Shown here: piece after piece, positions 1 to 64,000 of the stretch
Layout: each line of letters starts with the position of its first letter
How positions within the stretch are numbered: the first letter of the stretch is position 1
Origin: a virus
Reading direction: 5' to 3' (one strand)
DNA length: 64,000 nt
IMG/VR virus record: IMGVR_UViG_3300044838_000061
Coordinates: 1 to 64,000 of that record
Program-made: the position numbers and the translations under genes
Notes under the pieces: generated by a model
Database searches by the model: none
What the model was told of the DNA's origin: nothing
Seen by the model: only the letters and a program-made list of their open reading frames with translations

Positions 1-70
1 CCCGGACGCTCGCGCTCAAGGTTGACGATGTCCCGGAGCTCGGCGCGGTTGGCACCCAGTAGGCCGCTGC

Positions 71-274
71 TCATCGCGACGCCGTCCCTCGCGGTTCACG
101 CTCTGGCAGGCGACGGATCTCCGCGAGTTGCTCTTCGCGCCAGTCCGTAGGAATGAGCTGATGCCGATGTTCGGCGATCCAACGACGGCGATGTCGATCG
201 TGCCAGCGCCCATACGCGACGAGACCGACCACGATCGCCCAAGCTCCGACGGCGACGACGGCTCCGAGCGTCAC
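71..274 (-). CDS. small membrane protein (hypothetical)
   Basis: Hydrophobic stretch LGAVVAVGAWAIVVGLVAY. The GTG start at 274 overlaps the upstream TGA (GTGA); the ORF track extends it to 382. Confidence 0.55.
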   Translation of the reverse strand: MTLGAVVAVGAWAIVVGLVAYGRWHDRHRRRWIAEHRHQLIPTDWREEQLAEIRRLPEREPRGTASR

Positions 275-510
275 GCCGGAACCAGATGCGCGTAGAACTG
301 AGCGCGGAGACGCCTCTGGACCTCGTCGAGTTGCTCGACCGTGCAGCCAGTCTCGCGCTCGGCGACGCTCATCCTGTCCCACGCACGCTGGTTCAGCCTC
401 GCGTTGCTGCTGGTGGTCACTCCCCGCTTCACGAACGGCCTCCTCCTCTTGAGTTCTCTCTCCGTCGCGCGAGTCGCTCCGAAGCCGATGACCCCGTGTC
501 CCTCGCTCAC
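271..510 (-). CDS. hypothetical protein, probably leaderless
   Basis: 79-aa ORF starting 8 nt below a consensus-like -10 box. Confidence 0.55.
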   Translation of the reverse strand: MSEGHGVIGFGATRATERELKRRRPFVKRGVTTSSNARLNQRAWDRMSVAERETGCTVEQLDEVQRRLRAQFYAHLVPA

Positions 511-518
511 GAGAGGAG

Positions 519-547
519 AAGATACTGCTGCGCTACTAAGTTGTCAA
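519..547 (-). promoter_or_regulatory. sigma70-type promoter TTGACA-N17-TATCTT
   Basis: Perfect -35 box, 17-nt spacer and TANNNT -10 box on the minus strand. Confidence 0.75.
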
Positions 548-756
548 CTAGCTATTCGAGCGGGGCCGCGTGCCCAGAACGCAGCGAAGCCCGAGGAGGT
601 GACGTGATCCTCGGGCTTCGCGGGGGAGGGTATGAACGGATTCCAGGACGTGCTACCCTCGGTGATGGCGCTTGGGCGTCAAATACTACTACAGATTCCT
701 AGATTCGGCGCAGAATCGCGCCTCCTCAGAAACGAAGCGAGGACCAAGAAGGGTCC

Positions 757-1045
757 TTCATAAGAAGTGAGGTCCCGAGCCGAGCAGCTGATCGCAGCCG
801 CCTCGGAGCGACGGGGTTCGTCGCCGTCATCTCTCCGAGTCCGCCAGCGCGGCATTTCGCCTGTCAGAGAGGCTTCGCCAGCGTACCCGCTCTAGGTACG
901 TGCCATCGACGGGGTGGGTGGCGGGACAGTCGGTGAGAAGAGAGGAGCTTCTTCTTCGGTGGGAGAGAGGATCGAACTAGGAACATCAAGCGCGTTCTTA
1001 TGAAGATCATTCGTCCTTGATCCGCGTGGACTTTCTTACTAAGAA
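757..1045. promoter_or_regulatory. operator-like boxes TTCATAAGAA (757), TTCTTATGAA (995), TTCTTACTAAGAA (1033)
   Basis: The same AT-rich palindromic motif recurs at 31808/31844 and 38950-39501. Confidence 0.65.
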
Positions 1046-1169
1046 GTTCCGTTATCCCTGCATAGAGCGTGAAACCTTCTTGACAGATAGCTTAGAACCT
1101 GAGAACATAGGTTCTTCGCTACCATCCCTGTGGGCCACAACGGGGGACAGGAAGGAGATAGATGAAGCG

Positions 1170-1592
1170 ATGTCTGGCACGGATAGAAACGGAGAGGATC
1201 CGGTCGCAAAGACCGTCCTTCGCGCGCTTGATGAAGCACGTAGAGAACTGGGAGAATTCGACTCGCGCCGAAAGCCGCTGCTTGACCGCGTAGCGAGACT
1301 CGAGCGAGCCCTGCACGAGCTGAACCTCGGGCCGCTGAAGAGCGACAAGATCACCGACTCCGAGATCGTCCTCTGGATTCGGGACAACTCCTCCGAAGAT
1401 GACCGACGGACGACCCCTGAGGTCGCTTTGGCGTTCGCCGGCGACGGAAGAGGTTTCGCACGCCGACTGAAGCGCATGTCCGAGCAGCGTCCGGCGTTGC
1501 TCGACGGCTCCCCTCAGGACGGGTACTACGTCGAGGGCTACGACCACGGTCGCGAGGTCAGCGACGAGAGGCAGACCGCGGTCGCGGGATAA
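1170..1592 (+). CDS. coiled-coil plus putative winged-helix DNA-binding protein
   Basis: AAGGAG upstream of ATG 1170; heptad region followed by an HTH-like segment (TTPEVALAF...FARRLKRM). The fold is inferred. Confidence 0.5.
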   Translation: MSGTDRNGEDPVAKTVLRALDEARRELGEFDSRRKPLLDRVARLERALHELNLGPLKSDKITDSEIVLWIRDNSSEDDRRTTPEVALAFAGDGRGFARRLKRMSEQRPALLDGSPQDGYYVEGYDHGREVSDERQTAVAG

Positions 1593-1601
1593 GGGGTCGT
1601 C

Positions 1602-1916
1602 TTGCGCCGCGTCCGGCTGCTCCTCCTAGTCGGGCCAACGCTGCTGGTCGCGTCGAGCCTCCTCTACCTCCTGTCGGCTAGGCCAGCGGACATCGTCGTC
1701 AGAGACGCAGGAGCGGTCTTGGTCGTGCTGACGCTCCCCGCCTACGTCGTGTGGAAGCTGATGTCCCACCTACGCGAGTCCCGGAAGCGATGTCCCGACT
1801 GCGCAGAACTCGTGCGCAACGAGGCCGCTGTCTGCCGGTTCTGCGGCCACCGCTTTGCTGTGGTGTCAGGCGGCGCTCGTCCCGCTACTACCGTCGACGA
1901 GGATGCTTGGGGGTAG
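1602..1916 (+). CDS. membrane protein with C-terminal zinc ribbon
   Basis: Two hydrophobic helices followed by CPDC-x10-CRFCG. Confidence 0.7.
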   Translation: MRRVRLLLLVGPTLLVASSLLYLLSARPADIVVRDAGAVLVVLTLPAYVVWKLMSHLRESRKRCPDCAELVRNEAAVCRFCGHRFAVVSGGARPATTVDEDAWG

Positions 1917-2214
1917 TACCAGAGCGAGGACAGATCAGGAGTGCCAGCGCACGGATCGTGTGCCGCTGACCGGAAAGGCTCGACTCGATCACCGGACGCG
2001 AGATCCCGGCGAACCCCTTGGGATGCGTCTTGAGGAAGCTCTCGCCCGAAGTCACGCGTGTTTGCAGATCCGCCCGCAACGCACAGAGCGCCCCGGTTGT
2101 CCGGTACTCGTCTGAGGTGACGCGCACCGAAACATGGGCGAACGCGAACCCAAGTGCGAGTATCCCCGTCGCGAGCAGCGCGACCGAGATCGTCAGAAAT
2201 CTGAGCCTGGTCAT
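1888..2214 (-). CDS. membrane-anchored hypothetical protein
   Basis: N-terminal TM helix; 4-nt overlap with the upstream gene. Confidence 0.6.
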   Translation of the reverse strand: MTRLRFLTISVALLATGILALGFAFAHVSVRVTSDEYRTTGALCALRADLQTRVTSGESFLKTHPKGFAGISRPVIESSLSGQRHTIRALALLICPRSGTTPKHPRRR

Positions 2215-2603
2215 ACGCGCGCCAGTGCCGTGACGAGCGCAAGCACGAACACCCCGAGAGTGATGAGTCCCATCACGACGATCCCGATGCTCTGCAACCG
2301 AGTGAATCGCTTGCCGCCCTGCTCTTTGACATATTTGCTGATCGCCTCTGTCGCTGTGGCCTGCTGCAACATTGCCTTCTCGACATTCTCAAGCGACGTC
2401 GCCATCTTCTTTTGCGAGCCGTTGATCTCCCGCAGGTGCTCGGCGTGCTCACGCAGGTCCCGATCGACGTTGGCGTCCTTGACGGCCCGGTCGACCGCGA
2501 GTCTGGTCGCTCTCTCACCGTCTTGTCGCGCGAGGTCCGCAGCTCGCTCAGCGGCCCGACGGGCTAGCGCCTCGGCCTTCTGCTCGGTGCTCGAATCGTC
2601 CAT
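2211..2603 (-). CDS. coiled-coil protein with C-terminal TM helix
   Basis: Charged helical body followed by IGIVVMGLITLGVFVLALV. Confidence 0.65.
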   Translation of the reverse strand: MDDSSTEQKAEALARRAAERAADLARQDGERATRLAVDRAVKDANVDRDLREHAEHLREINGSQKKMATSLENVEKAMLQQATATEAISKYVKEQGGKRFTRLQSIGIVVMGLITLGVFVLALVTALARV

Positions 2604-2618
2604 CGATGGGAGGTTCGG

Positions 2619-3092
2619 CTAGGTCACAGCCGCGGTGACGTGTGAGCAGTTCTGCTTCGGTGCGAGTGCATTGATTATCAACACCGTCGGCGCGCGACTC
2701 GCACGAATCACCGCGCGTTGCGCTGGCAACCGAGTCTGACGAAGCGCCGCATGTAGGACTCGATCGAGTGCCTTGAGCGTCGCGTCGTGCCGCCTGTTTT
2801 GGTTTTCGCACACCAGACGGATCGCGGTGATCCGCTGCTGTTGGATCGCCGCAGTCGCCGCCAACGCCTCGCGGCTCGCTGTCTTTGCCTGCCGAGCCGC
2901 TCTAGTTGAGTTCGTGCTCGCCGACTGAGCGTTCTCCGCGAGCGTGTGATTACCGCCGAGCTGGAAGCCGAAGAGGATTAGTGCGCCGAGGGCGACGAGG
3001 AACACGAAGAGTGTCCAGGATCGCGGGGCGGGGCGCTCGAGCCACGCCACGAGTCGGCGCAAGATTGAGTCGTCGGTTCGGAACGAGTTCAC
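2619..3092 (-). CDS. membrane-anchored helical protein
   Basis: TM segment WTLFVFLVALGALILFGF and an Ala-rich helical tail with two Cys. Confidence 0.6.
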   Translation of the reverse strand: MNSFRTDDSILRRLVAWLERPAPRSWTLFVFLVALGALILFGFQLGGNHTLAENAQSASTNSTRAARQAKTASREALAATAAIQQQRITAIRLVCENQNRRHDATLKALDRVLHAALRQTRLPAQRAVIRASRAPTVLIINALAPKQNCSHVTAAVT

Positions 3093-3180
3093 GGGTGCCC
3101 AGTCGCCGCGACCTGGCCGAGGAATAGCAACACCACGATCATCAGGCCACCACCGACCCAGAACTTCTCTGATCGGTGGA

Positions 3181-3444
3181 TCAATCTCGGTCTTTGTGCC
3201 GCTCGTGCTCGCGCGTGTCCTTCGCGCGCTTTTCTGACTCCCTGAGCGCGTCCATGATGCGTCCGATCAGGCTGACGAGAGAGGCGAACGTACGCGCTCC
3301 CGGGAGTCCCATCATTATCAGCGCCGCGAAGTACAGCCACGGCTGGTTGGAATTGGTTGACGCAGCGTGGAACATGATCCAGAGGCCGAGCAGCGCCGCG
3401 GCCGTCTGTACCAGCAGTCGCAGGAGTCTTTCGTATCGACTCAT
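3181..3444 (-). CDS. holin-like small membrane protein
   Basis: Two TM helices and a highly charged C-terminus, 87 aa. Confidence 0.5.
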   Translation of the reverse strand: MSRYERLLRLLVQTAAALLGLWIMFHAASTNSNQPWLYFAALIMMGLPGARTFASLVSLIGRIMDALRESEKRAKDTREHERHKDRD

Positions 3445-3660
3445 TCATTGGTCGTCGTATCGACTGCGGCGTCGCTGAGGACCAGATGTGATGGTCTGAC
3501 TCGACAAGGCTGCGTCACGTCTCGCTCCGTTGGGGATGTGATCCCGACTGCCGGCGGCCTCGCCTGCGGCGAGCATAGATTCTATCTACTCGGTCCTACC
3601 AGAAGCAATACCTAGGAACGTAGTTGGTAAGATTATGGTCGTGAGGAGACGCGTAGACTG

Positions 3661-5118
3661 TTGAGAGCCAAGATCGACTCCGTCGTGTCGTTCGACAGCG
3701 ACGACGTGAATGACGACCTCCTGCGCGCGATCAGAACGGAGCTGACCACCGCAAACGCCGACAAGGTTAGGGCGGTCTCAGAGCAAATCCGAGGCGCTCA
3801 GTTTATCCCCGACTTCCTTGAGCTCTGGTCCGAACGTGACGGCCGAACTATCCTCCCCAGGGGCTACGCGCACCGCCTGGAACAGCTGGCCTCGGAATTC
3901 GGCGAAGAGGTCGTGTGGGAGAACGAGATGATAATTCGACCCTCATCTGAGGCCCTGTTCCGCGACTGGTCCCCGGCGTCGCTCCGCGACTATCAGGAGC
4001 TAGCTAGGGACGTGATGTTGGACTGGGGTCAAGGGATCGTGCAGGCTCCTACCGGCAGTGGCAAGACTAGGGTCACGCTCGAGTTCATCCGTTGGGCTGG
4101 GCAGAAGACGCTCGTGATCGTCGGGAAGACCGCGTTGGCGTCGCAGTGGCAGGAGGTGGCGCGCGTGTTATATGGCTATGAGATGGGATATATCGGTGAA
4201 GGGAAGTGGGACGTTCGTGAGTTGACCGTGGCGACATGGCAGACGTTGTGGGCGCGTCGAGAGTCGGTGGATGAGGATTTTTGGCGAGAGTTTGGAGCGG
4301 TAATTGGTGACGAGATACACCATGCCGGCGCAAGATCACTCTCCGAGTTGCTTGCGTTCTTCCCCGCCTTCTACAGGATCGGGGTCTCCGCTACTCCTCG
4401 CTGGGACGAGTCGTCGTGGCCGATCGTCAAGGCCCTCGTCGGTCCCGTGGTCCACCGCTCGACTCACGACGAGGTCGGAGACAACTTAGTCAGGCCCTTG
4501 GTCAGGATGGTCTCCACTGACTTTGAGGCGACCTACGAGCCGACTCACTACGACGAGGGCGGCCGAAGGATTCCGAACAACTACTCAACCGTGATGAAGA
4601 AGCTGGTCTCCGACACCGACCGCAATAACCTCGTGGCGAGGATAGCCCGTGACGAGGCGCAGGATGGACATCACGTGCTGGTCGTCACTAGACGAATCGA
4701 GCACGTCAAGCAGCTCGTCTCGCGGCTGCAAAAGGTCCTGCGCGTCGGGGTCCGTCTCCACACGCTCACTGGCGCGCAGACCGGGAATGACGCGGAGAGG
4801 GTTCGGCGCGCGATCTCGGGGTCCGAAGGAGGGACGGTCCTGATCTCCACGGTTGCCGAAGAGGCGCTAGACATCCCACGCCTTGACCGGCTCGTGATGG
4901 CGTTCCCGATCCGGAAGGTTCCGCTGGTCGAGCAGCAGGTGGGAAGGATCCTGCGCCCAGCAGAGGGAAAGACCGACGCGGTTGTCTACGACATGGTGGA
5001 CGACGTCGGGCCACTCTCCGCGCAGAGACGTCAGCGCGAGCGTCTGTATACGAGGCGTAGATGGCGTACCGAGCAATACGAGCCTGATTCAGCTTGTGTT
5101 TTGTCGGATCCCGTGTAG
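3661..5118 (+). CDS. superfamily II DExH helicase
   Basis: LRDYQ (Q motif), APTGSGKT (I), GDEIHH (II), SAT (III), QQVGRILR (VI). Confidence 0.92.
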   Translation: MRAKIDSVVSFDSDDVNDDLLRAIRTELTTANADKVRAVSEQIRGAQFIPDFLELWSERDGRTILPRGYAHRLEQLASEFGEEVVWENEMIIRPSSEALFRDWSPASLRDYQELARDVMLDWGQGIVQAPTGSGKTRVTLEFIRWAGQKTLVIVGKTALASQWQEVARVLYGYEMGYIGEGKWDVRELTVATWQTLWARRESVDEDFWREFGAVIGDEIHHAGARSLSELLAFFPAFYRIGVSATPRWDESSWPIVKALVGPVVHRSTHDEVGDNLVRPLVRMVSTDFEATYEPTHYDEGGRRIPNNYSTVMKKLVSDTDRNNLVARIARDEAQDGHHVLVVTRRIEHVKQLVSRLQKVLRVGVRLHTLTGAQTGNDAERVRRAISGSEGGTVLISTVAEEALDIPRLDRLVMAFPIRKVPLVEQQVGRILRPAEGKTDAVVYDMVDDVGPLSAQRRQRERLYTRRRWRTEQYEPDSACVLSDPV

Positions 5119-5201
5119 CCTATGTCGCACTGTAAAAGTCGCCCCGGCGGTGCTGTGAACACCCCGGGGCTGGCCTAGACCTTGGAAGGAGGTCCAGACG
5201 T

Positions 5202-5843
5202 ATGAAGCATACCTGGGGCATTCTCCTTACGGCATTGACGACTCTCGTGTTGGTGAGCAGCGCTCAAGCCGTGTTGCTCGTCACACCGCAGGGACATCCA
5301 ATAGGTGGGAAGTGGCAGCGATGGGCAGACCATATGCATGTCGCGAGCTGGAGCGGCCCGCTAACAGTCACAACGGATATCTCGATCTGCGGTTATGACG
5401 GCGACGGCAGTCTTTATATCGCCTGTGCGCTAAATCCAGCCTTTGGATGGACCGGAACGACGTGCCTTCTGTCCTGCTCGAGGCAGCACGGAACGATCAC
5501 AGAAATCGCCGTCGCACCTAACGAGGATCAGATGGTCCTCTTCCACGAACTTGGACACGAATTCGATGGGCGCTACCTACTTCAATCTGATCGACGTCGG
5601 TTGACGCGTTGGATCGCTGGAGACACAGGCAGACTACCGGGGGCGTGGGTAGAGGCAAACGACGTGCGTGACAACAACGGAGACTCGGACTACTTTGCCG
5701 ACTTTTATGCGACGTGTGCCCAGGCGGATACCGTCAACGAGGATCTGCGTCTTTGTCGTTTGGTAGACCTGCGCGGTGTGTCAAGCGGAGCGACTCCACC
5801 GACCCTTTCTACGAGGATGACGCGACCGGACCACTTTAGTTAG
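5202..5843 (+). CDS. secreted protein with HExxH zinc-peptidase-like motif
   Basis: Signal peptide ending SAQA; FHELGHEFD; GGAGG RBS. Confidence 0.6.
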   Translation: MKHTWGILLTALTTLVLVSSAQAVLLVTPQGHPIGGKWQRWADHMHVASWSGPLTVTTDISICGYDGDGSLYIACALNPAFGWTGTTCLLSCSRQHGTITEIAVAPNEDQMVLFHELGHEFDGRYLLQSDRRRLTRWIAGDTGRLPGAWVEANDVRDNNGDSDYFADFYATCAQADTVNEDLRLCRLVDLRGVSSGATPPTLSTRMTRPDHFS

Positions 5844-6916
5844 CTGAAAGGGATCACTTCGACCCACAACTTGCGGTTCTGCGCCGTTACGCTGCCAGAT
5901 GACGCCTTGAACTGCACGCTAATGGTGTAGGAGCCAGCTGGCAAACCCTGAATGTCACAAGGGCCGCCCCACCAATCTCCCGATGTGGTTGCATTGATCT
6001 GAATGCCACCTATTTCTTGGTAGTAGATGCCCGAGGTCCCGATCACCTGACCCGTCGTTACATCTCCCGAATACGCCCCTCCTCCCGCGTCAACACCAGC
6101 CAGACCTACCGGACCGGACGCCAAGGCCACGTAGCTATTGGTGAGCGATCCCAAGATGGCAGCTTGGGTCTGAGGTGCAGCCATAGTGGTCGCAATTTTC
6201 AACTGGTTGGACCCGATAAAGATGGCGGCTCGCGCGGCAACCGCGCCGGATTGCTGCCACAATGCCTGATACCCGATACGGATACGTCCGTTGGTTGGCA
6301 GCATGAGATTCGGAATTTGGTCGTTCGCGTCACTCAGCGCACCGTACGCCGTGTTCGTACGTGATCCAGTCGTAGCGATATTGACTGCCCCGCTGGTGCG
6401 TGGTCTGAGGTCGAGGATGTTCGCGGCTGGGATCGAGCTCTCGCCAACGGTCTGGAGAACTGCCGCGAGGATCATCGAGTTCGCCGGAGGTGCCGTCACG
6501 CCGGCGAGGTAGCCACCAGAACCGGGAGTGACGTTGGCCCCGGCGGTCTCCGTCCCTTGCACCCACTCGATTTGCCCCTTGCTGGATCCACTGAGTCCCT
6601 GTTCATTCACGTCGTAGACGCGGAAGACCACGTAGTCGACGCGGGGGTTTGTGACCGGCGCGAGGATCGTGTTGTAGGGATTCGCCGGAGCGTCATTGAA
6701 GACGTAGTAGAGGCCGTTGTAAAAGGCTCCCTCCGGCGCGACCGTCTGCTGTACGAGGGCTGACCCAGCCGCGGCTTGCACCTGTAGCCCGGCTGACGGA
6801 GTGACAACGAGGTCTCCCGAGTGGAGGATCCTTGCGACCTGGAACGCCGCGTCTCGCATCCTGAAGATCGAGAACGGGTACTGCTGGTCTTGGCAGGCGA
6901 AGACTTGGATTGCCAT
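5840..6916 (-). CDS. minor tail protein
   Basis: Position in the tail module; NPRVDYVVFRVYD...LAAVL...ILDLRP resembles actinophage minor tail N-domains. Confidence 0.7.
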   Translation of the reverse strand: MAIQVFACQDQQYPFSIFRMRDAAFQVARILHSGDLVVTPSAGLQVQAAAGSALVQQTVAPEGAFYNGLYYVFNDAPANPYNTILAPVTNPRVDYVVFRVYDVNEQGLSGSSKGQIEWVQGTETAGANVTPGSGGYLAGVTAPPANSMILAAVLQTVGESSIPAANILDLRPRTSGAVNIATTGSRTNTAYGALSDANDQIPNLMLPTNGRIRIGYQALWQQSGAVAARAAIFIGSNQLKIATTMAAPQTQAAILGSLTNSYVALASGPVGLAGVDAGGGAYSGDVTTGQVIGTSGIYYQEIGGIQINATTSGDWWGGPCDIQGLPAGSYTISVQFKASSGSVTAQNRKLWVEVIPFS

Positions 6917-6928
6917 GTGGGGTCGCTC

Positions 6929-7204
6929 CTAGGTGATGATCGTCAGGGTCGCGGTCTTACACCACTTGTTGTTCTCGCGAACGAGCAGGAGGTGGTTGGT
7001 CTTATCGGTGATGAAGAGACCGTCGGTGGGCTGTGCTCCGGTACTCGCGCCGAAGACTGCCGCGTCTATCTGCGCGCTAGTGAGGCCCGTGGTGCTCACG
7101 TCCCGAAGGACGAGCTGAGAGACGACTCGTTCGAGTCGATCTACGCGGCCGACGAGGTCGTTGAACATGCGGTAGAAGTTCGCTGGCAGTTGGACTTGAC
7201 TCAT
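6929..7204 (-). CDS. small minor tail protein
   Basis: Coupled to flanking tail genes; short coiled coil DLVGRVDRLER. Confidence 0.55.
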   Translation of the reverse strand: MSQVQLPANFYRMFNDLVGRVDRLERVVSQLVLRDVSTTGLTSAQIDAAVFGASTGAQPTDGLFITDKTNHLLLVRENNKWCKTATLTIIT

Positions 7205-8451
7205 GCCCCGAGTCCCTGGTACGTCGTCATCACGTTGCTGACACGTTCAATGCCGTCATCGTCGATGTCCATCGACCACCCGAAGACGCGGACCGGCTGG
7301 GGGTTCGGGTAGCCGACCTGGAGCCTCCCGCGCCGAGCCTGAACGTAGACGATGTCGCCGAGGTCGTAGTCCTGGAAGGGGCGCGGTACTCCGGGCGTCT
7401 TGTCGTCCGCCGAGACGACCGGCCGAGGCGTGAAGGTGATGACCGTCCAGGGCCTCGACTTGATCGTGACCTCGGCCTGTGCGTAGGCGATCAGGATGTT
7501 GGGGTCGACCACCTCCGAGAGAGACGTGTTGACCTCCAGCAGCCCGTTGACACTCTGGCTCCCGATGTCGTCGGCGCGACCCACGCCGTACTGACCGATC
7601 ACCTCGAGCCTATTCTGGGTCTGAGTGCCATCCGCCGTGCGCGAAAACGCGGTGCAGTTGCCGGGGTAGGAGAAGATCGTCTGCTGTCCCCGGTCGATGC
7701 CACGGCCGTTGGAGATAAGCGAGGACCCGGACGCGCCCTGCCCATAGAGGTGCATCTTTCGCGTCAGGGGATCGACGAAGAAGTCCACGCCGTTCTCGAC
7801 GTTGACGAGCTGGAGGATCTCCTGGCCAACGTTCTGGAACCGCTGGAGCGTCAGGTTGCGCTGGTATGGAGTCCCGTAGACGTTGCCCGGCGTGATGAGC
7901 GTCGGTGAGTCGATGTTCGCGCGGTTGAGGAGGTCGAAGATGATCGCCGCGTCCGAGGTCTGCGGGAACTGTGAGGCGCTGTAGGCGAGCTGGATCGCGG
8001 TGTCGATCCCGAGCGACGTGTAGGCACCCCCGTTCGCGGTCTGCCACGCGACACCGTTCGGTGCGGCGAGCATCGCCTGGAACTCAGCCCCGGTGTGGAC
8101 GAGGCGTCCATTGCTGCCGCTACCTCCGAGTCCGTTGAACCACCCGTAGGAGACGATGTCGACCTTGTCGCTTCCGCTCTGCTGCCCGGTTCCGGAGGCT
8201 GAGGATGAGTCGTTGGCCTGCCAGATCGCCCCCGAGTAGACGGTCTGACCGTCGCGGTCGAGCCTCAAACCCGTCTGGTGCGGGACGATCTTCGGCGCGT
8301 CGGGGTCGAGGAGGTGGACCCATCCCGTCACCTTCCCCTGGTTGTTGAGTCGAGGCTCGAGGTGGCGGTTATGGACATTCAGCTGCGTGATCTCGCTCAT
8401 GTCCGAGGAGTTGATGAGCCACCAGTCCCACAATGCGGCGGGGACACTCAC
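7201..8451 (-). CDS. minor tail / hub-like protein
   Basis: Position after Dit and LamG genes; C-terminal PFQDYDLGDIVYV motif typical of siphovirus hub proteins. Confidence 0.7.
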   Translation of the reverse strand: MSVPAALWDWWLINSSDMSEITQLNVHNRHLEPRLNNQGKVTGWVHLLDPDAPKIVPHQTGLRLDRDGQTVYSGAIWQANDSSSASGTGQQSGSDKVDIVSYGWFNGLGGSGSNGRLVHTGAEFQAMLAAPNGVAWQTANGGAYTSLGIDTAIQLAYSASQFPQTSDAAIIFDLLNRANIDSPTLITPGNVYGTPYQRNLTLQRFQNVGQEILQLVNVENGVDFFVDPLTRKMHLYGQGASGSSLISNGRGIDRGQQTIFSYPGNCTAFSRTADGTQTQNRLEVIGQYGVGRADDIGSQSVNGLLEVNTSLSEVVDPNILIAYAQAEVTIKSRPWTVITFTPRPVVSADDKTPGVPRPFQDYDLGDIVYVQARRGRLQVGYPNPQPVRVFGWSMDIDDDGIERVSNVMTTYQGLGA

Positions 8452-10424
8452 GCGAGCACCGGAGGGTCAATGGTCAAATAGTGGGCCGGATCGGAGATGA
8501 CGCGCTGGCCGACCGCGAAGTGTCTGGCTACGCGCCGGGCCGAGAGCGCGCCGTTGTAGAGGACGACTTCTGACAATAGGTCGACCCCCGAGACAGAGCC
8601 GAACGCGCCTGCGTAGAGCGACTGTCCGGCGTCTGCCACTGCCTGCGCGCCGAGCGCTCCCTGAGCGATCTGAACCCCGTTTAGGTAGAGCCTCATCGTC
8701 CCGCGAAAGCAAGTCGCGACGGCGTGTAGTGGGACCAGCGGGACGGTCCCACCAGTCAGGATCACCGAGGAGCTTCCGTTCCCGAGCTCGAAGGAGAGCT
8801 GTCCGTTACGGAGGGTGAATGCGTACGGCGCGGCGAACGTGTTGGCGGGATTTCGCTTTCCTAGGATCCCGGCGGTCTCCGACGCCGAATACGGCATCAG
8901 CCACGCCTCGATCGAGATGTCACCGACGATGCGGAGGGGCGCTGTGTCAGATATCGCCATGTTCGCGCCTGATAAGACGGAGGACGCCGCTGCTGGATCG
9001 CCTTGGATCAATGCCGGTCCGAGCAGCCTGTTGGGCACGCCAATCGGAGCGCCGGGCTGGCCGAGTAGGCACGCTGGCTGGATCGCCACGGTGTACAGGT
9101 ACATTTGGTGGCCGTTCGCGTCCGTGACCGCGCGGGCTGTGCTCACCCCGGCGCCCACCTGGTTGGCCGTGTCGTAGGCGATCCCGACTGCCGGGCCAGC
9201 GGCCGTTTGCTGCCCTTGTGAGGTGCAGGCGGCGGCGAAGGTGAACGAGTCGGCTGCCGCGGAGTTGGTGTCCGCGATGGCGATCGTCAGGAGCGCGCAG
9301 CCGCCTACCGTCGTCGTGACGGTAGGTGAGCTTCCGCCCGAAGCGACCTGATGCGCGCTGGCGCTCGCGTTGATCGGGGCCGTCTGGCTCGCTCCAGTCC
9401 AGCGGGCGATGACCCCCGACGCTAAGGCACTGCTAAAGCCCCAAGCGTAAGACGCCGGTTCGGTCGCCCCGGCAACCTTGTAGAAGAGCTGACTATTGTC
9501 GATTGAGCCGTTGGCATCCGCTCGCAGCGGGGTCCAGCCCGCGAGCGTGGCGACGGTATTACCGACGGCGAACGCGGCGATCAGCAGGTCGCCCTGGACC
9601 GTTCCGGCTGGCTTGTTGATCGTCAGCGTGCCCGAAGTGGACTCCGCCCCGGCCGTCGCGGCCGCGGCTACCGGACCGACCCCGTTCGTGTACGTCCCGT
9701 TGTTCGTGCCCTTCACGTCTGCGGCGACGGTGCCGGAGGACTCCCCAAGCGGCCAGAGGGAAACGAGTGAGGACTCCGCGAGGACGGTCTGGCGGTAGTT
9801 CGTCGCGTTGTAGTGCGCGGCCACCTGGCCCGCGGAAAGAACGCTGCTGAACTTCGAGATGTACTCAAGGTTGCCCGGAAGGTTGCTGCCGCCGCCAGTG
9901 TTGGCGGCGATAGTGAACGCTGTTGATCCGACCGACCACGCAGCGGGCGTGGACGTGCCCGACGGACTCCCGTCGATGTAGAAGCACATCGTCGTACCGT
10001 CGAACGTGATCGCCCAGTAATGCCATGCCCCCATCGTGAACATCCCGGACGATTGTGTGTTATCGGCCGCCGACCACTGCAACTTTGCGTTGCCGCCGCT
10101 AACGGAGATCTCAACGACTCCCGCGCCGCCTCTCCCAACGATGTAGGTGCCGTTGGCCATTGATGACGGCGGCTTCCACCAGCCCGAGATCGACCAGCCC
10201 CCGGCAGGCGGGAACATCAACGCTGAGTTGTACGGCACGCTCACGTACCCGCTGGCCCCGTCGAGCAGTACCGAGGTCGCGGGAATGGCGTTGTAGACGC
10301 CCAGCAGTCCGTACCGAGCGGCCCAGTCGGCCGCTTGGATAGTTCCCGCGATGTCGTTCTGACGCCAATAGCCGACAATGGTCGGCTCGCGACGAATCAT
10401 CGTGTAGTAGTCGCTCGCCGCCAT
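8448..10424 (-). CDS. LamG/concanavalin-like tail (receptor-binding) protein
   Basis: Two LamG cores (WHYWAITFDG..FYIDG; LHAVAT..MRLYLNG..EVVLYNGALS) plus an internal beta-rich domain. Confidence 0.8.
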   Translation of the reverse strand: MAASDYYTMIRREPTIVGYWRQNDIAGTIQAADWAARYGLLGVYNAIPATSVLLDGASGYVSVPYNSALMFPPAGGWSISGWWKPPSSMANGTYIVGRGGAGVVEISVSGGNAKLQWSAADNTQSSGMFTMGAWHYWAITFDGTTMCFYIDGSPSGTSTPAAWSVGSTAFTIAANTGGGSNLPGNLEYISKFSSVLSAGQVAAHYNATNYRQTVLAESSLVSLWPLGESSGTVAADVKGTNNGTYTNGVGPVAAAATAGAESTSGTLTINKPAGTVQGDLLIAAFAVGNTVATLAGWTPLRADANGSIDNSQLFYKVAGATEPASYAWGFSSALASGVIARWTGASQTAPINASASAHQVASGGSSPTVTTTVGGCALLTIAIADTNSAAADSFTFAAACTSQGQQTAAGPAVGIAYDTANQVGAGVSTARAVTDANGHQMYLYTVAIQPACLLGQPGAPIGVPNRLLGPALIQGDPAAASSVLSGANMAISDTAPLRIVGDISIEAWLMPYSASETAGILGKRNPANTFAAPYAFTLRNGQLSFELGNGSSSVILTGGTVPLVPLHAVATCFRGTMRLYLNGVQIAQGALGAQAVADAGQSLYAGAFGSVSGVDLLSEVVLYNGALSARRVARHFAVGQRVISDPAHYLTIDPPVLA

Positions 10425-10427
10425 TCC

Positions 10428-13232
10428 CTAATTCCAACTGCCGCGGTAAAACATGAGCAGCTTCGTGTTGGTCGAGTAGCTCGATCCGGCGATGAAGACG
10501 TCGTTCCAGTTCGGCTCGAGCCACATCCACTGCGGGATCGACGTGATTAGGTACTGCTTCTGGGAGGTCCCGGACGAATTGACGAGGGTCCTGGCCGCGC
10601 AGTCGAAGGCGAGGTAGTCGCCGTCGGCGAGAACTCCCGTCCAGTTGATCTGCTGCCCATTGGTCAGGTTGAGCAGGATGAGGTTGGAGATCGCCCCGTA
10701 GACCACGATCAGCGGTCGTTCGGGCGCGGTGCCACGGTTCCTGACGAAGAGGATCTGGTTCTGTAGTTGGACGCTCCCAGGGATGATCGTGCGCGCCGTC
10801 AGGGGTGCGGTGAGGGGTGCCCCGAACCCCAGCTGCGTCGTGTTCCCAGACGTCGGCACGAGGACCTGACTGTGGCTTTGCGTCGAGCACTTCGCGTATG
10901 GCTTACTCGTCCTGACGGTGACTTGGAAGGACCGCTTGAACTGCGTCATGGAGTCCTGGGACTCCTTGATCGACGGCTTCGTGACCGGCTTAGCCCAGAA
11001 CGACACGTCTGCGGGACAGATCGACGCCGCCCGGAAGTCATCGAGCGCCCAGTTCGTCCCAACCGTCTGCGCCCCGAACCCGACCTGAGAGAGAACCTGG
11101 TCCCCGTAGGAATCGGCGTCTGACCCCGTCAGTGACGCCGAGACCGTGAATGTCGGCAGTGTGCTCTCGGACGGCGGAGAGGCCCAGAGTTCGCCCGTGA
11201 CGTAGTCCCCGTCTTTCCTCGCGCGCAGCCAGATTGACTGCCCTTGCACGACCCCAGTCACGAGTGTTGTCGCGAGCACGGTCATCACGCCGGCGTCCAC
11301 CACGGCGATAGTGATCGTCGGCGTTCCCGAAGCGACGTTGTAGGAGACCTGGAGGTAGTTGTTGGCGTCGACGAGGCACGGGGCGACGTAGGCCGTCGAT
11401 GCGTCGGTGGTCGACCCGACGACGATTCGTACGGTGGTGACGGCGTCTCCCCACAGTCGGTTATCAGCGCTGCGCATCAGCATCACGTTCGAGGTCGTGA
11501 GCCACTGGAGGACGCCGCCCGAGACGGCCAGCGAGGCCGAAGACCCGATCGTTGCGGTGTAGTTCTGGAGCGTCTGTGGGTCGTCAAAGGTGTCGTAGAC
11601 GTCGAACCATCGGAATTTCATCGGTGCCTCACTCAGCGGTGCGAACGCTGCCTTCAGGTCGCGCTCAAGCCTCTTACAGACCCCGAGCGACCCGGCTTGG
11701 ATGTCGCCCGAGATGACGAACGTATTGTGAGTCGGGATCATCTCTCGGCCAGCAAGATAAAGATGGTTCGGAGAATCAACCGAAATGCATCTAACTGGCC
11801 GACTTGCCACTGACTTCACTTCTACGATGTATCGGAATCGCTCGACTTCGGGATATTTGAACGCCGCGCGACGGGCGCGCCAAGTTTCTGTCTTGCGACT
11901 CAGCCAAAATACATTATCGTTCGGAACGAAACTCACATTCCATTGTGGACCGCATACCGTTCCGTCCCTTCTCTTTGATACACCTTGTCTGATTACCGCC
12001 CGATATCCAAGTGATAGGACTAATTCTAATACGTCATTAGCTAGACGCTCATTTGTGTTATCAAATTCGACCCTGCCGGAATCTCCAACTGTGCCATCAG
12101 TATCCAACAATCCAGCAAGCAGCGCACGACGTTGCTTGATGGATGACTGCATATATTCGCGTGGAATATGTTTGTTGCGCTTTGATTCTTTCTTGCTCAA
12201 AAGTCCCATTTTACTTAGAGCAGCACCGAGTCCATGAGAGTAAGGGGGCGTTGAACGGACAATCCATTCAAGTGCTACGGGTGTCCGAGTGACCTTGTAA
12301 CCATCGCGTCGAATGTAGTCGATGATTTCCTCATCCCATTCCGGCACGTATAATTTGGGAAAGTATGAATTACCATCTCCAAGCCATGCGCCGAGGGTAT
12401 ACGGCCTGATAGGAAGATCACATTCTGAGTATCTAAGTGGACCTGCTATACGTATGGCATGGTTTGTGTCGCCATTTGACACTCGCAGAGTTGCGCTGAT
12501 CTCTTTAGTCGTATGAATTGCTGAGCTATGTATGTGTCCAGAATCCTTCAGCCTTTGGACTCGATAAGTCGCCGCAGTTTCGGCAGCCTCTACTTCAGTA
12601 TCAAAAACACCGAGATCACGCCGAAAATATCCACCGTGGTATGCAACCCACTGATTGCCTTCAGACCTAACTCCGCGGTATCGTGAGGATGCTTTGTCGC
12701 GGCGGCCGGCGTGTGTATTGCGCAACAGTTTGCGCGCCGCCGCTAGCCTGATCCTAGACTTCAGATCGACCGTTGCCCACCGATGATCTGCGTCCGCGAT
12801 TATGCAAGATCGACTTACGTCAGTCTTCCCAGATGAGAACCAAACTTCATAACAAGGTCGACCACTAGGCTGTGGATAAACGCTGATGACATTGCAAGGT
12901 TCGCCCTTATCATCAAAGACTTGATCTCCTACACGAAGATCCTTCATCAATCTCCAACCATTGGGGGTAGGGATAGGTGTTTCGTCGTCTAGTGCGCGCC
13001 CGCGGTACCAAGAGTCGTAGACGAACTCCCCCTCGTCACCGGGCACGACCTCGCGCGAGTCCGTTATGTCCGCCCCGTCGAGTCCCGTGATACTCGTGAC
13101 GCGGATCCGGTCCGCCTGATGGCGGTCGTTGATGACGTACCCGTTGTACTCGATGAACGCCTGTACCCCGAACGACAGCGGAGAATCCCAGGGCGCTGTC
13201 TGGTGTGAGTAGGTACGTGAGGCGACGGTCAC
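10428..13232 (-). CDS. distal-tail (Dit)-like protein interrupted by an intein
   Basis: Directly follows the tape measure; Dit-like N-terminus and C-terminal NRGTAPERP...WLEP; intein at residues 80-503. Confidence 0.8.
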   Translation of the reverse strand: MTVASRTYSHQTAPWDSPLSFGVQAFIEYNGYVINDRHQADRIRVTSITGLDGADITDSREVVPGDEGEFVYDSWYRGRALDDETPIPTPNGWRLMKDLRVGDQVFDDKGEPCNVISVYPQPSGRPCYEVWFSSGKTDVSRSCIIADADHRWATVDLKSRIRLAAARKLLRNTHAGRRDKASSRYRGVRSEGNQWVAYHGGYFRRDLGVFDTEVEAAETAATYRVQRLKDSGHIHSSAIHTTKEISATLRVSNGDTNHAIRIAGPLRYSECDLPIRPYTLGAWLGDGNSYFPKLYVPEWDEEIIDYIRRDGYKVTRTPVALEWIVRSTPPYSHGLGAALSKMGLLSKKESKRNKHIPREYMQSSIKQRRALLAGLLDTDGTVGDSGRVEFDNTNERLANDVLELVLSLGYRAVIRQGVSKRRDGTVCGPQWNVSFVPNDNVFWLSRKTETWRARRAAFKYPEVERFRYIVEVKSVASRPVRCISVDSPNHLYLAGREMIPTHNTFVISGDIQAGSLGVCKRLERDLKAAFAPLSEAPMKFRWFDVYDTFDDPQTLQNYTATIGSSASLAVSGGVLQWLTTSNVMLMRSADNRLWGDAVTTVRIVVGSTTDASTAYVAPCLVDANNYLQVSYNVASGTPTITIAVVDAGVMTVLATTLVTGVVQGQSIWLRARKDGDYVTGELWASPPSESTLPTFTVSASLTGSDADSYGDQVLSQVGFGAQTVGTNWALDDFRAASICPADVSFWAKPVTKPSIKESQDSMTQFKRSFQVTVRTSKPYAKCSTQSHSQVLVPTSGNTTQLGFGAPLTAPLTARTIIPGSVQLQNQILFVRNRGTAPERPLIVVYGAISNLILLNLTNGQQINWTGVLADGDYLAFDCAARTLVNSSGTSQKQYLITSIPQWMWLEPNWNDVFIAGSSYSTNTKLLMFYRGSWN
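11724..12995 (-). mobile_element. class 3 intein (424 aa) with LAGLIDADG endonuclease and AP2 domain
   Basis: Starts ALDDETPIPTPNGW; block B ADADHRW; block F VRCISV; ends IPTHN|T; LGAWLGDG and LLAGLLDTDG; visibly more AT-rich than the flanks. Confidence 0.93.
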
Positions 13233-13235
13233 CCT

Positions 13236-16200
13236 CTACAGAGCTCCACTGACCTCGTGCGCCAGCTGCTCGCCGATGATCGACGGGTCGAGCGAGGTCG
13301 TCGGGGCGTGGTTGATGTTCAACTCGCCGATGGTTGGCGGAGTCGTGCCCCCGGTTACGCCAGTGAAGGTCGGAGCGATCGACGGTGCGGATCCGGCCGG
13401 GAGCGACGCCTGGAACTGCGGCAGGAGGTTCCCCATCCCGCTGAAGATCGCGGTGCGGAATGAGGACCACGCGCTCGTCGACCACTGCTGGGGCTGGAGC
13501 AGCTGTCCGTTGAGCGTCGCGAGCTGCTGGTTATTCTGGGCGATGGCCCCGGTGTTTGACTCCAGACTGCTGATGAGTCCCTCGAACGTGCTGATCCACG
13601 CCGCGTCGTGGCCCGACTCGATCCCCGAGATGTTGGCCCCCGAGAGTGCGGTGACGAATTGCTGGGGGGTAGACGCCTGTCCGAGCAGCGACGCGAGTCC
13701 GGACGCTCCATCCCCGAGCTGACCCAGTTGTCCTAGGAGTCCAGTGTTCGTTCCCTGGAGGCTGGTGTTGCTCATCGACGTGAGCGCCTTCAAGGACGCG
13801 ACATCGGTGAAGCCTGTCGTCTGCCCGATGGTCTGGATGATCTGTCCGAGACCACCAAAGACGCCGGTCTGGAACTGGCCCCGGGACTGGATGTACTGCG
13901 CGGTCTGGTTGACGACCTGAGCGGTGTTGTCCTGGAGAGCTAGGTCGTTCTGTGCCAGTTGCGCGGTCAGCCCGTCGATCGTCTGAGTCAGCGTCGCGAC
14001 CGCCCCCGTGTCCCCGGCGGCGCTGGCCTGGACGAGGAGCGAGTTGTAGGACTGGAGCTGGCCCTGAAGACTCGACTGGTTGAGTTGAAGGGCCTGGAGG
14101 TTTGTCGCCCCGGCCGCGGCGAACTGTCCGGGAGTCGAGGCCGACTGGGTCATCGTTTGGGAGATCGACTGAAGCTCGGAGACCTTGGCCTGCTGGGTCT
14201 GGGCAGTTTGCTGGACGGCCGAGATCGAGTCTTGGATCATCTGGGCCGTCATCTGCACAACTGATCCCTGAAGCTGTGCGATCTCCTGCTCGATCTGCGA
14301 CGCGAGCCCTTGGTCACCGCCGGCCACGGCCTGCGCGAGAACCGCCTGAAGCGACGTGATGTGCTGCTGTGTCGTTTGGATGATGGCCGCGTCGATGCCT
14401 GGTAGGAGGCTCAGCTGGCCGAGGGACTGCGCCGCCGACTGGATCGCCGACTGCTGCGCGGATTTGGTCTGGAAGGTCTGCTCGACGGCGGAGAACTTGT
14501 CTTGGACCATCTGGATCGTGGCCTGGCCGACTGTCTGGTTGAGCTGAGCGATCTCCTGCTCGATCTGCGCGACGAGGTCAGCGTCGTGCATCTTCTTGGC
14601 CTCTTGAAGAGGCTTCTGGAGCGCCGATATCTGGTGCTTGGCGGACTCGGCCAGCGCCTTGTCGATGGACTGGAGCGCGCCGTACTGGCCCTTACTCTGG
14701 GCGGTCGACTGGGCCGCCTGTATCTGGGTCTGCTGGGTCTGGTAGACGTCGCTGACCTGATTCAGGGTGTCCTGTACGTACTGCTGCTCGGCCTGGAAGG
14801 TCGTCGTGATCTGGGAGTTGATCGAGTTGTTGAGGCCCTCCTGCTGCTGGACCAGGAGCGTGTAGGCACTCTCCAGCTTCTTGACCGTGGAGTCCTTGGT
14901 TGACTTGGAGAGGCGCGACCGGCGTACCTTCGAGATCCTTGACTTGACCTCGTTGATCGCCTTGGTGGTCGCCTCGGCCTCGCGGCGGAGGTAGTCCGTC
15001 TCCTCTACCGAAGCGCGCACCCCCAGCGCGTCCAGCTCGGCCTGACCCGTCTCCCCGATGTGTCCCGTACCGGAGGTGACCGTTCCGACGCCAGCGACGT
15101 GCCTCGTAGTCAGGAGTCCTGCTCCCCTCAGTGACACGCCGCCGTAGCCGCTGCCGGCGAACCCAGCAGGTGTTCGGTGGGTCACACGTGCCACCGATGT
15201 CGGGCGAACACTCGCTGATCGGTACCCGATCCCCGTGATCCAGTTCGTTAGGTTGTTCTGGAAGCGCTGGAACGCGGCCGAGAGCATGTTGAGCGTCGAG
15301 TTTGGGTTGTTTGGGTCGGCGAACGCCTCCAGGAGCGTCCCGATCTTGTCCGTCTGTTTCTTGATCGGGAGCGCGTCTATCTTCGTGAAGGCGCGCACGA
15401 CTGCCTGGAATACGCCCGAGAGGACCTCGAGACCACTCGTGAGTGAACCGGGGTCGATCTTGAACAGGTTCGCCGAGACGCTCTGGAGGAAGCTTGTCGC
15501 CGACGACACGGTCTTGAAGTGCTTCGGTACCTGTCCACCTACATCGAAGTGCTGCCGCGGTGCCTCGCTGTCATAGCCTAGGTGGGAGTCGAGTCCGTGC
15601 GCTCCCATGCCCGTGATGCGCCCGAGCTCGTCCCACTGCGGCGGATTGACGACGCGCTCGCCCTCGTGCGCCATGATCGGCACCGGCTCGCCGCCCCACG
15701 GCGCTCGACCGCCACCTGCGAAGCGAAGGACGTGCTTGCGGAGGTGACGTAGGCCGATACGCCTCGCATGCCGAGTCAGGAGGCCCCCCGCCGCGTAACC
15801 CTGTGCGTAGGCGGCGTTAGCACCTGTAATGCGGTTTGACATCGCCGGGATACCAGCGCGCTCGAATCCCTGCTCAAAGATGGTCGCGGCGTCGCCCGGA
15901 CTCTTGGCAGCATTCATCGCCGCCTTCAGGCTCTCGATCTGAGGCAACATGGTCTGCATCTGGTGTAAGAGCGAGCCGCCTGAGCCAGACCCGAAGTTGC
16001 TGATCTGCTGCCACAGTCCGCCGCCAGCAGCGTTCGGGTCCATCGAGGACTCCTGGTAGGCGTTGCCGAGCATCCCCGCGATGGCGATCTTGTTGAACCC
16101 TGCGGCGCTCATGAACTGATCGACTTGTTTCTCGACCGAGCCGCTGAGCTTCACGTTCGGCATCCCGGCGCTACCGACGAACCTGGCGAGGTACTGGTTG

Positions 16201-19200
16201 GCGGCGTTGGTGACCTTGTTGACGACCCCCTGCGCGATGGCCCCCCACGCGCCTCCCACGCCTTTGACCTTCGGCGCGACGAGCTTCTGGATGGCCGCGA
16301 GTCCACCCGTGATGACACCGCGCTGCAGTCCGCTCAGGAAGGTGCGGAAGGACGACCCGGCAGGCGTTACCTGTCCTTCTTGGTAGCCGGTGGTCGCCAT
16401 CGCCATCGTCTCACCGCTGGCGGTCGCCCAGCCCGTCTCTATCCCGGACCCTGAGGTCGCGTAGTAGGCGATCCGCTGTCCCTCGCTGAGGGTTCGACCA
16501 ACCTCTGCCTGGAGGGAGCTGGTCGCGCGAGGGTCATTGGAGGGGATCCCGGGAACTCCGGTGATCTGCTCGGCGACGTAGACGTACTGTCCCGCGTCGG
16601 GTCCGCCCGTCAGCTGGTACCAGATGAGCGGCTGGCCGTTGTACCAGCCCGGCTTCACTCCCTCGACGTGGGCGTTCCCGATTACGCCGATCGGCGTTCC
16701 TGGCGCTAGGTCGACGTCAACGCCTTGGTCGGTGCGTCCCCAACTGACGTTCGCATTCCCGAAGGGCGACGTGTAGATACTCGCGTTTCCGACCAGTCCC
16801 CCCTTCGCGAGGTGCGGTGAGTTCTGGAGGTAGCGACTCAGGAGTGCGCGTTGGCGTGGTGCGTGTCGCGGGTCGGTGGTGAGGGTGACCTCATCGTGAC
16901 CGCCCTCCGCGACGTGGACCAGCCTGCCTCCGGGCTGCGCGGCGTTCCAGCCACCCTCCGCCTGCGACATCACGCCACCAGCGCTCAGCGTTCCGCCGAG
17001 TAGTCCCGCGATCACGTTACTTTGAGTGACAGGGTTGATCTGCCTCGCCCCAGTCCCGAGCGAGATCCCTCCCTGCCCGAGTGCCTTCAGGGCGTTGTCC
17101 AGCATCCGGTCAAGCTGGCCCATCGCCTTCCCGACGCCGCTGACGCCTAGCGCCGCGAGTGTCTGGATCTTCGTGAAGGCCGCAGCGGTAAGTCCGGTGA
17201 CTTGCTCGGTCCAGCCCTGAGTTCCCTGAATGAAGTTCGACGAGATCGCTTGGTTGTCCTGACTGAGTTGCTGCTGGATCTGGCCCATGACGTTCTTGGT
17301 TGTCGCGTCGAACCCGGTGAAGGTCGTCGCCCACTGCGCCCCCGACTTCTTCAGCGCGACGTTGAGGGGATTCAGCTCATTCGACAGCGCGCGGATCGCC
17401 TCGCGCTGTTTCAGTGTGAGGTCGGGCTGCTGACTGAGCTTCTGGACCAGCCCGTACATCGACTGGAGCTGGGAGTTGCTCAGTTGCGACGCGTCGGTGA
17501 CGCCCTTGAGTCCTTGTTGGAGCCGAGATAGGTCGGCGGTCGTTCGCGAGCCTTGATTTGACGACGTTGAGGACCCGAGCAGTCCGAGCGTGGCGAAGTT
17601 CGCGAAACTGCTAAGGCTGATCCCAGACTCATGCGAACCACCGACTGGGCCGAGCATCGACGCGAGATCGCCCTTTGTGCTCTTCCCGGCCGTGATGTTC
17701 TGACCGAAGGCGTTGGTCTTGTCTGCTAGGTAGGCAGCGGCGGCGATCGGGAGGACGCGCGTGAGGCCGAACCGGGCCGCTCCCACGCCCGCGGCGGCGC
17801 CGCCCGCTCCGACCTCAGCGGCGGGGACTCCGGCTCCGCCAGCTCCGGCCGCGACTCCGCCTCCGGCGGCCGTTCCACCGGCCGCGAGGATGGCGAGGTC
17901 GGCCTCCTCGGTGGTAATGAGCGTCGTCTGCTCGATGATCGCTGCGTCCACGGCCTGTTCGTCGGCTACCTGGCGCGCGGAGGACGCGTCGGTCGCTCCG
18001 GCTAGCTCCGTCTGTGCTGCGGCTACGTCGCGTGTGGCCTTGGCGCCCTTGGAGATGCGCGTCGTCAGCGCCTCCCACGCGGCCCCGATACGGTTCAGTA
18101 TCCCCTCGCCCTCCTGGAACGCCTTGAAGGCATCGAAGAATCCGTGGACGACGTTCGTCGCGGTCGTGACCAGCGATATGACGCGGTTCAGCACCATGAG
18201 TCCTAGGAACGCGGCGACTAGTCCGACGACTACTGCCTTCAGCGGGGCGACAGCGTCGAGCAACCTCATGAACTGGGTGACGAGGAAGCCGACCGTCGTC
18301 GCAAGGATTCGCGCCGCTGGCAGCACGATGTTGTTGAGCAGTCCCGCGAACGCTCGCAGTGACGTCAGGTTGAAGACTTGGATCAGCGATGACCCGACGT
18401 TGAACAGCACTCCGCCGATCAGGCCGAGTCCTTGGCGGGCGTCCGAGAAGAACCTGGTGACCTCGGGGCCGTGGTTCTGGACCCAGGTCGTAGCATCGTG
18501 AAGCGCCTCTGTGAAGCTCGTGACCGTCTTCATCCCCTGCGGGGCGGCGTCGTGGCCGAGCGCCTTGAACAGGTCGAAGGTGGCTCCGGCGAGGTGGGCG
18601 AAGTCCTCGGCCCACTTGGCGCCCTGGTTGAAGAACGACGTCAGCCGCGCCTGCCCTTGCGGCGTACGGTCGCGAGCATCCATCGCGTCCCAGAAGCGCG
18701 CCCAGTCCCCCGAGAGCTGCCTGAACGCCGGGGCCGCCGCCGTGGCGATGTCCTCGAAGACCTTCATCAGGCCCGTGATGGCCTTGGTGATGATCGGGAT
18801 GCTCTTGGTGGCGTCCTTCGACATCGTCTCGAAGAACGAGGTTCCTCGCTGACCGAACATGGTCTTCTCGAGGCCGCCGAACTCCTGTCCCATCGCCTTC
18901 GCGAGCGCGTTGATCGGCTGCATGAAGCTCTTGTTGCCGAGGAGCTGCTGGAGCCTCATTCCGGCGTCGAGGAACGGCGTGACGATGTAGTCGGTGATCT
19001 TCTTCAGTGGCGAACTGGGAGAGCGAAGCTGGGTCTCGAGGTTGTTGAGCATCGAGAACAGCGCCTTCTCGGGGGCCGACATCTGGCCCAAGAGGTATTG
19101 GAGCGTTCCCTGCTGCGACGTCATGTGGGACGCCGGCTGGGCGAGTTGAAGCTCGGTGATCCGCATTTGCCGCTGGGCGTTGGCGACCTGCTGCTGCGCC

Positions 19201-20795
19201 TGCACGACAGCGAGCAAGGACTGGCGATAGGACTCGGAGGCCGCGAGAACCTGCGGCGATCCTGTGACTCCGTAGCTCAGCGCGAGTTGGAGGTCTTGTC
19301 GTGATCTCGGCACTGCGAGGTGTGCCTGTTGGCGGGAGACCTGCGCTCCCTGGAGCTGTAGTTGGGCCTGCTGGATGCCGACCTGAGACCCGCTCGCCTG
19401 GACGGCCCGTAACTGCTGTTCCGCCTGGAGGACCGAGAGGTTCGCTTCCTTGAGCTGTAGCTGGGCGCTCTTCTCGGCGAGGGTGAGGTCCTGGAGGTTT
19501 CGGACGGCGTCGATGCGCGCCTGGGTGAGCGCGATCTGTGACTCCCTGACCTGGACCTGGGCGTCCTTGAGGGTGTAGTAGGAGTTCGCGAGGTTCTGCT
19601 CGGACTCGATCAGCTGGCTCGTGTTCTGGAGCTGGTTGATGAGTCCCTGGGAGGGCTGGAAGAAGGCCGTTTGACGCGCCTGCTGCGCCGCTTGGACGGC
19701 CTGGAACACGTCCCTAAGGCGTATGAGGGCGGCGATCCCGACCGAGACCATCGGGATCATCTGGCCGAGTCCCGATAAGAACACGCCTCCAATGGAGGCA
19801 CCCGCTTGTGAGGCACCAGAGGCGACGTTGAAGAACCCAGCCACGAGGCTCCCAAGGCCCGTGATGAGCGGCTGGAACAGACCGAGTAGTGCAGTCAGCC
19901 GAAGCCCTCGCAGCCCTGCCGACAGCGACATGATGTGTACCCCGACACTGTCCGTCGCAGCGGCGAACTTCTGCGCGAACTCGCCCACGGACGACGAGGC
20001 ACGCGCGAGGTCGGTGTTCTTGGCCTTCTTGCCTGCATCCTCCATCGCGTTACCGAAGCGGTGTGCCTCCGACGACCCCGCGTCAAACTGACGCATGACA
20101 GACCGCAGCCCGCTCTCCACCTGCTTGTAGCTGACCTCTAGCTGCTTGTTCGTGGCCGTGTGCGAGCGCGCTGCCTGGTCCGTGCGCTCAAGGCTCCCCA
20201 GTAGCGCTTCTCCGCGCGTCGCAGCCTTCTGTTGAGCCTCGGAGAGCTTGTCTGTCCCTGCCGACGCGCGACCTAGGTCGCCGTCGAGGTCGCGTACCCC
20301 GGCGGCGAGCTGGTCCACCTTCTGCCGCGCTTCCTCCGTGCTGGCACCGAGGTCGACGTGCGCCTGCGCGTGAGAGGTGACCGACTCTGCCGCCTGGTCG
20401 TGCTGCTGGGCGACGCGCTTGACCGACGCTTCGGCGCGCTGAGCGTCCTGTGGGAGTAGCTGCTGCTGGCGCCGGACCTCCTGCAATGACTCCGCGTGAC
20501 CTGTGGCGGCCTCGGACGCTTCCTGCTGCCACCGGGCAGTGCGCTTGACGTCACTCTCGCTCTGCTGAGCTGCCCGTCGCGTCTCCTGCTGCTGTCTGGC
20601 GAGATCCTTGTGGGCCTGGGTCGCTCGCTCCGCCTCGTCAGCGGTGTCGCTGAGCCCCGACCGGAGGTCCTTGGTGGCGTCCTCTCCTGCGGCCTTCGCC
20701 TTGAGTTCGTCTACCGCGTGCTGGAGGTCGCGGATCTTCTGACTGGCGTTATCCTTCGCTTCAAGAAGGATCTCGATGAGGTACGAATCGGACAT
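13236..20795 (-). CDS. tape measure protein with internal M23-like and tail-lysozyme-like domains
   Basis: 2519 aa, Ala/Gln-rich and helical, downstream of the chaperones; AGMLGNAYQES...FEQGFERAG. Confidence 0.92.
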   Translation of the reverse strand: MSDSYLIEILLEAKDNASQKIRDLQHAVDELKAKAAGEDATKDLRSGLSDTADEAERATQAHKDLARQQQETRRAAQQSESDVKRTARWQQEASEAATGHAESLQEVRRQQQLLPQDAQRAEASVKRVAQQHDQAAESVTSHAQAHVDLGASTEEARQKVDQLAAGVRDLDGDLGRASAGTDKLSEAQQKAATRGEALLGSLERTDQAARSHTATNKQLEVSYKQVESGLRSVMRQFDAGSSEAHRFGNAMEDAGKKAKNTDLARASSSVGEFAQKFAAATDSVGVHIMSLSAGLRGLRLTALLGLFQPLITGLGSLVAGFFNVASGASQAGASIGGVFLSGLGQMIPMVSVGIAALIRLRDVFQAVQAAQQARQTAFFQPSQGLINQLQNTSQLIESEQNLANSYYTLKDAQVQVRESQIALTQARIDAVRNLQDLTLAEKSAQLQLKEANLSVLQAEQQLRAVQASGSQVGIQQAQLQLQGAQVSRQQAHLAVPRSRQDLQLALSYGVTGSPQVLAASESYRQSLLAVVQAQQQVANAQRQMRITELQLAQPASHMTSQQGTLQYLLGQMSAPEKALFSMLNNLETQLRSPSSPLKKITDYIVTPFLDAGMRLQQLLGNKSFMQPINALAKAMGQEFGGLEKTMFGQRGTSFFETMSKDATKSIPIITKAITGLMKVFEDIATAAAPAFRQLSGDWARFWDAMDARDRTPQGQARLTSFFNQGAKWAEDFAHLAGATFDLFKALGHDAAPQGMKTVTSFTEALHDATTWVQNHGPEVTRFFSDARQGLGLIGGVLFNVGSSLIQVFNLTSLRAFAGLLNNIVLPAARILATTVGFLVTQFMRLLDAVAPLKAVVVGLVAAFLGLMVLNRVISLVTTATNVVHGFFDAFKAFQEGEGILNRIGAAWEALTTRISKGAKATRDVAAAQTELAGATDASSARQVADEQAVDAAIIEQTTLITTEEADLAILAAGGTAAGGGVAAGAGGAGVPAAEVGAGGAAAGVGAARFGLTRVLPIAAAAYLADKTNAFGQNITAGKSTKGDLASMLGPVGGSHESGISLSSFANFATLGLLGSSTSSNQGSRTTADLSRLQQGLKGVTDASQLSNSQLQSMYGLVQKLSQQPDLTLKQREAIRALSNELNPLNVALKKSGAQWATTFTGFDATTKNVMGQIQQQLSQDNQAISSNFIQGTQGWTEQVTGLTAAAFTKIQTLAALGVSGVGKAMGQLDRMLDNALKALGQGGISLGTGARQINPVTQSNVIAGLLGGTLSAGGVMSQAEGGWNAAQPGGRLVHVAEGGHDEVTLTTDPRHAPRQRALLSRYLQNSPHLAKGGLVGNASIYTSPFGNANVSWGRTDQGVDVDLAPGTPIGVIGNAHVEGVKPGWYNGQPLIWYQLTGGPDAGQYVYVAEQITGVPGIPSNDPRATSSLQAEVGRTLSEGQRIAYYATSGSGIETGWATASGETMAMATTGYQEGQVTPAGSSFRTFLSGLQRGVITGGLAAIQKLVAPKVKGVGGAWGAIAQGVVNKVTNAANQYLARFVGSAGMPNVKLSGSVEKQVDQFMSAAGFNKIAIAGMLGNAYQESSMDPNAAGGGLWQQISNFGSGSGGSLLHQMQTMLPQIESLKAAMNAAKSPGDAATIFEQGFERAGIPAMSNRITGANAAYAQGYAAGGLLTRHARRIGLRHLRKHVLRFAGGGRAPWGGEPVPIMAHEGERVVNPPQWDELGRITGMGAHGLDSHLGYDSEAPRQHFDVGGQVPKHFKTVSSATSFLQSVSANLFKIDPGSLTSGLEVLSGVFQAVVRAFTKIDALPIKKQTDKIGTLLEAFADPNNPNSTLNMLSAAFQRFQNNLTNWITGIGYRSASVRPTSVARVTHRTPAGFAGSGYGGVSLRGAGLLTTRHVAGVGTVTSGTGHIGETGQAELDALGVRASVEETDYLRREAEATTKAINEVKSRISKVRRSRLSKSTKDSTVKKLESAYTLLVQQQEGLNNSINSQITTTFQAEQQYVQDTLNQVSDVYQTQQTQIQAAQSTAQSKGQYGALQSIDKALAESAKHQISALQKPLQEAKKMHDADLVAQIEQEIAQLNQTVGQATIQMVQDKFSAVEQTFQTKSAQQSAIQSAAQSLGQLSLLPGIDAAIIQTTQQHITSLQAVLAQAVAGGDQGLASQIEQEIAQLQGSVVQMTAQMIQDSISAVQQTAQTQQAKVSELQSISQTMTQSASTPGQFAAAGATNLQALQLNQSSLQGQLQSYNSLLVQASAAGDTGAVATLTQTIDGLTAQLAQNDLALQDNTAQVVNQTAQYIQSRGQFQTGVFGGLGQIIQTIGQTTGFTDVASLKALTSMSNTSLQGTNTGLLGQLGQLGDGASGLASLLGQASTPQQFVTALSGANISGIESGHDAAWISTFEGLISSLESNTGAIAQNNQQLATLNGQLLQPQQWSTSAWSSFRTAIFSGMGNLLPQFQASLPAGSAPSIAPTFTGVTGGTTPPTIGELNINHAPTTSLDPSIIGEQLAHEVSGAL

Positions 20796-20800
20796 CTACC

Positions 20801-21295
20801 TCATCCCTGCGGGAGTGCCTCCAGCGCAGACTCTCCGGGCATCGCGAACGACTCGACGCCGGATTGGATCGCCTTCCTCCCGGCCTTCATAAACGGCGAT
20901 TCCCAAGCTTCCTGCTCGGCCTCGGACATCTCGTCCTCGGACGAGCCATTCCAGATCCGAGTGATGATCTGGTTGTACTGCTCCTCTAACTGGGTGATCT
21001 TCGTCGGCCGGTCGTTCTTCTCGTCGTCGAAGTTGGTGTTCGCGAACATCGCCGCGATGTGAGTCGTCTTCCTCGTGCGCCACTCGTCGCAGAGAACGCG
21101 TCGCTGGAAGGCGTCGAACGCCTTGAAGAAGCGACGGTACGGCCACTCCATCAGCTCCTCTATGGACTCTGCGTGTCCGCCGGAGTAGTGCTCGAGGGCC
21201 TCGAGCGCCGTGAGCCGCTTTCTCTTGACGCCGCCTTCCGCGCCCTCAGCTTGCTCACTATCGCCGTGAGCCGCTTCAGACGCACGCCGAAAAAA
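20801..21295 (-). CDS. tail assembly chaperone extension (gpT-like), probably made by -1 frameshift
   Basis: Open -1 frame overlapping the chaperone 3' end; T-TTT-TTC at 21295-21289. Confidence 0.6.
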   Translation of the reverse strand, partial: FFRRASEAAHGDSEQAEGAEGGVKRKRLTALEALEHYSGGHAESIEELMEWPYRRFFKAFDAFQRRVLCDEWRTRKTTHIAAMFANTNFDDEKNDRPTKITQLEEQYNQIITRIWNGSSEDEMSEAEQEAWESPFMKAGRKAIQSGVESFAMPGESALEALPQG

Positions 21296-21945
21296 TCCTC
21301 GACCTCGTCGTAGTTCTGAGCGAGGAAGACCTCGAGCATCTCCTGGCCTTCGAAGAAGGCGAGGCCGCCGTCCTCCGGTGAGCGAGACCAGATTTCCTTC
21401 ACGATCGGACGCTCGGCGTACGGGACGCGGAGCCAGATGCACTGGCAGTCCTCGATCACGCTAGGGACGTATGTCGCGAGCTTCGCGAGGCCCTTGACGA
21501 ACGAGTCCACGCCGGCGAAGTCGCTACTCGTAAGTAGCGCACGACCGAATCCGGCGACCCCGTCGGCCTCGTTGAGCATCCCGTCGAGGGTCAGGCCCTC
21601 CGGTCCGGCCATCGCCTCGGCGATCTTCTCCCCGATCAGTCCGGTGAACTGGAGCATCGCCGTAAACGAGAGCGGCTTCTGGACGTAGGACCGCTGGAAG
21701 TGAGAGGTCTCCTCGGACCTATCGCGCTTGATGACCTTGAAGTCACCCTCGACGACCCACTCGCGGTGGGCGACCTGGATCTCGATGTCGTCGAGTTGCG
21801 AGTCGTGCTGCTCGACGGCGCTCGCGATGGAATCGTCGGCTTCACTGGGATCTGCGTGTGCAACGGGGCCGTCCTGGGGGACGTCGTCCTCTTTGACCAT
21901 CTCTCCGTTGACGTACTTCTCGGTGCTCTCTGCGGTGGCGCTCAC
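21160..21945 (-). CDS. tail assembly chaperone (gpG-like)
   Basis: Acidic protein upstream of the tape measure with an overlapping second frame. Confidence 0.7.
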   Translation of the reverse strand: MSATAESTEKYVNGEMVKEDDVPQDGPVAHADPSEADDSIASAVEQHDSQLDDIEIQVAHREWVVEGDFKVIKRDRSEETSHFQRSYVQKPLSFTAMLQFTGLIGEKIAEAMAGPEGLTLDGMLNEADGVAGFGRALLTSSDFAGVDSFVKGLAKLATYVPSVIEDCQCIWLRVPYAERPIVKEIWSRSPEDGGLAFFEGQEMLEVFLAQNYDEVEDFFGVRLKRLTAIVSKLRARKAASRESGSRRSRPSSTTPADTQSP

Positions 21946-21971
21946 CAGTTACGCTCCTAGCTCGGGGTTAC

Positions 21972-22502
21972 TCAAGTCGCTTCCATCCCGGCCTTCATGG
22001 CCTCGGCCTCGGCGGCCATCTCCCTCAGCGCGAGTCCGACCTGCGGGTCGGCGCGGAGGATCTCCCGCGCCTGGACGTACGTCGCGAACATGAACGGCTT
22101 GGCGTCCTGTCCGCGGACCTGCTTGCGCCCGAAGATCCCTTCGGCCGGGTTCCACATCAGTCCGCCCTGGTTCGTTCGCGCCGAGAAGATCGGTGACTGC
22201 GTGCCGCCTTCAACAAACAGCGGATACTGCGAGCGCCGGTAGCGACCTCTACTGGTACGCCCGTCGGCCTCCTCGACCCTCGTCACTCCGAGTCGACCCT
22301 CGATCAAGTCGGCTAGCTCGACGATGTCCTCGTCCTTGATGTGCTCGGCGAGTAGGTCGGTGCGGTGGGGCGCCGCTCCACGCGCGAAGTCGCGCATTCC
22401 CCTCACTGAGTCCTTCACCATGTCCACGAGGGCGCGATGCAGCCGCAAGGCCGAAAGGGCCTCGAGATTGGAACGAACTCGAACTCTTACTTCGTTAGCC
22501 AT
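21972..22502 (-). CDS. tail completion protein (HK97 gp10-like)
   Basis: APHRTDLL..YPLFVEGGT..VRGQDAKPFM pattern. Confidence 0.65.
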   Translation of the reverse strand: MANEVRVRVRSNLEALSALRLHRALVDMVKDSVRGMRDFARGAAPHRTDLLAEHIKDEDIVELADLIEGRLGVTRVEEADGRTSRGRYRRSQYPLFVEGGTQSPIFSARTNQGGLMWNPAEGIFGRKQVRGQDAKPFMFATYVQAREILRADPQVGLALREMAAEAEAMKAGMEAT

Positions 22503-22604
22503 GTTGGCGAGGCGGCATCGCTTCCTTGAAGGAACCGACGCGGAGTTGGCCTCGCCTGAAACAGCCGCGTACTAGACCACCAAATACTAGCGCACGAAGC
22601 TAGC

Positions 22605-23252
22605 TTAGTACAGGGAACTCTGCACGATGTAAAGGATCTCCATCCCCTGATAGACCAAGAACGCGCCCGTCCCGGACGTCTGCTTCTTGACGAAGGGGAG
22701 ACTCGGGGTCATCGTCGGTGGCCGCTTGATCGAGAGGAAGTTGTACCCGAGAGAGCGATCCTGGTCCACACACCCGACGACCGCGTCGGAGAGTCTCTGA
22801 TACTGGCGGTCCACCGCGTCGCTCGTGCTGCGGTCGTCGAGGGGATCCTGCCTGAACGGCCCCGCGTAGGTCAAGACCTCAACGATCAGCTCGACGTCCA
22901 TCACGTCATACTGGTCCGGCTGCTCACGGTCGTCGGTCGCCTTACGCGTCCCAGCGCGGACGGTGATCGCAGGCCACTTGTCGAAGCGAGCGCTCTCTCC
23001 AGCGACGAGGGACGGCTGCGCGCCGAGGTAGATGCTCTGTCTGTCGACCCGCGCGATTCTCGTCGGCTTGTAGGGGATGCTCATGAGCATCGCCCAGTCC
23101 TCGTCCCTGGCAGCCCACTGAGTCTCCTGGAGGTCGCACTGAGACTCCAAGTTGACGTTGATCTGCTGCGCCGCGGCGCGGGCCACCTGCTCGGCCGAGG
23201 ACCCGTAGTTCACGGCGGGACGGCTGAAGGCTCTCCACTCAGTCGCGCTCAT
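22605..23252 (-). CDS. putative tail terminator / neck protein
   Basis: Position; WPAITV and DRSLG motifs. Confidence 0.5.
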   Translation of the reverse strand: MSATEWRAFSRPAVNYGSSAEQVARAAAQQINVNLESQCDLQETQWAARDEDWAMLMSIPYKPTRIARVDRQSIYLGAQPSLVAGESARFDKWPAITVRAGTRKATDDREQPDQYDVMDVELIVEVLTYAGPFRQDPLDDRSTSDAVDRQYQRLSDAVVGCVDQDRSLGYNFLSIKRPPTMTPSLPFVKKQTSGTGAFLVYQGMEILYIVQSSLY

Positions 23253-23782
23253 GGTAGGTCTCCGGGCTTGTCGGGAACATCGTGCGCCTCGGCCAGCTCG
23301 GCTGGTGACATGGAACTCGGCTCCTCGTCATAGATCATCCAGCCGCGTACCTGCGTGTTCGCGACGAGTCCGCTGCAGATTCGAGTCACTCCCGCGCCGA
23401 ACCAGATGCCGCGTCCAGGGGTTAGGAACCGAAGTGCGTCGCCGATGATCGTCGCCCACCCGTATGCATCGCCGAGGCACGAGCGAGCGAACGCAACGGC
23501 TTGTGCTGCGTCGTCGATGGACAGTCCCGTCCTCACGAGTACGTACTCGGTGTTGTGGTAGCTCTCCAGCGGCGTGCGTACTACCCCGCGAGCCAGCGCC
23601 TCGATGATCGTCGTCGAGGTCTCCACGAAGACGGCGTGCGACCACCTAGACCCGGAGCGAAACCGCAGGCGTTCCCCCCACCTGATGATGGCCGAGACGA
23701 TTCCCCTGCGATGGCAGAGGAGGAAGTCACCTGGTGACGGTGACGCGGTGTGTCCTGAGGGCGAGACCTCGAAGGCACTCAC
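23249..23782 (-). CDS. permuted papain-like NlpC/P60 (YiiX/YebB-like) peptidase
   Basis: PGDFLL..WSHAVF..IIEA..LGDAYGW..ICSGLVA, with His before Cys; GTG 23782 overlaps the upstream stop. Confidence 0.75.
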   Translation of the reverse strand: MSAFEVSPSGHTASPSPGDFLLCHRRGIVSAIIRWGERLRFRSGSRWSHAVFVETSTTIIEALARGVVRTPLESYHNTEYVLVRTGLSIDDAAQAVAFARSCLGDAYGWATIIGDALRFLTPGRGIWFGAGVTRICSGLVANTQVRGWMIYDEEPSSMSPAELAEAHDVPDKPGDLP

Positions 23783-24678
23783 GGCATGAAGATTGAGCCC
23801 CATCTGGGGCCACCTACTCGCGGACGGTCGTTGTCCTGAGGGTCGAGGGTGCGGTGCCGGTTCCACGGGACGCTCGGGTCACCGAGCGATGACGCCGGAG
23901 ACGGCTCCACGCGATTCTGCGGGAGTCCCGGCACGAGGCGCTGAAGCTGAAGCCAGTCGTGAACCAATTCGTGCGAGAGCCTCACACACAGATCGTCGAG
24001 GTTCTTCAGCATGTCCGGGTAGGTCGCGCTCTCGGACGGTCCCTGCGTGAGCACCTGTCGGTACTGGCGTCCCCAGTAGTCCTTCGCCGGCGCGATGAGT
24101 CTGAGCGCGGTCCGCTTGGACAGGTACTCGACCAGCGCCGGGTCGTAGTCGACCTCGAGATCCGGCGCGACCGCCTGACCCATCACGACGCGCTTGACGT
24201 AGTCGGCGTGAGCCTGGAGGAACCTGTCGCCGAAGTCCGGGTCCTCTCGCAGCGCGCGGAGCGTGACCGGCATCCACTGTGCGACCTCCTCGACCACTAC
24301 GCCCGTCTCTGTCCCGAAACCTGGGCCGTGGTCGGTGACGACGACGAGGAACTCGGGCGTCTCAGCGAGCGCGTGTCCGGGAAGCACGTATCCCCACCAC
24401 GCGCTGTAGTTCCCCGCTATCGCGACATCCGAGCTCTGCCAGTCGTACCTGACGTTATGGCCGTCCTGGTCGACCGGCCAGATCACCGTCGCGGAGGAGC
24501 CGTCGACCACGGGCGTACGCGACGACAGCGGGCGCATGAAGAAGACGGCCGTGGCGCCCCCGAGGTTCTCCGTCGTCCCGTCCGGGGCGAGGATCGTGTC
24601 GTAGAGTGAGGGCTGTGTTACCCCGACATAGACGACGAGCGGGTCAACCGTGGAGGTGTCGAGGACTACGCGAGGCAT
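23779..24678 (-). CDS. putative head-tail adaptor with N-terminal BppU-like domain
   Basis: NLGGATAVFFMRP..VRYDWQSSD..GNY beta domain plus helical C-half; position in the neck region. Confidence 0.5.
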   Translation of the reverse strand: MPRVVLDTSTVDPLVVYVGVTQPSLYDTILAPDGTTENLGGATAVFFMRPLSSRTPVVDGSSATVIWPVDQDGHNVRYDWQSSDVAIAGNYSAWWGYVLPGHALAETPEFLVVVTDHGPGFGTETGVVVEEVAQWMPVTLRALREDPDFGDRFLQAHADYVKRVVMGQAVAPDLEVDYDPALVEYLSKRTALRLIAPAKDYWGRQYRQVLTQGPSESATYPDMLKNLDDLCVRLSHELVHDWLQLQRLVPGLPQNRVEPSPASSLGDPSVPWNRHRTLDPQDNDRPRVGGPRWGSIFMP

Positions 24679-24688
24679 TCGCCCGACG

Positions 24689-24746
24689 CCGTTCGTCCTG
24701 AGGTCGGAGCCGCCTCGTAGGACGACCCCGACTCAGGCATGAACGG
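24689..24746 (-). terminator. long hairpin after the major tail gene (terminator, processing site or stabiliser)
   Basis: Nested complementary arms CCGTTC/GAACGG, CCTGAG/CTCAGG, TCGG/CCGA; no U-tract. Confidence 0.5.
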
Positions 24747-24751
24747 TGCTC

Positions 24752-25711
24752 CTAGAAGACCTGCTCGATGAAGTCGGCGAACCTGTTGTACTCGTTCGTG
24801 ATCGTCCAGTCGGCGAACGCGCGGAACGAGTGCGGGATCGTCTGCATCTGGCCCGTCTTCTGGTAGTCCAGAGTCGAGTTCTGCGGCGAGCGCAGGACCC
24901 GGCGATAGACGAGGGCGCGGACGCCACCCGCGTCGGGGCCGATGGTCTTCTGGTGCAGGACCGCCAGCAGACGCTCGGTGTAGCGCAGCGGTGCCCCCAT
25001 CGGGAGGTGCTGCTCGTTCGGCGTCTGGGTCGTGTCGAGGGTGATGGTCCCGCCCTCCCACGCCATCTGGAGGTTTGCGAACGTCGTCTCGGCGAACTGA
25101 GTCGCGACGGTCATCTCCCACTCGTCCGGGACAGCCATGATCGAGGAGTAGACCTGGTCCACGTCGAGCTGGGTCTCGGTGTTGTTCCTGCTCGACTGCA
25201 CGCCGGAGCGCGTCGATCCGAGCTCGGTCCACGCGGACCCCGGGGCGACGTCGTACTGCCCGTTACCCGGGGCGGTCATCGCGACCGTGACGGCGGGTGT
25301 CGCGCCGCCTGTGAGAGCGTTGACGGTCGTGAGGAGCGGCTGCGAGCCGTTCACTCCGAACGTGGCTACGACCGGGGTCGTGTTCACGGGGCCGCCTGTG
25401 CAGGTGACGCCGCCGGCCGACACGACGCCGGCGATGGCGTTCAGCGCCGCCTGGACCTGTACGGCGGTCGCGTTGTACGGGATCGCCGGGCTCTGGTACG
25501 TCTGGAACGCGAGCTGGAAGGTGCCCCCGGTAGGAGCGCCAGTGATCGAGATCGTCTCAACCGCCGGGACGTACCCGACGTTGATCGCGGCGACGTTGAT
25601 GATCTGCGCGAGGGTGGACGGGAACGGGGTTCCCACGGGGGCGACTACGAGACGAGCCGGTCCGCGGATCGTGCCGAGCCCGATCGGTGTAATACGCTGG
25701 AAGCCGGACAT
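24752..25711 (-). CDS. major tail (tube) protein with inserted module
   Basis: IRGPARLVVAP..WTELGSTRSGV..LDVDQ..T.FAETTFANL tube motifs. Confidence 0.82.
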   Translation of the reverse strand: MSGFQRITPIGLGTIRGPARLVVAPVGTPFPSTLAQIINVAAINVGYVPAVETISITGAPTGGTFQLAFQTYQSPAIPYNATAVQVQAALNAIAGVVSAGGVTCTGGPVNTTPVVATFGVNGSQPLLTTVNALTGGATPAVTVAMTAPGNGQYDVAPGSAWTELGSTRSGVQSSRNNTETQLDVDQVYSSIMAVPDEWEMTVATQFAETTFANLQMAWEGGTITLDTTQTPNEQHLPMGAPLRYTERLLAVLHQKTIGPDAGGVRALVYRRVLRSPQNSTLDYQKTGQMQTIPHSFRAFADWTITNEYNRFADFIEQVF

Positions 25712-25722
25712 CTACTGCGCTC

Positions 25723-26010
25723 CTAGCTGCCCTGAGCGGGCGTCGACGGTGGACTTGAGACCGGCGCGACGCTCTGGCTACTCGCGGGCGGGAACGACTG
25801 TACCGACGAGGTCGAGGACGACTTGTCCTCCTGCTCGTCGAGGTTCTTGAGCACGTACTGTCCGCTGAGGCTCGCGAACTCCTTGTCGGTCAGCTCCAGC
25901 GTCTCGCCCTTGACGAGGATCCTCTCGACGCCTTCCGAGTCAGGCTCAAGCTTGATCGCCCCGACGGGGTCGGACGAGCTGGTGTTGCTTACGTATCGGG
26001 TGAGTGGCAT
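25723..26010 (-). CDS. hypothetical virion-associated protein
   Basis: ATG 26010 overlaps the upstream TGA (TGATG); Ser/Pro-rich tail. Confidence 0.55.
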   Translation of the reverse strand: MPLTRYVSNTSSSDPVGAIKLEPDSEGVERILVKGETLELTDKEFASLSGQYVLKNLDEQEDKSSSTSSVQSFPPASSQSVAPVSSPPSTPAQGS

Positions 26011-26624
26011 CAGGCCATGACCTCCTCGGTCGTCTTGGACTCCGCATCCTCGTGGCCTTCGCCACTCTCGTTCTCCGAGTCGGAGCGCTCGTAGCTGATG
26101 ATCGCCGGGCGGCGACGGTGGGCCGACTCGTAGGTCAGCACCTCTCCTACCGCCTCGTCGGACAGAACCTCGAGCTTCTCGAGGACACTGCGGACGGGCA
26201 GTTCGTCGTACCCGTAGAACGGCTCGCGTTCCACCGGGGCGACGTAGTCGAGGATCCCGGCCCGGCTCAGGCCACCCCGCTCGTAGAGCCTCACCTGCGC
26301 GACCTCGTCGCGATCGGCGGACTTCTTCAGGCGGTCGACGATCTCTTCCGGATGCAGGCCGACGTAGTCGGGCCACGGCGGAGAGACCCACTGCCCGTCG
26401 ACCATCCGGTCGCCCTCGACGGCGGTCTCCTTGGCGCGGTGGTCGAGGGCCTCCTTCTCGGTCAGCGGCTCGAACAGAGTTCGGTAGTGGAGGGAGCCGT
26501 CCTTGATCTTCGCTTTGATCTTGTCTGACACCTCCCAGTCCGAGACCACGGTGCCCTGCTGGTGCAGGACAGAGTCGCCGTTGACGTTGGTGCAGGAGAC
26601 GTCCTTCAGGATTAGAAACGGCAC
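26010..26624 (-). CDS. hypothetical protein with two tandem ~45-aa repeats
   Basis: PWPDYVGL..VRLYE..RAGIL and PFYGYDEL..VLTYE..RPAII. Confidence 0.65.
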   Translation of the reverse strand: MPFLILKDVSCTNVNGDSVLHQQGTVVSDWEVSDKIKAKIKDGSLHYRTLFEPLTEKEALDHRAKETAVEGDRMVDGQWVSPPWPDYVGLHPEEIVDRLKKSADRDEVAQVRLYERGGLSRAGILDYVAPVEREPFYGYDELPVRSVLEKLEVLSDEAVGEVLTYESAHRRRPAIISYERSDSENESGEGHEDAESKTTEEVMA

Positions 26625-26673
26625 GGGCTCTCAGCTCCTTGTGCGTGTGGTGTGCGAGTCATCCTCGGGACGC

Positions 26674-27855
26674 CTACCCGGTCTGCCCGTTCAGGAAGGC
26701 TTCTGGCCGGCGCAGCCGCACGAACCGCGCTGACGCCTGCCGGAAGAAGTGCGTGTAGTGGTCGAGCAGGATCTCTGACTGCATCCCCTGTAGCCACGCC
26801 AGGCGGTTGAAGTCCTGGCGGACGGCGACCATCCCGTCGGCCACGTCGGCGATCGGCTCGCCCTCGAACACGTACGGCCCGGTCACCAGCACGGTCCCGT
26901 CGGGGATGTACTTGGTCATCGCCGAGAGGCCGCGGCTGTAGCCGGCGGTCGTGTCGCGGTAGCCGGCGTCCGAGACGATGATCCTCGGGGCCTGCGCTAC
27001 GCGGTCGCCCTGTGAGTCGGTGTCGACGGACCCGTACAGCAGTCCCTCGATGTCCTGACGCGTCGGGAGGAACGCGTTGCGGTCGGTCTGGGTCAGGTAG
27101 CCGCGGGCCTGATCGGAGCGCTGGAGGCGCGTCCAGGTGACCGTGTTCATGTGCAGGTTGCAGCCGTAATAGCCAAGGTCGTTGGCTACCTGGAGCTGCC
27201 ACGCACGCATGTCGTCGATCGGCGTCGCGTTGCCGCGGTCTGACCACGGGATCGCGGCCGTCGGCTTGTGGCCCGAGTAGTAGTTGTACTGGACGGTGAC
27301 CTGCTGTCCGGTCTGCGGGTACTGCACGACGATGTTGTTGCCGAGGAACGCCTGCCAGCGCATCCACTCGGTCCGGTTCTCGTTGCGCAGCTGGAGGACC
27401 GCGGCGCTCGTCACGAGGTCGACGCCCGCGCGTGCGCGCACGTTCGGAGTCGGCGACGTGAGCTTGAGGTGGGCGTCCTCGTCGATCCGCTGCATCTCGT
27501 CGATGAGCAGCAGGCTCACGACCTCTTGCGTGTAGCGGATGTCCGGGGTGTAAATGGCCGGCGTTGCACCCGGGGCGCGGAACTGCGCGACTCCGAATGA
27601 GGCGACCTCCGCGATCTCGCGCTCGATCGTTCGGTCATAGACCGAGAAGTTCGGCGCGATCTGCGGCCCGATGGCCAGGATTGACTCGAACATCGTCTGG
27701 AGACGACGACGGACGAGGTCGGTGAAGGTCGCCTGCGAGAAGACGTCGAAGACGTTGAGATTCCCGTCGGGACCCTGCTGCTCGCCGCCCCCCATCGGGC
27801 GGTGACTCTCGGCCAACCATTCGGCGCGAGAGGGCTTGCGTGTCTTGACTGCCAT
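26674..27855 (-). CDS. major capsid protein (lambda gpE-like)
   Basis: RTEWMRWQAF, WSD..ATPIDDM and YIPDGTVL motifs; follows the decoration gene. Confidence 0.85.
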   Translation of the reverse strand: MAVKTRKPSRAEWLAESHRPMGGGEQQGPDGNLNVFDVFSQATFTDLVRRRLQTMFESILAIGPQIAPNFSVYDRTIEREIAEVASFGVAQFRAPGATPAIYTPDIRYTQEVVSLLLIDEMQRIDEDAHLKLTSPTPNVRARAGVDLVTSAAVLQLRNENRTEWMRWQAFLGNNIVVQYPQTGQQVTVQYNYYSGHKPTAAIPWSDRGNATPIDDMRAWQLQVANDLGYYGCNLHMNTVTWTRLQRSDQARGYLTQTDRNAFLPTRQDIEGLLYGSVDTDSQGDRVAQAPRIIVSDAGYRDTTAGYSRGLSAMTKYIPDGTVLVTGPYVFEGEPIADVADGMVAVRQDFNRLAWLQGMQSEILLDHYTHFFRQASARFVRLRRPEAFLNGQTG

Positions 27856-27877
27856 GTGGCTCAGTGCTCCTTTCGCG

Positions 27878-28603
27878 TCACGGCTGGAACGTGCAGTTCG
27901 GGAGCGCTGCTCGAGCAGTGGCCCCGTAGGCCAGCCAGTTCTTCAGCTTCGCTGTGTCGAAGGCCGTGAACTGGTCGTAGATCGGCACCGGCTCGTCGTC
28001 GTTGACGGCGTTGCCGAAGAAGTCGTACTCGAGGTTGTCGAACACCCCGACGATGTGCTCGGCCGTCTGGCCGGCGGTCGTGGTGGCGACGCTCACGGCC
28101 GGGGTGGTACCTCCGGTGAAACTCCCGGCCGCGGTCATCACCGCCTGCGGCAGGTTACCCAGGAGACTCTGGAAGGTGACCGTGACGGGGGTCGCCGGTA
28201 GGGCACCTCCGCCTCCGAGGACGTTCGCAGCGGAGGCGATGTTGGACAGCGCCACCAGCGCCGCCTGGACTTGCGCGGCGGTCGCGTTGTAGGGGATCGC
28301 GGCGGTCGTCTGACCGCTGTAGGTCAGGGTGAATGTGCCACCCGTGGGGGCACCCGTGATCGTGACCGTCTGGACGGCGTTCACGTTCGTACCGAGGCCC
28401 TGGTAGACCTTGATCTTGGTCGGGTCGTTCGCGACCGACGGGGTCACGAAGCTGAAGGCGGGCACGTAGTAGAACCCGTTGGAGTCCGGCGACAGCGTGG
28501 TCGCGTCGAACACCATCGACTTCACATACTGGGTACCCGTGAAGCCGACGATGCACGTGTCGCGACCGACGACGCGCTGGCGGGTGATCTGTGAGGCGGG
28601 CAT
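27878..28603 (-). CDS. head decoration protein with inserted module
   Basis: Between scaffold and capsid genes; carries the TGAPTGGTF module. Confidence 0.65.
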   Translation of the reverse strand: MPASQITRQRVVGRDTCIVGFTGTQYVKSMVFDATTLSPDSNGFYYVPAFSFVTPSVANDPTKIKVYQGLGTNVNAVQTVTITGAPTGGTFTLTYSGQTTAAIPYNATAAQVQAALVALSNIASAANVLGGGGALPATPVTVTFQSLLGNLPQAVMTAAGSFTGGTTPAVSVATTTAGQTAEHIVGVFDNLEYDFFGNAVNDDEPVPIYDQFTAFDTAKLKNWLAYGATARAALPNCTFQP

Positions 28604-28607
28604 CTAC

Positions 28608-30917
28608 TCAGCTCTCCTTCGTGGTCGAGAGGGTCAGGCCGACGGTCGACCCTGGGGCGACCTTCTCGGCCTCGGCGAGCCACTCGTCGGCGGACGCCGG
28701 GCGGTCCTTGTTCTCCTTCTCCTCGACCTTGCGCTGGTCCTCGGCGTCGACCGGAGGACGACCGGAGATCGGGGAGGTCAGGAGGTCGGCGCGCTCGGCG
28801 AGCGCGAGCTTGCCGGAGTTGTCCACGGGGATCGCGGAGATGAGCGATTCGGCGATCTGGGTCGCCGTGTACTCCTTGGAGCCGGTCGCGTTCCCCTTCT
28901 CGTCGGAGAGGTTCAGCACGGCGGCGACCTCTCCATCGTCGGCGAGAGCGATCTCCTCGTAGCGGCGGCAGAATCCGGGCGGGAACTTCGCTTCCTGTAG
29001 CTCCTTGACGCGCGCCTCGACCTTCGTCTTGCGCGTCTCCTTGGTGACCTCGCCGAGCTGGGTCGAGAGGCGATTGTTGTCTTCGACGATCTTCTGGATG
29101 ACGGACTGCTGCTCTTCGGAGAGTCCGAGCCGCTCCAGAACTTCTGACGTGGTGGGCTTCATGGCCCCTCCTTCGAGCGGGTTTCTGGGGTCTGGGGCGG
29201 TCGTCCGTTCGGCGAGTCCTAGCTCGCTCAGGATCGACTGCCCGTTCAGCAGGGAGGAGACCTCCTCCTTGTCTTGCGCTGCGTCCTCGTCGGTGACCCA
29301 CTCCTTCTGGACCGGGGTCCAGGAGGCGAAGTCGGACAACGACACGCTGTCGCCGTCGACCTCGAGCGGGATCACCCACGCGTCCCTCGTCCCGTCGGGG
29401 TCGCCGTAACTGCAGCGGACGAGCGCTTTGGGGTCAGGGTTGCCAACGACGTCGAGGACGGTGAAGATCGGGTACACCTCGTCGGCCGACCCCATCTCGT
29501 CGAGGTGCGAGACGACCTGCGACGTGATGTCGTTCATCGAGAGCTCGCTCGCTCCCCACTGCACGTCGGCCAGCAGCAGGTCACGGCGGTCGCGCTCGGA
29601 AAGACTCGTCGAGGCACCCACGAGAGAGCGAAGGTCGTCAGGTGGCTGTCCCCCGGACTGGCGGTAAGCGGCGATCAGCTTCCTGGCTGCGGCCTTCTTC
29701 TGGGAGAGGCTCGCGCCCTTCACCTGCTTGATGCGTCCGGCCGCCGCGACAACGCCCTTCGAGTTCAGCGTGCCGTCAGGCTCTCGGATCGGGAGCGAGT
29801 AGCGCTCCTTCGCGCCCTTGACCTCGGCCCCGCGGTCGAGCACGCAAGAGCGCGCCCACTGCTCATCGGTGAACCGCGACGCCGAGCCATCCCACGAGGA
29901 ATCGGTCGCGTCGGCGAGGTCCGCGCGCCCGGGGCGCTCGGAGAGGAGCATCGGGACTACCTCGCGGTCGCCGAACTCGTCGCCGTCCAGCTCGCCATAG
30001 GGGGTCATGCCGGTCACCCACGGCCTGTTCGTCAGCGCGACGTGGTCGATCGTCTGGTCGTACGACTGACCGCTCTCGGTGTTGACGTAGTCGTAGACGA
30101 TCCCGCATGAGCGGTTGGCGATCGTCCCGAGCTCGACCTTCTTGCGGACGTCCGGGTCGCGGAAGTCGTGGGCAGCGACGAGGACCTTCTCGCCGGGCCG
30201 CTTCTTGGAGTCGACGATCTTCAGATCCTTGATGAACCCGGTGTTGTCGAGGACCCCGTTGTCGTGATTCGTCGGGATCGTGACGTGCTGGATCGCGCCG
30301 GCCTTGAAGCTGTCATAGAGGTTCTGGAGTCCGATCTCCTTACGCGGGTCTGACGCCAGTCCAGGAACGAAGACGAGCGGCTCATGCTTCTTCTCGCCGT
30401 TCGGTCCGGGGCGGGTCGCGAGCATCCCCGAGCGCAGGATCGGCGCCCAGATCATCTCGCGGTCCTCGTCGAGGTGGATCGGCTCGCCGAGTCCGTCACG
30501 GACGAAGACCTCGAGGCTGATCCCCTTGCCGCTCTGGTCGAGTTGAAGGATCGACGGGGAGTCGGACTGCGACAGTTGGCTCACGTCTATTGCGGCGACA
30601 CGAGCGGATGACCACTGCGCTCCGGGCGAGCCGCCCCAAAGCATGTCCTCGGCGGACTGAGAGTCGGACCCGGCGAGGCAGGGGCCGTCGTGCGCCGCGT
30701 GGTATGAGGCCATCTCCTCGACGTGCTGGTCAGAGAGCGGCTGTCCGGAGGCGACTCGCCGCCCGACGGCGACGGCGACTGGATCCATGTCGCCAAGCGC
30801 GGACGCCTGCCGTACCCCGCGCTTAGCGACAGTCTTCATCGCCGACGTCGGAGTGTGCTTGTGGGTTGACAGCTCGGTGTGAGCGTTCGCGACCTGCTCT
30901 AGGAGACTCAGTGTCAT
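28608..30917 (-). CDS. capsid maturation protease / scaffold polyprotein
   Basis: DHVALTNRPWVTGM (Mu gpI-like protease) and acidic helical C-terminus. Confidence 0.8.
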   Translation of the reverse strand: MTLSLLEQVANAHTELSTHKHTPTSAMKTVAKRGVRQASALGDMDPVAVAVGRRVASGQPLSDQHVEEMASYHAAHDGPCLAGSDSQSAEDMLWGGSPGAQWSSARVAAIDVSQLSQSDSPSILQLDQSGKGISLEVFVRDGLGEPIHLDEDREMIWAPILRSGMLATRPGPNGEKKHEPLVFVPGLASDPRKEIGLQNLYDSFKAGAIQHVTIPTNHDNGVLDNTGFIKDLKIVDSKKRPGEKVLVAAHDFRDPDVRKKVELGTIANRSCGIVYDYVNTESGQSYDQTIDHVALTNRPWVTGMTPYGELDGDEFGDREVVPMLLSERPGRADLADATDSSWDGSASRFTDEQWARSCVLDRGAEVKGAKERYSLPIREPDGTLNSKGVVAAAGRIKQVKGASLSQKKAAARKLIAAYRQSGGQPPDDLRSLVGASTSLSERDRRDLLLADVQWGASELSMNDITSQVVSHLDEMGSADEVYPIFTVLDVVGNPDPKALVRCSYGDPDGTRDAWVIPLEVDGDSVSLSDFASWTPVQKEWVTDEDAAQDKEEVSSLLNGQSILSELGLAERTTAPDPRNPLEGGAMKPTTSEVLERLGLSEEQQSVIQKIVEDNNRLSTQLGEVTKETRKTKVEARVKELQEAKFPPGFCRRYEEIALADDGEVAAVLNLSDEKGNATGSKEYTATQIAESLISAIPVDNSGKLALAERADLLTSPISGRPPVDAEDQRKVEEKENKDRPASADEWLAEAEKVAPGSTVGLTLSTTKES

Positions 30918-31510
30918 GCCGCCTCCGACAGGTCGATCGACGGCGGCTCATCGAGTCCGATCAGGACGCGAAACACGTCGCACTTCTCGCTCAGCGCGCA
31001 GAGGACGTCGGCGGCGTCAGAGAGGCCCTGGGAATGGTCAACCACGCCGAACTCAAGGTCGAGCTCGTCGAGCAGGCTTAGCGGACGCTCGTCGGAGAGC
31101 TTATGTCCGCCCCACGCCGGCGCGGCCCACTTGTCGGCCTCGCCGATGGCGACGCCGGGAGCGCCAGCATCAGGATGATCGGCGTGAGGTCCGCGCGGTG
31201 ACCCGTGGCGCCACATCGCGTTCTGGCGGATTGCGTCCTTGAGAACGGCACAAAGACCCTTCGTCCTCGGGCCGAAACGCTTGAAATTGTCGGCGACGCA
31301 CTGCGTCCAGGGGTGCGGAAGCTTCGCGTAGTGGCGAAGGAGGGACCGCAGGTAGCCCATCGTCCGGGGATTGGCCGTGACCGCGTGGTAGCGGTCGCCG
31401 GGGTTCTCACCGTGGATGACGTTCGCGAGCAGGAGGTCGAGGCGCTTGTCGATCTCCTCGTTGAGCACCCGCTCGCTGCGGGCGAGTGACGCCTCCGCGA
31501 CGGTGGTCAC
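30914..31510 (-). CDS. head-module protein (hypothetical)
   Basis: Coupled to the protease gene; WTQCV..GLCA motif. Confidence 0.55.
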   Translation of the reverse strand: MTTVAEASLARSERVLNEEIDKRLDLLLANVIHGENPGDRYHAVTANPRTMGYLRSLLRHYAKLPHPWTQCVADNFKRFGPRTKGLCAVLKDAIRQNAMWRHGSPRGPHADHPDAGAPGVAIGEADKWAAPAWGGHKLSDERPLSLLDELDLEFGVVDHSQGLSDAADVLCALSEKCDVFRVLIGLDEPPSIDLSEAA

Positions 31511-31785
31511 TCCGTACCCCCGAGGCCGAGGTCCAAGGGCTCGCCTACGGAAAAAATGCAGCGGCAGGACTCAACGCGACCAGTACGGGGGTTCGGGACC
31601 CGAGCGCGGCACTTCATCACGACGTTCAGCTCGTTGGCGTACGCCTCCGGCCGGTCGAACACGAAGTACGAAACCTGGTCCTGAGTCGTTCCACAACGCG
31701 GACAACGCAGACGGTGACCCACGATGAGGGACTCGTGCTCGCTTGCGACGCCTCGCGGTCGCTGCGCTAGTGCTTCCATGAACAC
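31507..31785 (-). CDS. Cys-rich zinc-finger-like protein
   Basis: CPRC...C...CRC; first gene of the head operon. Confidence 0.55.
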   Translation of the reverse strand: MFMEALAQRPRGVASEHESLIVGHRLRCPRCGTTQDQVSYFVFDRPEAYANELNVVMKCRARVPNPRTGRVESCRCIFSVGEPLDLGLGGTE

Positions 31786-31807
31786 TAGGAAGCATCACGG
31801 AAGCTAG

Positions 31808-31856
31808 TTCATAAGAACATCCCCCCGACGGGCGGAAGCTACGTTCTTAGTAAGAA
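31808..31856. promoter_or_regulatory. paired boxes TTCATAAGAA and TTCTTAGTAAGAA upstream of the head-tail operon
   Basis: Same pair as at 995/1033. Confidence 0.7.
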
Positions 31857-31873
31857 AACTCGACGGCGACGAG

Positions 31874-32101
31874 TCAGGCGACTACCTGATCTGACGACGT
31901 GAGAATTCCGAGGGCGAATGCCTTCATCACCGCCTGCGGCAGGTTGCCAGCGTCGAGTCGCTCTCGAGCGTCGTCGAGCGTCGACTTGACGGTCCACGCC
32001 GACACGTCGCACCTCTCCGCGATCTGCGAGCGCGTGAGTCCCTCAGAGACGAGGACGAGGAATTCCCTCTGCCGGCCCGTGAGCTTGATGATCTCAGACA
32101 T
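31874..32101 (-). CDS. stand-alone LuxR-type HTH regulator
   Basis: LTGRQREFL.LVSEGLT..QIAE...S.WTVK..L.....L..GNL.QAV..A...G. Confidence 0.85.
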   Translation of the reverse strand: MSEIIKLTGRQREFLVLVSEGLTRSQIAERCDVSAWTVKSTLDDARERLDAGNLPQAVMKAFALGILTSSDQVVA

Positions 32102-33362
32102 CTCGCAGCCACCACGACCGGCGAAGATCCGGGAGGTCGTCCCACGCGAGCGCCGCCCCGACCGCGATGAGAGCCTCAGCGACCAGTCGATTATGTACGT
32201 GGGCCGCCAGGTACACGCAGCCGACTCCGACTGCCCCGTGGTGGACGCGGACGAACCAACGCCTAGTCCCGAGGTACAGGCGTCGACGTCGTCGGTCGAG
32301 GCGAAGTCCGATCACGCTGCGGCCTCACGGGGAGCGTAGTCGGGGACGACGACTCCGTCGCATACGAGCTCGTACGCGTCCAAGACCAGTTCGGCCTCGA
32401 CCTCTCCTCGCGCTAGCGTCGAGCAATCCTCGACGACGACCCAGAACCGTGCAGTCACGATCGACGACCCGGAGATTCTCGTGTCGACGACCTCGAATAG
32501 CGACTCTCCGTCGGTAATCTTCGTGCCGACCGCGCAGCGGCGATCCTGAAGAAGGCGCGGTATCGGTTCCAAGATCACGCCCTCTCTAGAAATGCGGCAG
32601 GGACGCGACTCGGAGCAGGCTCGTCGAGCGACGGCCCGCGCAGCCAGCCAAACTCCGCGTCGATGTAGTCGGTCGCCGCCGCTCTCAGGGCATCGGCGTC
32701 GTTCTCGCGCACAAGGTCGAAGATTCTGCGGAGATCCGCGCTAAACCAGAAGAAGCACCACTTCCCGAACGCGGCGTGTCCGAGGTGTGCCTCCTCCGGA
32801 AACGTCTCCCTCCACGAACGCTCGATGCGCTCGGCACACTCGATGAACGCCATGTCGACGGGGTCTATGTCGACGTACACCACATCGCGACCTCGCGTAC
32901 GAATGAGATCAACCACGACGTCCGCGCTGTCGCGTAGGTGATCTAGACCGTGGTCCTCCAGAGCGTTCTCGCGCCCACGCCAGAGAAGCCAAGTCACGAG
33001 TTGGCCTTGGCGTGACGCTCGTGGATAACGCGCAGGGGAACACCATGTCTCGGATGCTGTGAGAGCACGGGATGGTGATGCCAGCAGGTCCGGTGAGGAG
33101 TGCCCTCGACACGGTGGAAGCCGAGCCTGTGACAGGTTTCCTCATGGCACTCGAAGTGTGCGTGGAGGAAGCGGTGGACGGTGAGCGTGCCGGCGATGAT
33201 CGCCACTGGTACCGTGATCTCGCTGACGTCAGATCCGATCCCGGACCACAGCTGATACCCCAGTCCTCCGAGCGGATGCCAGATCCAAGCGGGTGCGACC
33301 GCGAGTCCGTACGCGAGGAGTCCGAGCAGGAGTCCAACGAGGACGACGTAGCGGCGAGTCAT
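32094..33362 (-). other. four coupled small hypothetical genes (32094-32315, 32312-32578, 32575-32997, 32994-33362)
   Basis: Stop/start overlaps; the last is a membrane protein with a His/Cys-rich tail. Confidence 0.55.
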
Positions 33363-33399
33363 CGCTCAGGCAGAGGATACGCCTGAACTAGCTAACTTT

Positions 33400-33756
33400 C
33401 TAGGTTCTTCCTTCAAGGACGCTCGGTGTCGCCGCTAGCGCTCGTGCGAGGACGTAGAAGGCGCACTGCCAGACGACGCTGTTCCCGATCGCCTTGAGCT
33501 GCTGCGATCGAAGTTGAACACCGACAGCGACCCTCGGAGCGACATGAAGTGGCTCGTCGTCCCACCAGACCTGCGTCAGGAACTCGTTGTGGACACGCGG
33601 ATCAGACCACCATAGGGGCATCCCCATAAGCCAAGCGGTCCACGTAGGGTTGAGGGAGCCGTTGACACGGGTGACAAGGTTCTCGCCGCCCTCTCGTCCG
33701 GAGTTTCCGGGACCCTGGCTGCCGCTGGCGGCGCTGGCGGGGCGGTTTTCGCCGAT
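33400..33756 (-). pseudogene. C-terminal remnant of a C5 cytosine DNA methyltransferase
   Basis: GGENLVTRVNGSLNPTWTAWLMGMP...QLKAIGNSVV (motif X-like); in-frame TGA at 33757-33759; motifs I-VIII absent. Confidence 0.75.
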
Positions 33757-33815
33757 TCACGTCCCTCGCGCTCCCCGAAGGAAATCGGCTTGTCAGGGGA
33801 GCGACGAGCACGCTC

Positions 33816-34088
33816 CTATCTGCGATCAGACCACCGAGCTTGCCTCGGTCGCCCGAGAGAGTCGAAGCCGGGTCTACCCCGGTTTCTGATCGACGGACGA
33901 CGAGGATCTTGAGGTCGTCTACTTCGGAAGATCGCGCGAATCACCATCGCCGCAGCCGTCCCGACGAAGATCAGCACAATCGCACTTAGGTACAGCACGA
34001 TCACGGACATCACGACGAGGGCGTAGAAGGCGATGACGAACAGGTAGGCAAGGATGATCGTCAACAAGAAATCCTCATGTGTTGCCAC
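33816..34088 (-). CDS. small membrane protein beside the putative attP
   Basis: Very hydrophobic N-terminal ~45 aa and Arg-rich tail. Confidence 0.5.
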   Translation of the reverse strand: MATHEDFLLTIILAYLFVIAFYALVVMSVIVLYLSAIVLIFVGTAAAMVIRAIFRSRRPQDPRRPSIRNRGRPGFDSLGRPRQARWSDRR

Positions 34089-34302
34089 CCCAAAACCGGG
34101 TAGCAGGAGCCACCCATCCGTCGCCTATGCGTCGCCGTCCCCAGCAAATCGCGTGCTTCTCGGTTCTCCTGCGTGCATGTTGGTGCGATTGTAAATACGC
34201 AACAAGCCAGTTGTCGCGGGGGCTTCTGCCCTCTAATGCGCGACATGACGGCGTGTCCTGATGAGCGCCCCCGGCAGGTGCGGCCACGCCGAAACCATCG
34301 GA

Positions 34303-35445
34303 TTAGCGGGCGAATCGTGCGGCATCGTCGGCGTCACCACCCTGATTCCCACCCACATCAACGGGTGCCTGCTCGAATGCGGCGCGGACCCGTGCTCGGA
34401 CGCGGTCGCGGTACGGGTGGATGTAGACCTGCTCACAAACGCGCTCGCTGTTCCCGAGCTGCTCGGCGATGTCTCGCGCGGAGCATCCCCGGTCGGCGAG
34501 GAGCGAGCCGCAGAAGTGCCTCAGTTCATAGAAGTCGAGCTTATCAGCGAGGTCTAGCTCGAGCCGACGCGGAAGCCAGTGGGAGCGGTCGAGCTCGCGC
34601 GTGAATGCATCGCGGACCGGGCGCCAGTAGTAGCCCCACGAACCCTTGGAGAACGGCCTACCGTTCGGCGTGACGAACAACCACTCGTCGTCTCGTATCG
34701 CTGTCGACTGGACAGCGTCGAGCGCCTCGGCCGGCACGACCGGCTCGCGCGAGCGCTTGGTCTTGGTGCGCGCCAGTCCATCGGGGCGCCGCTGTCGCTC
34801 GACGAGAACCGTCCCGGCCTCGAGGTCGAGATCGTCCCAGCGCATCCCGGCCAACTCGCCGGGCCTGCATCCGGTCCAGGCGGCGAACAGGATCACCGCG
34901 CGGAACGTCGCCCCGAACAGCAGTCCGTAGGACTCGACGGCGATCGCGCCGAGCCGCCGCACCTCGTCCTCGGTCAACGGCGTGATGTCCTGACGCCCCC
35001 TCCCCTCCGTAATGAGCTTCTCGAATGGGTTGCCAGCGCGGTAGCCCTCTAGGTAGCGAATGGCGTCGTTGAACATGGCGCTGGCGGTCTTGGCGACGTG
35101 GAGACGCTGCTCGACAACGCGCTTGGCCTCGGCCTTCGTGATCCGGTCGAGGCGGCGCTCACCAAACTCGGCGAGGAACAGCCTGAGGTTCGCCTCGTTG
35201 TGCCGGTTCGTGGTCACCTCCGGCCGCGGGTAGTCGACGAGCCAGCGCTGCGCCCACGACGCGACGGTCCCCGCGTACACGCGGCCCTGCTCGTGGAACT
35301 CACGCTCCGCCTCGACCTCCGCGTGGCGCGCAGTCCCCAACTCCGTGGCGGTGCCGCGCTTGGCGAACGTGCCGACGTAGACCTTCCTGCGGACGGCCGG
35401 GGAGTAGACCGAGACCTCGAACTTCTTGCCACGCTTTCGGATCAA
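34303..35445 (-). CDS. int: tyrosine integrase
   Basis: TGCRPGEL (R), TKTK (K), YELRH (HxLRH variant), LGNS, VYIH (Y); N-terminal arm-binding-like domain. Confidence 0.92.
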   Translation of the reverse strand: MIRKRGKKFEVSVYSPAVRRKVYVGTFAKRGTATELGTARHAEVEAEREFHEQGRVYAGTVASWAQRWLVDYPRPEVTTNRHNEANLRLFLAEFGERRLDRITKAEAKRVVEQRLHVAKTASAMFNDAIRYLEGYRAGNPFEKLITEGRGRQDITPLTEDEVRRLGAIAVESYGLLFGATFRAVILFAAWTGCRPGELAGMRWDDLDLEAGTVLVERQRRPDGLARTKTKRSREPVVPAEALDAVQSTAIRDDEWLFVTPNGRPFSKGSWGYYWRPVRDAFTRELDRSHWLPRRLELDLADKLDFYELRHFCGSLLADRGCSARDIAEQLGNSERVCEQVYIHPYRDRVRARVRAAFEQAPVDVGGNQGGDADDAARFAR

Positions 35446-35672
35446 CTCGCCCTCCTCTCAAGCCAGTCCTCGACCTCGGATAGCTTGAACCTTCGGGAGC
35501 GCCCGTAGCGGTGTGACGGTAGACCTTCCTGCACTCGGTAAGCGATCCACCTCTCGGACATGCCAAGAACCTCGGAAAGCTCGACGGCTGTGAGGTAGCG
35601 TTCAATTCTTGCGCGGTCTGGGAAGGGGATGACCTTAGCGCCGTTCTTCTCTGAATCCACTAGTGGCGTCAT
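35442..35672 (-). CDS. excisionase-like HTH protein
   Basis: YLTAVELSEVLGMSERWI..GLPS..GRSRRFKLSEVEDWL; coupled to int. Confidence 0.85.
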   Translation of the reverse strand: MTPLVDSEKNGAKVIPFPDRARIERYLTAVELSEVLGMSERWIAYRVQEGLPSHRYGRSRRFKLSEVEDWLERRAS

Positions 35673-37113
35673 CGCTCACCCCACCACTCGCGGATGCGTC
35701 CGAGCAGCCCGTAGCCATAGAGGGCGCGACGGCGCTGGAGGCCAGCCATGTAGCGATCCTGCGCCGCGATCATGGCCTCGAACTCGCGCATTTGCCGCCG
35801 CCCGGCAACCTCGGCGAGGTCGCCCCCGGCGACAAACGGGTCCAGTCCCATGTACTCGGCATAAGCGAGCAGACAGAAATCGCGTTCCTCCTCGGTCTCT
35901 GGCTCGAATGCCTCACCAAAATGCCGCGCGTGGGTGTATTCCTCGCCGAGTCCTAGCGGCTCCATTGATCCCCGGCCGATAAAGGCGAACGGAACCAGCG
36001 CCCCCTCCAACGCTTTTATGCGGGCTCCGAGCGCGTCTGCGAGCCGGTCGAAGTCTGTCCGCGCGATGACCTCGATCGTCTCCCCCGGCACCGGCCCCGA
36101 ACCACTAAGGAGGATGACTTCCAGTCCTCGATTCTTGACGTTGGAGATACCCCAGCGCCGCAGGCAGCCGCTTTGCTCGGTGTGCTGATCTCGACTCAAA
36201 ACTGCCTCTTTCGCCCGGTGCCTTCGCACGGCCAGCAGGACACGACCTCACCGATGCCACCATTGGACGCCAAGATCACGTCTTGGCCGCTGCCCTTGCA
36301 CTTCTCGCAGCGATCGGTCTCGGGTATGGCAGCGATCTGAGCGCGCCGCCATTTGGTCACGGACTTGTAGGGCGTGTCGCGGAGGTAGCGAGCGCCCTTG
36401 TAGCCGTTCTCCGGGCCGGGACTAACGACTTGCTCGGTGTTCTGATCTCGACTCACGAGCAACACACCGCCATAAGCAGCCGCACAAAACGGCCGTCCAG
36501 CGTCTCGATGTTCGCCCAGGAGGGCTCGCCCTCAGGATGTTCCAACAGGTCGCCGCGGCAGATTGACTCCCATGCTTGCTCAGGCGACCAGCCGACCGGG
36601 ACCGGAATGGTGTGGACGCGCTTCACGAGTGGTCCTCGCAGAAGGACTCGATTTGCGCATCGACCTCTTGGCGGGCCTTACACAAGGCGGCTACCGCAAC
36701 GTCGCGACCCTCGTCGTCTAGCGTTGACTCAAGCGCCTCCAGCTCGTCCTCGTCGGCCATTGAGACGAGCACGAGCAAGACCTCCCACGCACCGTGATCG
36801 GTCACGCCGCCTCCCTGACCGTGAGCCAACCCTGCGCCGACGAGCAGACCGTCCTGGCGAGGCGCCCGGACACTTCAACCTGCGCCGTACCGCGAGAGAG
36901 GTCGACCGCGCGCACCAACTCGCGCTCCAGCTTCACCTCGCGCATACTCGTCGCCGACCCCCGGTGCTCGTAGGCCAGCAGCGCATCGCGACCGTCGCGC
37001 TCGGACATGTAGTAGACACCGGCTCTACCGTCCCCCACGTACCACAGGCTCACCGCATCCGGCAGATGCCTGAGGGCGCGCTTCTCCTTGCTCGTCATGA
37101 TCCATCTCTTCAT
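35669..37113 (-). other. coupled small hypothetical genes (35669-36199, 36196-36456 with CxxCxG motifs, 36453-36626, ~36623-36805, 36802-37113)
   Basis: Overlapping stop/start codons; RBS upstream of 37113. Confidence 0.55.
36173..36455. repeat. 26-bp direct repeat (36173-36198, 36430-36455), 25/26 identical
   Basis: TTGCTCGGTGT(G/T)CTGATCTCGACTCA read directly. Confidence 0.9.
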
Positions 37114-37279
37114 CGTCCTCTCTCTTCCTGCCCGTCGTAGTTTTGACGCGCGACACGAATCAGCGAGGGGCAGCGGGAACCACCTGGCGATAGCGTCAAC
37201 ACCATCGTACATTTTCGCGCAAATTCCGTGCAGTAGTTTCCGCGGCAGACGTGGCTCTCGACCGTGACGTGATGTCCGC

Positions 37280-37483
37280 TTGGCGCTGAAACCAACCACC
37301 GTGCGCTTCACCCCCGACGCGCTCGCCGCCGTCCGCGAGGCATCCGAGGAGCTGGGGTGCAGCATCGGACAGTTCGTACGTGAGGCGGCCATAGCGCGAG
37401 CGATCCTCGTCGCGGAGCCGACCATCCCTCCTGCCGCTGTCCTACGGCTCATCGGGGAAGTCACGCGGCGCTCCTCGGGCTGA
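37280..37483 (+). CDS. ribbon-helix-helix (CopG/Arc-like) regulator
   Basis: TTVRFT...L..VREASEELG.SIGQFVREA. Confidence 0.72.
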   Translation: MALKPTTVRFTPDALAAVREASEELGCSIGQFVREAAIARAILVAEPTIPPAAVLRLIGEVTRRSSG

Positions 37484-38021
37484 CCCAGCAATGCCAGACC
37501 CCGTCGCGGTACTTCAGGACGATCGGCTCGTCGTCGCGCTCGATGAGCTGCTCGAGCACAGCACCGACGTCGTCCTCCGACAGACCGAGATGCTCGGCGA
37601 TCTCGCTGGTCGTTCGAGACTCCTCTCCCACGCATGAGTAAACGCGCTCCTCGACCGAACGTTCCGGGTCATCCTCTGGGAGTCCGTCCTGAACAGAGTC
37701 CTGCGAGCGGCGCGAGAGGTCGCCCTCCTCAGGGGGCGACGTCGATTTCGGCTCGGGATGGTCGGCGGGCATAAGGGGGCGCGACGCCCGCCGACGCTGA
37801 CGCGACTTTTCGCGTCCCGCTTGCTTGTTACCTCTGCGTGGACTACCCACGGAGTCGTCACTCGCAGTCTTGTCGAAGAGTCCGCCGCTCGGCCGCGAGC
37901 GGCCGGCGCGGATCAGCTCGCAGACGTGCGCTGAGAAGCTCTGGCCCTCAGCGACCTCGGCGCGGAGTTCCTGCGCCAGGTTCACATCCATCGACACGCT
38001 GACGGCGACCTTGCCGCTCAC
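37461..38021 (-). CDS. putative DNA-binding protein (RHH-like N-terminus, wHTH-like C-terminus)
   Basis: VAVSVSMD..SFSAHVCELI; TTSEIAEHLGLSEDDVGAVLEQL. Confidence 0.55.
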   Translation of the reverse strand: MSGKVAVSVSMDVNLAQELRAEVAEGQSFSAHVCELIRAGRSRPSGGLFDKTASDDSVGSPRRGNKQAGREKSRQRRRASRPLMPADHPEPKSTSPPEEGDLSRRSQDSVQDGLPEDDPERSVEERVYSCVGEESRTTSEIAEHLGLSEDDVGAVLEQLIERDDEPIVLKYRDGVWHCWVSPRSAA

Positions 38022-38684
38022 GCCGCGGCCTGTCGTGAGTGCTGAACGAACATCTCGGCGTACTCGGCTGTCTGGACCTCCTCGCCGCGGCAACGCAGCC
38101 CGCGCGAGGCGACCTCGAAGAACGTCAGCGCGTCGCGTCCGCGTAGGACAACGAATTCGTCGATCGCCTCACAACCCTGGTCCGGCTCGCCGCCGAGCAC
38201 GGCATAGGCGTGGCGGACCTCTCCGTGACCGCAGCAGGCGTGCGAGACACCGGGAACGAACCCGACGCAGGGATCCGGGTCACCGACGACCACGCGAGCG
38301 CCGCACTGCGGACAGTCGCGGTCATTCACGTTGTCCAGCCCGAGAATGGAGGACGCGGCTCTAGTACGACGACCGCGAGGACCCACGTGGCGACGAGAAC
38401 GACGCTCACCCGGTCACCACGTGGACCGGGTAAGTCTCGGAGAGTCGGCGATGGTGCTCGTAGACCTTGTCGCTCATCTCGCGCGTGACCGGCGTTCCCT
38501 CGGTCTCAGCCAGCAGGACGTCGGGGTCTGGTACCGACTCTGCGCACGCCCTCATCTTCGTCCCGGTACCGTCTCCGGCGGAGAACGCGCGCAGGGTTGT
38601 GAACGCCGCGTCAATGGCCGCCTCCCCGAGTAGACGGAAGGCATCGCTCGAGGACTCGCAGCGGATGACGAGGAAGTGCGCCAT
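38018..38684 (-). other. small hypothetical genes (38018-38329 Cys-rich; 38406-38684)
   Basis: CPQCG..DPC.G..HACCGHG motif; coupled arrangement. Confidence 0.55.
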
Positions 38685-38914
38685 CAGTCTCGCCTCTCTA
38701 CGAGCGGGGGCCTCTCCTGGTCCGTGATCGGAGGGAAGCCCCACTCGTCGAGGACGACGACCTCGGAGCCATCGTTGAGAAAAAGCACCGGGTAGTCTGC
38801 CGTGCCTCTCGGATCGCCGATCGAGCCGATTCGACTACGTCCTTCCTCGACATCTCGACCTCGATCACGCGCAAGACGGCTCCCCTCTCCTAGGAAACGA
38901 TCAACTCGCCGATG

Positions 38915-38943
38915 ATCCTACTCCCGTACCTAGTTCCTGTCAA
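38915..38943 (-). promoter_or_regulatory. leftward promoter TTGACA-N17-TAGGAT
   Basis: Perfect -35 box and 17-nt spacer. Confidence 0.8.
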
Positions 38944-38949
38944 GGAGAC

Positions 38950-39094
38950 TTCCTAAGAACGCCCCCGCGGTGCCCCGTCGCGCCTTCCTAAGAACCATCG
39001 TTCATAAGAACTCTTCATAAGAAGACGTCGGGGACCCCGCGGGACTCTTCATAAGAATTCATAAGAACGTAGGCGTCACGTCTCTTCTTATGAA
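38950..39094. repeat. seven TTCnTAnGAA boxes
   Basis: Copies at 38950, 38985, 39001, 39014, 39048, 39058 and 39085. Confidence 0.92.
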
Positions 39095-39574
39095 GGAATC
39101 GAGCGCTCAGGTGTGCTCTCAGGTGCTGGCTATCACCGCCCCCCTATCCCCACGCCGGCAGTGGTCTACGGCGACCCCCTGGGGTGGGTTAGGCGGTCTA
39201 GTGGGTGGCTGAAGCTGCGCTATCGCCCGCAGTTACTGGGGATCGTCCCTGCCTGCGCGGCTGGGTCGACTGCTCGATGGAGCTGAGCTCGGTCTCGGCT
39301 GGCGAGCTCGTGCGTGTGGGCGAAGATGCAAGAGGGGCGTGCATGAGAGGAACGCAAGGGGGCATATAGAGGTGAGACGAGAACTGAGGAGACCATCTTC
39401 GGATGGGTAGGTAGGGGACTGAGTACGGCAAATTGCGCGCGATTCTGGGAAGGGACTCTGCGCGCTTCCTAGGAAGGCTCGAGGGTCAGTGTTCTTATGA
39501 GGGTGTTGGGTAGCTAGTTCTCGCGCGAAATCTGGGGATCTCGAGCGCCGATGTAAATATTCTTGCCTAGGTAC

Positions 39575-39603
39575 TTGACAGATAGCTAGTTCGCTAGTAG
39601 GTT
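39575..39603 (+). promoter_or_regulatory. rightward promoter TTGACA-N17-TAGGTT
   Basis: Perfect -35 box and 17-nt spacer; GGAG RBS before ATG 39654. Confidence 0.8.
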
Positions 39604-39653
39604 GTGTCTCGTGAGCGGCTTGAGGATCGCTCCCGGAGTAGGAGACGGAGACA

Positions 39654-42600
39654 ATGCTAAGCGAGTATCGAGTGACGGACAGAGGGACCTTTCCGCGCGG
39701 TTTTGCGGTACTGGACAAGCGCGGCGCACTGGTCGACGCGTTCAGAACTAAGAGTGGTGCGGAGTACGCAGCGCGGGTTCTGGGAACTGATCGCGCGACG
39801 CTGGACCACCACGCAACCTTTGGTTGCAGGGTGGTAGAGCGATGACACGCCAAGGCAAGATTGACCTATGCCACGAGATGCCGAACGGCGCGACAGTCAA
39901 GGATTGGCTAGGTACGACGCTCGTAGCTGCTCGCATCGCGCAGACGTGTATTGGCCTAGGTCGCAAGGGGATCGCGAAGGATTCGAGTTGGCTTGTAGAG
40001 GCTGAGGATCGCCTCACACAAGCGCTTGAGGAAGTGCGCGCCGTGCGCGCCGAGGTGGACGTATGACACGCGTACTGAACGACCCCACGCTTCACCTGCA
40101 GGACTCTAAGCGTCGCGCGCTTGCGTCTCGCTTCGCAGACAAGCTGAGCGGGGTACATCCCAACTTCGACCGCTCGCGGTTTCTGCGCGCTTGTGGGGTG
40201 GAGCGATGACGGTCTACTACGTATGCGATCACTGCGCGCACGTCGCGCCGTGGCCGGCTGACGTGGACGACGCGCCGCGTAGGTGCGAGAACTGCGGCGA
40301 GTCCGGTCAGTGGATGCACGGTCCGTGTCGGGATCTCGATGACGCGGAGGAGCGCTCTCAGCTCGTCCTAGACGCGCACGCGCACCGCGAGAAGATCGCG
40401 CTAGACAGCTGGATCGCTGAGGCACACAAGCTCGGCGCTGAGGATGCGAAGGCTGCAGCGTCGTGGATCACTGACGGTAACGATACGGACGAGTCTCGAC
40501 GCGCGAAGCTACAGCGGATCGAGGATGACGGCCCGGATTCGGTCATTGGCCGGCGACCTGATTTGTCCGGCGAGTACGCGGACAATCCAACGCCGCTAAG
40601 TCTGGCGCGCGAGATCACGGGCGACGACGATCCCGATGCGGACACGGTCGACGCACTGGCCGATGCCTATGAGCTCGGCGTCTCGGACGAGTTCGAGGAT
40701 GCCTGCGTGGCTGAGTTGGAGAGGTGGTTGTCATGAGCGCGCCCAACCTAGCTGCACGCGCGGAGCGAGCAGAGCAGTACGTCGCGAGCATTCGCAACGC
40801 CAAGAAGCGCGCCTACGCGCATAGGTTCCTGCGTTACCTGCGTAACGGCGTCACAGACGACATCGGCTCGCTACCTGGAGACACGCCGCAACGCGCCGGC
40901 GAGCTGAGTTACATGGCCGCGCAAGCGGTCGAGATGAACCTACGCGCAATCTGGCGAGGTGAGCGATGAGCGTCCAAGAGCACGGTTGGCTCGTCTGCGC
41001 GCCCGGAGATCCGAACGAGCGCCAGACGGACGCGATGCTGACCCTTTCCGGCCCGGATCACTACTGCGCCGAGCGTTGGAACGCTGACACTGGCGCCGTC
41101 CGATTCGTGGTCTACCACGACCACCGGACGATGGAGTACAGCGTCGACGTCGCCGGAGAGGTGCGAGTCATCGGGGTATGTCGATGAGCGTCGCGATCTG
41201 CACGAATGAGACCAACCGAACGGAGGACACGGATGAGGGACGCCGTCTACACGCGGCAAGATCGTAAGCGCACGAGCTCGGCACGGCTCGAGACGATGCG
41301 CCGGCGCAAGATCCGCGTCGAGAAGTACGGAGGTCGGTCCGCATGATTGCCGTAAGCGAACTGAAGGACTGGGCAGCAACGCTCAGCGCACTAGACCGAC
41401 ACGGAGAGCATTTCGTCGCGGTCGACGATGGCGGTCTCACACTCGTCGAGATCCAGAACAACGAGCAAACCGGCGCCTACCTGGAAGTGGGCGGCGAGCC
41501 ATCAGACGAGGAAGGCGAGCAGCGATGACCACCTACAGGTTCGCCGTAGAGGTCGAGATAGACGATGAGCTGTTGGCGAGTCATGACGGGAGCCTGACTC
41601 CGCCGCCGAATAACCCGCGTGAGTGGTACGGCGGGGATCTTGTCGCGGCGATCAACGACGGGCTAGCTGAGGTCGTCCACGACGAGCTAGAGGTACTTTC
41701 CGTGACAGCGGGTGAGTCGTGAACACCTGGAGCGACCTACAGACGAGACGCGGCAGGCTGCAGGAGATGGCCGCGACACTTTCGCGCGCAAAGAGCTTTG
41801 TAGACGAGGTCATGCAGGACTACCCGCGGAAAGAGCTAGACGGAGTCGCGGGCCTCGAACACGCGATAGAGCTGATCGGGATCTGTGAGCGCGAGCTAGA
41901 CGACGCGGCCGATTCGGAGCCTGTCACATGAGGCTCTACGAGGTCATAGAGCGACTACCGGATGGTCGAGAGCGAATCGTCCCACACCCTCACTCGCACG
42001 CGTGGACAATGTCGCTCAGGGAGACCTACGCAGCCGTGGACAATTGCCGTTGGGCGGTAATGATCCGTGAGGTGACGATGTGAGAGGTCAAGACGTCATC
42101 GTCACTTGGCCGCAATCGCGCCCGCTTGACTCCTATCTGGCCGAGCTCAAGCGCGCAGCGCGCGACGGACTCGTCATCAACTACCGCGTCTCGCGTCTGC
42201 CGGCAACGAAGCCGCGGCGCTGCTACATGGTCCACTCCGGAATGGTGCGCGGGTGGTGCGACGTACTCAGTGTCGAGCGACGAGGAGAGGGCGACGTCAG
42301 ACGCGCCGAAAATGATTCTGGATTCTGGCCGGGCGGCTACTACATTGTCCGCTCGCCCGTGTGGCACGCGCTCAAGAACCCTCTACCCATGCGCGGGTTC
42401 CAAAGCTGGCGCTGGTACGACGGGAGTAGCGCGTGATGACCGAGCAAGAGCTAGAGGCGCTGCGCGAGATGTCTACCCCGGCGATTCGACGGGCGCAGGG
42501 GATCGTCCAGCTACAGCTACCGCTAGCGCACGCCCAACGGAACACACGCGCGCTAGCCAAACTCCAAGAGTTGGAGCGCGACTACGCCGAGGAGCTGTGT

Positions 42601-43050
42601 CGCAGGTTTGATCTAGCTGAGGCTAGAACATGAGCGCCAACGGTCGCCGGTTCTTCACGATCACCTGCGTCCGTCAGGACGACGAGGGAGCCTGGACAGC
42701 GCACGTGTCCACAGACGGCCGAACGTACCGGGCTACCCGTCGACACGGCTCCTGGTCGCTCGTGGAGGGTGACAGCGAGCGAATCGTCCTACCTCACGTG
42801 GCGACAGCCCTACAGCAACGCGTCAGGCGCGCGGAGCGGAGATCTCGGCGTGATGCCTCTAGCTAAGTTTCTGCGACGTCGGAGAGTTTGGATCGTGACC
42901 ACTGCATGGGCTGATGACCCGAACGAGCGCGGGAGCGATCTTGCCGGCGTCTATTCCAGCGAGGCGCGCGCAAGAGAGATCGCCGCGAAGTTTCCTCACA
43001 CGGGAAGGGTTGAAGAGGTCCATATTGACGAGGTGCCGTCGTGGCTGTAA
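39654..43050 (+). other. operon of roughly 15 small early-type genes (e.g. 39654-39845, 39842-40066, 40063-40209, 40206-40736, 40733-40969, 40966-41187, 41343-41528, 41525-41722, 41719-41931, 42080-42436, 42433-42633, 42630-42866)
   Basis: Chain of ATGA/GTGA overlaps below a strong promoter; 40063-40209 (PNFDRSRFLRACG) is absent from the ORF track. Confidence 0.7.
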
Positions 43051-44111
43051 TGACCGCCCAAGAGCAAGCAGAGCGCGTCGTCGGCAAGCTGGCCGAGCTC
43101 GGCGTTCCCTGCTCACTGCTCTCGGTGACGGAGGGTCCGCAAGTCGCCCGCGCCGAACTCGAGCCGGGGGACGGCGTCAGGATGCACGATACGCGGAAGC
43201 TCTCGCGCTCCGATGACCTGGCCTACGCACTCGGCGCTACCCACGTTCGGATAGTCGCGCCGGTACCCGGCAGGAGCGCGTTCGCGGTCGAGTGGGATCG
43301 TGCGGACCGCCGAACTATCACACTCGACGACCTACCCGACGCAGGATGGCCGCTCGCGCCCACGATCGGCCTCGATGTAGATAACAAGCCTGTTATCGCG
43401 TACCTCCCGGACGCCCCACACATACTCATAGCGGGACAAACTGGCGCTGGTAAGTCAGTCCAACTACACGCGATTCTTTGCGCCCTCTTGCGCATCGCCG
43501 GACCGAACAAGCTGCGGCTCGTGATGGTCGATCCGAAGAGGGTCGAATTTGCTTCTTATGACGGGCTGCCGCACCTCGCGGCGCCAGTCGCGTCAGACAC
43601 CGAGACGGCCGTCGGTCAGTTGCGCGGCGTAGTCGAGAACATGGAGAGGAGGTACCGCCTGCTCGAGACTCTCGGCGCGCGAAACTGGGCCGACGGAAAC
43701 GATGCGCTCGCTCGACTCGACCGAGACACGCTCCCGTACGTCCTGGTGGTTGTGGACGAACTGGCGGACCTGATGATGACCTCGCGCAAGGAGGTGGAGT
43801 CGCTGATCGTCAGGCTGGCGCAGAAGGGCCGCGCTGCCGGCGTCCACCTGATCCTCGCCACGCAGTACCCAACCGCGAACATCGTCACCGGACTGATCCG
43901 GGTGAACGTACCCACGAAGGTCTGCTTCGCGGTACCGGACATGACGGCGTCACGCGTGATCCTAGACCGGAACGGGGCCGAGTCTCTACTTGGCCGAGGG
44001 GACGGACTGCTCAGTTTCGGCGGTCTACCTCCGGTGAGATTCCAGAGCGCCTATGTCAGCCCTGAGGAAGTCACGGAGACCGTCTCGCGCTGGACTAAGG
44101 TCTCCGCTTAG
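43041..44111 (+). CDS. FtsK/SpoIIIE-family ATPase, motor domain only
   Basis: PHILIAGQTGAGKS, MVDPKRVE, VVVDELADL, RLAQKGRAAGVHLILATQ, GAESLLGRGD. Confidence 0.92.
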   Translation: MAVMTAQEQAERVVGKLAELGVPCSLLSVTEGPQVARAELEPGDGVRMHDTRKLSRSDDLAYALGATHVRIVAPVPGRSAFAVEWDRADRRTITLDDLPDAGWPLAPTIGLDVDNKPVIAYLPDAPHILIAGQTGAGKSVQLHAILCALLRIAGPNKLRLVMVDPKRVEFASYDGLPHLAAPVASDTETAVGQLRGVVENMERRYRLLETLGARNWADGNDALARLDRDTLPYVLVVVDELADLMMTSRKEVESLIVRLAQKGRAAGVHLILATQYPTANIVTGLIRVNVPTKVCFAVPDMTASRVILDRNGAESLLGRGDGLLSFGGLPPVRFQSAYVSPEEVTETVSRWTKVSA

Positions 44112-44126
44112 ATCGACAATAGCTGC

Positions 44127-44155
44127 TTGACTAGTAGCTACAGCTAGGGTAAGAT
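44127..44155 (+). promoter_or_regulatory. promoter TTGACT-N17-TAAGAT
   Basis: Near-consensus boxes with a 17-nt spacer. Confidence 0.75.
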
Positions 44156-44161
44156 CCTTCC

Positions 44162-44239
44162 CAAGCGCGCGGCTCAGACAACCTCGTCGAACCAGTCCCC
44201 GGCGGGGTTATCTTGGGAGGCACCGCGCGCTTCTTTTTT
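44162..44239 (+). ncRNA. candidate ~78-nt hairpin sRNA or attenuator
   Basis: Begins at the predicted TSS; 10-bp closing stem, 14-nt inner stem, then CTTTTTT. Confidence 0.55.
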
Positions 44240-44257
44240 CAGAGAGAGGAGCAAGTA

Positions 44258-44587
44258 ATGGGGATTACCCGTTCCACACATGACACAAAACCAGTGGGGC
44301 GCGAGACGCTCACGATTCGGATCCCTCGCCCAATGCGCACCGACCTCGAGCGCCTCGCAGCGGTCGAGGATCGCTCTCTCGGCTCGATCGTTCGTCGCGC
44401 GCTGCGCGGTGTTCTCTCGGACCGGTCGTCTGCCAATCCCTACGCCACATCGCAAGACGTTCGTGAGCTTGTGGGCGCGGCGCGCGATCTCGTGAAGACG
44501 TGGAGACAAGGAGATGGCCTCATGGCATCGCGATACAGACGGCTTGAAGTTGCGTGTGATGTGATCGACGAAACAACACAGACGTGA
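44258..44587 (+). CDS. ribbon-helix-helix regulator
   Basis: GAGGAG RBS; TLTIRIP...L..LA..EDRSLGSIVRRAL. Confidence 0.75.
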   Translation: MGITRSTHDTKPVGRETLTIRIPRPMRTDLERLAAVEDRSLGSIVRRALRGVLSDRSSANPYATSQDVRELVGAARDLVKTWRQGDGLMASRYRRLEVACDVIDETTQT

Positions 44588-44862
44588 GTAAAAGCGACGA
44601 AGACTTCCTAGCGACCGCGGCGGTAGTAGCTCGAGCGCGGGTCGAGGTGATCGGCGACGTCGCGCGGCGTCTGAGGGGCGAGTCCGCGCGTCATGAGTCT
44701 GAGGTAGTCCGGATCCGAGGGACACACCTGGACGCGAATCGTGCGCTCGTCGGAGTCCTCGACGAAGCAGCGCGAAGGAGGATCCCTCAGCACGTCCTCT
44801 CTCAGCGACTAGGGCTCAGCCGGCAGCGTCTCTACAAGATCCGCCAGGCGATGCGGGCATGA
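44584..44862 (+). CDS. HTH protein
   Basis: C-terminal IPQHVLSQRLGLSRQRLYKI. Confidence 0.6.
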   Translation: MSKSDEDFLATAAVVARARVEVIGDVARRLRGESARHESEVVRIRGTHLDANRALVGVLDEAARRRIPQHVLSQRLGLSRQRLYKIRQAMRA

Positions 44863-44929
44863 CCCGGCAGGCGCATAGCGACCTTAGCTTCTGCCCGAGG
44901 AGGGCCTGATATGTGCAACGTCTCGATGG

Positions 44930-45205
44930 GTGATGGACAACTACGGCCCCTACATTCCGCGCCCGGATCAGTACCCGTGGACGCAGCCGCCGATTCAGAC
45001 CGTGCCCCCAGCGCCCGCACCGATGAAGCGGTGGCCGACCTTTGACGAGCTGAACGAGCTGCTGGAGTCCTTCCGGGACGCCGTGAGAGCCGCCGAGGCG
45101 TTCGACCGCCTTACGGGTCAGCCCGACTGCGTGGACCCGGAGAAGGCCGCGCTGGAGGAGCGCGTCGCCGAGCTGGAGCGCAAGCTCGAGGAGATGGCCG
45201 CATGA
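44930..45205 (+). CDS. hypothetical protein
   Basis: FDRLTGQPDCVDPEK followed by a coiled coil; true start may be ATG 44911. Confidence 0.55.
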   Translation: MMDNYGPYIPRPDQYPWTQPPIQTVPPAPAPMKRWPTFDELNELLESFRDAVRAAEAFDRLTGQPDCVDPEKAALEERVAELERKLEEMAA

Positions 45206-45303
45206 CCACCGATCCCGAATGGCTTGGCCGATGACAGAGCACGCGCCTCCCGAGCAAAACGCCTGTGACCCGCAGGAACTGGTCAACGTCACGATGGACT
45301 TGG

Positions 45304-45396
45304 ATGGGAGCGCTGACCGTTGGCGGACTCTTTGACGGCTGCGGGCTGCTCGCCGGAGGACTCCACGAAGCCAGACTTGAGCACCGCTGGCTCTGA
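45304..45396 (+). pseudogene. N-terminal stub of a C5 cytosine DNA methyltransferase
   Basis: MGALTVGGLFDGCGLLAGGLHEARLEHRWL* matches motif I (FxGxG) and stops where motif II would begin. Confidence 0.7.
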
Positions 45397-45601
45397 TCCC
45401 TGAGATCAAATGACCACAACACAAGAGGAGAACGGTGAAGACACAAGATCGTAGACTGACGGAAGATCAACACTTCGTTCTTGATCGAATCGCGAAGGAC
45501 GACCCCGGCGCGAAAGTCGTCGACTGGGACTCAGACGTACACGGTCCGGTCCTACGCCACTCAAACGGAGATCGAGGGGTCGTCGTACCAGGACCCTCGT
45601 C

Positions 45602-46015
45602 GTGAGTGTCTCCCGGAAGATGCAGCGAGCAGCTCAGCCTCCCACCGCCGGCGCGGTCGACCTCGGTGCCCTCAAGGGAGCTAAAGAGGCCGCAGAGGAG
45701 GGCAAGAGGCAGCTCCTATCCCAGAATGGTCTCCTGTGCGTGTGCGGCGCGATCATCGAGGACGAGGGCGTCGTCCTGTTCTCGATGGGCGAAGGTATGG
45801 TCCCGACACCGAACGGACCTCAGCCCGGCGTAGCGATGGCGACACAGACGTTCCACTCGCGCGAGTGTTCTGCTCTGACGACACAGCTACGAGCAGCGCA
45901 CGTACCCGGCCAGCCAAAGCCGATCGCGCTACGAGCTCTACCCGTTACGGAGTGGCTGGAGCAGGCTCCGTCGTCAGACTCGCGGAAGATCCCCGCAGTG
46001 ATTGTCGACGCCTGA
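45602..46015 (+). CDS. hypothetical protein
   Basis: GTGA-coupled to a short upstream ORF that has an RBS; CVCG..H..C. Confidence 0.55.
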   Translation: MSVSRKMQRAAQPPTAGAVDLGALKGAKEAAEEGKRQLLSQNGLLCVCGAIIEDEGVVLFSMGEGMVPTPNGPQPGVAMATQTFHSRECSALTTQLRAAHVPGQPKPIALRALPVTEWLEQAPSSDSRKIPAVIVDA

Positions 46016-46535
46016 CGCCGCTCGGGTCGACTTGGTCGTTGACCGGGTCCAGCATCCTCTCAACGGCGTCGTGCTGGACCTTCGCGGAGATCAGGAACGT
46101 ACGGACGTTGGGGTGGTAGATGCGCTCATCGTCACCGAGTTGGTCTAGGGCATACCTGCAGTACCAGGAGGCGAGTCGAGCCGCGTCAATTCCGGTGAGT
46201 GGGAACTCTGGCTCCGGACGAAGGTGAATCGACGGCGAAGTCGTGGCCGCTTGAGGAATTCCCGAGGCGCAACACGACGAGCAGCGCGCCCCGAGATGTT
46301 CGCCGTGTGTCGGGCACTCCCGCCGATGAAGCGCGGTGAGTGCCACCTCAATCACGCCTGAGAGATCAGCATTAGTGCGCCCACCAACGCTAGAAACAGG
46401 AGAAATAACAGACCAGGCTTGGCCCACGTGGGCCACTCGGCGTCCGGATGGCTCTCCATCAGGTACGGCCTCCGGTGAAGATCCACGCCGCAGTTCGGAC
46501 AGCAACGCTTATCTTCCACGGTTCTGGTCCCGCTC

Positions 46536-47066
46536 CTACCAGTACACGCTGATCTCGACGCTGCCCGAGACGACCTCGAGCCAGACCTTCCCGGAGCTCA
46601 GCTGGATGCCCTGCTCGACAAACTCGCTGCTCTCACCGCCAGATGCGAGGACGATCAGGGGTGCGAGCTCCGGACCGCTCGCGTCTGCCCCGTCGTGGAG
46701 CCTGATCTTCGCCGCGGCTGACCCCGTGGACTCCGTGACTGCCCACCCCAGTACCTCCGGGGGCGTCTCGGTGACGCCATCCACTACGAACGAGATCGAG
46801 CACGAGGTCGAGGCGGGGTTTCCGCCCGTCGGAAGAGCTACGCGAGCGGCCATCGCTCACGGACCTCAGAGGGAGACGATCTGCTCGATGCGCGCGACGT
46901 TGATGCTACGCGCCTTGCCGCCGTCCGCAGGCTGTGTGACGGGCAGGAACCCGGTGGAGATGGCGGCGACCGCAGCGGCGGCGTTCGCGTAGTCGTTGGC
47001 GGTCACGGTGTCGCTTCCGGCACCACCCGAGACTGCGCTGCTCACGATTTTGATGCTGACGGCCAT
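46536..47066 (-). other. two small beta-rich genes (46536-46853, 46866-47066), possibly virion proteins
   Basis: GGAG RBS, Ala/Ser/Gly-rich composition, own upstream promoter-like gap. Confidence 0.5.
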
Positions 47067-47205
47067 TCGCTTCTCCCTTGGGAAAGGTGTTTGTAGCTAG
47101 CTACGGGCAGTCTACCGTACTCCATCCCTACCTGCTATAGTTCCTGCTTCGAGGCGCCCCGCATCCGTCTCGTCTCCTCTCCCCGTACCACCGACCCGGA
47201 CGGCC

Positions 47206-47616
47206 CTAGCGCTGTTCCGGGTCGTGGTCGTCTCGGAGCAGAGCAGGAGTGTCGGCGGAGTCGCGGATCGCACGCGACCGACTCGGCTTACCGAGGACGG
47301 CGGGATCCTCCGTTAGCAGTACGGCGGCGTCGGCTAGACGCATCACGAGGAACCGCTCGCCGTCGGCGTCCTCAACCGCCAGCGCCGGCGTCTCGCCCGT
47401 CCCGGCGGCCATGTCAATGGCCTCGACTATCTGCGAGCGTGTCTCGCCCCACGTGCGTCGTCCCGTGGTGCTCTTGCAGCTGAGCCTGATCCTGCCGCTA
47501 GCGTCGCTGCGTGAGTGCCACTGGTTCCCTGATCCGGGGACTAGGGACAGGCCCAGCGCCTCTGCCGCCTCGCGCTCGAAGACCATGCCGCGTTGGATCG
47601 CGACTCGGTCAGGCAT
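47206..47616 (-). CDS. PD-(D/E)xK resolvase-like nuclease
   Basis: FEREAA..PGSG..SD..LSCKST. Confidence 0.6.
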   Translation of the reverse strand: MPDRVAIQRGMVFEREAAEALGLSLVPGSGNQWHSRSDASGRIRLSCKSTTGRRTWGETRSQIVEAIDMAAGTGETPALAVEDADGERFLVMRLADAAVLLTEDPAVLGKPSRSRAIRDSADTPALLRDDHDPEQR

Positions 47617-47625
47617 CCAGCGTGC

Positions 47626-48207
47626 TCACACGTGGATCCGGTTACCAGTCAGTCGCGCGTGCGCCTCGAGGAACTTGCGCTCGGCTCTGTCGGGCGACCA
47701 GCAGGTTCCGGCCATCGGCAGGAAGCTTTCCTCATTGCGCCAGTGTGGTCCGACCCCGTGCGAGTGCTTGAGGGTCGCGGCCTCGCGTCGCAGCTGGAGG
47801 TAATCGGCGTCCTTCACCGCTTGGTGGTAGAGGAGATCCTGGTCAAAGCCAAACCTCTCAGCGACGGCACGGTCAATGTCGTTCCGCAACTTCTCCAGCA
47901 GCTCGCTGTCGAAGACGTACTTGAGCGGAGACGGCCAGTCACCGAGGTAGGCTTCGTGCGAGTCGTGGTGCAGCGCGGCGAACGCGAGCTCGGGGTACCC
48001 GGCCTCGACGACGCGCTCACTGACGTAGACAGCGTGCTCTGCGACCGAGAAATATTTGACCGTCTGCCCAGCGAACCGGCAAGTGTTGGCGAGTCCACGC
48101 GCCACATCGGCGACCTCTACGTGCTCAACACGCGGATCGAGGTAGTCGAGGTAGTGCCCGCAGTAGGTCTCGACGCTGGTGACAAGATGGCGGTCGACGA
48201 TGGTCAT
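47626..48207 (-). CDS. HD-domain phosphohydrolase (YfbR/YfdR-like)
   Basis: CRFAGQ..FSVAEH..LHHDSHEAYLGD.PSPLK..AD. Confidence 0.85.
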   Translation of the reverse strand: MTIVDRHLVTSVETYCGHYLDYLDPRVEHVEVADVARGLANTCRFAGQTVKYFSVAEHAVYVSERVVEAGYPELAFAALHHDSHEAYLGDWPSPLKYVFDSELLEKLRNDIDRAVAERFGFDQDLLYHQAVKDADYLQLRREAATLKHSHGVGPHWRNEESFLPMAGTCWSPDRAERKFLEAHARLTGNRIHV

Positions 48208-48587
48208 CGCGAGTGCTGCGCGTTCGACATTGACGAACGCTCGTCCTGCTCCTGTGTGGGTGGCTGCGGACCACGGTCATCGTGGAATGTCCCCGCTTCC
48301 ATCGCACCAAAGAGCACATGAATATTGGCCCCGATGTGCGAAAGGTGACTTAGCCCACTCTCTGGGTCGAGATCCTCACCGTTCAACCACGCGCCGATAT
48401 GACGACGAACAGCAGCTCCGTACGTCGAAGCGAAAATCGCACCGATGCTCTTGTAGTTCTGCTTTCCATACTTGACCGCCCCGGTGTGGATAGCTCGCGC
48501 GATCTCGACATCGGCAGCGTGCTCAAGAAGGTCGAGCGGTGCCTTCATGTCGCGCGTCGCCGCAGCCTGCTTCGGGTTTAGCGGCAC
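48204..48587 (-). CDS. dATP/dGTP diphosphohydrolase domain protein (DUF5664-like)
   Basis: KAPLDLL..GAVKYG..NY..RRHI.AW..GEDLDPESGLSHL.H. Confidence 0.85.
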   Translation of the reverse strand: MPLNPKQAAATRDMKAPLDLLEHAADVEIARAIHTGAVKYGKQNYKSIGAIFASTYGAAVRRHIGAWLNGEDLDPESGLSHLSHIGANIHVLFGAMEAGTFHDDRGPQPPTQEQDERSSMSNAQHSR

Positions 48588-48588
48588 C

Positions 48589-49626
48589 TCAGTTCACCCA
48601 GACGATCCGCTCGCTGGTGACCATTCCCTTCTGCGGCTCAATGAAGTTCAGGCGTTGTCCCGGCGAGCCGATCGCGGCCACGAACTCCTGAGCGTATGTG
48701 CTACCCGACTCGAGCGACGGGTTCATGAATGCCCGACGGTGACCCTCGGCCATCGGGAGCACCATCGGCTGGTGGAAGTGCCCGAGGTACACGTCGATGA
48801 ACGGCTCGACGACACCAGCGGCCCAAGCGTTCACCTTGCGGGCGACGCCAAAGGCGGGGAGGTTGCCGCCGAACTGCTTGATCTGATCTCCGTGGACGAG
48901 TAGCGCCCGGTAGTTCCCGATCACGACGATCTGGTACCACCGCTCGCGCGGGTGCCAGACGATCCTGCCGGCACGCTCATACTCCGCCAGACGCTCGCGT
49001 GCTTCCCGGTACGTGAACAGGTCAGCGTTATCCTCCCGCGGACCCTCTCCGTACGACCCGAGGCGTCCATGATTCCCATCGACCTCCCACATGTGAATCC
49101 GCTCGAAGACCGAGAGCTCAATCCGCGCCAGTTCCTCGATCGCCCCAACGCAGTTGAATGTCTGCTTGAACAAACCAGAGTCGATCTCGAATGCCTGACC
49201 CTTGAAGATGTGGGTTCCTTCAGGGAAGTCTCCCCCGAGCATGTTGTGACACTCCCTCACGGGATGGTCAGCGCGCTCGATCTCCGTCAGCCTGACGAGC
49301 TTGTTCGCGACCTGTCTGACTCGATCTCGGGCGATCTCCGAGTTGAAGGTCTCGGTCACCTTCCCAAGCTGCCAGTCGGACAGGTGCAGAAGCGCGACCT
49401 CCTCCTTGGCGCGTCGCCGTCGATCCTTAGGAGGAGGTGAGACGGGCGGCGGGTTACCAAGAATCACCGCCGCTTCTCGCGCGCCATCATGCGCCGCCTG
49501 CACCAAGTCGGCGGTCTTCGTCTCGGCGCGACGCAGGCGTGCCTGTAGCTTGCTGACCGTACCGCGTAGCTCTCCGACCTCCGTCAGCTGCTTGAACTCC
49601 TCGAGACCATCGTCAGGCGTCGGCAC
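48589..49626 (-). CDS. calcineurin-like metallophosphoesterase
   Basis: LSDWQ, GGD, GNHGR, VHGD, GHFH; likely GTG start at 49626. Confidence 0.85.
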   Translation of the reverse strand: MPTPDDGLEEFKQLTEVGELRGTVSKLQARLRRAETKTADLVQAAHDGAREAAVILGNPPPVSPPPKDRRRRAKEEVALLHLSDWQLGKVTETFNSEIARDRVRQVANKLVRLTEIERADHPVRECHNMLGGDFPEGTHIFKGQAFEIDSGLFKQTFNCVGAIEELARIELSVFERIHMWEVDGNHGRLGSYGEGPREDNADLFTYREARERLAEYERAGRIVWHPRERWYQIVVIGNYRALLVHGDQIKQFGGNLPAFGVARKVNAWAAGVVEPFIDVYLGHFHQPMVLPMAEGHRRAFMNPSLESGSTYAQEFVAAIGSPGQRLNFIEPQKGMVTSERIVWVN

Positions 49627-49885
49627 AGGAGCACTTCCCGTCTCGGTGCGACAACGCGTGCTGCCAAGCGCCAGTCCATCGGTCCTTACCGTGTGACTCC
49701 AGCCACAGGTGTAACGCTTGGTTGCTGATGATCCCCGCGTCCTCCCGACATGCGGCCTCAAACTGCTCTCGCTCACCCTTGCCGAGCGCGTCGAGCACCG
49801 GACGCACAAGACATGGCTTGCGCTTCCCTCGACGAGTCAGCTTGTAGAACTCCGCCAGATCCGGCTTGTCAGCCGTAGCCGTCAT
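49613..49885 (-). CDS. small Cys/His protein upstream of the phosphoesterase
   Basis: GGAG RBS; C...HRDGKCSC. Confidence 0.6.
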   Translation of the reverse strand: MTATADKPDLAEFYKLTRRGKRKPCLVRPVLDALGKGEREQFEAACREDAGIISNQALHLWLESHGKDRWTGAWQHALSHRDGKCSCADA

Positions 49886-49915
49886 ACGCCTCTCCTTTGA
49901 GTTAGTCGTGTGGGA

Positions 49916-50665
49916 CTAGGCCGCGTGCTGCTCGTCGGTTGGTGGGTGATCCTCCGGGACCGCTGAGGGCTCACTCACCTCCGCAGGGGAGTCAGCGACC
50001 CGCACCTCTACGCCGAGAGGGCGTTCCGGTGGGACATCTGAGTCCGGGATGGACTCGGGGGAAGGTTCAGCCTGCGTCGACTCGTCTGCGGGATCCTGGA
50101 GGGACGCGTCAGACGCAGGCTCGGTGACGGTCGCGCTCTCTTCGTGCGCCGACTCGTCCACCGCCGAGGATGTCGCTTCATCGACATCCGCGGGCTCAGT
50201 CGGGCCAGCCGACTCCGCTGGTGGCGTAGGGTCCGAGAGAGACTCCTCTACGGCCGTGTCCCACTCGGCCTGAGGCTCGCTCAGCGCCGCCTGGGGAACT
50301 GGCTCCTGTGCGGCAGGGGGGGACTGGTCCTCGGTCGCGGGAGCCGCGGTGGACGCCTCGGGCGGGAAGTTGCGGGGGGATCCTCCGGCCGCCTCCAGCC
50401 CCGCGTCCTCTACGGGCTGCGCCGGAGGAAGGACCGAGTTGACCTGGATGTTGACGCCGTCGCCGGGCTGGTCGTCGTACTCGTTGATGTGCCCATAGAC
50501 GCTCACGGCGACGTGTCCGCCCACGGCACGCGCGACATCGTCGGCGGCGTCCTTGATGACGGCGAGGATCTGCGCCTCGCGCTCGTGTCCTGCCTTGTAC
50601 GAGAACTGCACGTCGACCTCGTCCGCGGGGACCGCGGCCTGCTGTGTTCCTGTTCCGAAGCTCAT
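49916..50665 (-). CDS. acidic Pro/Glu-rich, largely disordered protein
   Basis: ATG 50665 with purine-rich RBS; low-complexity C-terminal two thirds. Confidence 0.55.
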   Translation of the reverse strand: MSFGTGTQQAAVPADEVDVQFSYKAGHEREAQILAVIKDAADDVARAVGGHVAVSVYGHINEYDDQPGDGVNIQVNSVLPPAQPVEDAGLEAAGGSPRNFPPEASTAAPATEDQSPPAAQEPVPQAALSEPQAEWDTAVEESLSDPTPPAESAGPTEPADVDEATSSAVDESAHEESATVTEPASDASLQDPADESTQAEPSPESIPDSDVPPERPLGVEVRVADSPAEVSEPSAVPEDHPPTDEQHAA

Positions 50666-50696
50666 CTGCTGTCTTCCTCTCTCTCGTTCTGTAGTT

Positions 50697-51161
50697 CTAA
50701 GTCGAAATCTGTGACTGGGACGGTGCTGGCGCTGTAGCCGTACTCGCCGATGTCTGGCCCATCTGCTGCGCTTGTGAGAGCCGTCCCGCGATCTGTTCGA
50801 CAACGTCCTCAACCGATGGCGGAGCATGAACCAGCTGTCCTACCTGCTCGACGATCTGCTCTGCGTGTGAATCGAGCAGTTTCTCGAGGTCGACCGGGCC
50901 GAGGGTCACCTGCAGCCTCCGTACTACCTCCGCGACGATGTCCTCGACGCTGTCAGCTGTCCTGACGAACTTCTGCCTGTCGTGGAGCCACTTGATCGCG
51001 GCACTCGCGGCACCCACGAACCCAGCGATCTCCAAAGCTGTCACCTGAGCCGCGTCGAGGTGCGGGAGACCGGGAAACTTGCTCGCGATCAGTCCGGTCA
51101 ACCATGCGGCCACGGCCGCGAAAACAGGCGTAAGGAGGGTGACCGCCCGCTCAATCGACAT
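50697..51161 (-). CDS. putative holin
   Basis: Two N-terminal TM segments; downstream of the endolysin. Confidence 0.55.
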   Translation of the reverse strand: MSIERAVTLLTPVFAAVAAWLTGLIASKFPGLPHLDAAQVTALEIAGFVGAASAAIKWLHDRQKFVRTADSVEDIVAEVVRRLQVTLGPVDLEKLLDSHAEQIVEQVGQLVHAPPSVEDVVEQIAGRLSQAQQMGQTSASTATAPAPSQSQIST

Positions 51162-51444
51162 CTAATCGCCGTTCCTAATTAGGTGAAAGAAGACCCCCAG
51201 CAGAGCCAGAAGAGCGACGAGAAGCACAATCAGGAATGCCACGTCGGCACTCACCGGGAAGGTCACCTGCTCCCGTCGTAGTCGTCTAGGGCCTGCGCCG
51301 GACTACGACCGATGCCGACACGCCCATCTCTGTCACGAATCACGCAGCGCTGGTGGCCGTCGAGAGACAACGTCAGACCGCTACGGCGTATGCGGTCCCA
51401 CTGGTCGTCGATCAGCGCACGAGAGAGCGGGACGGTAGTGCTCA

Positions 51445-52188
51445 TCACGCGTGCCAGCCATGCGCCGTGCGTGGGACAGTCACGTCCCCGCCTTGGCCGA
51501 GCAGCGTCTCCCAGGTGGCGAAGCTCATGCAGAAGCAGCCGCCGGGAATCTCGGCGCGCGCCACTCCGTAGCCCGCGCCCCACGAGTTCGGGAACCACAC
51601 CAGCTCGTTGAGCACGTCGATCTCGTTGGCGACGATCTCGTGGCCGCCGCGGACCGTCGCGCCCTTGGCGATCGTCACGAGACCCGAGGCGTCGGGCGAG
51701 TCGAATGACGTGAACCAGTTGATGCCTGTGATGACGGGGCGCAACACCAGCGCGGCCAGAGCCTGGTGGATGTCAGCTGCGTGCTGATAGGCGCGAAGCA
51801 TCCCGGCGTTCTTGGCCGCCTGGCAGACCTCGGTGCCCGAACCGCCCGGGTCGTCGGTCGCGGGGTTGCCGCCTTCGAGCACGATCTCCTCGTCGTAAAG
51901 ATGGTCGGCATCAGGCTGAACGAGCGGCGCCTGGCCGCGGGCGCCTGTACCGAAGTGCGGCAGGCAATTCAGCGCACCGCACACCGACTCGGCGGTGCAG
52001 GAGCCGCGAGCCTGGCTGAGCGGCAGCCCGGCGGATACGTGGCGAACTGAGACGAGCGCCGTCGCCGTCGCCGTCTCGGCCGGAAAGTTCGCCGAGCGCG
52101 AGTCGATGTGAATGTGGCGACCCAGCGGCTTGCCGGGGACGACGAGCTCGGGGATCTGAATACGGATGACGGCGGGTGCGATGCTCAC
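51445..52188 (-). CDS. papain-like (C1A) cysteine peptidase
   Basis: SQARGSCT (Q, C), GGHEI (H), NSWG (N). Confidence 0.8.
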   Translation of the reverse strand: MSIAPAVIRIQIPELVVPGKPLGRHIHIDSRSANFPAETATATALVSVRHVSAGLPLSQARGSCTAESVCGALNCLPHFGTGARGQAPLVQPDADHLYDEEIVLEGGNPATDDPGGSGTEVCQAAKNAGMLRAYQHAADIHQALAALVLRPVITGINWFTSFDSPDASGLVTIAKGATVRGGHEIVANEIDVLNELVWFPNSWGAGYGVARAEIPGGCFCMSFATWETLLGQGGDVTVPRTAHGWHA

Positions 52189-52336
52189 AGCGCGTTGACC
52201 GCCGGCGCTAGTCCGGTGACGAAGATGCCGAGGATCGTCAGGTTGGCTAGCGACCCGTGGAAGGAGTGGTCGGGTGAGGTCGCGACACCTACGCGCAACG
52301 ACACAAAGGAGAAGATGAAGATCGCACCGAGGACGG

Positions 52337-52732
52337 TCACGCTGGGGTCGCCTCCAGCGGGAGGACCATGAAGTTGCTCGCCTGCCCGGCTGCCTGCCAC
52401 GCTGTGCCGAGGGCATCACCAGCGGCAGGGTCACTCGTGAGGTAGGCGTGGTATTGCGGCGCAGCTTGGAACACCTGCTCGCCGCGATAGACGACCCACG
52501 ATGCTGAGGAGGGTGTCGGGTGCTGGGTGCTCAGCGCCTCAATCAAGAGCACCATGAACCCGAGCGGCTTCTCGTTCGCAGACGAGGCGGACTGTTCAAG
52601 GTTCTGACCAATGACCTGTGCCGACGCCTCACTCGTGGGACCGTAGGCATGGCAATCGAGCCGGAAGCCGCCCTCAGCCCCGGAATCCGGAATCTGCTGG
52701 TAGGTGTAGAGAACGAACGACTGCTCGGTCAT
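52337..52732 (-). CDS. hypothetical protein in the lysis region
   Basis: ATG two nt after the endolysin stop. Confidence 0.5.
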   Translation of the reverse strand: MTEQSFVLYTYQQIPDSGAEGGFRLDCHAYGPTSEASAQVIGQNLEQSASSANEKPLGFMVLLIEALSTQHPTPSSASWVVYRGEQVFQAAPQYHAYLTSDPAAGDALGTAWQAAGQASNFMVLPLEATPA

Positions 52733-52734
52733 CG

Positions 52735-53928
52735 CTACAACCGACTCGTCGCAAGCGTGTGGTTGATGCGTCCCTGGAAGTAGAGGTACCGATTCCACGG
52801 CGACCTGCACCGAGCAGGTAGAGGAACGCCTTGCGGTGGCGGCACGCAATGGAGTCGGCTGACCATCGCGTGATAGCTGGCCTTCGCCGCACCCGTCCAG
52901 ACCGCTACAGCCGGCCGGATGATCTGACACTCAGCCGCCCCAAGGTTCCGGCGCTTGCCGAAGCATCGCGGGTAGTAGCCGTGCGCGGTGTCGACGAGCT
53001 TCTGGAAATGGTCGACGCGCCACGCGAGCTGCCCGCATGTCCCGCTGGTGAGGACGGGCTGGCGGCAGCCGTGGAGGTAGTAGGCGTGCAGCGATCCGCC
53101 GCGCTCGGCGATCCGTGTGCGGGTCAGTGCTGGCGACGGTCCGGGCGGCGTGGCATGGACGAACGCGTGGAACTGGTCGAGCGAGCCGAGATAGACGCTC
53201 AGGTCGATCGGCGTCGAGGTGAACTGGTGCGCGTTGTAGCCCGTCGTCCCGCACGGCACCGGAGCATTCGGATATCCCGACAGCCATGCCGACACCAGGC
53301 CGGACGGCCACTGGCAGCCCGCGTGCGGACCCCAGTACCAGTCGCCCGTGTAGATGCCGACGCGGTAGCCCTTGGAGCGGAGATAAGCGATCTGCGCGAG
53401 CAGCCCGCCATAGCTGAAGTTGCCGTACTCGACATCGAGATAGGCGGGGAACGTGTTGGGCGTGGACGGGCCGATCCCAGCGGCTTGCAGGCGCGCGACG
53501 AACACCTGCGCCTCGCTGACCGTGTAGTCCTGGTCAAAGTCGTACTCGCCAACCGCGAGCCCAGCCGCACGCGCGGAGGCCACCATGCCGACGGCGGTGG
53601 AGTCGATGAACCCGACGCCCTGGTTCGCCTTGACGATCAGCCCCACCTGTCCGCGCTGCTTGATCGCGGCCCCGCAGTAGCACGGATCGTTGTTGGACAG
53701 GTCCTGGTATACCGGGCCGCCCGAGGTCGTCGAGCGCGGAGCCGTGAGTCCGAGCCGCGGCTTCGGCGCGCACACGCCCATCGCGCCATGACCAGCCGCA
53801 GCCTGCGGACAGGCAGCGTCAGCGGCGCCAGAGACGACGTCCGGCACCCGCTTGATCGTCGTCTTGTGGGAACCGCCGCAACCTGTGACGGCGACAGTGA
53901 GTAGCGAGAGGGCTAGGACTCGTCTCAT
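52735..53928 (-). CDS. GH25 muramidase endolysin with lipoprotein signal
   Basis: DLS, IVKANQG, G.YDF, LDVE, GIYT, W.SGY, HQFT; lipobox VTG-C17. Confidence 0.8.
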   Translation of the reverse strand: MRRVLALSLLTVAVTGCGGSHKTTIKRVPDVVSGAADAACPQAAAGHGAMGVCAPKPRLGLTAPRSTTSGGPVYQDLSNNDPCYCGAAIKQRGQVGLIVKANQGVGFIDSTAVGMVASARAAGLAVGEYDFDQDYTVSEAQVFVARLQAAGIGPSTPNTFPAYLDVEYGNFSYGGLLAQIAYLRSKGYRVGIYTGDWYWGPHAGCQWPSGLVSAWLSGYPNAPVPCGTTGYNAHQFTSTPIDLSVYLGSLDQFHAFVHATPPGPSPALTRTRIAERGGSLHAYYLHGCRQPVLTSGTCGQLAWRVDHFQKLVDTAHGYYPRCFGKRRNLGAAECQIIRPAVAVWTGAAKASYHAMVSRLHCVPPPQGVPLPARCRSPWNRYLYFQGRINHTLATSRL

Positions 53929-54037
53929 TCGGCAGAGCGTAGTATAGCCAGTTCCTAGAACTAAAGTAGGTCTGCCTCAAGATGTATCCTGTATCGGATA
54001 CCTCGACCACGGAAGAGGAACCATTGAGCAGACCAAG

Positions 54038-54298
54038 TTGGGGCGAGGGACATCGCAAGGTCGGACACAAAGCACCAGGAGAGGGCGCAAGAACCCGAAG
54101 CCGGGTACTCACCGCCAGCACCGTAAGAAGCTCCCGACCCTCTATGAGGCGCCCCGCGCGACCGAGCGACGCCGACGACTGCTCGAGCTTCGAGAGCGGG
54201 ATCTAGAGGAAGTCAGCGAGGACGACGACTACCTCAGCCCCTACGAGCTTGAGCCAACCGACTTCGAGGAGTCGGTTCCCCCTAAGAAGAGAGCTTGA
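54038..54298 (+). CDS. small protein, basic N-terminus and acidic C-terminus
   Basis: Fills the portal-endolysin gap on the opposite strand. Confidence 0.4.
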   Translation: MGRGTSQGRTQSTRRGRKNPKPGTHRQHRKKLPTLYEAPRATERRRRLLELRERDLEEVSEDDDYLSPYELEPTDFEESVPPKKRA

Positions 54299-56945
54299 GC
54301 TGGTCTCCCAGCATCAGGAGCAGCGCGCGCTCGTGCGCGTCCTCTAGGTCGTCGGTCAGGTAGAGCGTCTCGGTACCCTCGTCGTAGGCGACTCGCAGGC
54401 CGTCCACCGCGAGGTGTGCCGGCAGCTCCGGCACCCGCTCAACGGACAGCCTCTCGGTCGAGAGCGGGACCCAGCCGAGCGTGCCATTCTGGTGCTCGTC
54501 GACATCCATCGCGTCCTCGACGGAATAGACGCGGCCCTGGCGAGCCTGACACTCCGCGTCGGTGGTGGCGTCGGTCCCGTCGGAGGCGTCCACTGCCTGC
54601 ACCTGCGCGACCCCGGCGCGGTGCAGAGCCTCGAGCGTCCCGCGGTTGAACGCGTCACGGGTCTCCGTACGAGTCGCTCGGTCCGCGTGCGTCTTGGGGA
54701 AGTCCTGGAAGTGCTCCTTGGCGGCGTCAGCGACGGCAGCAGGGTCGACGGTCTTCTGTAGCTCGTCCCCGAGCCAGGACCGGCACTCGTCTCGCACGGT
54801 TCCGTCGATCGAGTCCAGCGCGAACTTGACGCGGTCCTTTACCCACGGGTCCAGCGCGCCGGATCCGAAGTCCTCGGCGTCCAGGCGCGCCCCCTTTAGC
54901 GCGCTCCTGCCGCCGCTCAGCGCCACCCCTCCCACGAGGTCCGCGAGTCGCCCTCCGACCTCGGTCGCGACGACCTGAGACGAGTGCCCGGGCGCCCCGG
55001 CCGCGTGCGAGGACGACCAGAGCGCGACGATCGACGCCGCCGCGGCACTCGCCTGCTGCTCGTCCAGCCCGGTCTTCTGCCGCTGATCCTGAGCCAGGTG
55101 GAGGGTCGGCTGGGCGCGAAGGAAGTCCACGAACGAGCCGTACTGCTGCTCGTAGCGCTCCAGCAGCAGTCGTCTCAGCCTGACCACGCGTGACCTGACG
55201 CCCGCGTCCCGATAGTGCGGGGTGTCGGGGAGCGAGTTCATGAACCCGTCGGACTCGGCGAGCACAATGCGCTGCGGGGGCTGCGCGTACTGATTTCCTC
55301 GCGCAGTCTTGACGACGCCGGCGTTGTAGCCCTGGGTGCCGACCTTCTCCGGATCCTGCACGGGCGGTCCCATGAGCGCTGCGAGCTCCGATATCTGCTG
55401 GACTTCCTTCTTCAACTGCATCTCATTGAGAAGCGGGATGTTCATCTGCTCGAGCAGCGCGCGAACGTCAACGGGGAGAACCTCGCCGCGGACCTGACCG
55501 ATGAGCTGGAAGACCTGGCTGCGCGTCTGCTCATCGAGCACACCGAGCGAGCGCGAGACCTTCTTACACGGAGTCCCCACCAACTCGGGGAAGTTCGCCG
55601 CGATGAACTGCGGGATCATGTACTCGTTGATGATCGAGTCGTAGTAGTTCACGAGGAGCTGCTGGCTCTCCTCGTAGACTTGCCCGAGTTGGGTCGCCAT
55701 CCGCGCACCACCAGTGCCGCCAGAGGAACCTCCGGCTGTCCTTGACCCGGTTCCCTCGATCATGGATTGCTCAGGGATAAACCACGATCTCAGCTTGTAA
55801 ACATCAAGTAGCTTGAATGTTGCATCGAGCTCGGAGAAGTTGTTCTTGCCGTCGAGGTAGCCGATATCCCACTTACGCATCGTCGTCACATGGCCGTCGC
55901 TCGTCTCGGCCAGTGATCCCGGAACCGCGAGCGTCGCCCCAGAGCGTGTCTGGTTCCCGAGGTCGAGCGCTGTCTGTCGCGCTCGCTTGACCATCGGGTT
56001 CTCCTGGTCGGGGTCATCCGGGTCGATGTACTGGTCGAAGTCCACCGGGTAGTAGACGACCTTCGGAGGATCGGCGAGGTTCTCATAGCTGCGGTCCGCG
56101 AGTCGCCACCTGAACCAGAAGCTCCACCAGAAGGGATAGGCCCTTTTCGTCCTAGCAGCCCCAAAGCATGATCCGAAATTTAGGGATTCTTCGTTCGTGA
56201 GCCAGAGCGCATAGTCCGGCCCGATGAAGTGACCCGGGATGACCATGTACCCGTAGGCGCTGGCGGCCGAAATGAGGTCGTTATGAGGGATCGGAGTCTG
56301 CGAAAACTTGAACCCGACCATTTGGCCGTCCTCGTCCCACTGCGGGAGACAGTGGGAGGGGTTGAGCGTCGCCGGAGGTCTCCAGAGCAACGCGTCGGCC
56401 GACGAGTCCCAGACCGGGATGTCCTTGTCCGAGTCCTCAGAGTTCGGATCGCGGTAAGTGCCCCCGAGCTTCCCGAGCCGGAACCGCTTGACGGCCGGCT
56501 GGTGCCCGTACCAGAGCGAGTTGCTGAAGGCTAGGAGCGTCTCGGCGATGATAGGACGGAGGGCCTCGTCGACAGCGGCTGCGAGTCTGGCGTTGGGACT
56601 CGCGATGCTCCACTCGGCACGGACGATCGGCGTGATCGTCATCCACCATCCGAACGCGAGCATGAGGTCGGTCGTCATCTCTCGCAGCTGCTCGAATGGG
56701 ATCCAGCGGACGGAGAAGGGGTTCCCCAGCTGGTTCTGGAGGAGGGAGAGGTCGATGATCTCAGACTGAGTCCGCTGCCTGATCGTCGGTCCCGACGCCT
56801 CGGCTCTAGCAAGCCGCTGAAGGACGCCCTGGTCACGCTCGGTCTCGACGACACGCTCCTCCTCGGGAGAAGGTCCCTGCGTCCGCTGAGTGAGGACGGG
56901 ATCCAGGCTTATTGACTGGTCGAGGCTGCTGTCGTCAACGGCCAT
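54282..56945 (-). CDS. portal protein fused to a MuF-like domain
   Basis: Follows the terminase; C-terminal RATRTET..AFNRG..C..R.G..HQNG. Confidence 0.82.
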   Translation of the reverse strand: MAVDDSSLDQSISLDPVLTQRTQGPSPEEERVVETERDQGVLQRLARAEASGPTIRQRTQSEIIDLSLLQNQLGNPFSVRWIPFEQLREMTTDLMLAFGWWMTITPIVRAEWSIASPNARLAAAVDEALRPIIAETLLAFSNSLWYGHQPAVKRFRLGKLGGTYRDPNSEDSDKDIPVWDSSADALLWRPPATLNPSHCLPQWDEDGQMVGFKFSQTPIPHNDLISAASAYGYMVIPGHFIGPDYALWLTNEESLNFGSCFGAARTKRAYPFWWSFWFRWRLADRSYENLADPPKVVYYPVDFDQYIDPDDPDQENPMVKRARQTALDLGNQTRSGATLAVPGSLAETSDGHVTTMRKWDIGYLDGKNNFSELDATFKLLDVYKLRSWFIPEQSMIEGTGSRTAGGSSGGTGGARMATQLGQVYEESQQLLVNYYDSIINEYMIPQFIAANFPELVGTPCKKVSRSLGVLDEQTRSQVFQLIGQVRGEVLPVDVRALLEQMNIPLLNEMQLKKEVQQISELAALMGPPVQDPEKVGTQGYNAGVVKTARGNQYAQPPQRIVLAESDGFMNSLPDTPHYRDAGVRSRVVRLRRLLLERYEQQYGSFVDFLRAQPTLHLAQDQRQKTGLDEQQASAAAASIVALWSSSHAAGAPGHSSQVVATEVGGRLADLVGGVALSGGRSALKGARLDAEDFGSGALDPWVKDRVKFALDSIDGTVRDECRSWLGDELQKTVDPAAVADAAKEHFQDFPKTHADRATRTETRDAFNRGTLEALHRAGVAQVQAVDASDGTDATTDAECQARQGRVYSVEDAMDVDEHQNGTLGWVPLSTERLSVERVPELPAHLAVDGLRVAYDEGTETLYLTDDLEDAHERALLLMLGDQLKLSS

Positions 56946-58830
56946 AGGGACTCCTGTCGGCGAATGACTCGCCTAGTCGGGAACGCCACGCGCGCTCGTC
57001 AGCGAAGGGGTCGCCTCCCTGGGACACCGCGGCGGCGAGGGACGAGTCGTGCGCGCGCTGGACGACTATCGGCGTCGCGCCGGACCCCGGAGCCTGGTGC
57101 TGTCTGCGCCGCTCGAGTGTCTCAGTATTGGCGTGTAGGTACCTAGAGGCGGCCATCGTGTGGGAGCTCTCGTCGTGGACCTCGCGGCCGTTCTTCTGTC
57201 GCCACGACTCGACGTCGTCCATGTGACGAGAGCACCTCGAGTCCACCCAGTAACGCTTGTCCGCGACGAGATCCTGCAACGTCTTCACCGTCGGGGCGAA
57301 GTCTCGGTTCGGCAGGTACCAGACAGTCCGAAGCGGAGGGGTGTGTTCGCGCCAATCGTCGCGCTGCTGCTTCCCGGCCATGTCGGCGAAGCGTCCGGTG
57401 ACGCGAAACCCGGGGATCTGCCTGCGCCACGCGATCTCCTTGGCGACGACCTTGTCGGCGAGCTTGGTCGCCCCAACGTTGGCCTCCAGTAACTCGTCGA
57501 AGGCAACGTACGCGCCGAGTATGACCGTCACGGTTCCGGACGGACCCTGGATCGTCACAGACACACGTAGTGGTCCTTGTACCCAAAGGACTGCCGAAAC
57601 CGCGGAGCCACCCCAGTCCACCGACTGCCACACCTGTCCGAGTTCCGGCCGAGGCTGCCAGCCGACGGTCGTGAACCTCTGGCGCGTCCAGCCCGGGAGG
57701 TAGAGGCCGTCCGCCATCGGTCGTCGACACTCCATCTGTGCGTCCCAAGTGGCTTGCGCGTTCTTACGAAACTTGCGCTTGATGTCATCGTAGGCCAGCC
57801 ATCCCCGCGAGCGGAAGAATCGCCCGCGACAGACTGACTCCAGCGTGCGCGGGACGTCCTCGGCCCACTCGCCCTTGACAACTCGGTCACACGAGCACAG
57901 TTCCCCGGGATCGCGACCGAGTTCACGCAGACGTCCCTCGCGCTGCTCAACGGACACGCCGCGGCAACAAGGAACCTCCTCGGCCACCTCTGCCACGCAG
58001 TAGGCGTAGAGCTTCCATGACCCCTCGTACCCCTGTCGTTCGGTCTCCTCGGTCTCCTCGATGAGCTTCTGCATCGGGCCGTGCATCGACTTACGAGTCG
58101 ACGTGACGACGTCCAACGCCGGGATACGACTACCGTCGGGGAGCAGCGTTGAGGAGGACATGTTGGCCGACTCGGCCAGGATGTCGTCGTCCATCAGGTC
58201 AACCTCATCGGCGTGAACGGTGTTGGGGTGCGGGCTGTTTACGCCCGAGGCGGTACCTACGATGATGGATAGTAACGAGCCGATCTTCCATAGGATGCGT
58301 TTCTGGAGCGGCTCACCGTCGATTTCGGGCTTTACTCTCCGGGTGACAGATCCGTCATCGTTTGACACCCTCTCCTGCACGAACCCCTGGACGTAAGAGA
58401 AAGCCTTTTCCGCCTGATCTCGAATAGATCCGAAGGTGACTCCCTCGTGCTGCGGGATGAACTTGCACTTCATGTACTGGAGGATCGAGACGTTGAGCGT
58501 CCCGCCGGCCTCGCGCGACTTCAGGATCAGGATCCCGCTGTGGCGGTTGAAGAACCCGTCGGCGATCGGGTCGAACGGCGCGCAGTGGTCCTCACAGACA
58601 GAGACCCGCGGGATGTCAAACCCGGTCTCGGCCAAGATGGCGGCGTGGAGCTCGTCGTCTGTCTGCGGCACCCGAGCACCCTGAGTCGTTTGCCGCTCAC
58701 CTCGGTTGTCGACGATCGGCTTGGTGATCGTGGCGAGAGAGACTTTGGCCTCGTGGGACAGTCCACGCAGCCGCGCGCGCAGCGCATCGAACTCCTCTTG
58801 CGTCGCCGGACGTCGAGCGGTGGCGCTCAC
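56935..58830 (-). CDS. terminase large subunit
   Basis: KSREAGGT (deviant Walker A), VHADEVD, TST, SVDWG, SHTMAASRY; GTG 58830 overlaps the upstream stop. Confidence 0.85.
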   Translation of the reverse strand: MSATARRPATQEEFDALRARLRGLSHEAKVSLATITKPIVDNRGERQTTQGARVPQTDDELHAAILAETGFDIPRVSVCEDHCAPFDPIADGFFNRHSGILILKSREAGGTLNVSILQYMKCKFIPQHEGVTFGSIRDQAEKAFSYVQGFVQERVSNDDGSVTRRVKPEIDGEPLQKRILWKIGSLLSIIVGTASGVNSPHPNTVHADEVDLMDDDILAESANMSSSTLLPDGSRIPALDVVTSTRKSMHGPMQKLIEETEETERQGYEGSWKLYAYCVAEVAEEVPCCRGVSVEQREGRLRELGRDPGELCSCDRVVKGEWAEDVPRTLESVCRGRFFRSRGWLAYDDIKRKFRKNAQATWDAQMECRRPMADGLYLPGWTRQRFTTVGWQPRPELGQVWQSVDWGGSAVSAVLWVQGPLRVSVTIQGPSGTVTVILGAYVAFDELLEANVGATKLADKVVAKEIAWRRQIPGFRVTGRFADMAGKQQRDDWREHTPPLRTVWYLPNRDFAPTVKTLQDLVADKRYWVDSRCSRHMDDVESWRQKNGREVHDESSHTMAASRYLHANTETLERRRQHQAPGSGATPIVVQRAHDSSLAAAVSQGGDPFADERAWRSRLGESFADRSPYGR

Positions 58831-59531
58831 GCGGCCTGCGCCTCTGTGGCTCGGTGCTCGGGGCAGGCCGCCAGCGATGCCGTGCGTGCGAGTAGGTCCG
58901 GATCCGAGACGCCTGAGTCGCGCATCAACTCGACCACGCGGTCCTTCTCCGCGTCGCACGCGTAACAGTCGAACGACGGCGGAGGCTCGATTCGTGGGGG
59001 ACCGTCGTCCGGAACAACCTCCGCGTCCACGACCTCGCCGAAGGCGGAGAAGTCGACACCTAGCGCGTCACCCATCAGTTCCAACAGGCGTTTATCGAGT
59101 TGGGTCCCAGAGAGTTTCCTGAACTCCTTCTCGTCCTCCCGTGCATTCTTGACGGCCCAGTCCTCCATCCGCATGTACTCGCGGATTCCCTCAAGCTGCA
59201 GGCGCTTGTCCTTGTGCTGGCCGAAGATCATCGCGTCGAGCTTCTCGATGATCTCGTCGGCCTTCTCTTGGGCGTGCTCGGCCGCGATCTCCTGGAACTT
59301 CTTGGTCCGACGACGGTGGAAGCCGTTCTGACCGCCAGCCCTCCCCTCGACGTGGAGCTGGAGCATCTTCTGACGCTGCTCCTCGCGTCTCGCGGGAGTC
59401 CAGTACGTATCGTGGTAGTCCTCGGTCGTACAACCCCCCAGCTGGCGACCGTCCTTGCCTAGGGCGGCGTGGCGCGACCCGAACGCCGATGGCGGTCGAG
59501 CGGGTAGCACATCGGGTTCCTCTGCGGCCAC
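58827..59531 (-). CDS. putative terminase small subunit
   Basis: Helical protein coupled directly upstream of the large subunit. Confidence 0.55.
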   Translation of the reverse strand: MAAEEPDVLPARPPSAFGSRHAALGKDGRQLGGCTTEDYHDTYWTPARREEQRQKMLQLHVEGRAGGQNGFHRRRTKKFQEIAAEHAQEKADEIIEKLDAMIFGQHKDKRLQLEGIREYMRMEDWAVKNAREDEKEFRKLSGTQLDKRLLELMGDALGVDFSAFGEVVDAEVVPDDGPPRIEPPPSFDCYACDAEKDRVVELMRDSGVSDPDLLARTASLAACPEHRATEAQAA

Positions 59532-59578
59532 GAACCTCAGAGCATACTCGCTCTCGTTCCTAGTTTATACACCTACTA

Positions 59579-60055
59579 CTAGGTCTCTGCCAGCGTCCTC
59601 GCGGCGAGGGCCATCACAACGGCGTCGGCCCGATCACTGCCTCCCTTGTCAAACCGCCCGAAGTCGTGGTTGGGGTAGAGCCTCTTCACGGCGTCGAACG
59701 CATCGCGCTTGGACAGCGCGCCGGAGCCGAGCGCGATCTTCCGGGCGGTGCTGACGCGCCCTTCGACGACCACGACCCCGAGCCGCTTACAGGCCAGCAC
59801 CGCGGCGCTCTGATAATGCGAGACGACCCTCGTGCTCTGAGCGTTACGCTCAACGGAAAGGAACTCGACGGCGGCCATGTCGGGGACACCGACGCGCCTG
59901 AGCCAACCGATGAGCCATTCATGGAACTGGTAGAGACGCTCTGGAGCGGAACCGCTGGAAGGACGCTTCCAGGTGTCCGTCAGGAGGAGACCCTTGCGGT
60001 CCATGTAGGCGACCCCGCTGCAGGAAGAACTGGGGTCGACGCCCACGAGCTTCAC
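59579..60055 (-). CDS. ruvC: RuvC-like Holliday junction resolvase
   Basis: VGVDPS, AAVE, G.G..SK, DRADAV. Confidence 0.85.
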   Translation of the reverse strand: MKLVGVDPSSSCSGVAYMDRKGLLLTDTWKRPSSGSAPERLYQFHEWLIGWLRRVGVPDMAAVEFLSVERNAQSTRVVSHYQSAAVLACKRLGVVVVEGRVSTARKIALGSGALSKRDAFDAVKRLYPNHDFGRFDKGGSDRADAVVMALAARTLAET

Positions 60056-60543
60056 TCGGGCCTCACCAGCGCGATGACGTCCTCGTGGAAGAGGGGCTGA
60101 CCGAGTAGCCAACACGTGGCGGCGATGAAGTCGAAGTCCCCCTCGTAACGCGATCCCCACTGTCCAAGTAGTCCAACCGATCGAGGCGCGATGACCATCT
60201 GGGTCGACACATTTCCGCAAGCCACCTCCGGCAACTGCCAGAGCTCGCGGCCGTCCGCATAGCGCATCCGGAACACATGCACCCTGTCCGGCACCTCGGC
60301 GAAGCGAGCGCGAACGACGTCGAGAGCGCCCTCCACGTAGGCGTCGTCGTCGTCGATGAACAACAGCGCGTCCCCGCGAGCCGCCGGCATCAGCTGATTT
60401 CGCGCGGCGTGCCCCCAGGGTGCGTCCGAGTTGACTGAAACGAGTATCTCGTCGCCATCGACCATCTGTGATCGAGCGCTCTCAATGGTCCGCGAGAGAG
60501 TGGGTCGCCCGCAAGACGCGACGATGATCGAGAGGTGGATCAC
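60052..60543 (-). CDS. GT2-family glycosyltransferase
   Basis: LSIIVAS, GHAARN, FIDDDD, EGDFDF. Confidence 0.85.
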   Translation of the reverse strand: MIHLSIIVASCGRPTLSRTIESARSQMVDGDEILVSVNSDAPWGHAARNQLMPAARGDALLFIDDDDAYVEGALDVVRARFAEVPDRVHVFRMRYADGRELWQLPEVACGNVSTQMVIAPRSVGLLGQWGSRYEGDFDFIAATCWLLGQPLFHEDVIALVRPE

Positions 60544-61085
60544 CGCGTCTTCACCCAGAGCGTGTCGACCAACCGACTCGGACCTTCGGGGAAGAGCGCG
60601 TCTAGCGCCGCCTCGACGCCATCGCAGCTCTCCTCACGGTAGTCGTGACAAGCGAGCGCCCCTCCGTCCGTGAGCACCCACCATGCGAGCTCGACGTCCC
60701 GACGCACCGAGTCCTTACGGTGGTCGCCGTCGACGAACACTAGGTCGAATAAGGCACCAGCGCGACAGAGGCCGCTCAGGACTTCCGCGCTGCGAGCGAC
60801 CACGACGCTGACTTTGTGGGACAGATCGTAGGCGGCGAGGTTCGCGCGCAGATGGGCAAGCGAGTCGCCGGCCAAAGACCCGAAGCCACCGTGGGGGTCG
60901 ATCGCGAACACGTGCTCGGCAACCTGTCCCATCACGACCGAGCTATAGCCGTACGCCGAGCCGACCTCGACGACCCTCCCGTCGACCGCTAGAGAGCGTA
61001 ACTCACACGTCTCGGCCTCCGTCAGTGAGGTGGAGATCGGTCGCCCGTCGCCGACGCTGATCTCGCGCCAAGAGAGCAACATCAC
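60540..61085 (-). CDS. class I SAM-dependent methyltransferase (Methyltransf_24-like)
   Basis: VEVGSAYGYS, AIDPH, FDLVFVDGDH, HDY. Confidence 0.85.
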   Translation of the reverse strand: MMLLSWREISVGDGRPISTSLTEAETCELRSLAVDGRVVEVGSAYGYSSVVMGQVAEHVFAIDPHGGFGSLAGDSLAHLRANLAAYDLSHKVSVVVARSAEVLSGLCRAGALFDLVFVDGDHRKDSVRRDVELAWWVLTDGGALACHDYREESCDGVEAALDALFPEGPSRLVDTLWVKTR

Positions 61086-62134
61086 GCGACCCTCGCGACG
61101 TGTTGCTTACCGTGGTTCTCACGAGCGAGTTCCCAAGCCTCAAGCCAACGCCACGCGTTGTCCTCGAGCACAAAGCTCTCGCGAACTCGCTCGCGCAGCT
61201 CCTCCCCGTAGCCGTGCTGCACCATATCGAGAGCAGCGTGTACCTCCCTACGCCAGCTACGACCGCGGTCCTCGACCACCCGAAAGTCAAGGTAGGAGGC
61301 TAGGGCGCGGTACTCGGGTAGACCCGAGGCGACGGGCACAACGCCGAGCGCCGCGTACTCGAGCGGTTTGATTCGCGACTTCGCTGAGTTGAAGACGTTC
61401 GAGGCGAGCGGGGCAATCCCGACGTCGAGCCGAGCCACCGCCGTCGCGTAGTCGGAGAAGGAGACGACGCCGGTCGCCTCCGGCTCGCCGTCTAGTCCGA
61501 GCCTCCGCTGAACGTCCTCCCCCGGACCCACGACGAGAAATCGCGCCCCACGCTCACGGACCGCCTTTCCGACGCCGCCGCGGGTGACGTCGAGGTCGTC
61601 GTGATGGACAAGCAGGTTCCCTCCCCATCCGACCGTGAGACCGTCGCGCTCGACCTCCACACCGAGGAGCCGCGAGGGGACGAAGTTCGGCAGGACGACG
61701 GAGTGCTCCGGCGCGTATCGCCGTAGGACCGGAGCGGACACCGTGACGAGGTCAGCCAGCCGACACGCGCGTCGCAGGTGCCTCCAGTTGCAGGTCGGGT
61801 TCGTTCGCGGCTGATAGAAGACGTGCTGGGAATGGAGGGGAGGTAGGTGCTCGAGGTCGTCGTCCAGTTCCACCACTACCGCGATCCCGGACGCCTGGTA
61901 ATAGGGGATTGAGTCGACAAGGCGCGCATCCACCGGGCGCTGGAGGACCAGCACGTCGACCTCAGGCGCGTCCTCGACGCCCACTACGAGGCCCGACGAC
62001 CGCGAGACCGTGAACCTCAGCGTCGGCTGAGACACGACCTCGACCTCCCCGTGGGCCACGAGGATCCCAGCCGGGCCGTCGACGCGGTAGAAGCCGCACG
62101 CCTCCTCGTCGAACGCGACGGTAGCTACGCGCAC
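61082..62134 (-). CDS. GT-B (GT4-like) glycosyltransferase
   Basis: CGFYR, ELDDDL, ADLVTVS, GWGG...H, DVGIAPL..FNSAKS.IK.LEY. Confidence 0.85.
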   Translation of the reverse strand: MRVATVAFDEEACGFYRVDGPAGILVAHGEVEVVSQPTLRFTVSRSSGLVVGVEDAPEVDVLVLQRPVDARLVDSIPYYQASGIAVVVELDDDLEHLPPLHSQHVFYQPRTNPTCNWRHLRRACRLADLVTVSAPVLRRYAPEHSVVLPNFVPSRLLGVEVERDGLTVGWGGNLLVHHDDLDVTRGGVGKAVRERGARFLVVGPGEDVQRRLGLDGEPEATGVVSFSDYATAVARLDVGIAPLASNVFNSAKSRIKPLEYAALGVVPVASGLPEYRALASYLDFRVVEDRGRSWRREVHAALDMVQHGYGEELRERVRESFVLEDNAWRWLEAWELARENHGKQHVARVA

Positions 62135-62845
62135 GCCTCCCTCCTCGCCCGCTTCTCCGCCATGATCTGGCCGACGAGAATCCCGTCGATCCACAGGCCG
62201 GCGATGGTCCCGACGGCGTCGACGTCCTGCTCCACCGTCGCTGCCATGACCTTGTAGGCGAACTGCATCGCTAGGTCGGAGACCTCGTGTGGATCCACAT
62301 CGGTCCCGACGAACACAGGCAGCATCCGTCCCATGTCGGTGAGCGTCTCTCCAGAGCGCTCATCGACCGACAGCTTGCGCCTGTTCAGCGCCTCAATGGC
62401 CTCGACCAGCAGGCTCACGCCGCTCACGCCGCCAGCCTCGGCTTGGTCGGCGCCTCATACCAGAACTCCAGCGCGAGGCCCTCCCTCGAGCGCATTACGA
62501 GCGGGACCACAACGGCGTCGTTGAAGGCGGTAGCCATCTGGTCGGAGACGACCCTCCGCGCCGCCTCGGCGTCCTCCGCGCAGACCAAAAACAGTCCGTC
62601 GTGGACGCGCCCGAACCCCTGGTGACGAGGCGAGTTGCGCGACTTGTGAAAGACCGCGAACCAGTCGAGCGAGATCACGTGACGGTCTTCACCGCGACGT
62701 AGAGTCCGATCAGGCTCCAAGCGACGACATTGAGCCAGAGGAGCCTCATCGCCAAGATCGTCATCCATGCGGGCACGTTGTATGACCCCGTGTAGCCGTC
62801 GGCCGTCTTGCGGGTCACGTACAGCGGTATCGACGGTGTCCTCAT
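62125..62845 (-). other. three small genes (62125-62427, 62424-62678, 62675-62845 membrane peptide)
   Basis: Coupled by stop/start overlaps. Confidence 0.5.
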
Positions 62846-63981
62846 CGCAGGCCACCAGCGCCCTCCAGCTCCTTATGGCGCATAGCCCATTGACGCGAGC
62901 AGGCCGACACGTCACGTGAGTAGCCGTCGCGGAGCGTCGTGAGCTGGCGCAGCACGCGCTCGATCTCATGTTCGCGCTCCTTCAGCGCGACGACCTCGAG
63001 ATCGGCGGCGACCATCGCCTCACGTTGAGCGTCGGTGAGGCGCTTGCGGGAGTCCTCCGGATCCTTCGACGGTAGGGAGTTGGCGACCTCGACCTCTCGC
63101 CCTTTCCGCAACTTCACCACGTCACGATGCTCGCCCTCCCACAGCCCCACCACGAAATTCGCGCGGCTGTGGCAGGCGTGGAACCGCGCGTGGTGCGAGC
63201 GCACGTCGTCGTCCGAGCACTTGGACATGTCGAACGGCAGCCGAGGAGGACGCTCGTCGATCTCCGGCGGTACCGGGAAGTGCTCGCGGTCGATGACCTC
63301 CGCGGCCGGGTTCTGCGGTAGCTCCTGGCTCGTCGCCCGGGTTGCGGTCATGCGCTTCGACTGCTGCTCCGCTGTTGACGCAGGCTCACCGATCTTCTCG
63401 GCGCGATCAGGAACCTCTGGCTCCTCGCGCTGCTCAGCGACGGTCGTCTGCTCACCCTCGCTGGTCTCGTCCAGCTGGTGCTCGGTTACCTTCTCGGTGG
63501 TCGCCGTCCCCTCATCCAGTGCCCGCGCGGCAAGAAGCTGCTCCTGCGTCACACGCCCTTCCGGGTTCTCGACCATGAACCGAAGCTCCTCGTCACCGAT
63601 GGACGGGACGTCGACCCTCCCTCGTCCGAACGCCTTCAGCATCGATCCGGAGACCTGCGACTCCAGTTCCTCGCGCTCGGGGGTGATCCCATCCAACACG
63701 TCGCCGGACTTCGATGCGGGAGCCTGCGGCTCGGGCTGTCGGTCGACGACCATCCGCGTCGTCTCGACCGTCTGACCCTCCGACTCTGGTGTTTCGACGC
63801 CATCGTCCGTCGGCGTCTCCTGCACCTCGCCGCCGGGATGCTCCACGACCCAGCGCAACTCCTCGTCGCTGAGCGAGGGAATCTGCGAGGGGTCGAGCTT
63901 GTGCGCTCGCATCGCGGAGAACGTGAGCCGGTCCTCGAGCGCCTTGCGCTCGTCTGAGGGAGGCGCGAGTTCCTCCGACAC
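62842..63981 (-). CDS. acidic repeat protein with UvsY-like helical C-terminus
   Basis: Two PS..DEELR..VE.P.G.V repeats; C-terminal TDAQREAMVAAD...SRQ..R. The UvsY likeness is inferred. Confidence 0.5.
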   Translation of the reverse strand: MSEELAPPSDERKALEDRLTFSAMRAHKLDPSQIPSLSDEELRWVVEHPGGEVQETPTDDGVETPESEGQTVETTRMVVDRQPEPQAPASKSGDVLDGITPEREELESQVSGSMLKAFGRGRVDVPSIGDEELRFMVENPEGRVTQEQLLAARALDEGTATTEKVTEHQLDETSEGEQTTVAEQREEPEVPDRAEKIGEPASTAEQQSKRMTATRATSQELPQNPAAEVIDREHFPVPPEIDERPPRLPFDMSKCSDDDVRSHHARFHACHSRANFVVGLWEGEHRDVVKLRKGREVEVANSLPSKDPEDSRKRLTDAQREAMVAADLEVVALKEREHEIERVLRQLTTLRDGYSRDVSACSRQWAMRHKELEGAGGLR

Positions 63982-64000
63982 GCCATCCTGCGCGACCTCC

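Follow-up and report, generated by a model that had tools for sequence, protein, structure and literature searches.

The window, that is, the whole 64,000-nucleotide stretch of DNA that was analyzed, comes from a 74-kb uncultured siphophage of 64% GC, whose record is a linear metagenomic contig that is ~80% complete. The first gene after the 2519-aa tape measure ORF, starting 3 nt past its stop codon, encodes the distal tail protein (Dit), of which the phage record holds a single copy. This gene is split by an intein, and the locus contains the following features (in motifs, an arrow marks the splice site):

10428-13232, minus strand: complete gene for the 934-aa precursor, stop codon included; a Dit gene split by an intein
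13236-20795, minus strand: tape measure protein gene, immediately upstream, which fixes the position of Dit in the tail module
12996-13232, minus strand: N-extein, 79 aa up to a terminal YRGR, which makes up the beginning of the N-terminal ring domain of Dit
11724-12995, minus strand: class 3 intein, 424 aa, GC 0.49 and GC3 0.425, with Ala first and Pro-Thr-His-Asn last
12993-12995, minus strand: intein residue 1, an Ala, so that there is no N-terminal nucleophile
12852-12854, minus strand: Cys48, aligning with Cys48 of Msm DnaBi1, where it is the disulfide partner of the catalytic Cys
12777-12785, minus strand: block B His71-Arg72-Trp73 (B:10 to B:12), whose Trp supplies the W of WCT
12546-12689, minus strand: AP2-like module between block B and the nuclease, predicted as three strands plus a helix, at the position of the PI-SceI DNA-recognition region
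11856-12428, minus strand: double-motif LAGLIDADG homing endonuclease domain (motif 1, 12372-12395; motif 2, 12093-12122; each with Asp-Gly)
11787-11789, minus strand: Cys403 (F:4; block F is V401-R402-C403), predicted to serve as the catalytic nucleophile of class 3 splicing
11724-11732, minus strand: block G Thr422-His423-Asn424 (G:5 to G:7)
11721-11723, minus strand: +1 Thr (precursor residue Thr504), which does not vary among the closer Dit alleles
10431-11723, minus strand: C-extein, 431 aa, starting with TFVI; rest of the Dit N-domain, the ConA-like/CBM insert, and the C-terminal Dit galectin-like domain

A megablast of the gene gave no match in 50,697 cultured phage records, nor did tblastn with the C-extein and with a 769-aa ORF (28608-30917, minus strand) in the same records; thus, the phage has no close cultured relative. 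Since no Dit homologue was found among 185,579 species genomes, it is also not a common prophage. The public gene call at the locus covers only the last 437 aa, and its start falls within the intein because of the compositional shift described below. Given such a call, cases of this kind can easily be overlooked in metagenomic protein catalogues. P0029 (438 aa), which was considered as a second truncated call, lies on a contig of only 1.6 kb and is uninformative.

The original prediction placed a class 3 intein at 11724-12995 within a Dit-like extein, and the identity of this extein is upheld by its adjacency to the tape measure gene, by a match to PHROG 33 (1.2e-11), and by its predicted fold. 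Pfam SPP1_Dit is on record for many homologues and scores 19.4 bits here, against a cut-off of 25 bits. When an intein-free allele is modelled (pLDDT 78), its top Foldseek matches are the Dits of monocin, 80alpha, NF5, SPP1, and Douge, with an E of 8e-7 and a TMt of 0.66 for SPP1 Dit (2x8k). A ConA-like insert at about 11004-11615 (minus strand), corresponding to residues 116-319 of the spliced protein, matches CBM66 (Z 18.6) and the CBM2 of the evolved Dit of phage J-1 (5ly8; Z 15.9). In the models, then, the spliced extein has the architecture of an "evolved" Dit, with ring and galectin-like domains and an inserted carbohydrate-binding module. The splice site is predicted to lie at a beta-turn followed by a strand in the ring domain, rather than in a strand-loop-helix.

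The predicted boundaries of the intein prove to be exact to the base, with a 424-aa open stretch translated from the minus strand and flanking exteins that end and start at YRGR↓TFVI. A search for intein-free alleles, which had been proposed as a check, yielded nine homologues of ~510 aa that align without a gap over YRGR↓TFV; R77, G78, and T504 do not vary in this alignment, and R79 hardly varies. The intein-free length of 510 aa equals the sum of the two exteins (79 + 431), and the length of the insert is the difference from the precursor. A scan of JGI metagenomes gave only two Dit alleles, both distant and both intein-free. Longer Dit homologues (699-713 aa), considered as possible carriers of mini-inteins, are uninterrupted at R-G-[RD]↓T and have extra lectin-like inserts elsewhere. 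The Dit intein is not a product of chance: it consists of 424 stop-free, in-frame codons in DNA of 49% GC, it has homologues and Pfam matches, and its length equals the difference from the intein-free alleles.

In class 3 inteins the WCT triplet consists of a Trp at B:12, a Cys at F:4, and a Thr at G:5 (PMC5050341). Here the triplet is complete, with Trp73, Cys403, and Thr422 matching the class 3 inteins 6bs8 and 6rix as well as four phage class 3 inteins, and blocks B, F, and G align residue for residue with 6bs8 and 6rix and with the four phage inteins. The other class 3 features (block B His71, the C-terminal His423-Asn424, and Thr504 at +1) are also present, and Ala occupies position 1 in 142 of 181 related intein copies. 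A phmmer match to a solved class 3 intein has an E of 6.5e-25. The AF2 model of the intein (pLDDT 91) has a HINT fold, for which Foldseek returns PI-SceI as the top match (TM 0.63), together with TliVMA, 6bs8, 6rix, and gp41-1. Thus, the intein is class 3-type by its signature residues and homology, and Ala1, the WCT triad, and the +1 Thr of the original prediction all align with their counterparts in known class 3 inteins.

The intein also has matches to LAGLIDADG_3 (PF14528; 1.4e-9) and Hom_end (PF05204; 1.6e-4), and the fold of its nuclease domain matches PI-SceI and I-DmoI. Among aligned relatives, the nuclease motif residues D300 and K275 are invariant and D207 is nearly invariant; judged from these residues, the active site of the homing nuclease looks intact. 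The AP2-like module, which is common to sister inteins in ATPases, contains a YRGV...W...LG.F motif, and its modelled strands (109-112, 115-120, and 126-131) precede a helix (134-152). The AP2 profile of Pfam matched neither the intein segment nor any of 25 proteins (the Dit precursor itself and 24 relatives), and a sequence search of the PDB with the module gave no match.

By base composition the intein is foreign DNA, with a GC3 of 0.425 versus 0.835-0.847 for the exteins. Its distribution is incongruent with the extein tree, in which the sisters of the Dit of the window, P0005 and P0006, have no intein (support 99), and P0039, which does carry one, pairs with P0013, which does not (96). A clade formed by these two intein-bearing Dit alleles is rejected by the AU test (p = 5e-5). 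The inteins of the window and P0039 share the same insertion site and are 75% identical, compared with ~60% for their exteins, and all of the catalytic residues are kept in both despite the 25% divergence. Such a divergence between the two closest Dit inteins implies that the direct donor is unsampled. The distribution lends indirect support to the predicted cleavage of intein-free alleles by the nuclease. When the flanking exteins of the window and P0039 were compared by eye for co-conversion, the flanks were no closer than in intein-free alleles. We infer that the present phage probably acquired the intein recently, from another Dit allele in a relative of lower GC.

The lineage of the intein was addressed by a phylogeny, another of the proposed checks. 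In the intein tree, the inteins of the window, P0039, L093, and P0049, which occupy a homologous Dit site, form one clade (SH-aLRT 99.8). This clade is nested at 99 with the inteins of P0046 (AAA_10), P0052 (TraG P-loop), and P0072, and it lies among inteins that occupy Walker A GK↓T sites in ATPases of the VirB4/TraG/FtsK type. The expectation that relatives would sit at P-loop GK↓T/S sites is borne out: GK↓ sites account for 124 of the 181 intein copies found in the 150 closest proteins, and P-loop GK↓S/T is present in 66 of 80 viral loci. The +1 residue is S or T in 177 of the 181 copies. It had also been suggested that the GR↓T of Dit mimics this P-loop context. At the protein level the idea holds, since the 510-aa Dit contains no G[KR][STC] tripeptide other than the GRT at the splice site. 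At the DNA level mimicry is unsupported: when the Dit site, reconstituted without the intein (60 bp), is set against the P-loop sites of 22 bacterial relatives, 14-28 of 60 bases agree, no better than unrelated high-GC DNA, although this is a weak test, in which the inteins compared are distant (33-40% identical). Given the nesting of the Dit inteins in the Walker A clade, an ectopic "extein switch" from a P-loop ATPase to Dit appears to be the best reading. The proposal of an ectopic invasion of a virion protein is thus retained in modified form, with the invasion placed once in an ancestor rather than in the present phage.

Taken as a whole, the locus very probably represents a mobile class 3 intein, composed of a HINT domain, an AP2-like module, and a LAGLIDADG nuclease, that resides in the sole Dit gene of the phage and belongs to a lineage derived from P-loop ATPases. 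The 934-aa precursor would be translated late in infection. Attack of Cys403 (block F:4) on the Arg79-Ala80 peptide bond would then generate a branched thioester, after which the N-extein would be transferred to Thr504. Cyclization of Asn503 would release a free 47-kDa intein together with a 510-aa Dit that has the native YRGR-TFV junction and should be able to join the tail hub. As to its history, an ancestral intein would have made a single jump from a P-loop ATPase into a Dit whose G-[KR]↓T resembles the P-loop motif (literally GGK↓T in the 98-kb phage L093), would have spread over diverged Dit alleles by nuclease-driven homing, and would recently have entered the present phage from a lower-GC relative. 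Most probably, the intein does not regulate Dit but is a selfish element that the phage tolerates.

There is a slim chance that the lineage is more than a passenger, either because its cysteine chemistry makes assembly of the tail hub conditional on the redox or metal status of the infected cell or because its nuclease acts as a gene-drive in the tail-tip module, carrying neighbouring host-range determinants along. If the latter is true, the CBM insert of Dit and the downstream lectin-domain proteins could be dragged between co-infecting phages. If any such non-passenger reading is true, an intein of P-loop origin would have been put to new use in a structural protein via a three-residue Walker A look-alike. 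The conditional switch itself, in which redox or zinc gating through Cys403 and Cys48 would pause assembly of the tail tip under stress and would have been selected for, seems unlikely. It draws on the homology of the splicing domain to that of Msm DnaBi1, in which H2O2 reversibly blocks splicing via a Cys48-Cys118 disulfide (PMC6195587); inhibition of this intein by zinc is also reported (PMC7360933). Both of the disulfide cysteines align exactly with cysteines of the Dit intein, Cys48 and Cys403. However, Cys48 is nearly invariant among aligned relatives, which are hosted by many unrelated ATPases, and it is required for splicing itself in DnaBi1. It therefore appears to be inherited and gives no sign of an adaptation specific to the tail. 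Moreover, the closest Dit alleles function without an intein, and a patchy distribution, a foreign GC content, and an intact-looking nuclease are traits of a selfish element.

Very unlikely is a dead insertion, which would not splice and would leave Dit either inactive, in a defective phage, or working with a 47-kDa insert. Dits do accommodate large inserted domains, as the ConA-like insert in this Dit illustrates; in addition, the contig is incomplete and the public gene call is short. This shortness is accounted for by the compositional shift, however, and the frame remains open through 424 codons of DNA that is 49% GC. The intein breaks the invariant R-G-R↓T at a beta-turn of the ring domain rather than entering a C-terminal surface loop, the usual site of decoration. 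Furthermore, the inteins of the window and P0039 keep every catalytic residue across their divergence, L093 keeps Ala1, HxW in block B, RC in block F, and THN↓T at its end, and the partial P0049 keeps the C-terminal catalytic residues. A direct and independent jump from a P-loop ATPase into this Dit, by which the Dit inteins would be convergent insertions at a favourable motif, would fit the G-[KR]↓T at the site, which mirrors the setting of the relatives, but it is hardly credible: the four Dit inteins form one clade (99.8) and occupy homologous positions although the Dits share only 31% identity, and even the nearest ATPase inteins reach no more than about 42-43% identity.

Inteins are held to reside almost solely in enzymes that handle nucleic acids. 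A small, monophyletic class 3 lineage in the tail hub would widen this range to a non-enzymatic part of the virion, and it would provide a natural case of extein switching, where the new site resembles the ancestral Walker A site in nothing but the G-[KR]↓T right at the splice junction. Two questions become testable: to what extent the host range of an intein is set by the compatibility of flanking residues rather than by the target DNA of its nuclease, and whether an intein can persist in a low-copy structural protein at little cost.

Inteins in virion proteins have precedents in portal, tape measure, and minor capsid proteins (PMC5050341; bioRxiv 10.1101/2025.01.02.630785). In the actinophage survey, class 3 inteins occur in four host proteins, a terminase, a Cas4/RecB-like exonuclease, a helicase, and a minor capsid protein, and the tail-related host, the tape measure protein, lies outside these four (bioRxiv 10.1101/2025.01.02.630785). 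The host proteins of mycobacteriophage inteins were all found to bind nucleic acid (Kelley et al. 2016, PMC5050341). A word search for "tail" in PMC5050341 and bioRxiv 10.1101/2025.01.02.630785 found none, Dit is not among the hosts they report, and Dit as an intein host was not found in the literature searched. Class 3 inteins of other phages (Rousseau DnaB, SOVA965 terminase, ScoobyDoobyDoo gp195, and Koguma helicase) have all of the signature residues and are 34-38% identical to the Dit intein; the actinobacteriophage class 3 inteins also carry a canonical LAGLIDADG nuclease within a phage gene, as is the case here.

The closest parallels to the window and P0039 are L093, an IMG/VR phage, and the partial P0049, which have a homologous insertion point in Dit and inteins of the same clade that are 50-58% identical. 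The L093 intein has the same domain make-up, including the AP2-like module, in an extein that is 31% identical and at a GGK↓T site instead of RGR↓T. The L093 phage is 53% GC and its intein (GC 0.485) is near its surroundings, whereas here the intein lies 15 points below them. In the tree, the nearest relatives outside Dit are the Walker A inteins P0046, P0052, P0063, P0062, and P0072 (VirB4/AAA_10, TraG, and FtsK-type), which are about 42-43% identical and are inserted after the G-K in P-loop DNA-translocating ATPases. The sister group consists of P0046, P0052, and P0072, which have the AP2-like module and the +1 Thr in common with the Dit inteins; P0046 and P0052 additionally contain a Cys-rich insert, which is absent from the Dit inteins.

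The best overall fold match, PI-SceI (the VMA1 intein; 1lws/1vde), likewise combines HINT, an inserted DNA-recognition region, and a LAGLIDADG nuclease; however, it is a class 1 intein with Cys1, its sequence identity is 17%, and its DNA-recognition region is not AP2-like. With the mycobacterial class 3 DnaB inteins (Msm DnaBi1, 6bs8/6own; Mch DnaBi1, 6rix/6riy), the Dit intein has in common Ala1, a VRC block F, a PTHN end, the Cys48 equivalent, three block B residues (Asp B:7, His B:10, and Trp B:12), and a Ser/Thr at +1, and the two splicing-domain segments match with E values of 6.5e-25 and 1.2e-22. The crystallized DnaB chains are 139-146 residues and align to these two segments only; the Dit intein also carries the AP2-like module and a full LAGLIDADG nuclease. 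The DnaB inteins interrupt a replicative helicase at its Walker A loop, whereas the host here is a structural protein of the tail without nucleotide-binding function. Extein switching is a proposed mechanism of movement between unrelated host proteins via similar short motifs (bioRxiv 10.1101/2025.01.02.630785; Kelley et al. 2016, PMC5050341); the Dit intein would differ from that model in that its recipient motif is not a nucleotide-binding site.

A class 3 intein interrupts the distal tail protein (Dit) gene of this phage, whose open reading frame starts 3 nt past the tape measure stop. The phage is represented by a linear IMG/VR virus record of 74,482 bp, ~80% complete, of which the window (64% GC) is the first 64 kb. 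A search of cultured phage records found no close cultured relative, no tRNA genes were found within the window, and no clear Tal-like protein was recognized among the window ORFs scanned. The integrase gene suggests a temperate lifestyle, and the very long tape measure would imply a very long tail.

Features of the Dit locus and the window
8448-10424, minus strand: 658-aa protein with two Laminin_G_3/ConA-like domains, tightly 3' of the Dit gene
10428-13232, minus strand: Dit ORF with intein, 934 aa
10431-11741, minus strand: public (JGI/IMG) gene call, 437 aa, starting at a Met within intein block G
11004-11615, minus strand: ConA/CBM66-like lectin insert (spliced-protein residues 116-319; Z 18.6)
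11724-12995, minus strand: intein
12546-12689, minus strand: AP2-like module, ~50 aa, assigned by motif and predicted fold, between block B and the LAGLIDADG domain
13236-20795, minus strand: tape measure ORF, 2519 aa, upstream of the Dit gene
34303-35445, minus strand: tyrosine integrase (Phage_integrase, E 2.4e-16)

Translation of the intein gives 424 residues (Ala-Leu-Asp-Asp-Glu-Thr-Pro ... Ile-Pro-Thr-His-Asn) between an N-extein of 79 aa ending in YRGR and a C-extein of 431 aa beginning with TFVI. A search with the C-extein returned 35 homologues and thereby intein-free alleles, mostly of ~510 aa, which is the summed length of the window exteins (79+431). In the nine intein-free homologues aligned, YRGR|TFV (the bar marks the splice site) is gap-free, and R77, G78, and T504 are invariant. 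Given this alignment and the matching lengths, the boundaries in the original prediction are exact. Its assignment of the extein as Dit-like also holds: the C-extein matches Dit phrog_33 in PHROGs (1.2e-11), and a model made from the intein-free allele P0005 with 20 homologues (pLDDT 78) has as its top Foldseek matches the Dit chains of monocin, 80alpha, NF5, SPP1 (2x8k), and mycobacteriophage Douge. As modeled, the window Dit belongs to the "evolved" type, since it has a ConA/CBM66-like lectin domain inserted in it, and the CBM2 of the "evolved" Dit of phage J-1 resembles this insert (Z 15.9). In some Dit homologues (699-713 aa) there is an additional lectin-like insert of a different kind. 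In the model the splice site lies within the N-terminal ring domain, at the turn that joins strand 73-76 to strand 80-89, the latter running into the helix of the ring domain. Since there is only one Dit in the record, the phage presumably needs splicing to form its tail hub.

Class 3 inteins are defined as lacking an A1 nucleophile and having a WCT triplet at B:12, F:4, and G:5 (Kelley et al., PMC5050341), and the window intein, predicted to be of this class from its Ala1 and WCT triad, has every one of these features. In the PDB, sequence similarity is greatest to two class 3 DnaB inteins, one from Mycobacterium chimaera (6rix, E 6.5e-25) and one from M. smegmatis (6bs8, 1.2e-22), with which Asp-x-x-His71-x-Trp73, Val-Arg-Cys403, and Pro-Thr-His-Asn424 align residue for residue. 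The same invariant residues are present, at 34-38% identity, in the phage class 3 inteins of Rousseau DnaB, SOVA965 terminase, ScoobyDoobyDoo gp195, and Koguma helicase. An AlphaFold model of the intein, built with 25 relatives (pLDDT 91), matches PI-SceI (TM 0.63), further nuclease-bearing inteins, 6bs8/6rix, and I-DmoI, and Pfam matches are to LAGLIDADG_3 and Hom_end. The LAGLIDADG nuclease looks intact, since the aligned relatives conserve the Asp-Gly at the end of each motif as well as the block D Lys. The AP2-like module (YRGV...W.A...LG.F..E.EAA) has a predicted fold of three strands and a helix and lies where PI-SceI has its DNA-recognition region; profile and PDB sequence searches gave no confirmation of its AP2 identity. 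It is not a Dit-specific novelty, as it is common to relatives in ATPases (P0046, P0052, P0071, and P0072) and to the Dit intein of IMG/VR locus L093. P0046 and P0052 also have an extra Cys-rich, zinc-ribbon-like insert (CxxC...CxxC) in the nuclease domain, which is absent from the Dit inteins.

A search of 1.84 billion representative proteins gave just one, P0039 (953 aa), whose intein, at the same Dit site, is more than 58% identical to that of the window. The 181 related inteins located in the best 150 proteins follow Gly-Lys in 124 cases and Lys in 141, with Ser/Thr at +1 in 177 and an Ala start in 142. GK|S/T-type sites are present in 66 of 80 IMG/VR loci and in all but one of 22 bacterial loci examined (80 returned), the exception being a mis-set C-boundary; the premise that class 3 inteins often reside at P-loop GK|T/S sites is thus borne out. 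When the 45 closest inteins are placed in a tree, all four from Dits group as a single clade (support 99.8), nested (99) with the GK|T inteins of P0046, P0052, and P0072, the first two hosts being AAA_10/VirB4-like and TraG-like ATPases; FtsK inteins lie near the Dit clade in a larger tree. The L093 member, on a 98-kb contig, is in a 962-aa protein that follows a tape measure C-terminus and is a Dit 31% identical to that of the window; its 410-aa intein (50% identical) is at the homologous point, which reads GGK|T. The tape measure C-terminus of the L093 phage is itself related to that of the window.

The simplest history would be one jump to a Dit from a Walker A site, spread inside the Dit family, and recent entry into the high-GC phage of the window. 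The intein has a GC of 0.49 and GC3 of 0.425, versus GC3 of 0.81-0.85 for its exteins and for the genes on either side (tape measure and 658-aa protein); the GC of the L093 intein (0.485) differs little from that of its 53% GC genome, which fits a lower-GC source. Window and P0039 inteins are 75% identical, versus ~60% for the exteins (57% in the C-extein). In the extein tree, intein-free P0005 and P0006 are sisters of the window Dit (support 99), intein-free P0013 is sister of P0039 (96), and an AU test rejects window and P0039 as one clade (p = 5e-5). Such a distribution is the pattern expected from homing, or from repeated gain and loss. The 15-point GC drop probably misleads gene callers, so that such inteins would be under-counted in protein catalogues through truncated calls; the protein collection searched has no entry for the complete 934-aa precursor. 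P0049, another Dit intein of the L093 subfamily, has a similarly truncated call.

The proposal that GR|T mimics a P-loop fares less evenly. The 510-aa Dit contains no G[KR][STC] other than the GRT at its splice site, and a chance match to the ancestral context is unlikely. However, the match spans only three residues, the 60-bp site shares bases with P-loop sites at chance level only (among distant relatives with available DNA), and the modeled local structure is a beta-turn, not strand-loop-helix. We read GR|T as a filter on splice-competent sites for a class 3 intein of this kind (basic -1, Thr +1) rather than as proof of nuclease target mimicry. Distant Dit alleles (L001, L002, L009, and L010; 38-42% identical) have GGR|N in the corresponding position and, having Asn rather than Thr, Ser, or Cys at +1, should be unable to support splicing and refractory to productive invasion.

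The original prediction also raised a conditional switch. In Msm DnaBi1, H2O2 reversibly inhibits splicing through a Cys48-Cys118 disulfide, and Cys48 is required for splicing (PMC6195587). Equivalents of both cysteines are present in the window intein, whose Cys48 aligns with that of DnaBi1; it is plausibly oxidant-sensitive in vitro. But Cys48 is nearly invariant among aligned relatives and needed for DnaBi1 splicing, and its presence is inherited. For an adaptive role in tail assembly the analysis gave no support, and a regulatory reading is speculative.

The intein of the window is real and clearly delimited, belongs to class 3, and sits in an unusual host protein; it is part of a small Dit-specific lineage and is itself of moderate significance for intein evolution. 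No intein in a Dit was found in the literature on inteins in minor/distal tail, tape measure, and structural proteins. Of the 815 cultured-phage records matching the window intein, a spread sample of 60 has only helicases, terminases, exonucleases, or similar proteins as annotated hosts. The 13 host-protein groups of mycobacteriophage inteins described in 2016 are all nucleic-acid-binding; they include a single virion protein, portal, and no tail protein (PMC5050341). In 2025, a survey covering 784 inteins of actinophages extended the hosts to tape measure, minor capsid, and a baseplate-wedge-like protein, placed class 3 inteins in four host proteins only, and proposed "extein switching" between similar nucleotide-binding sites (bioRxiv 10.1101/2025.01.02.630785).
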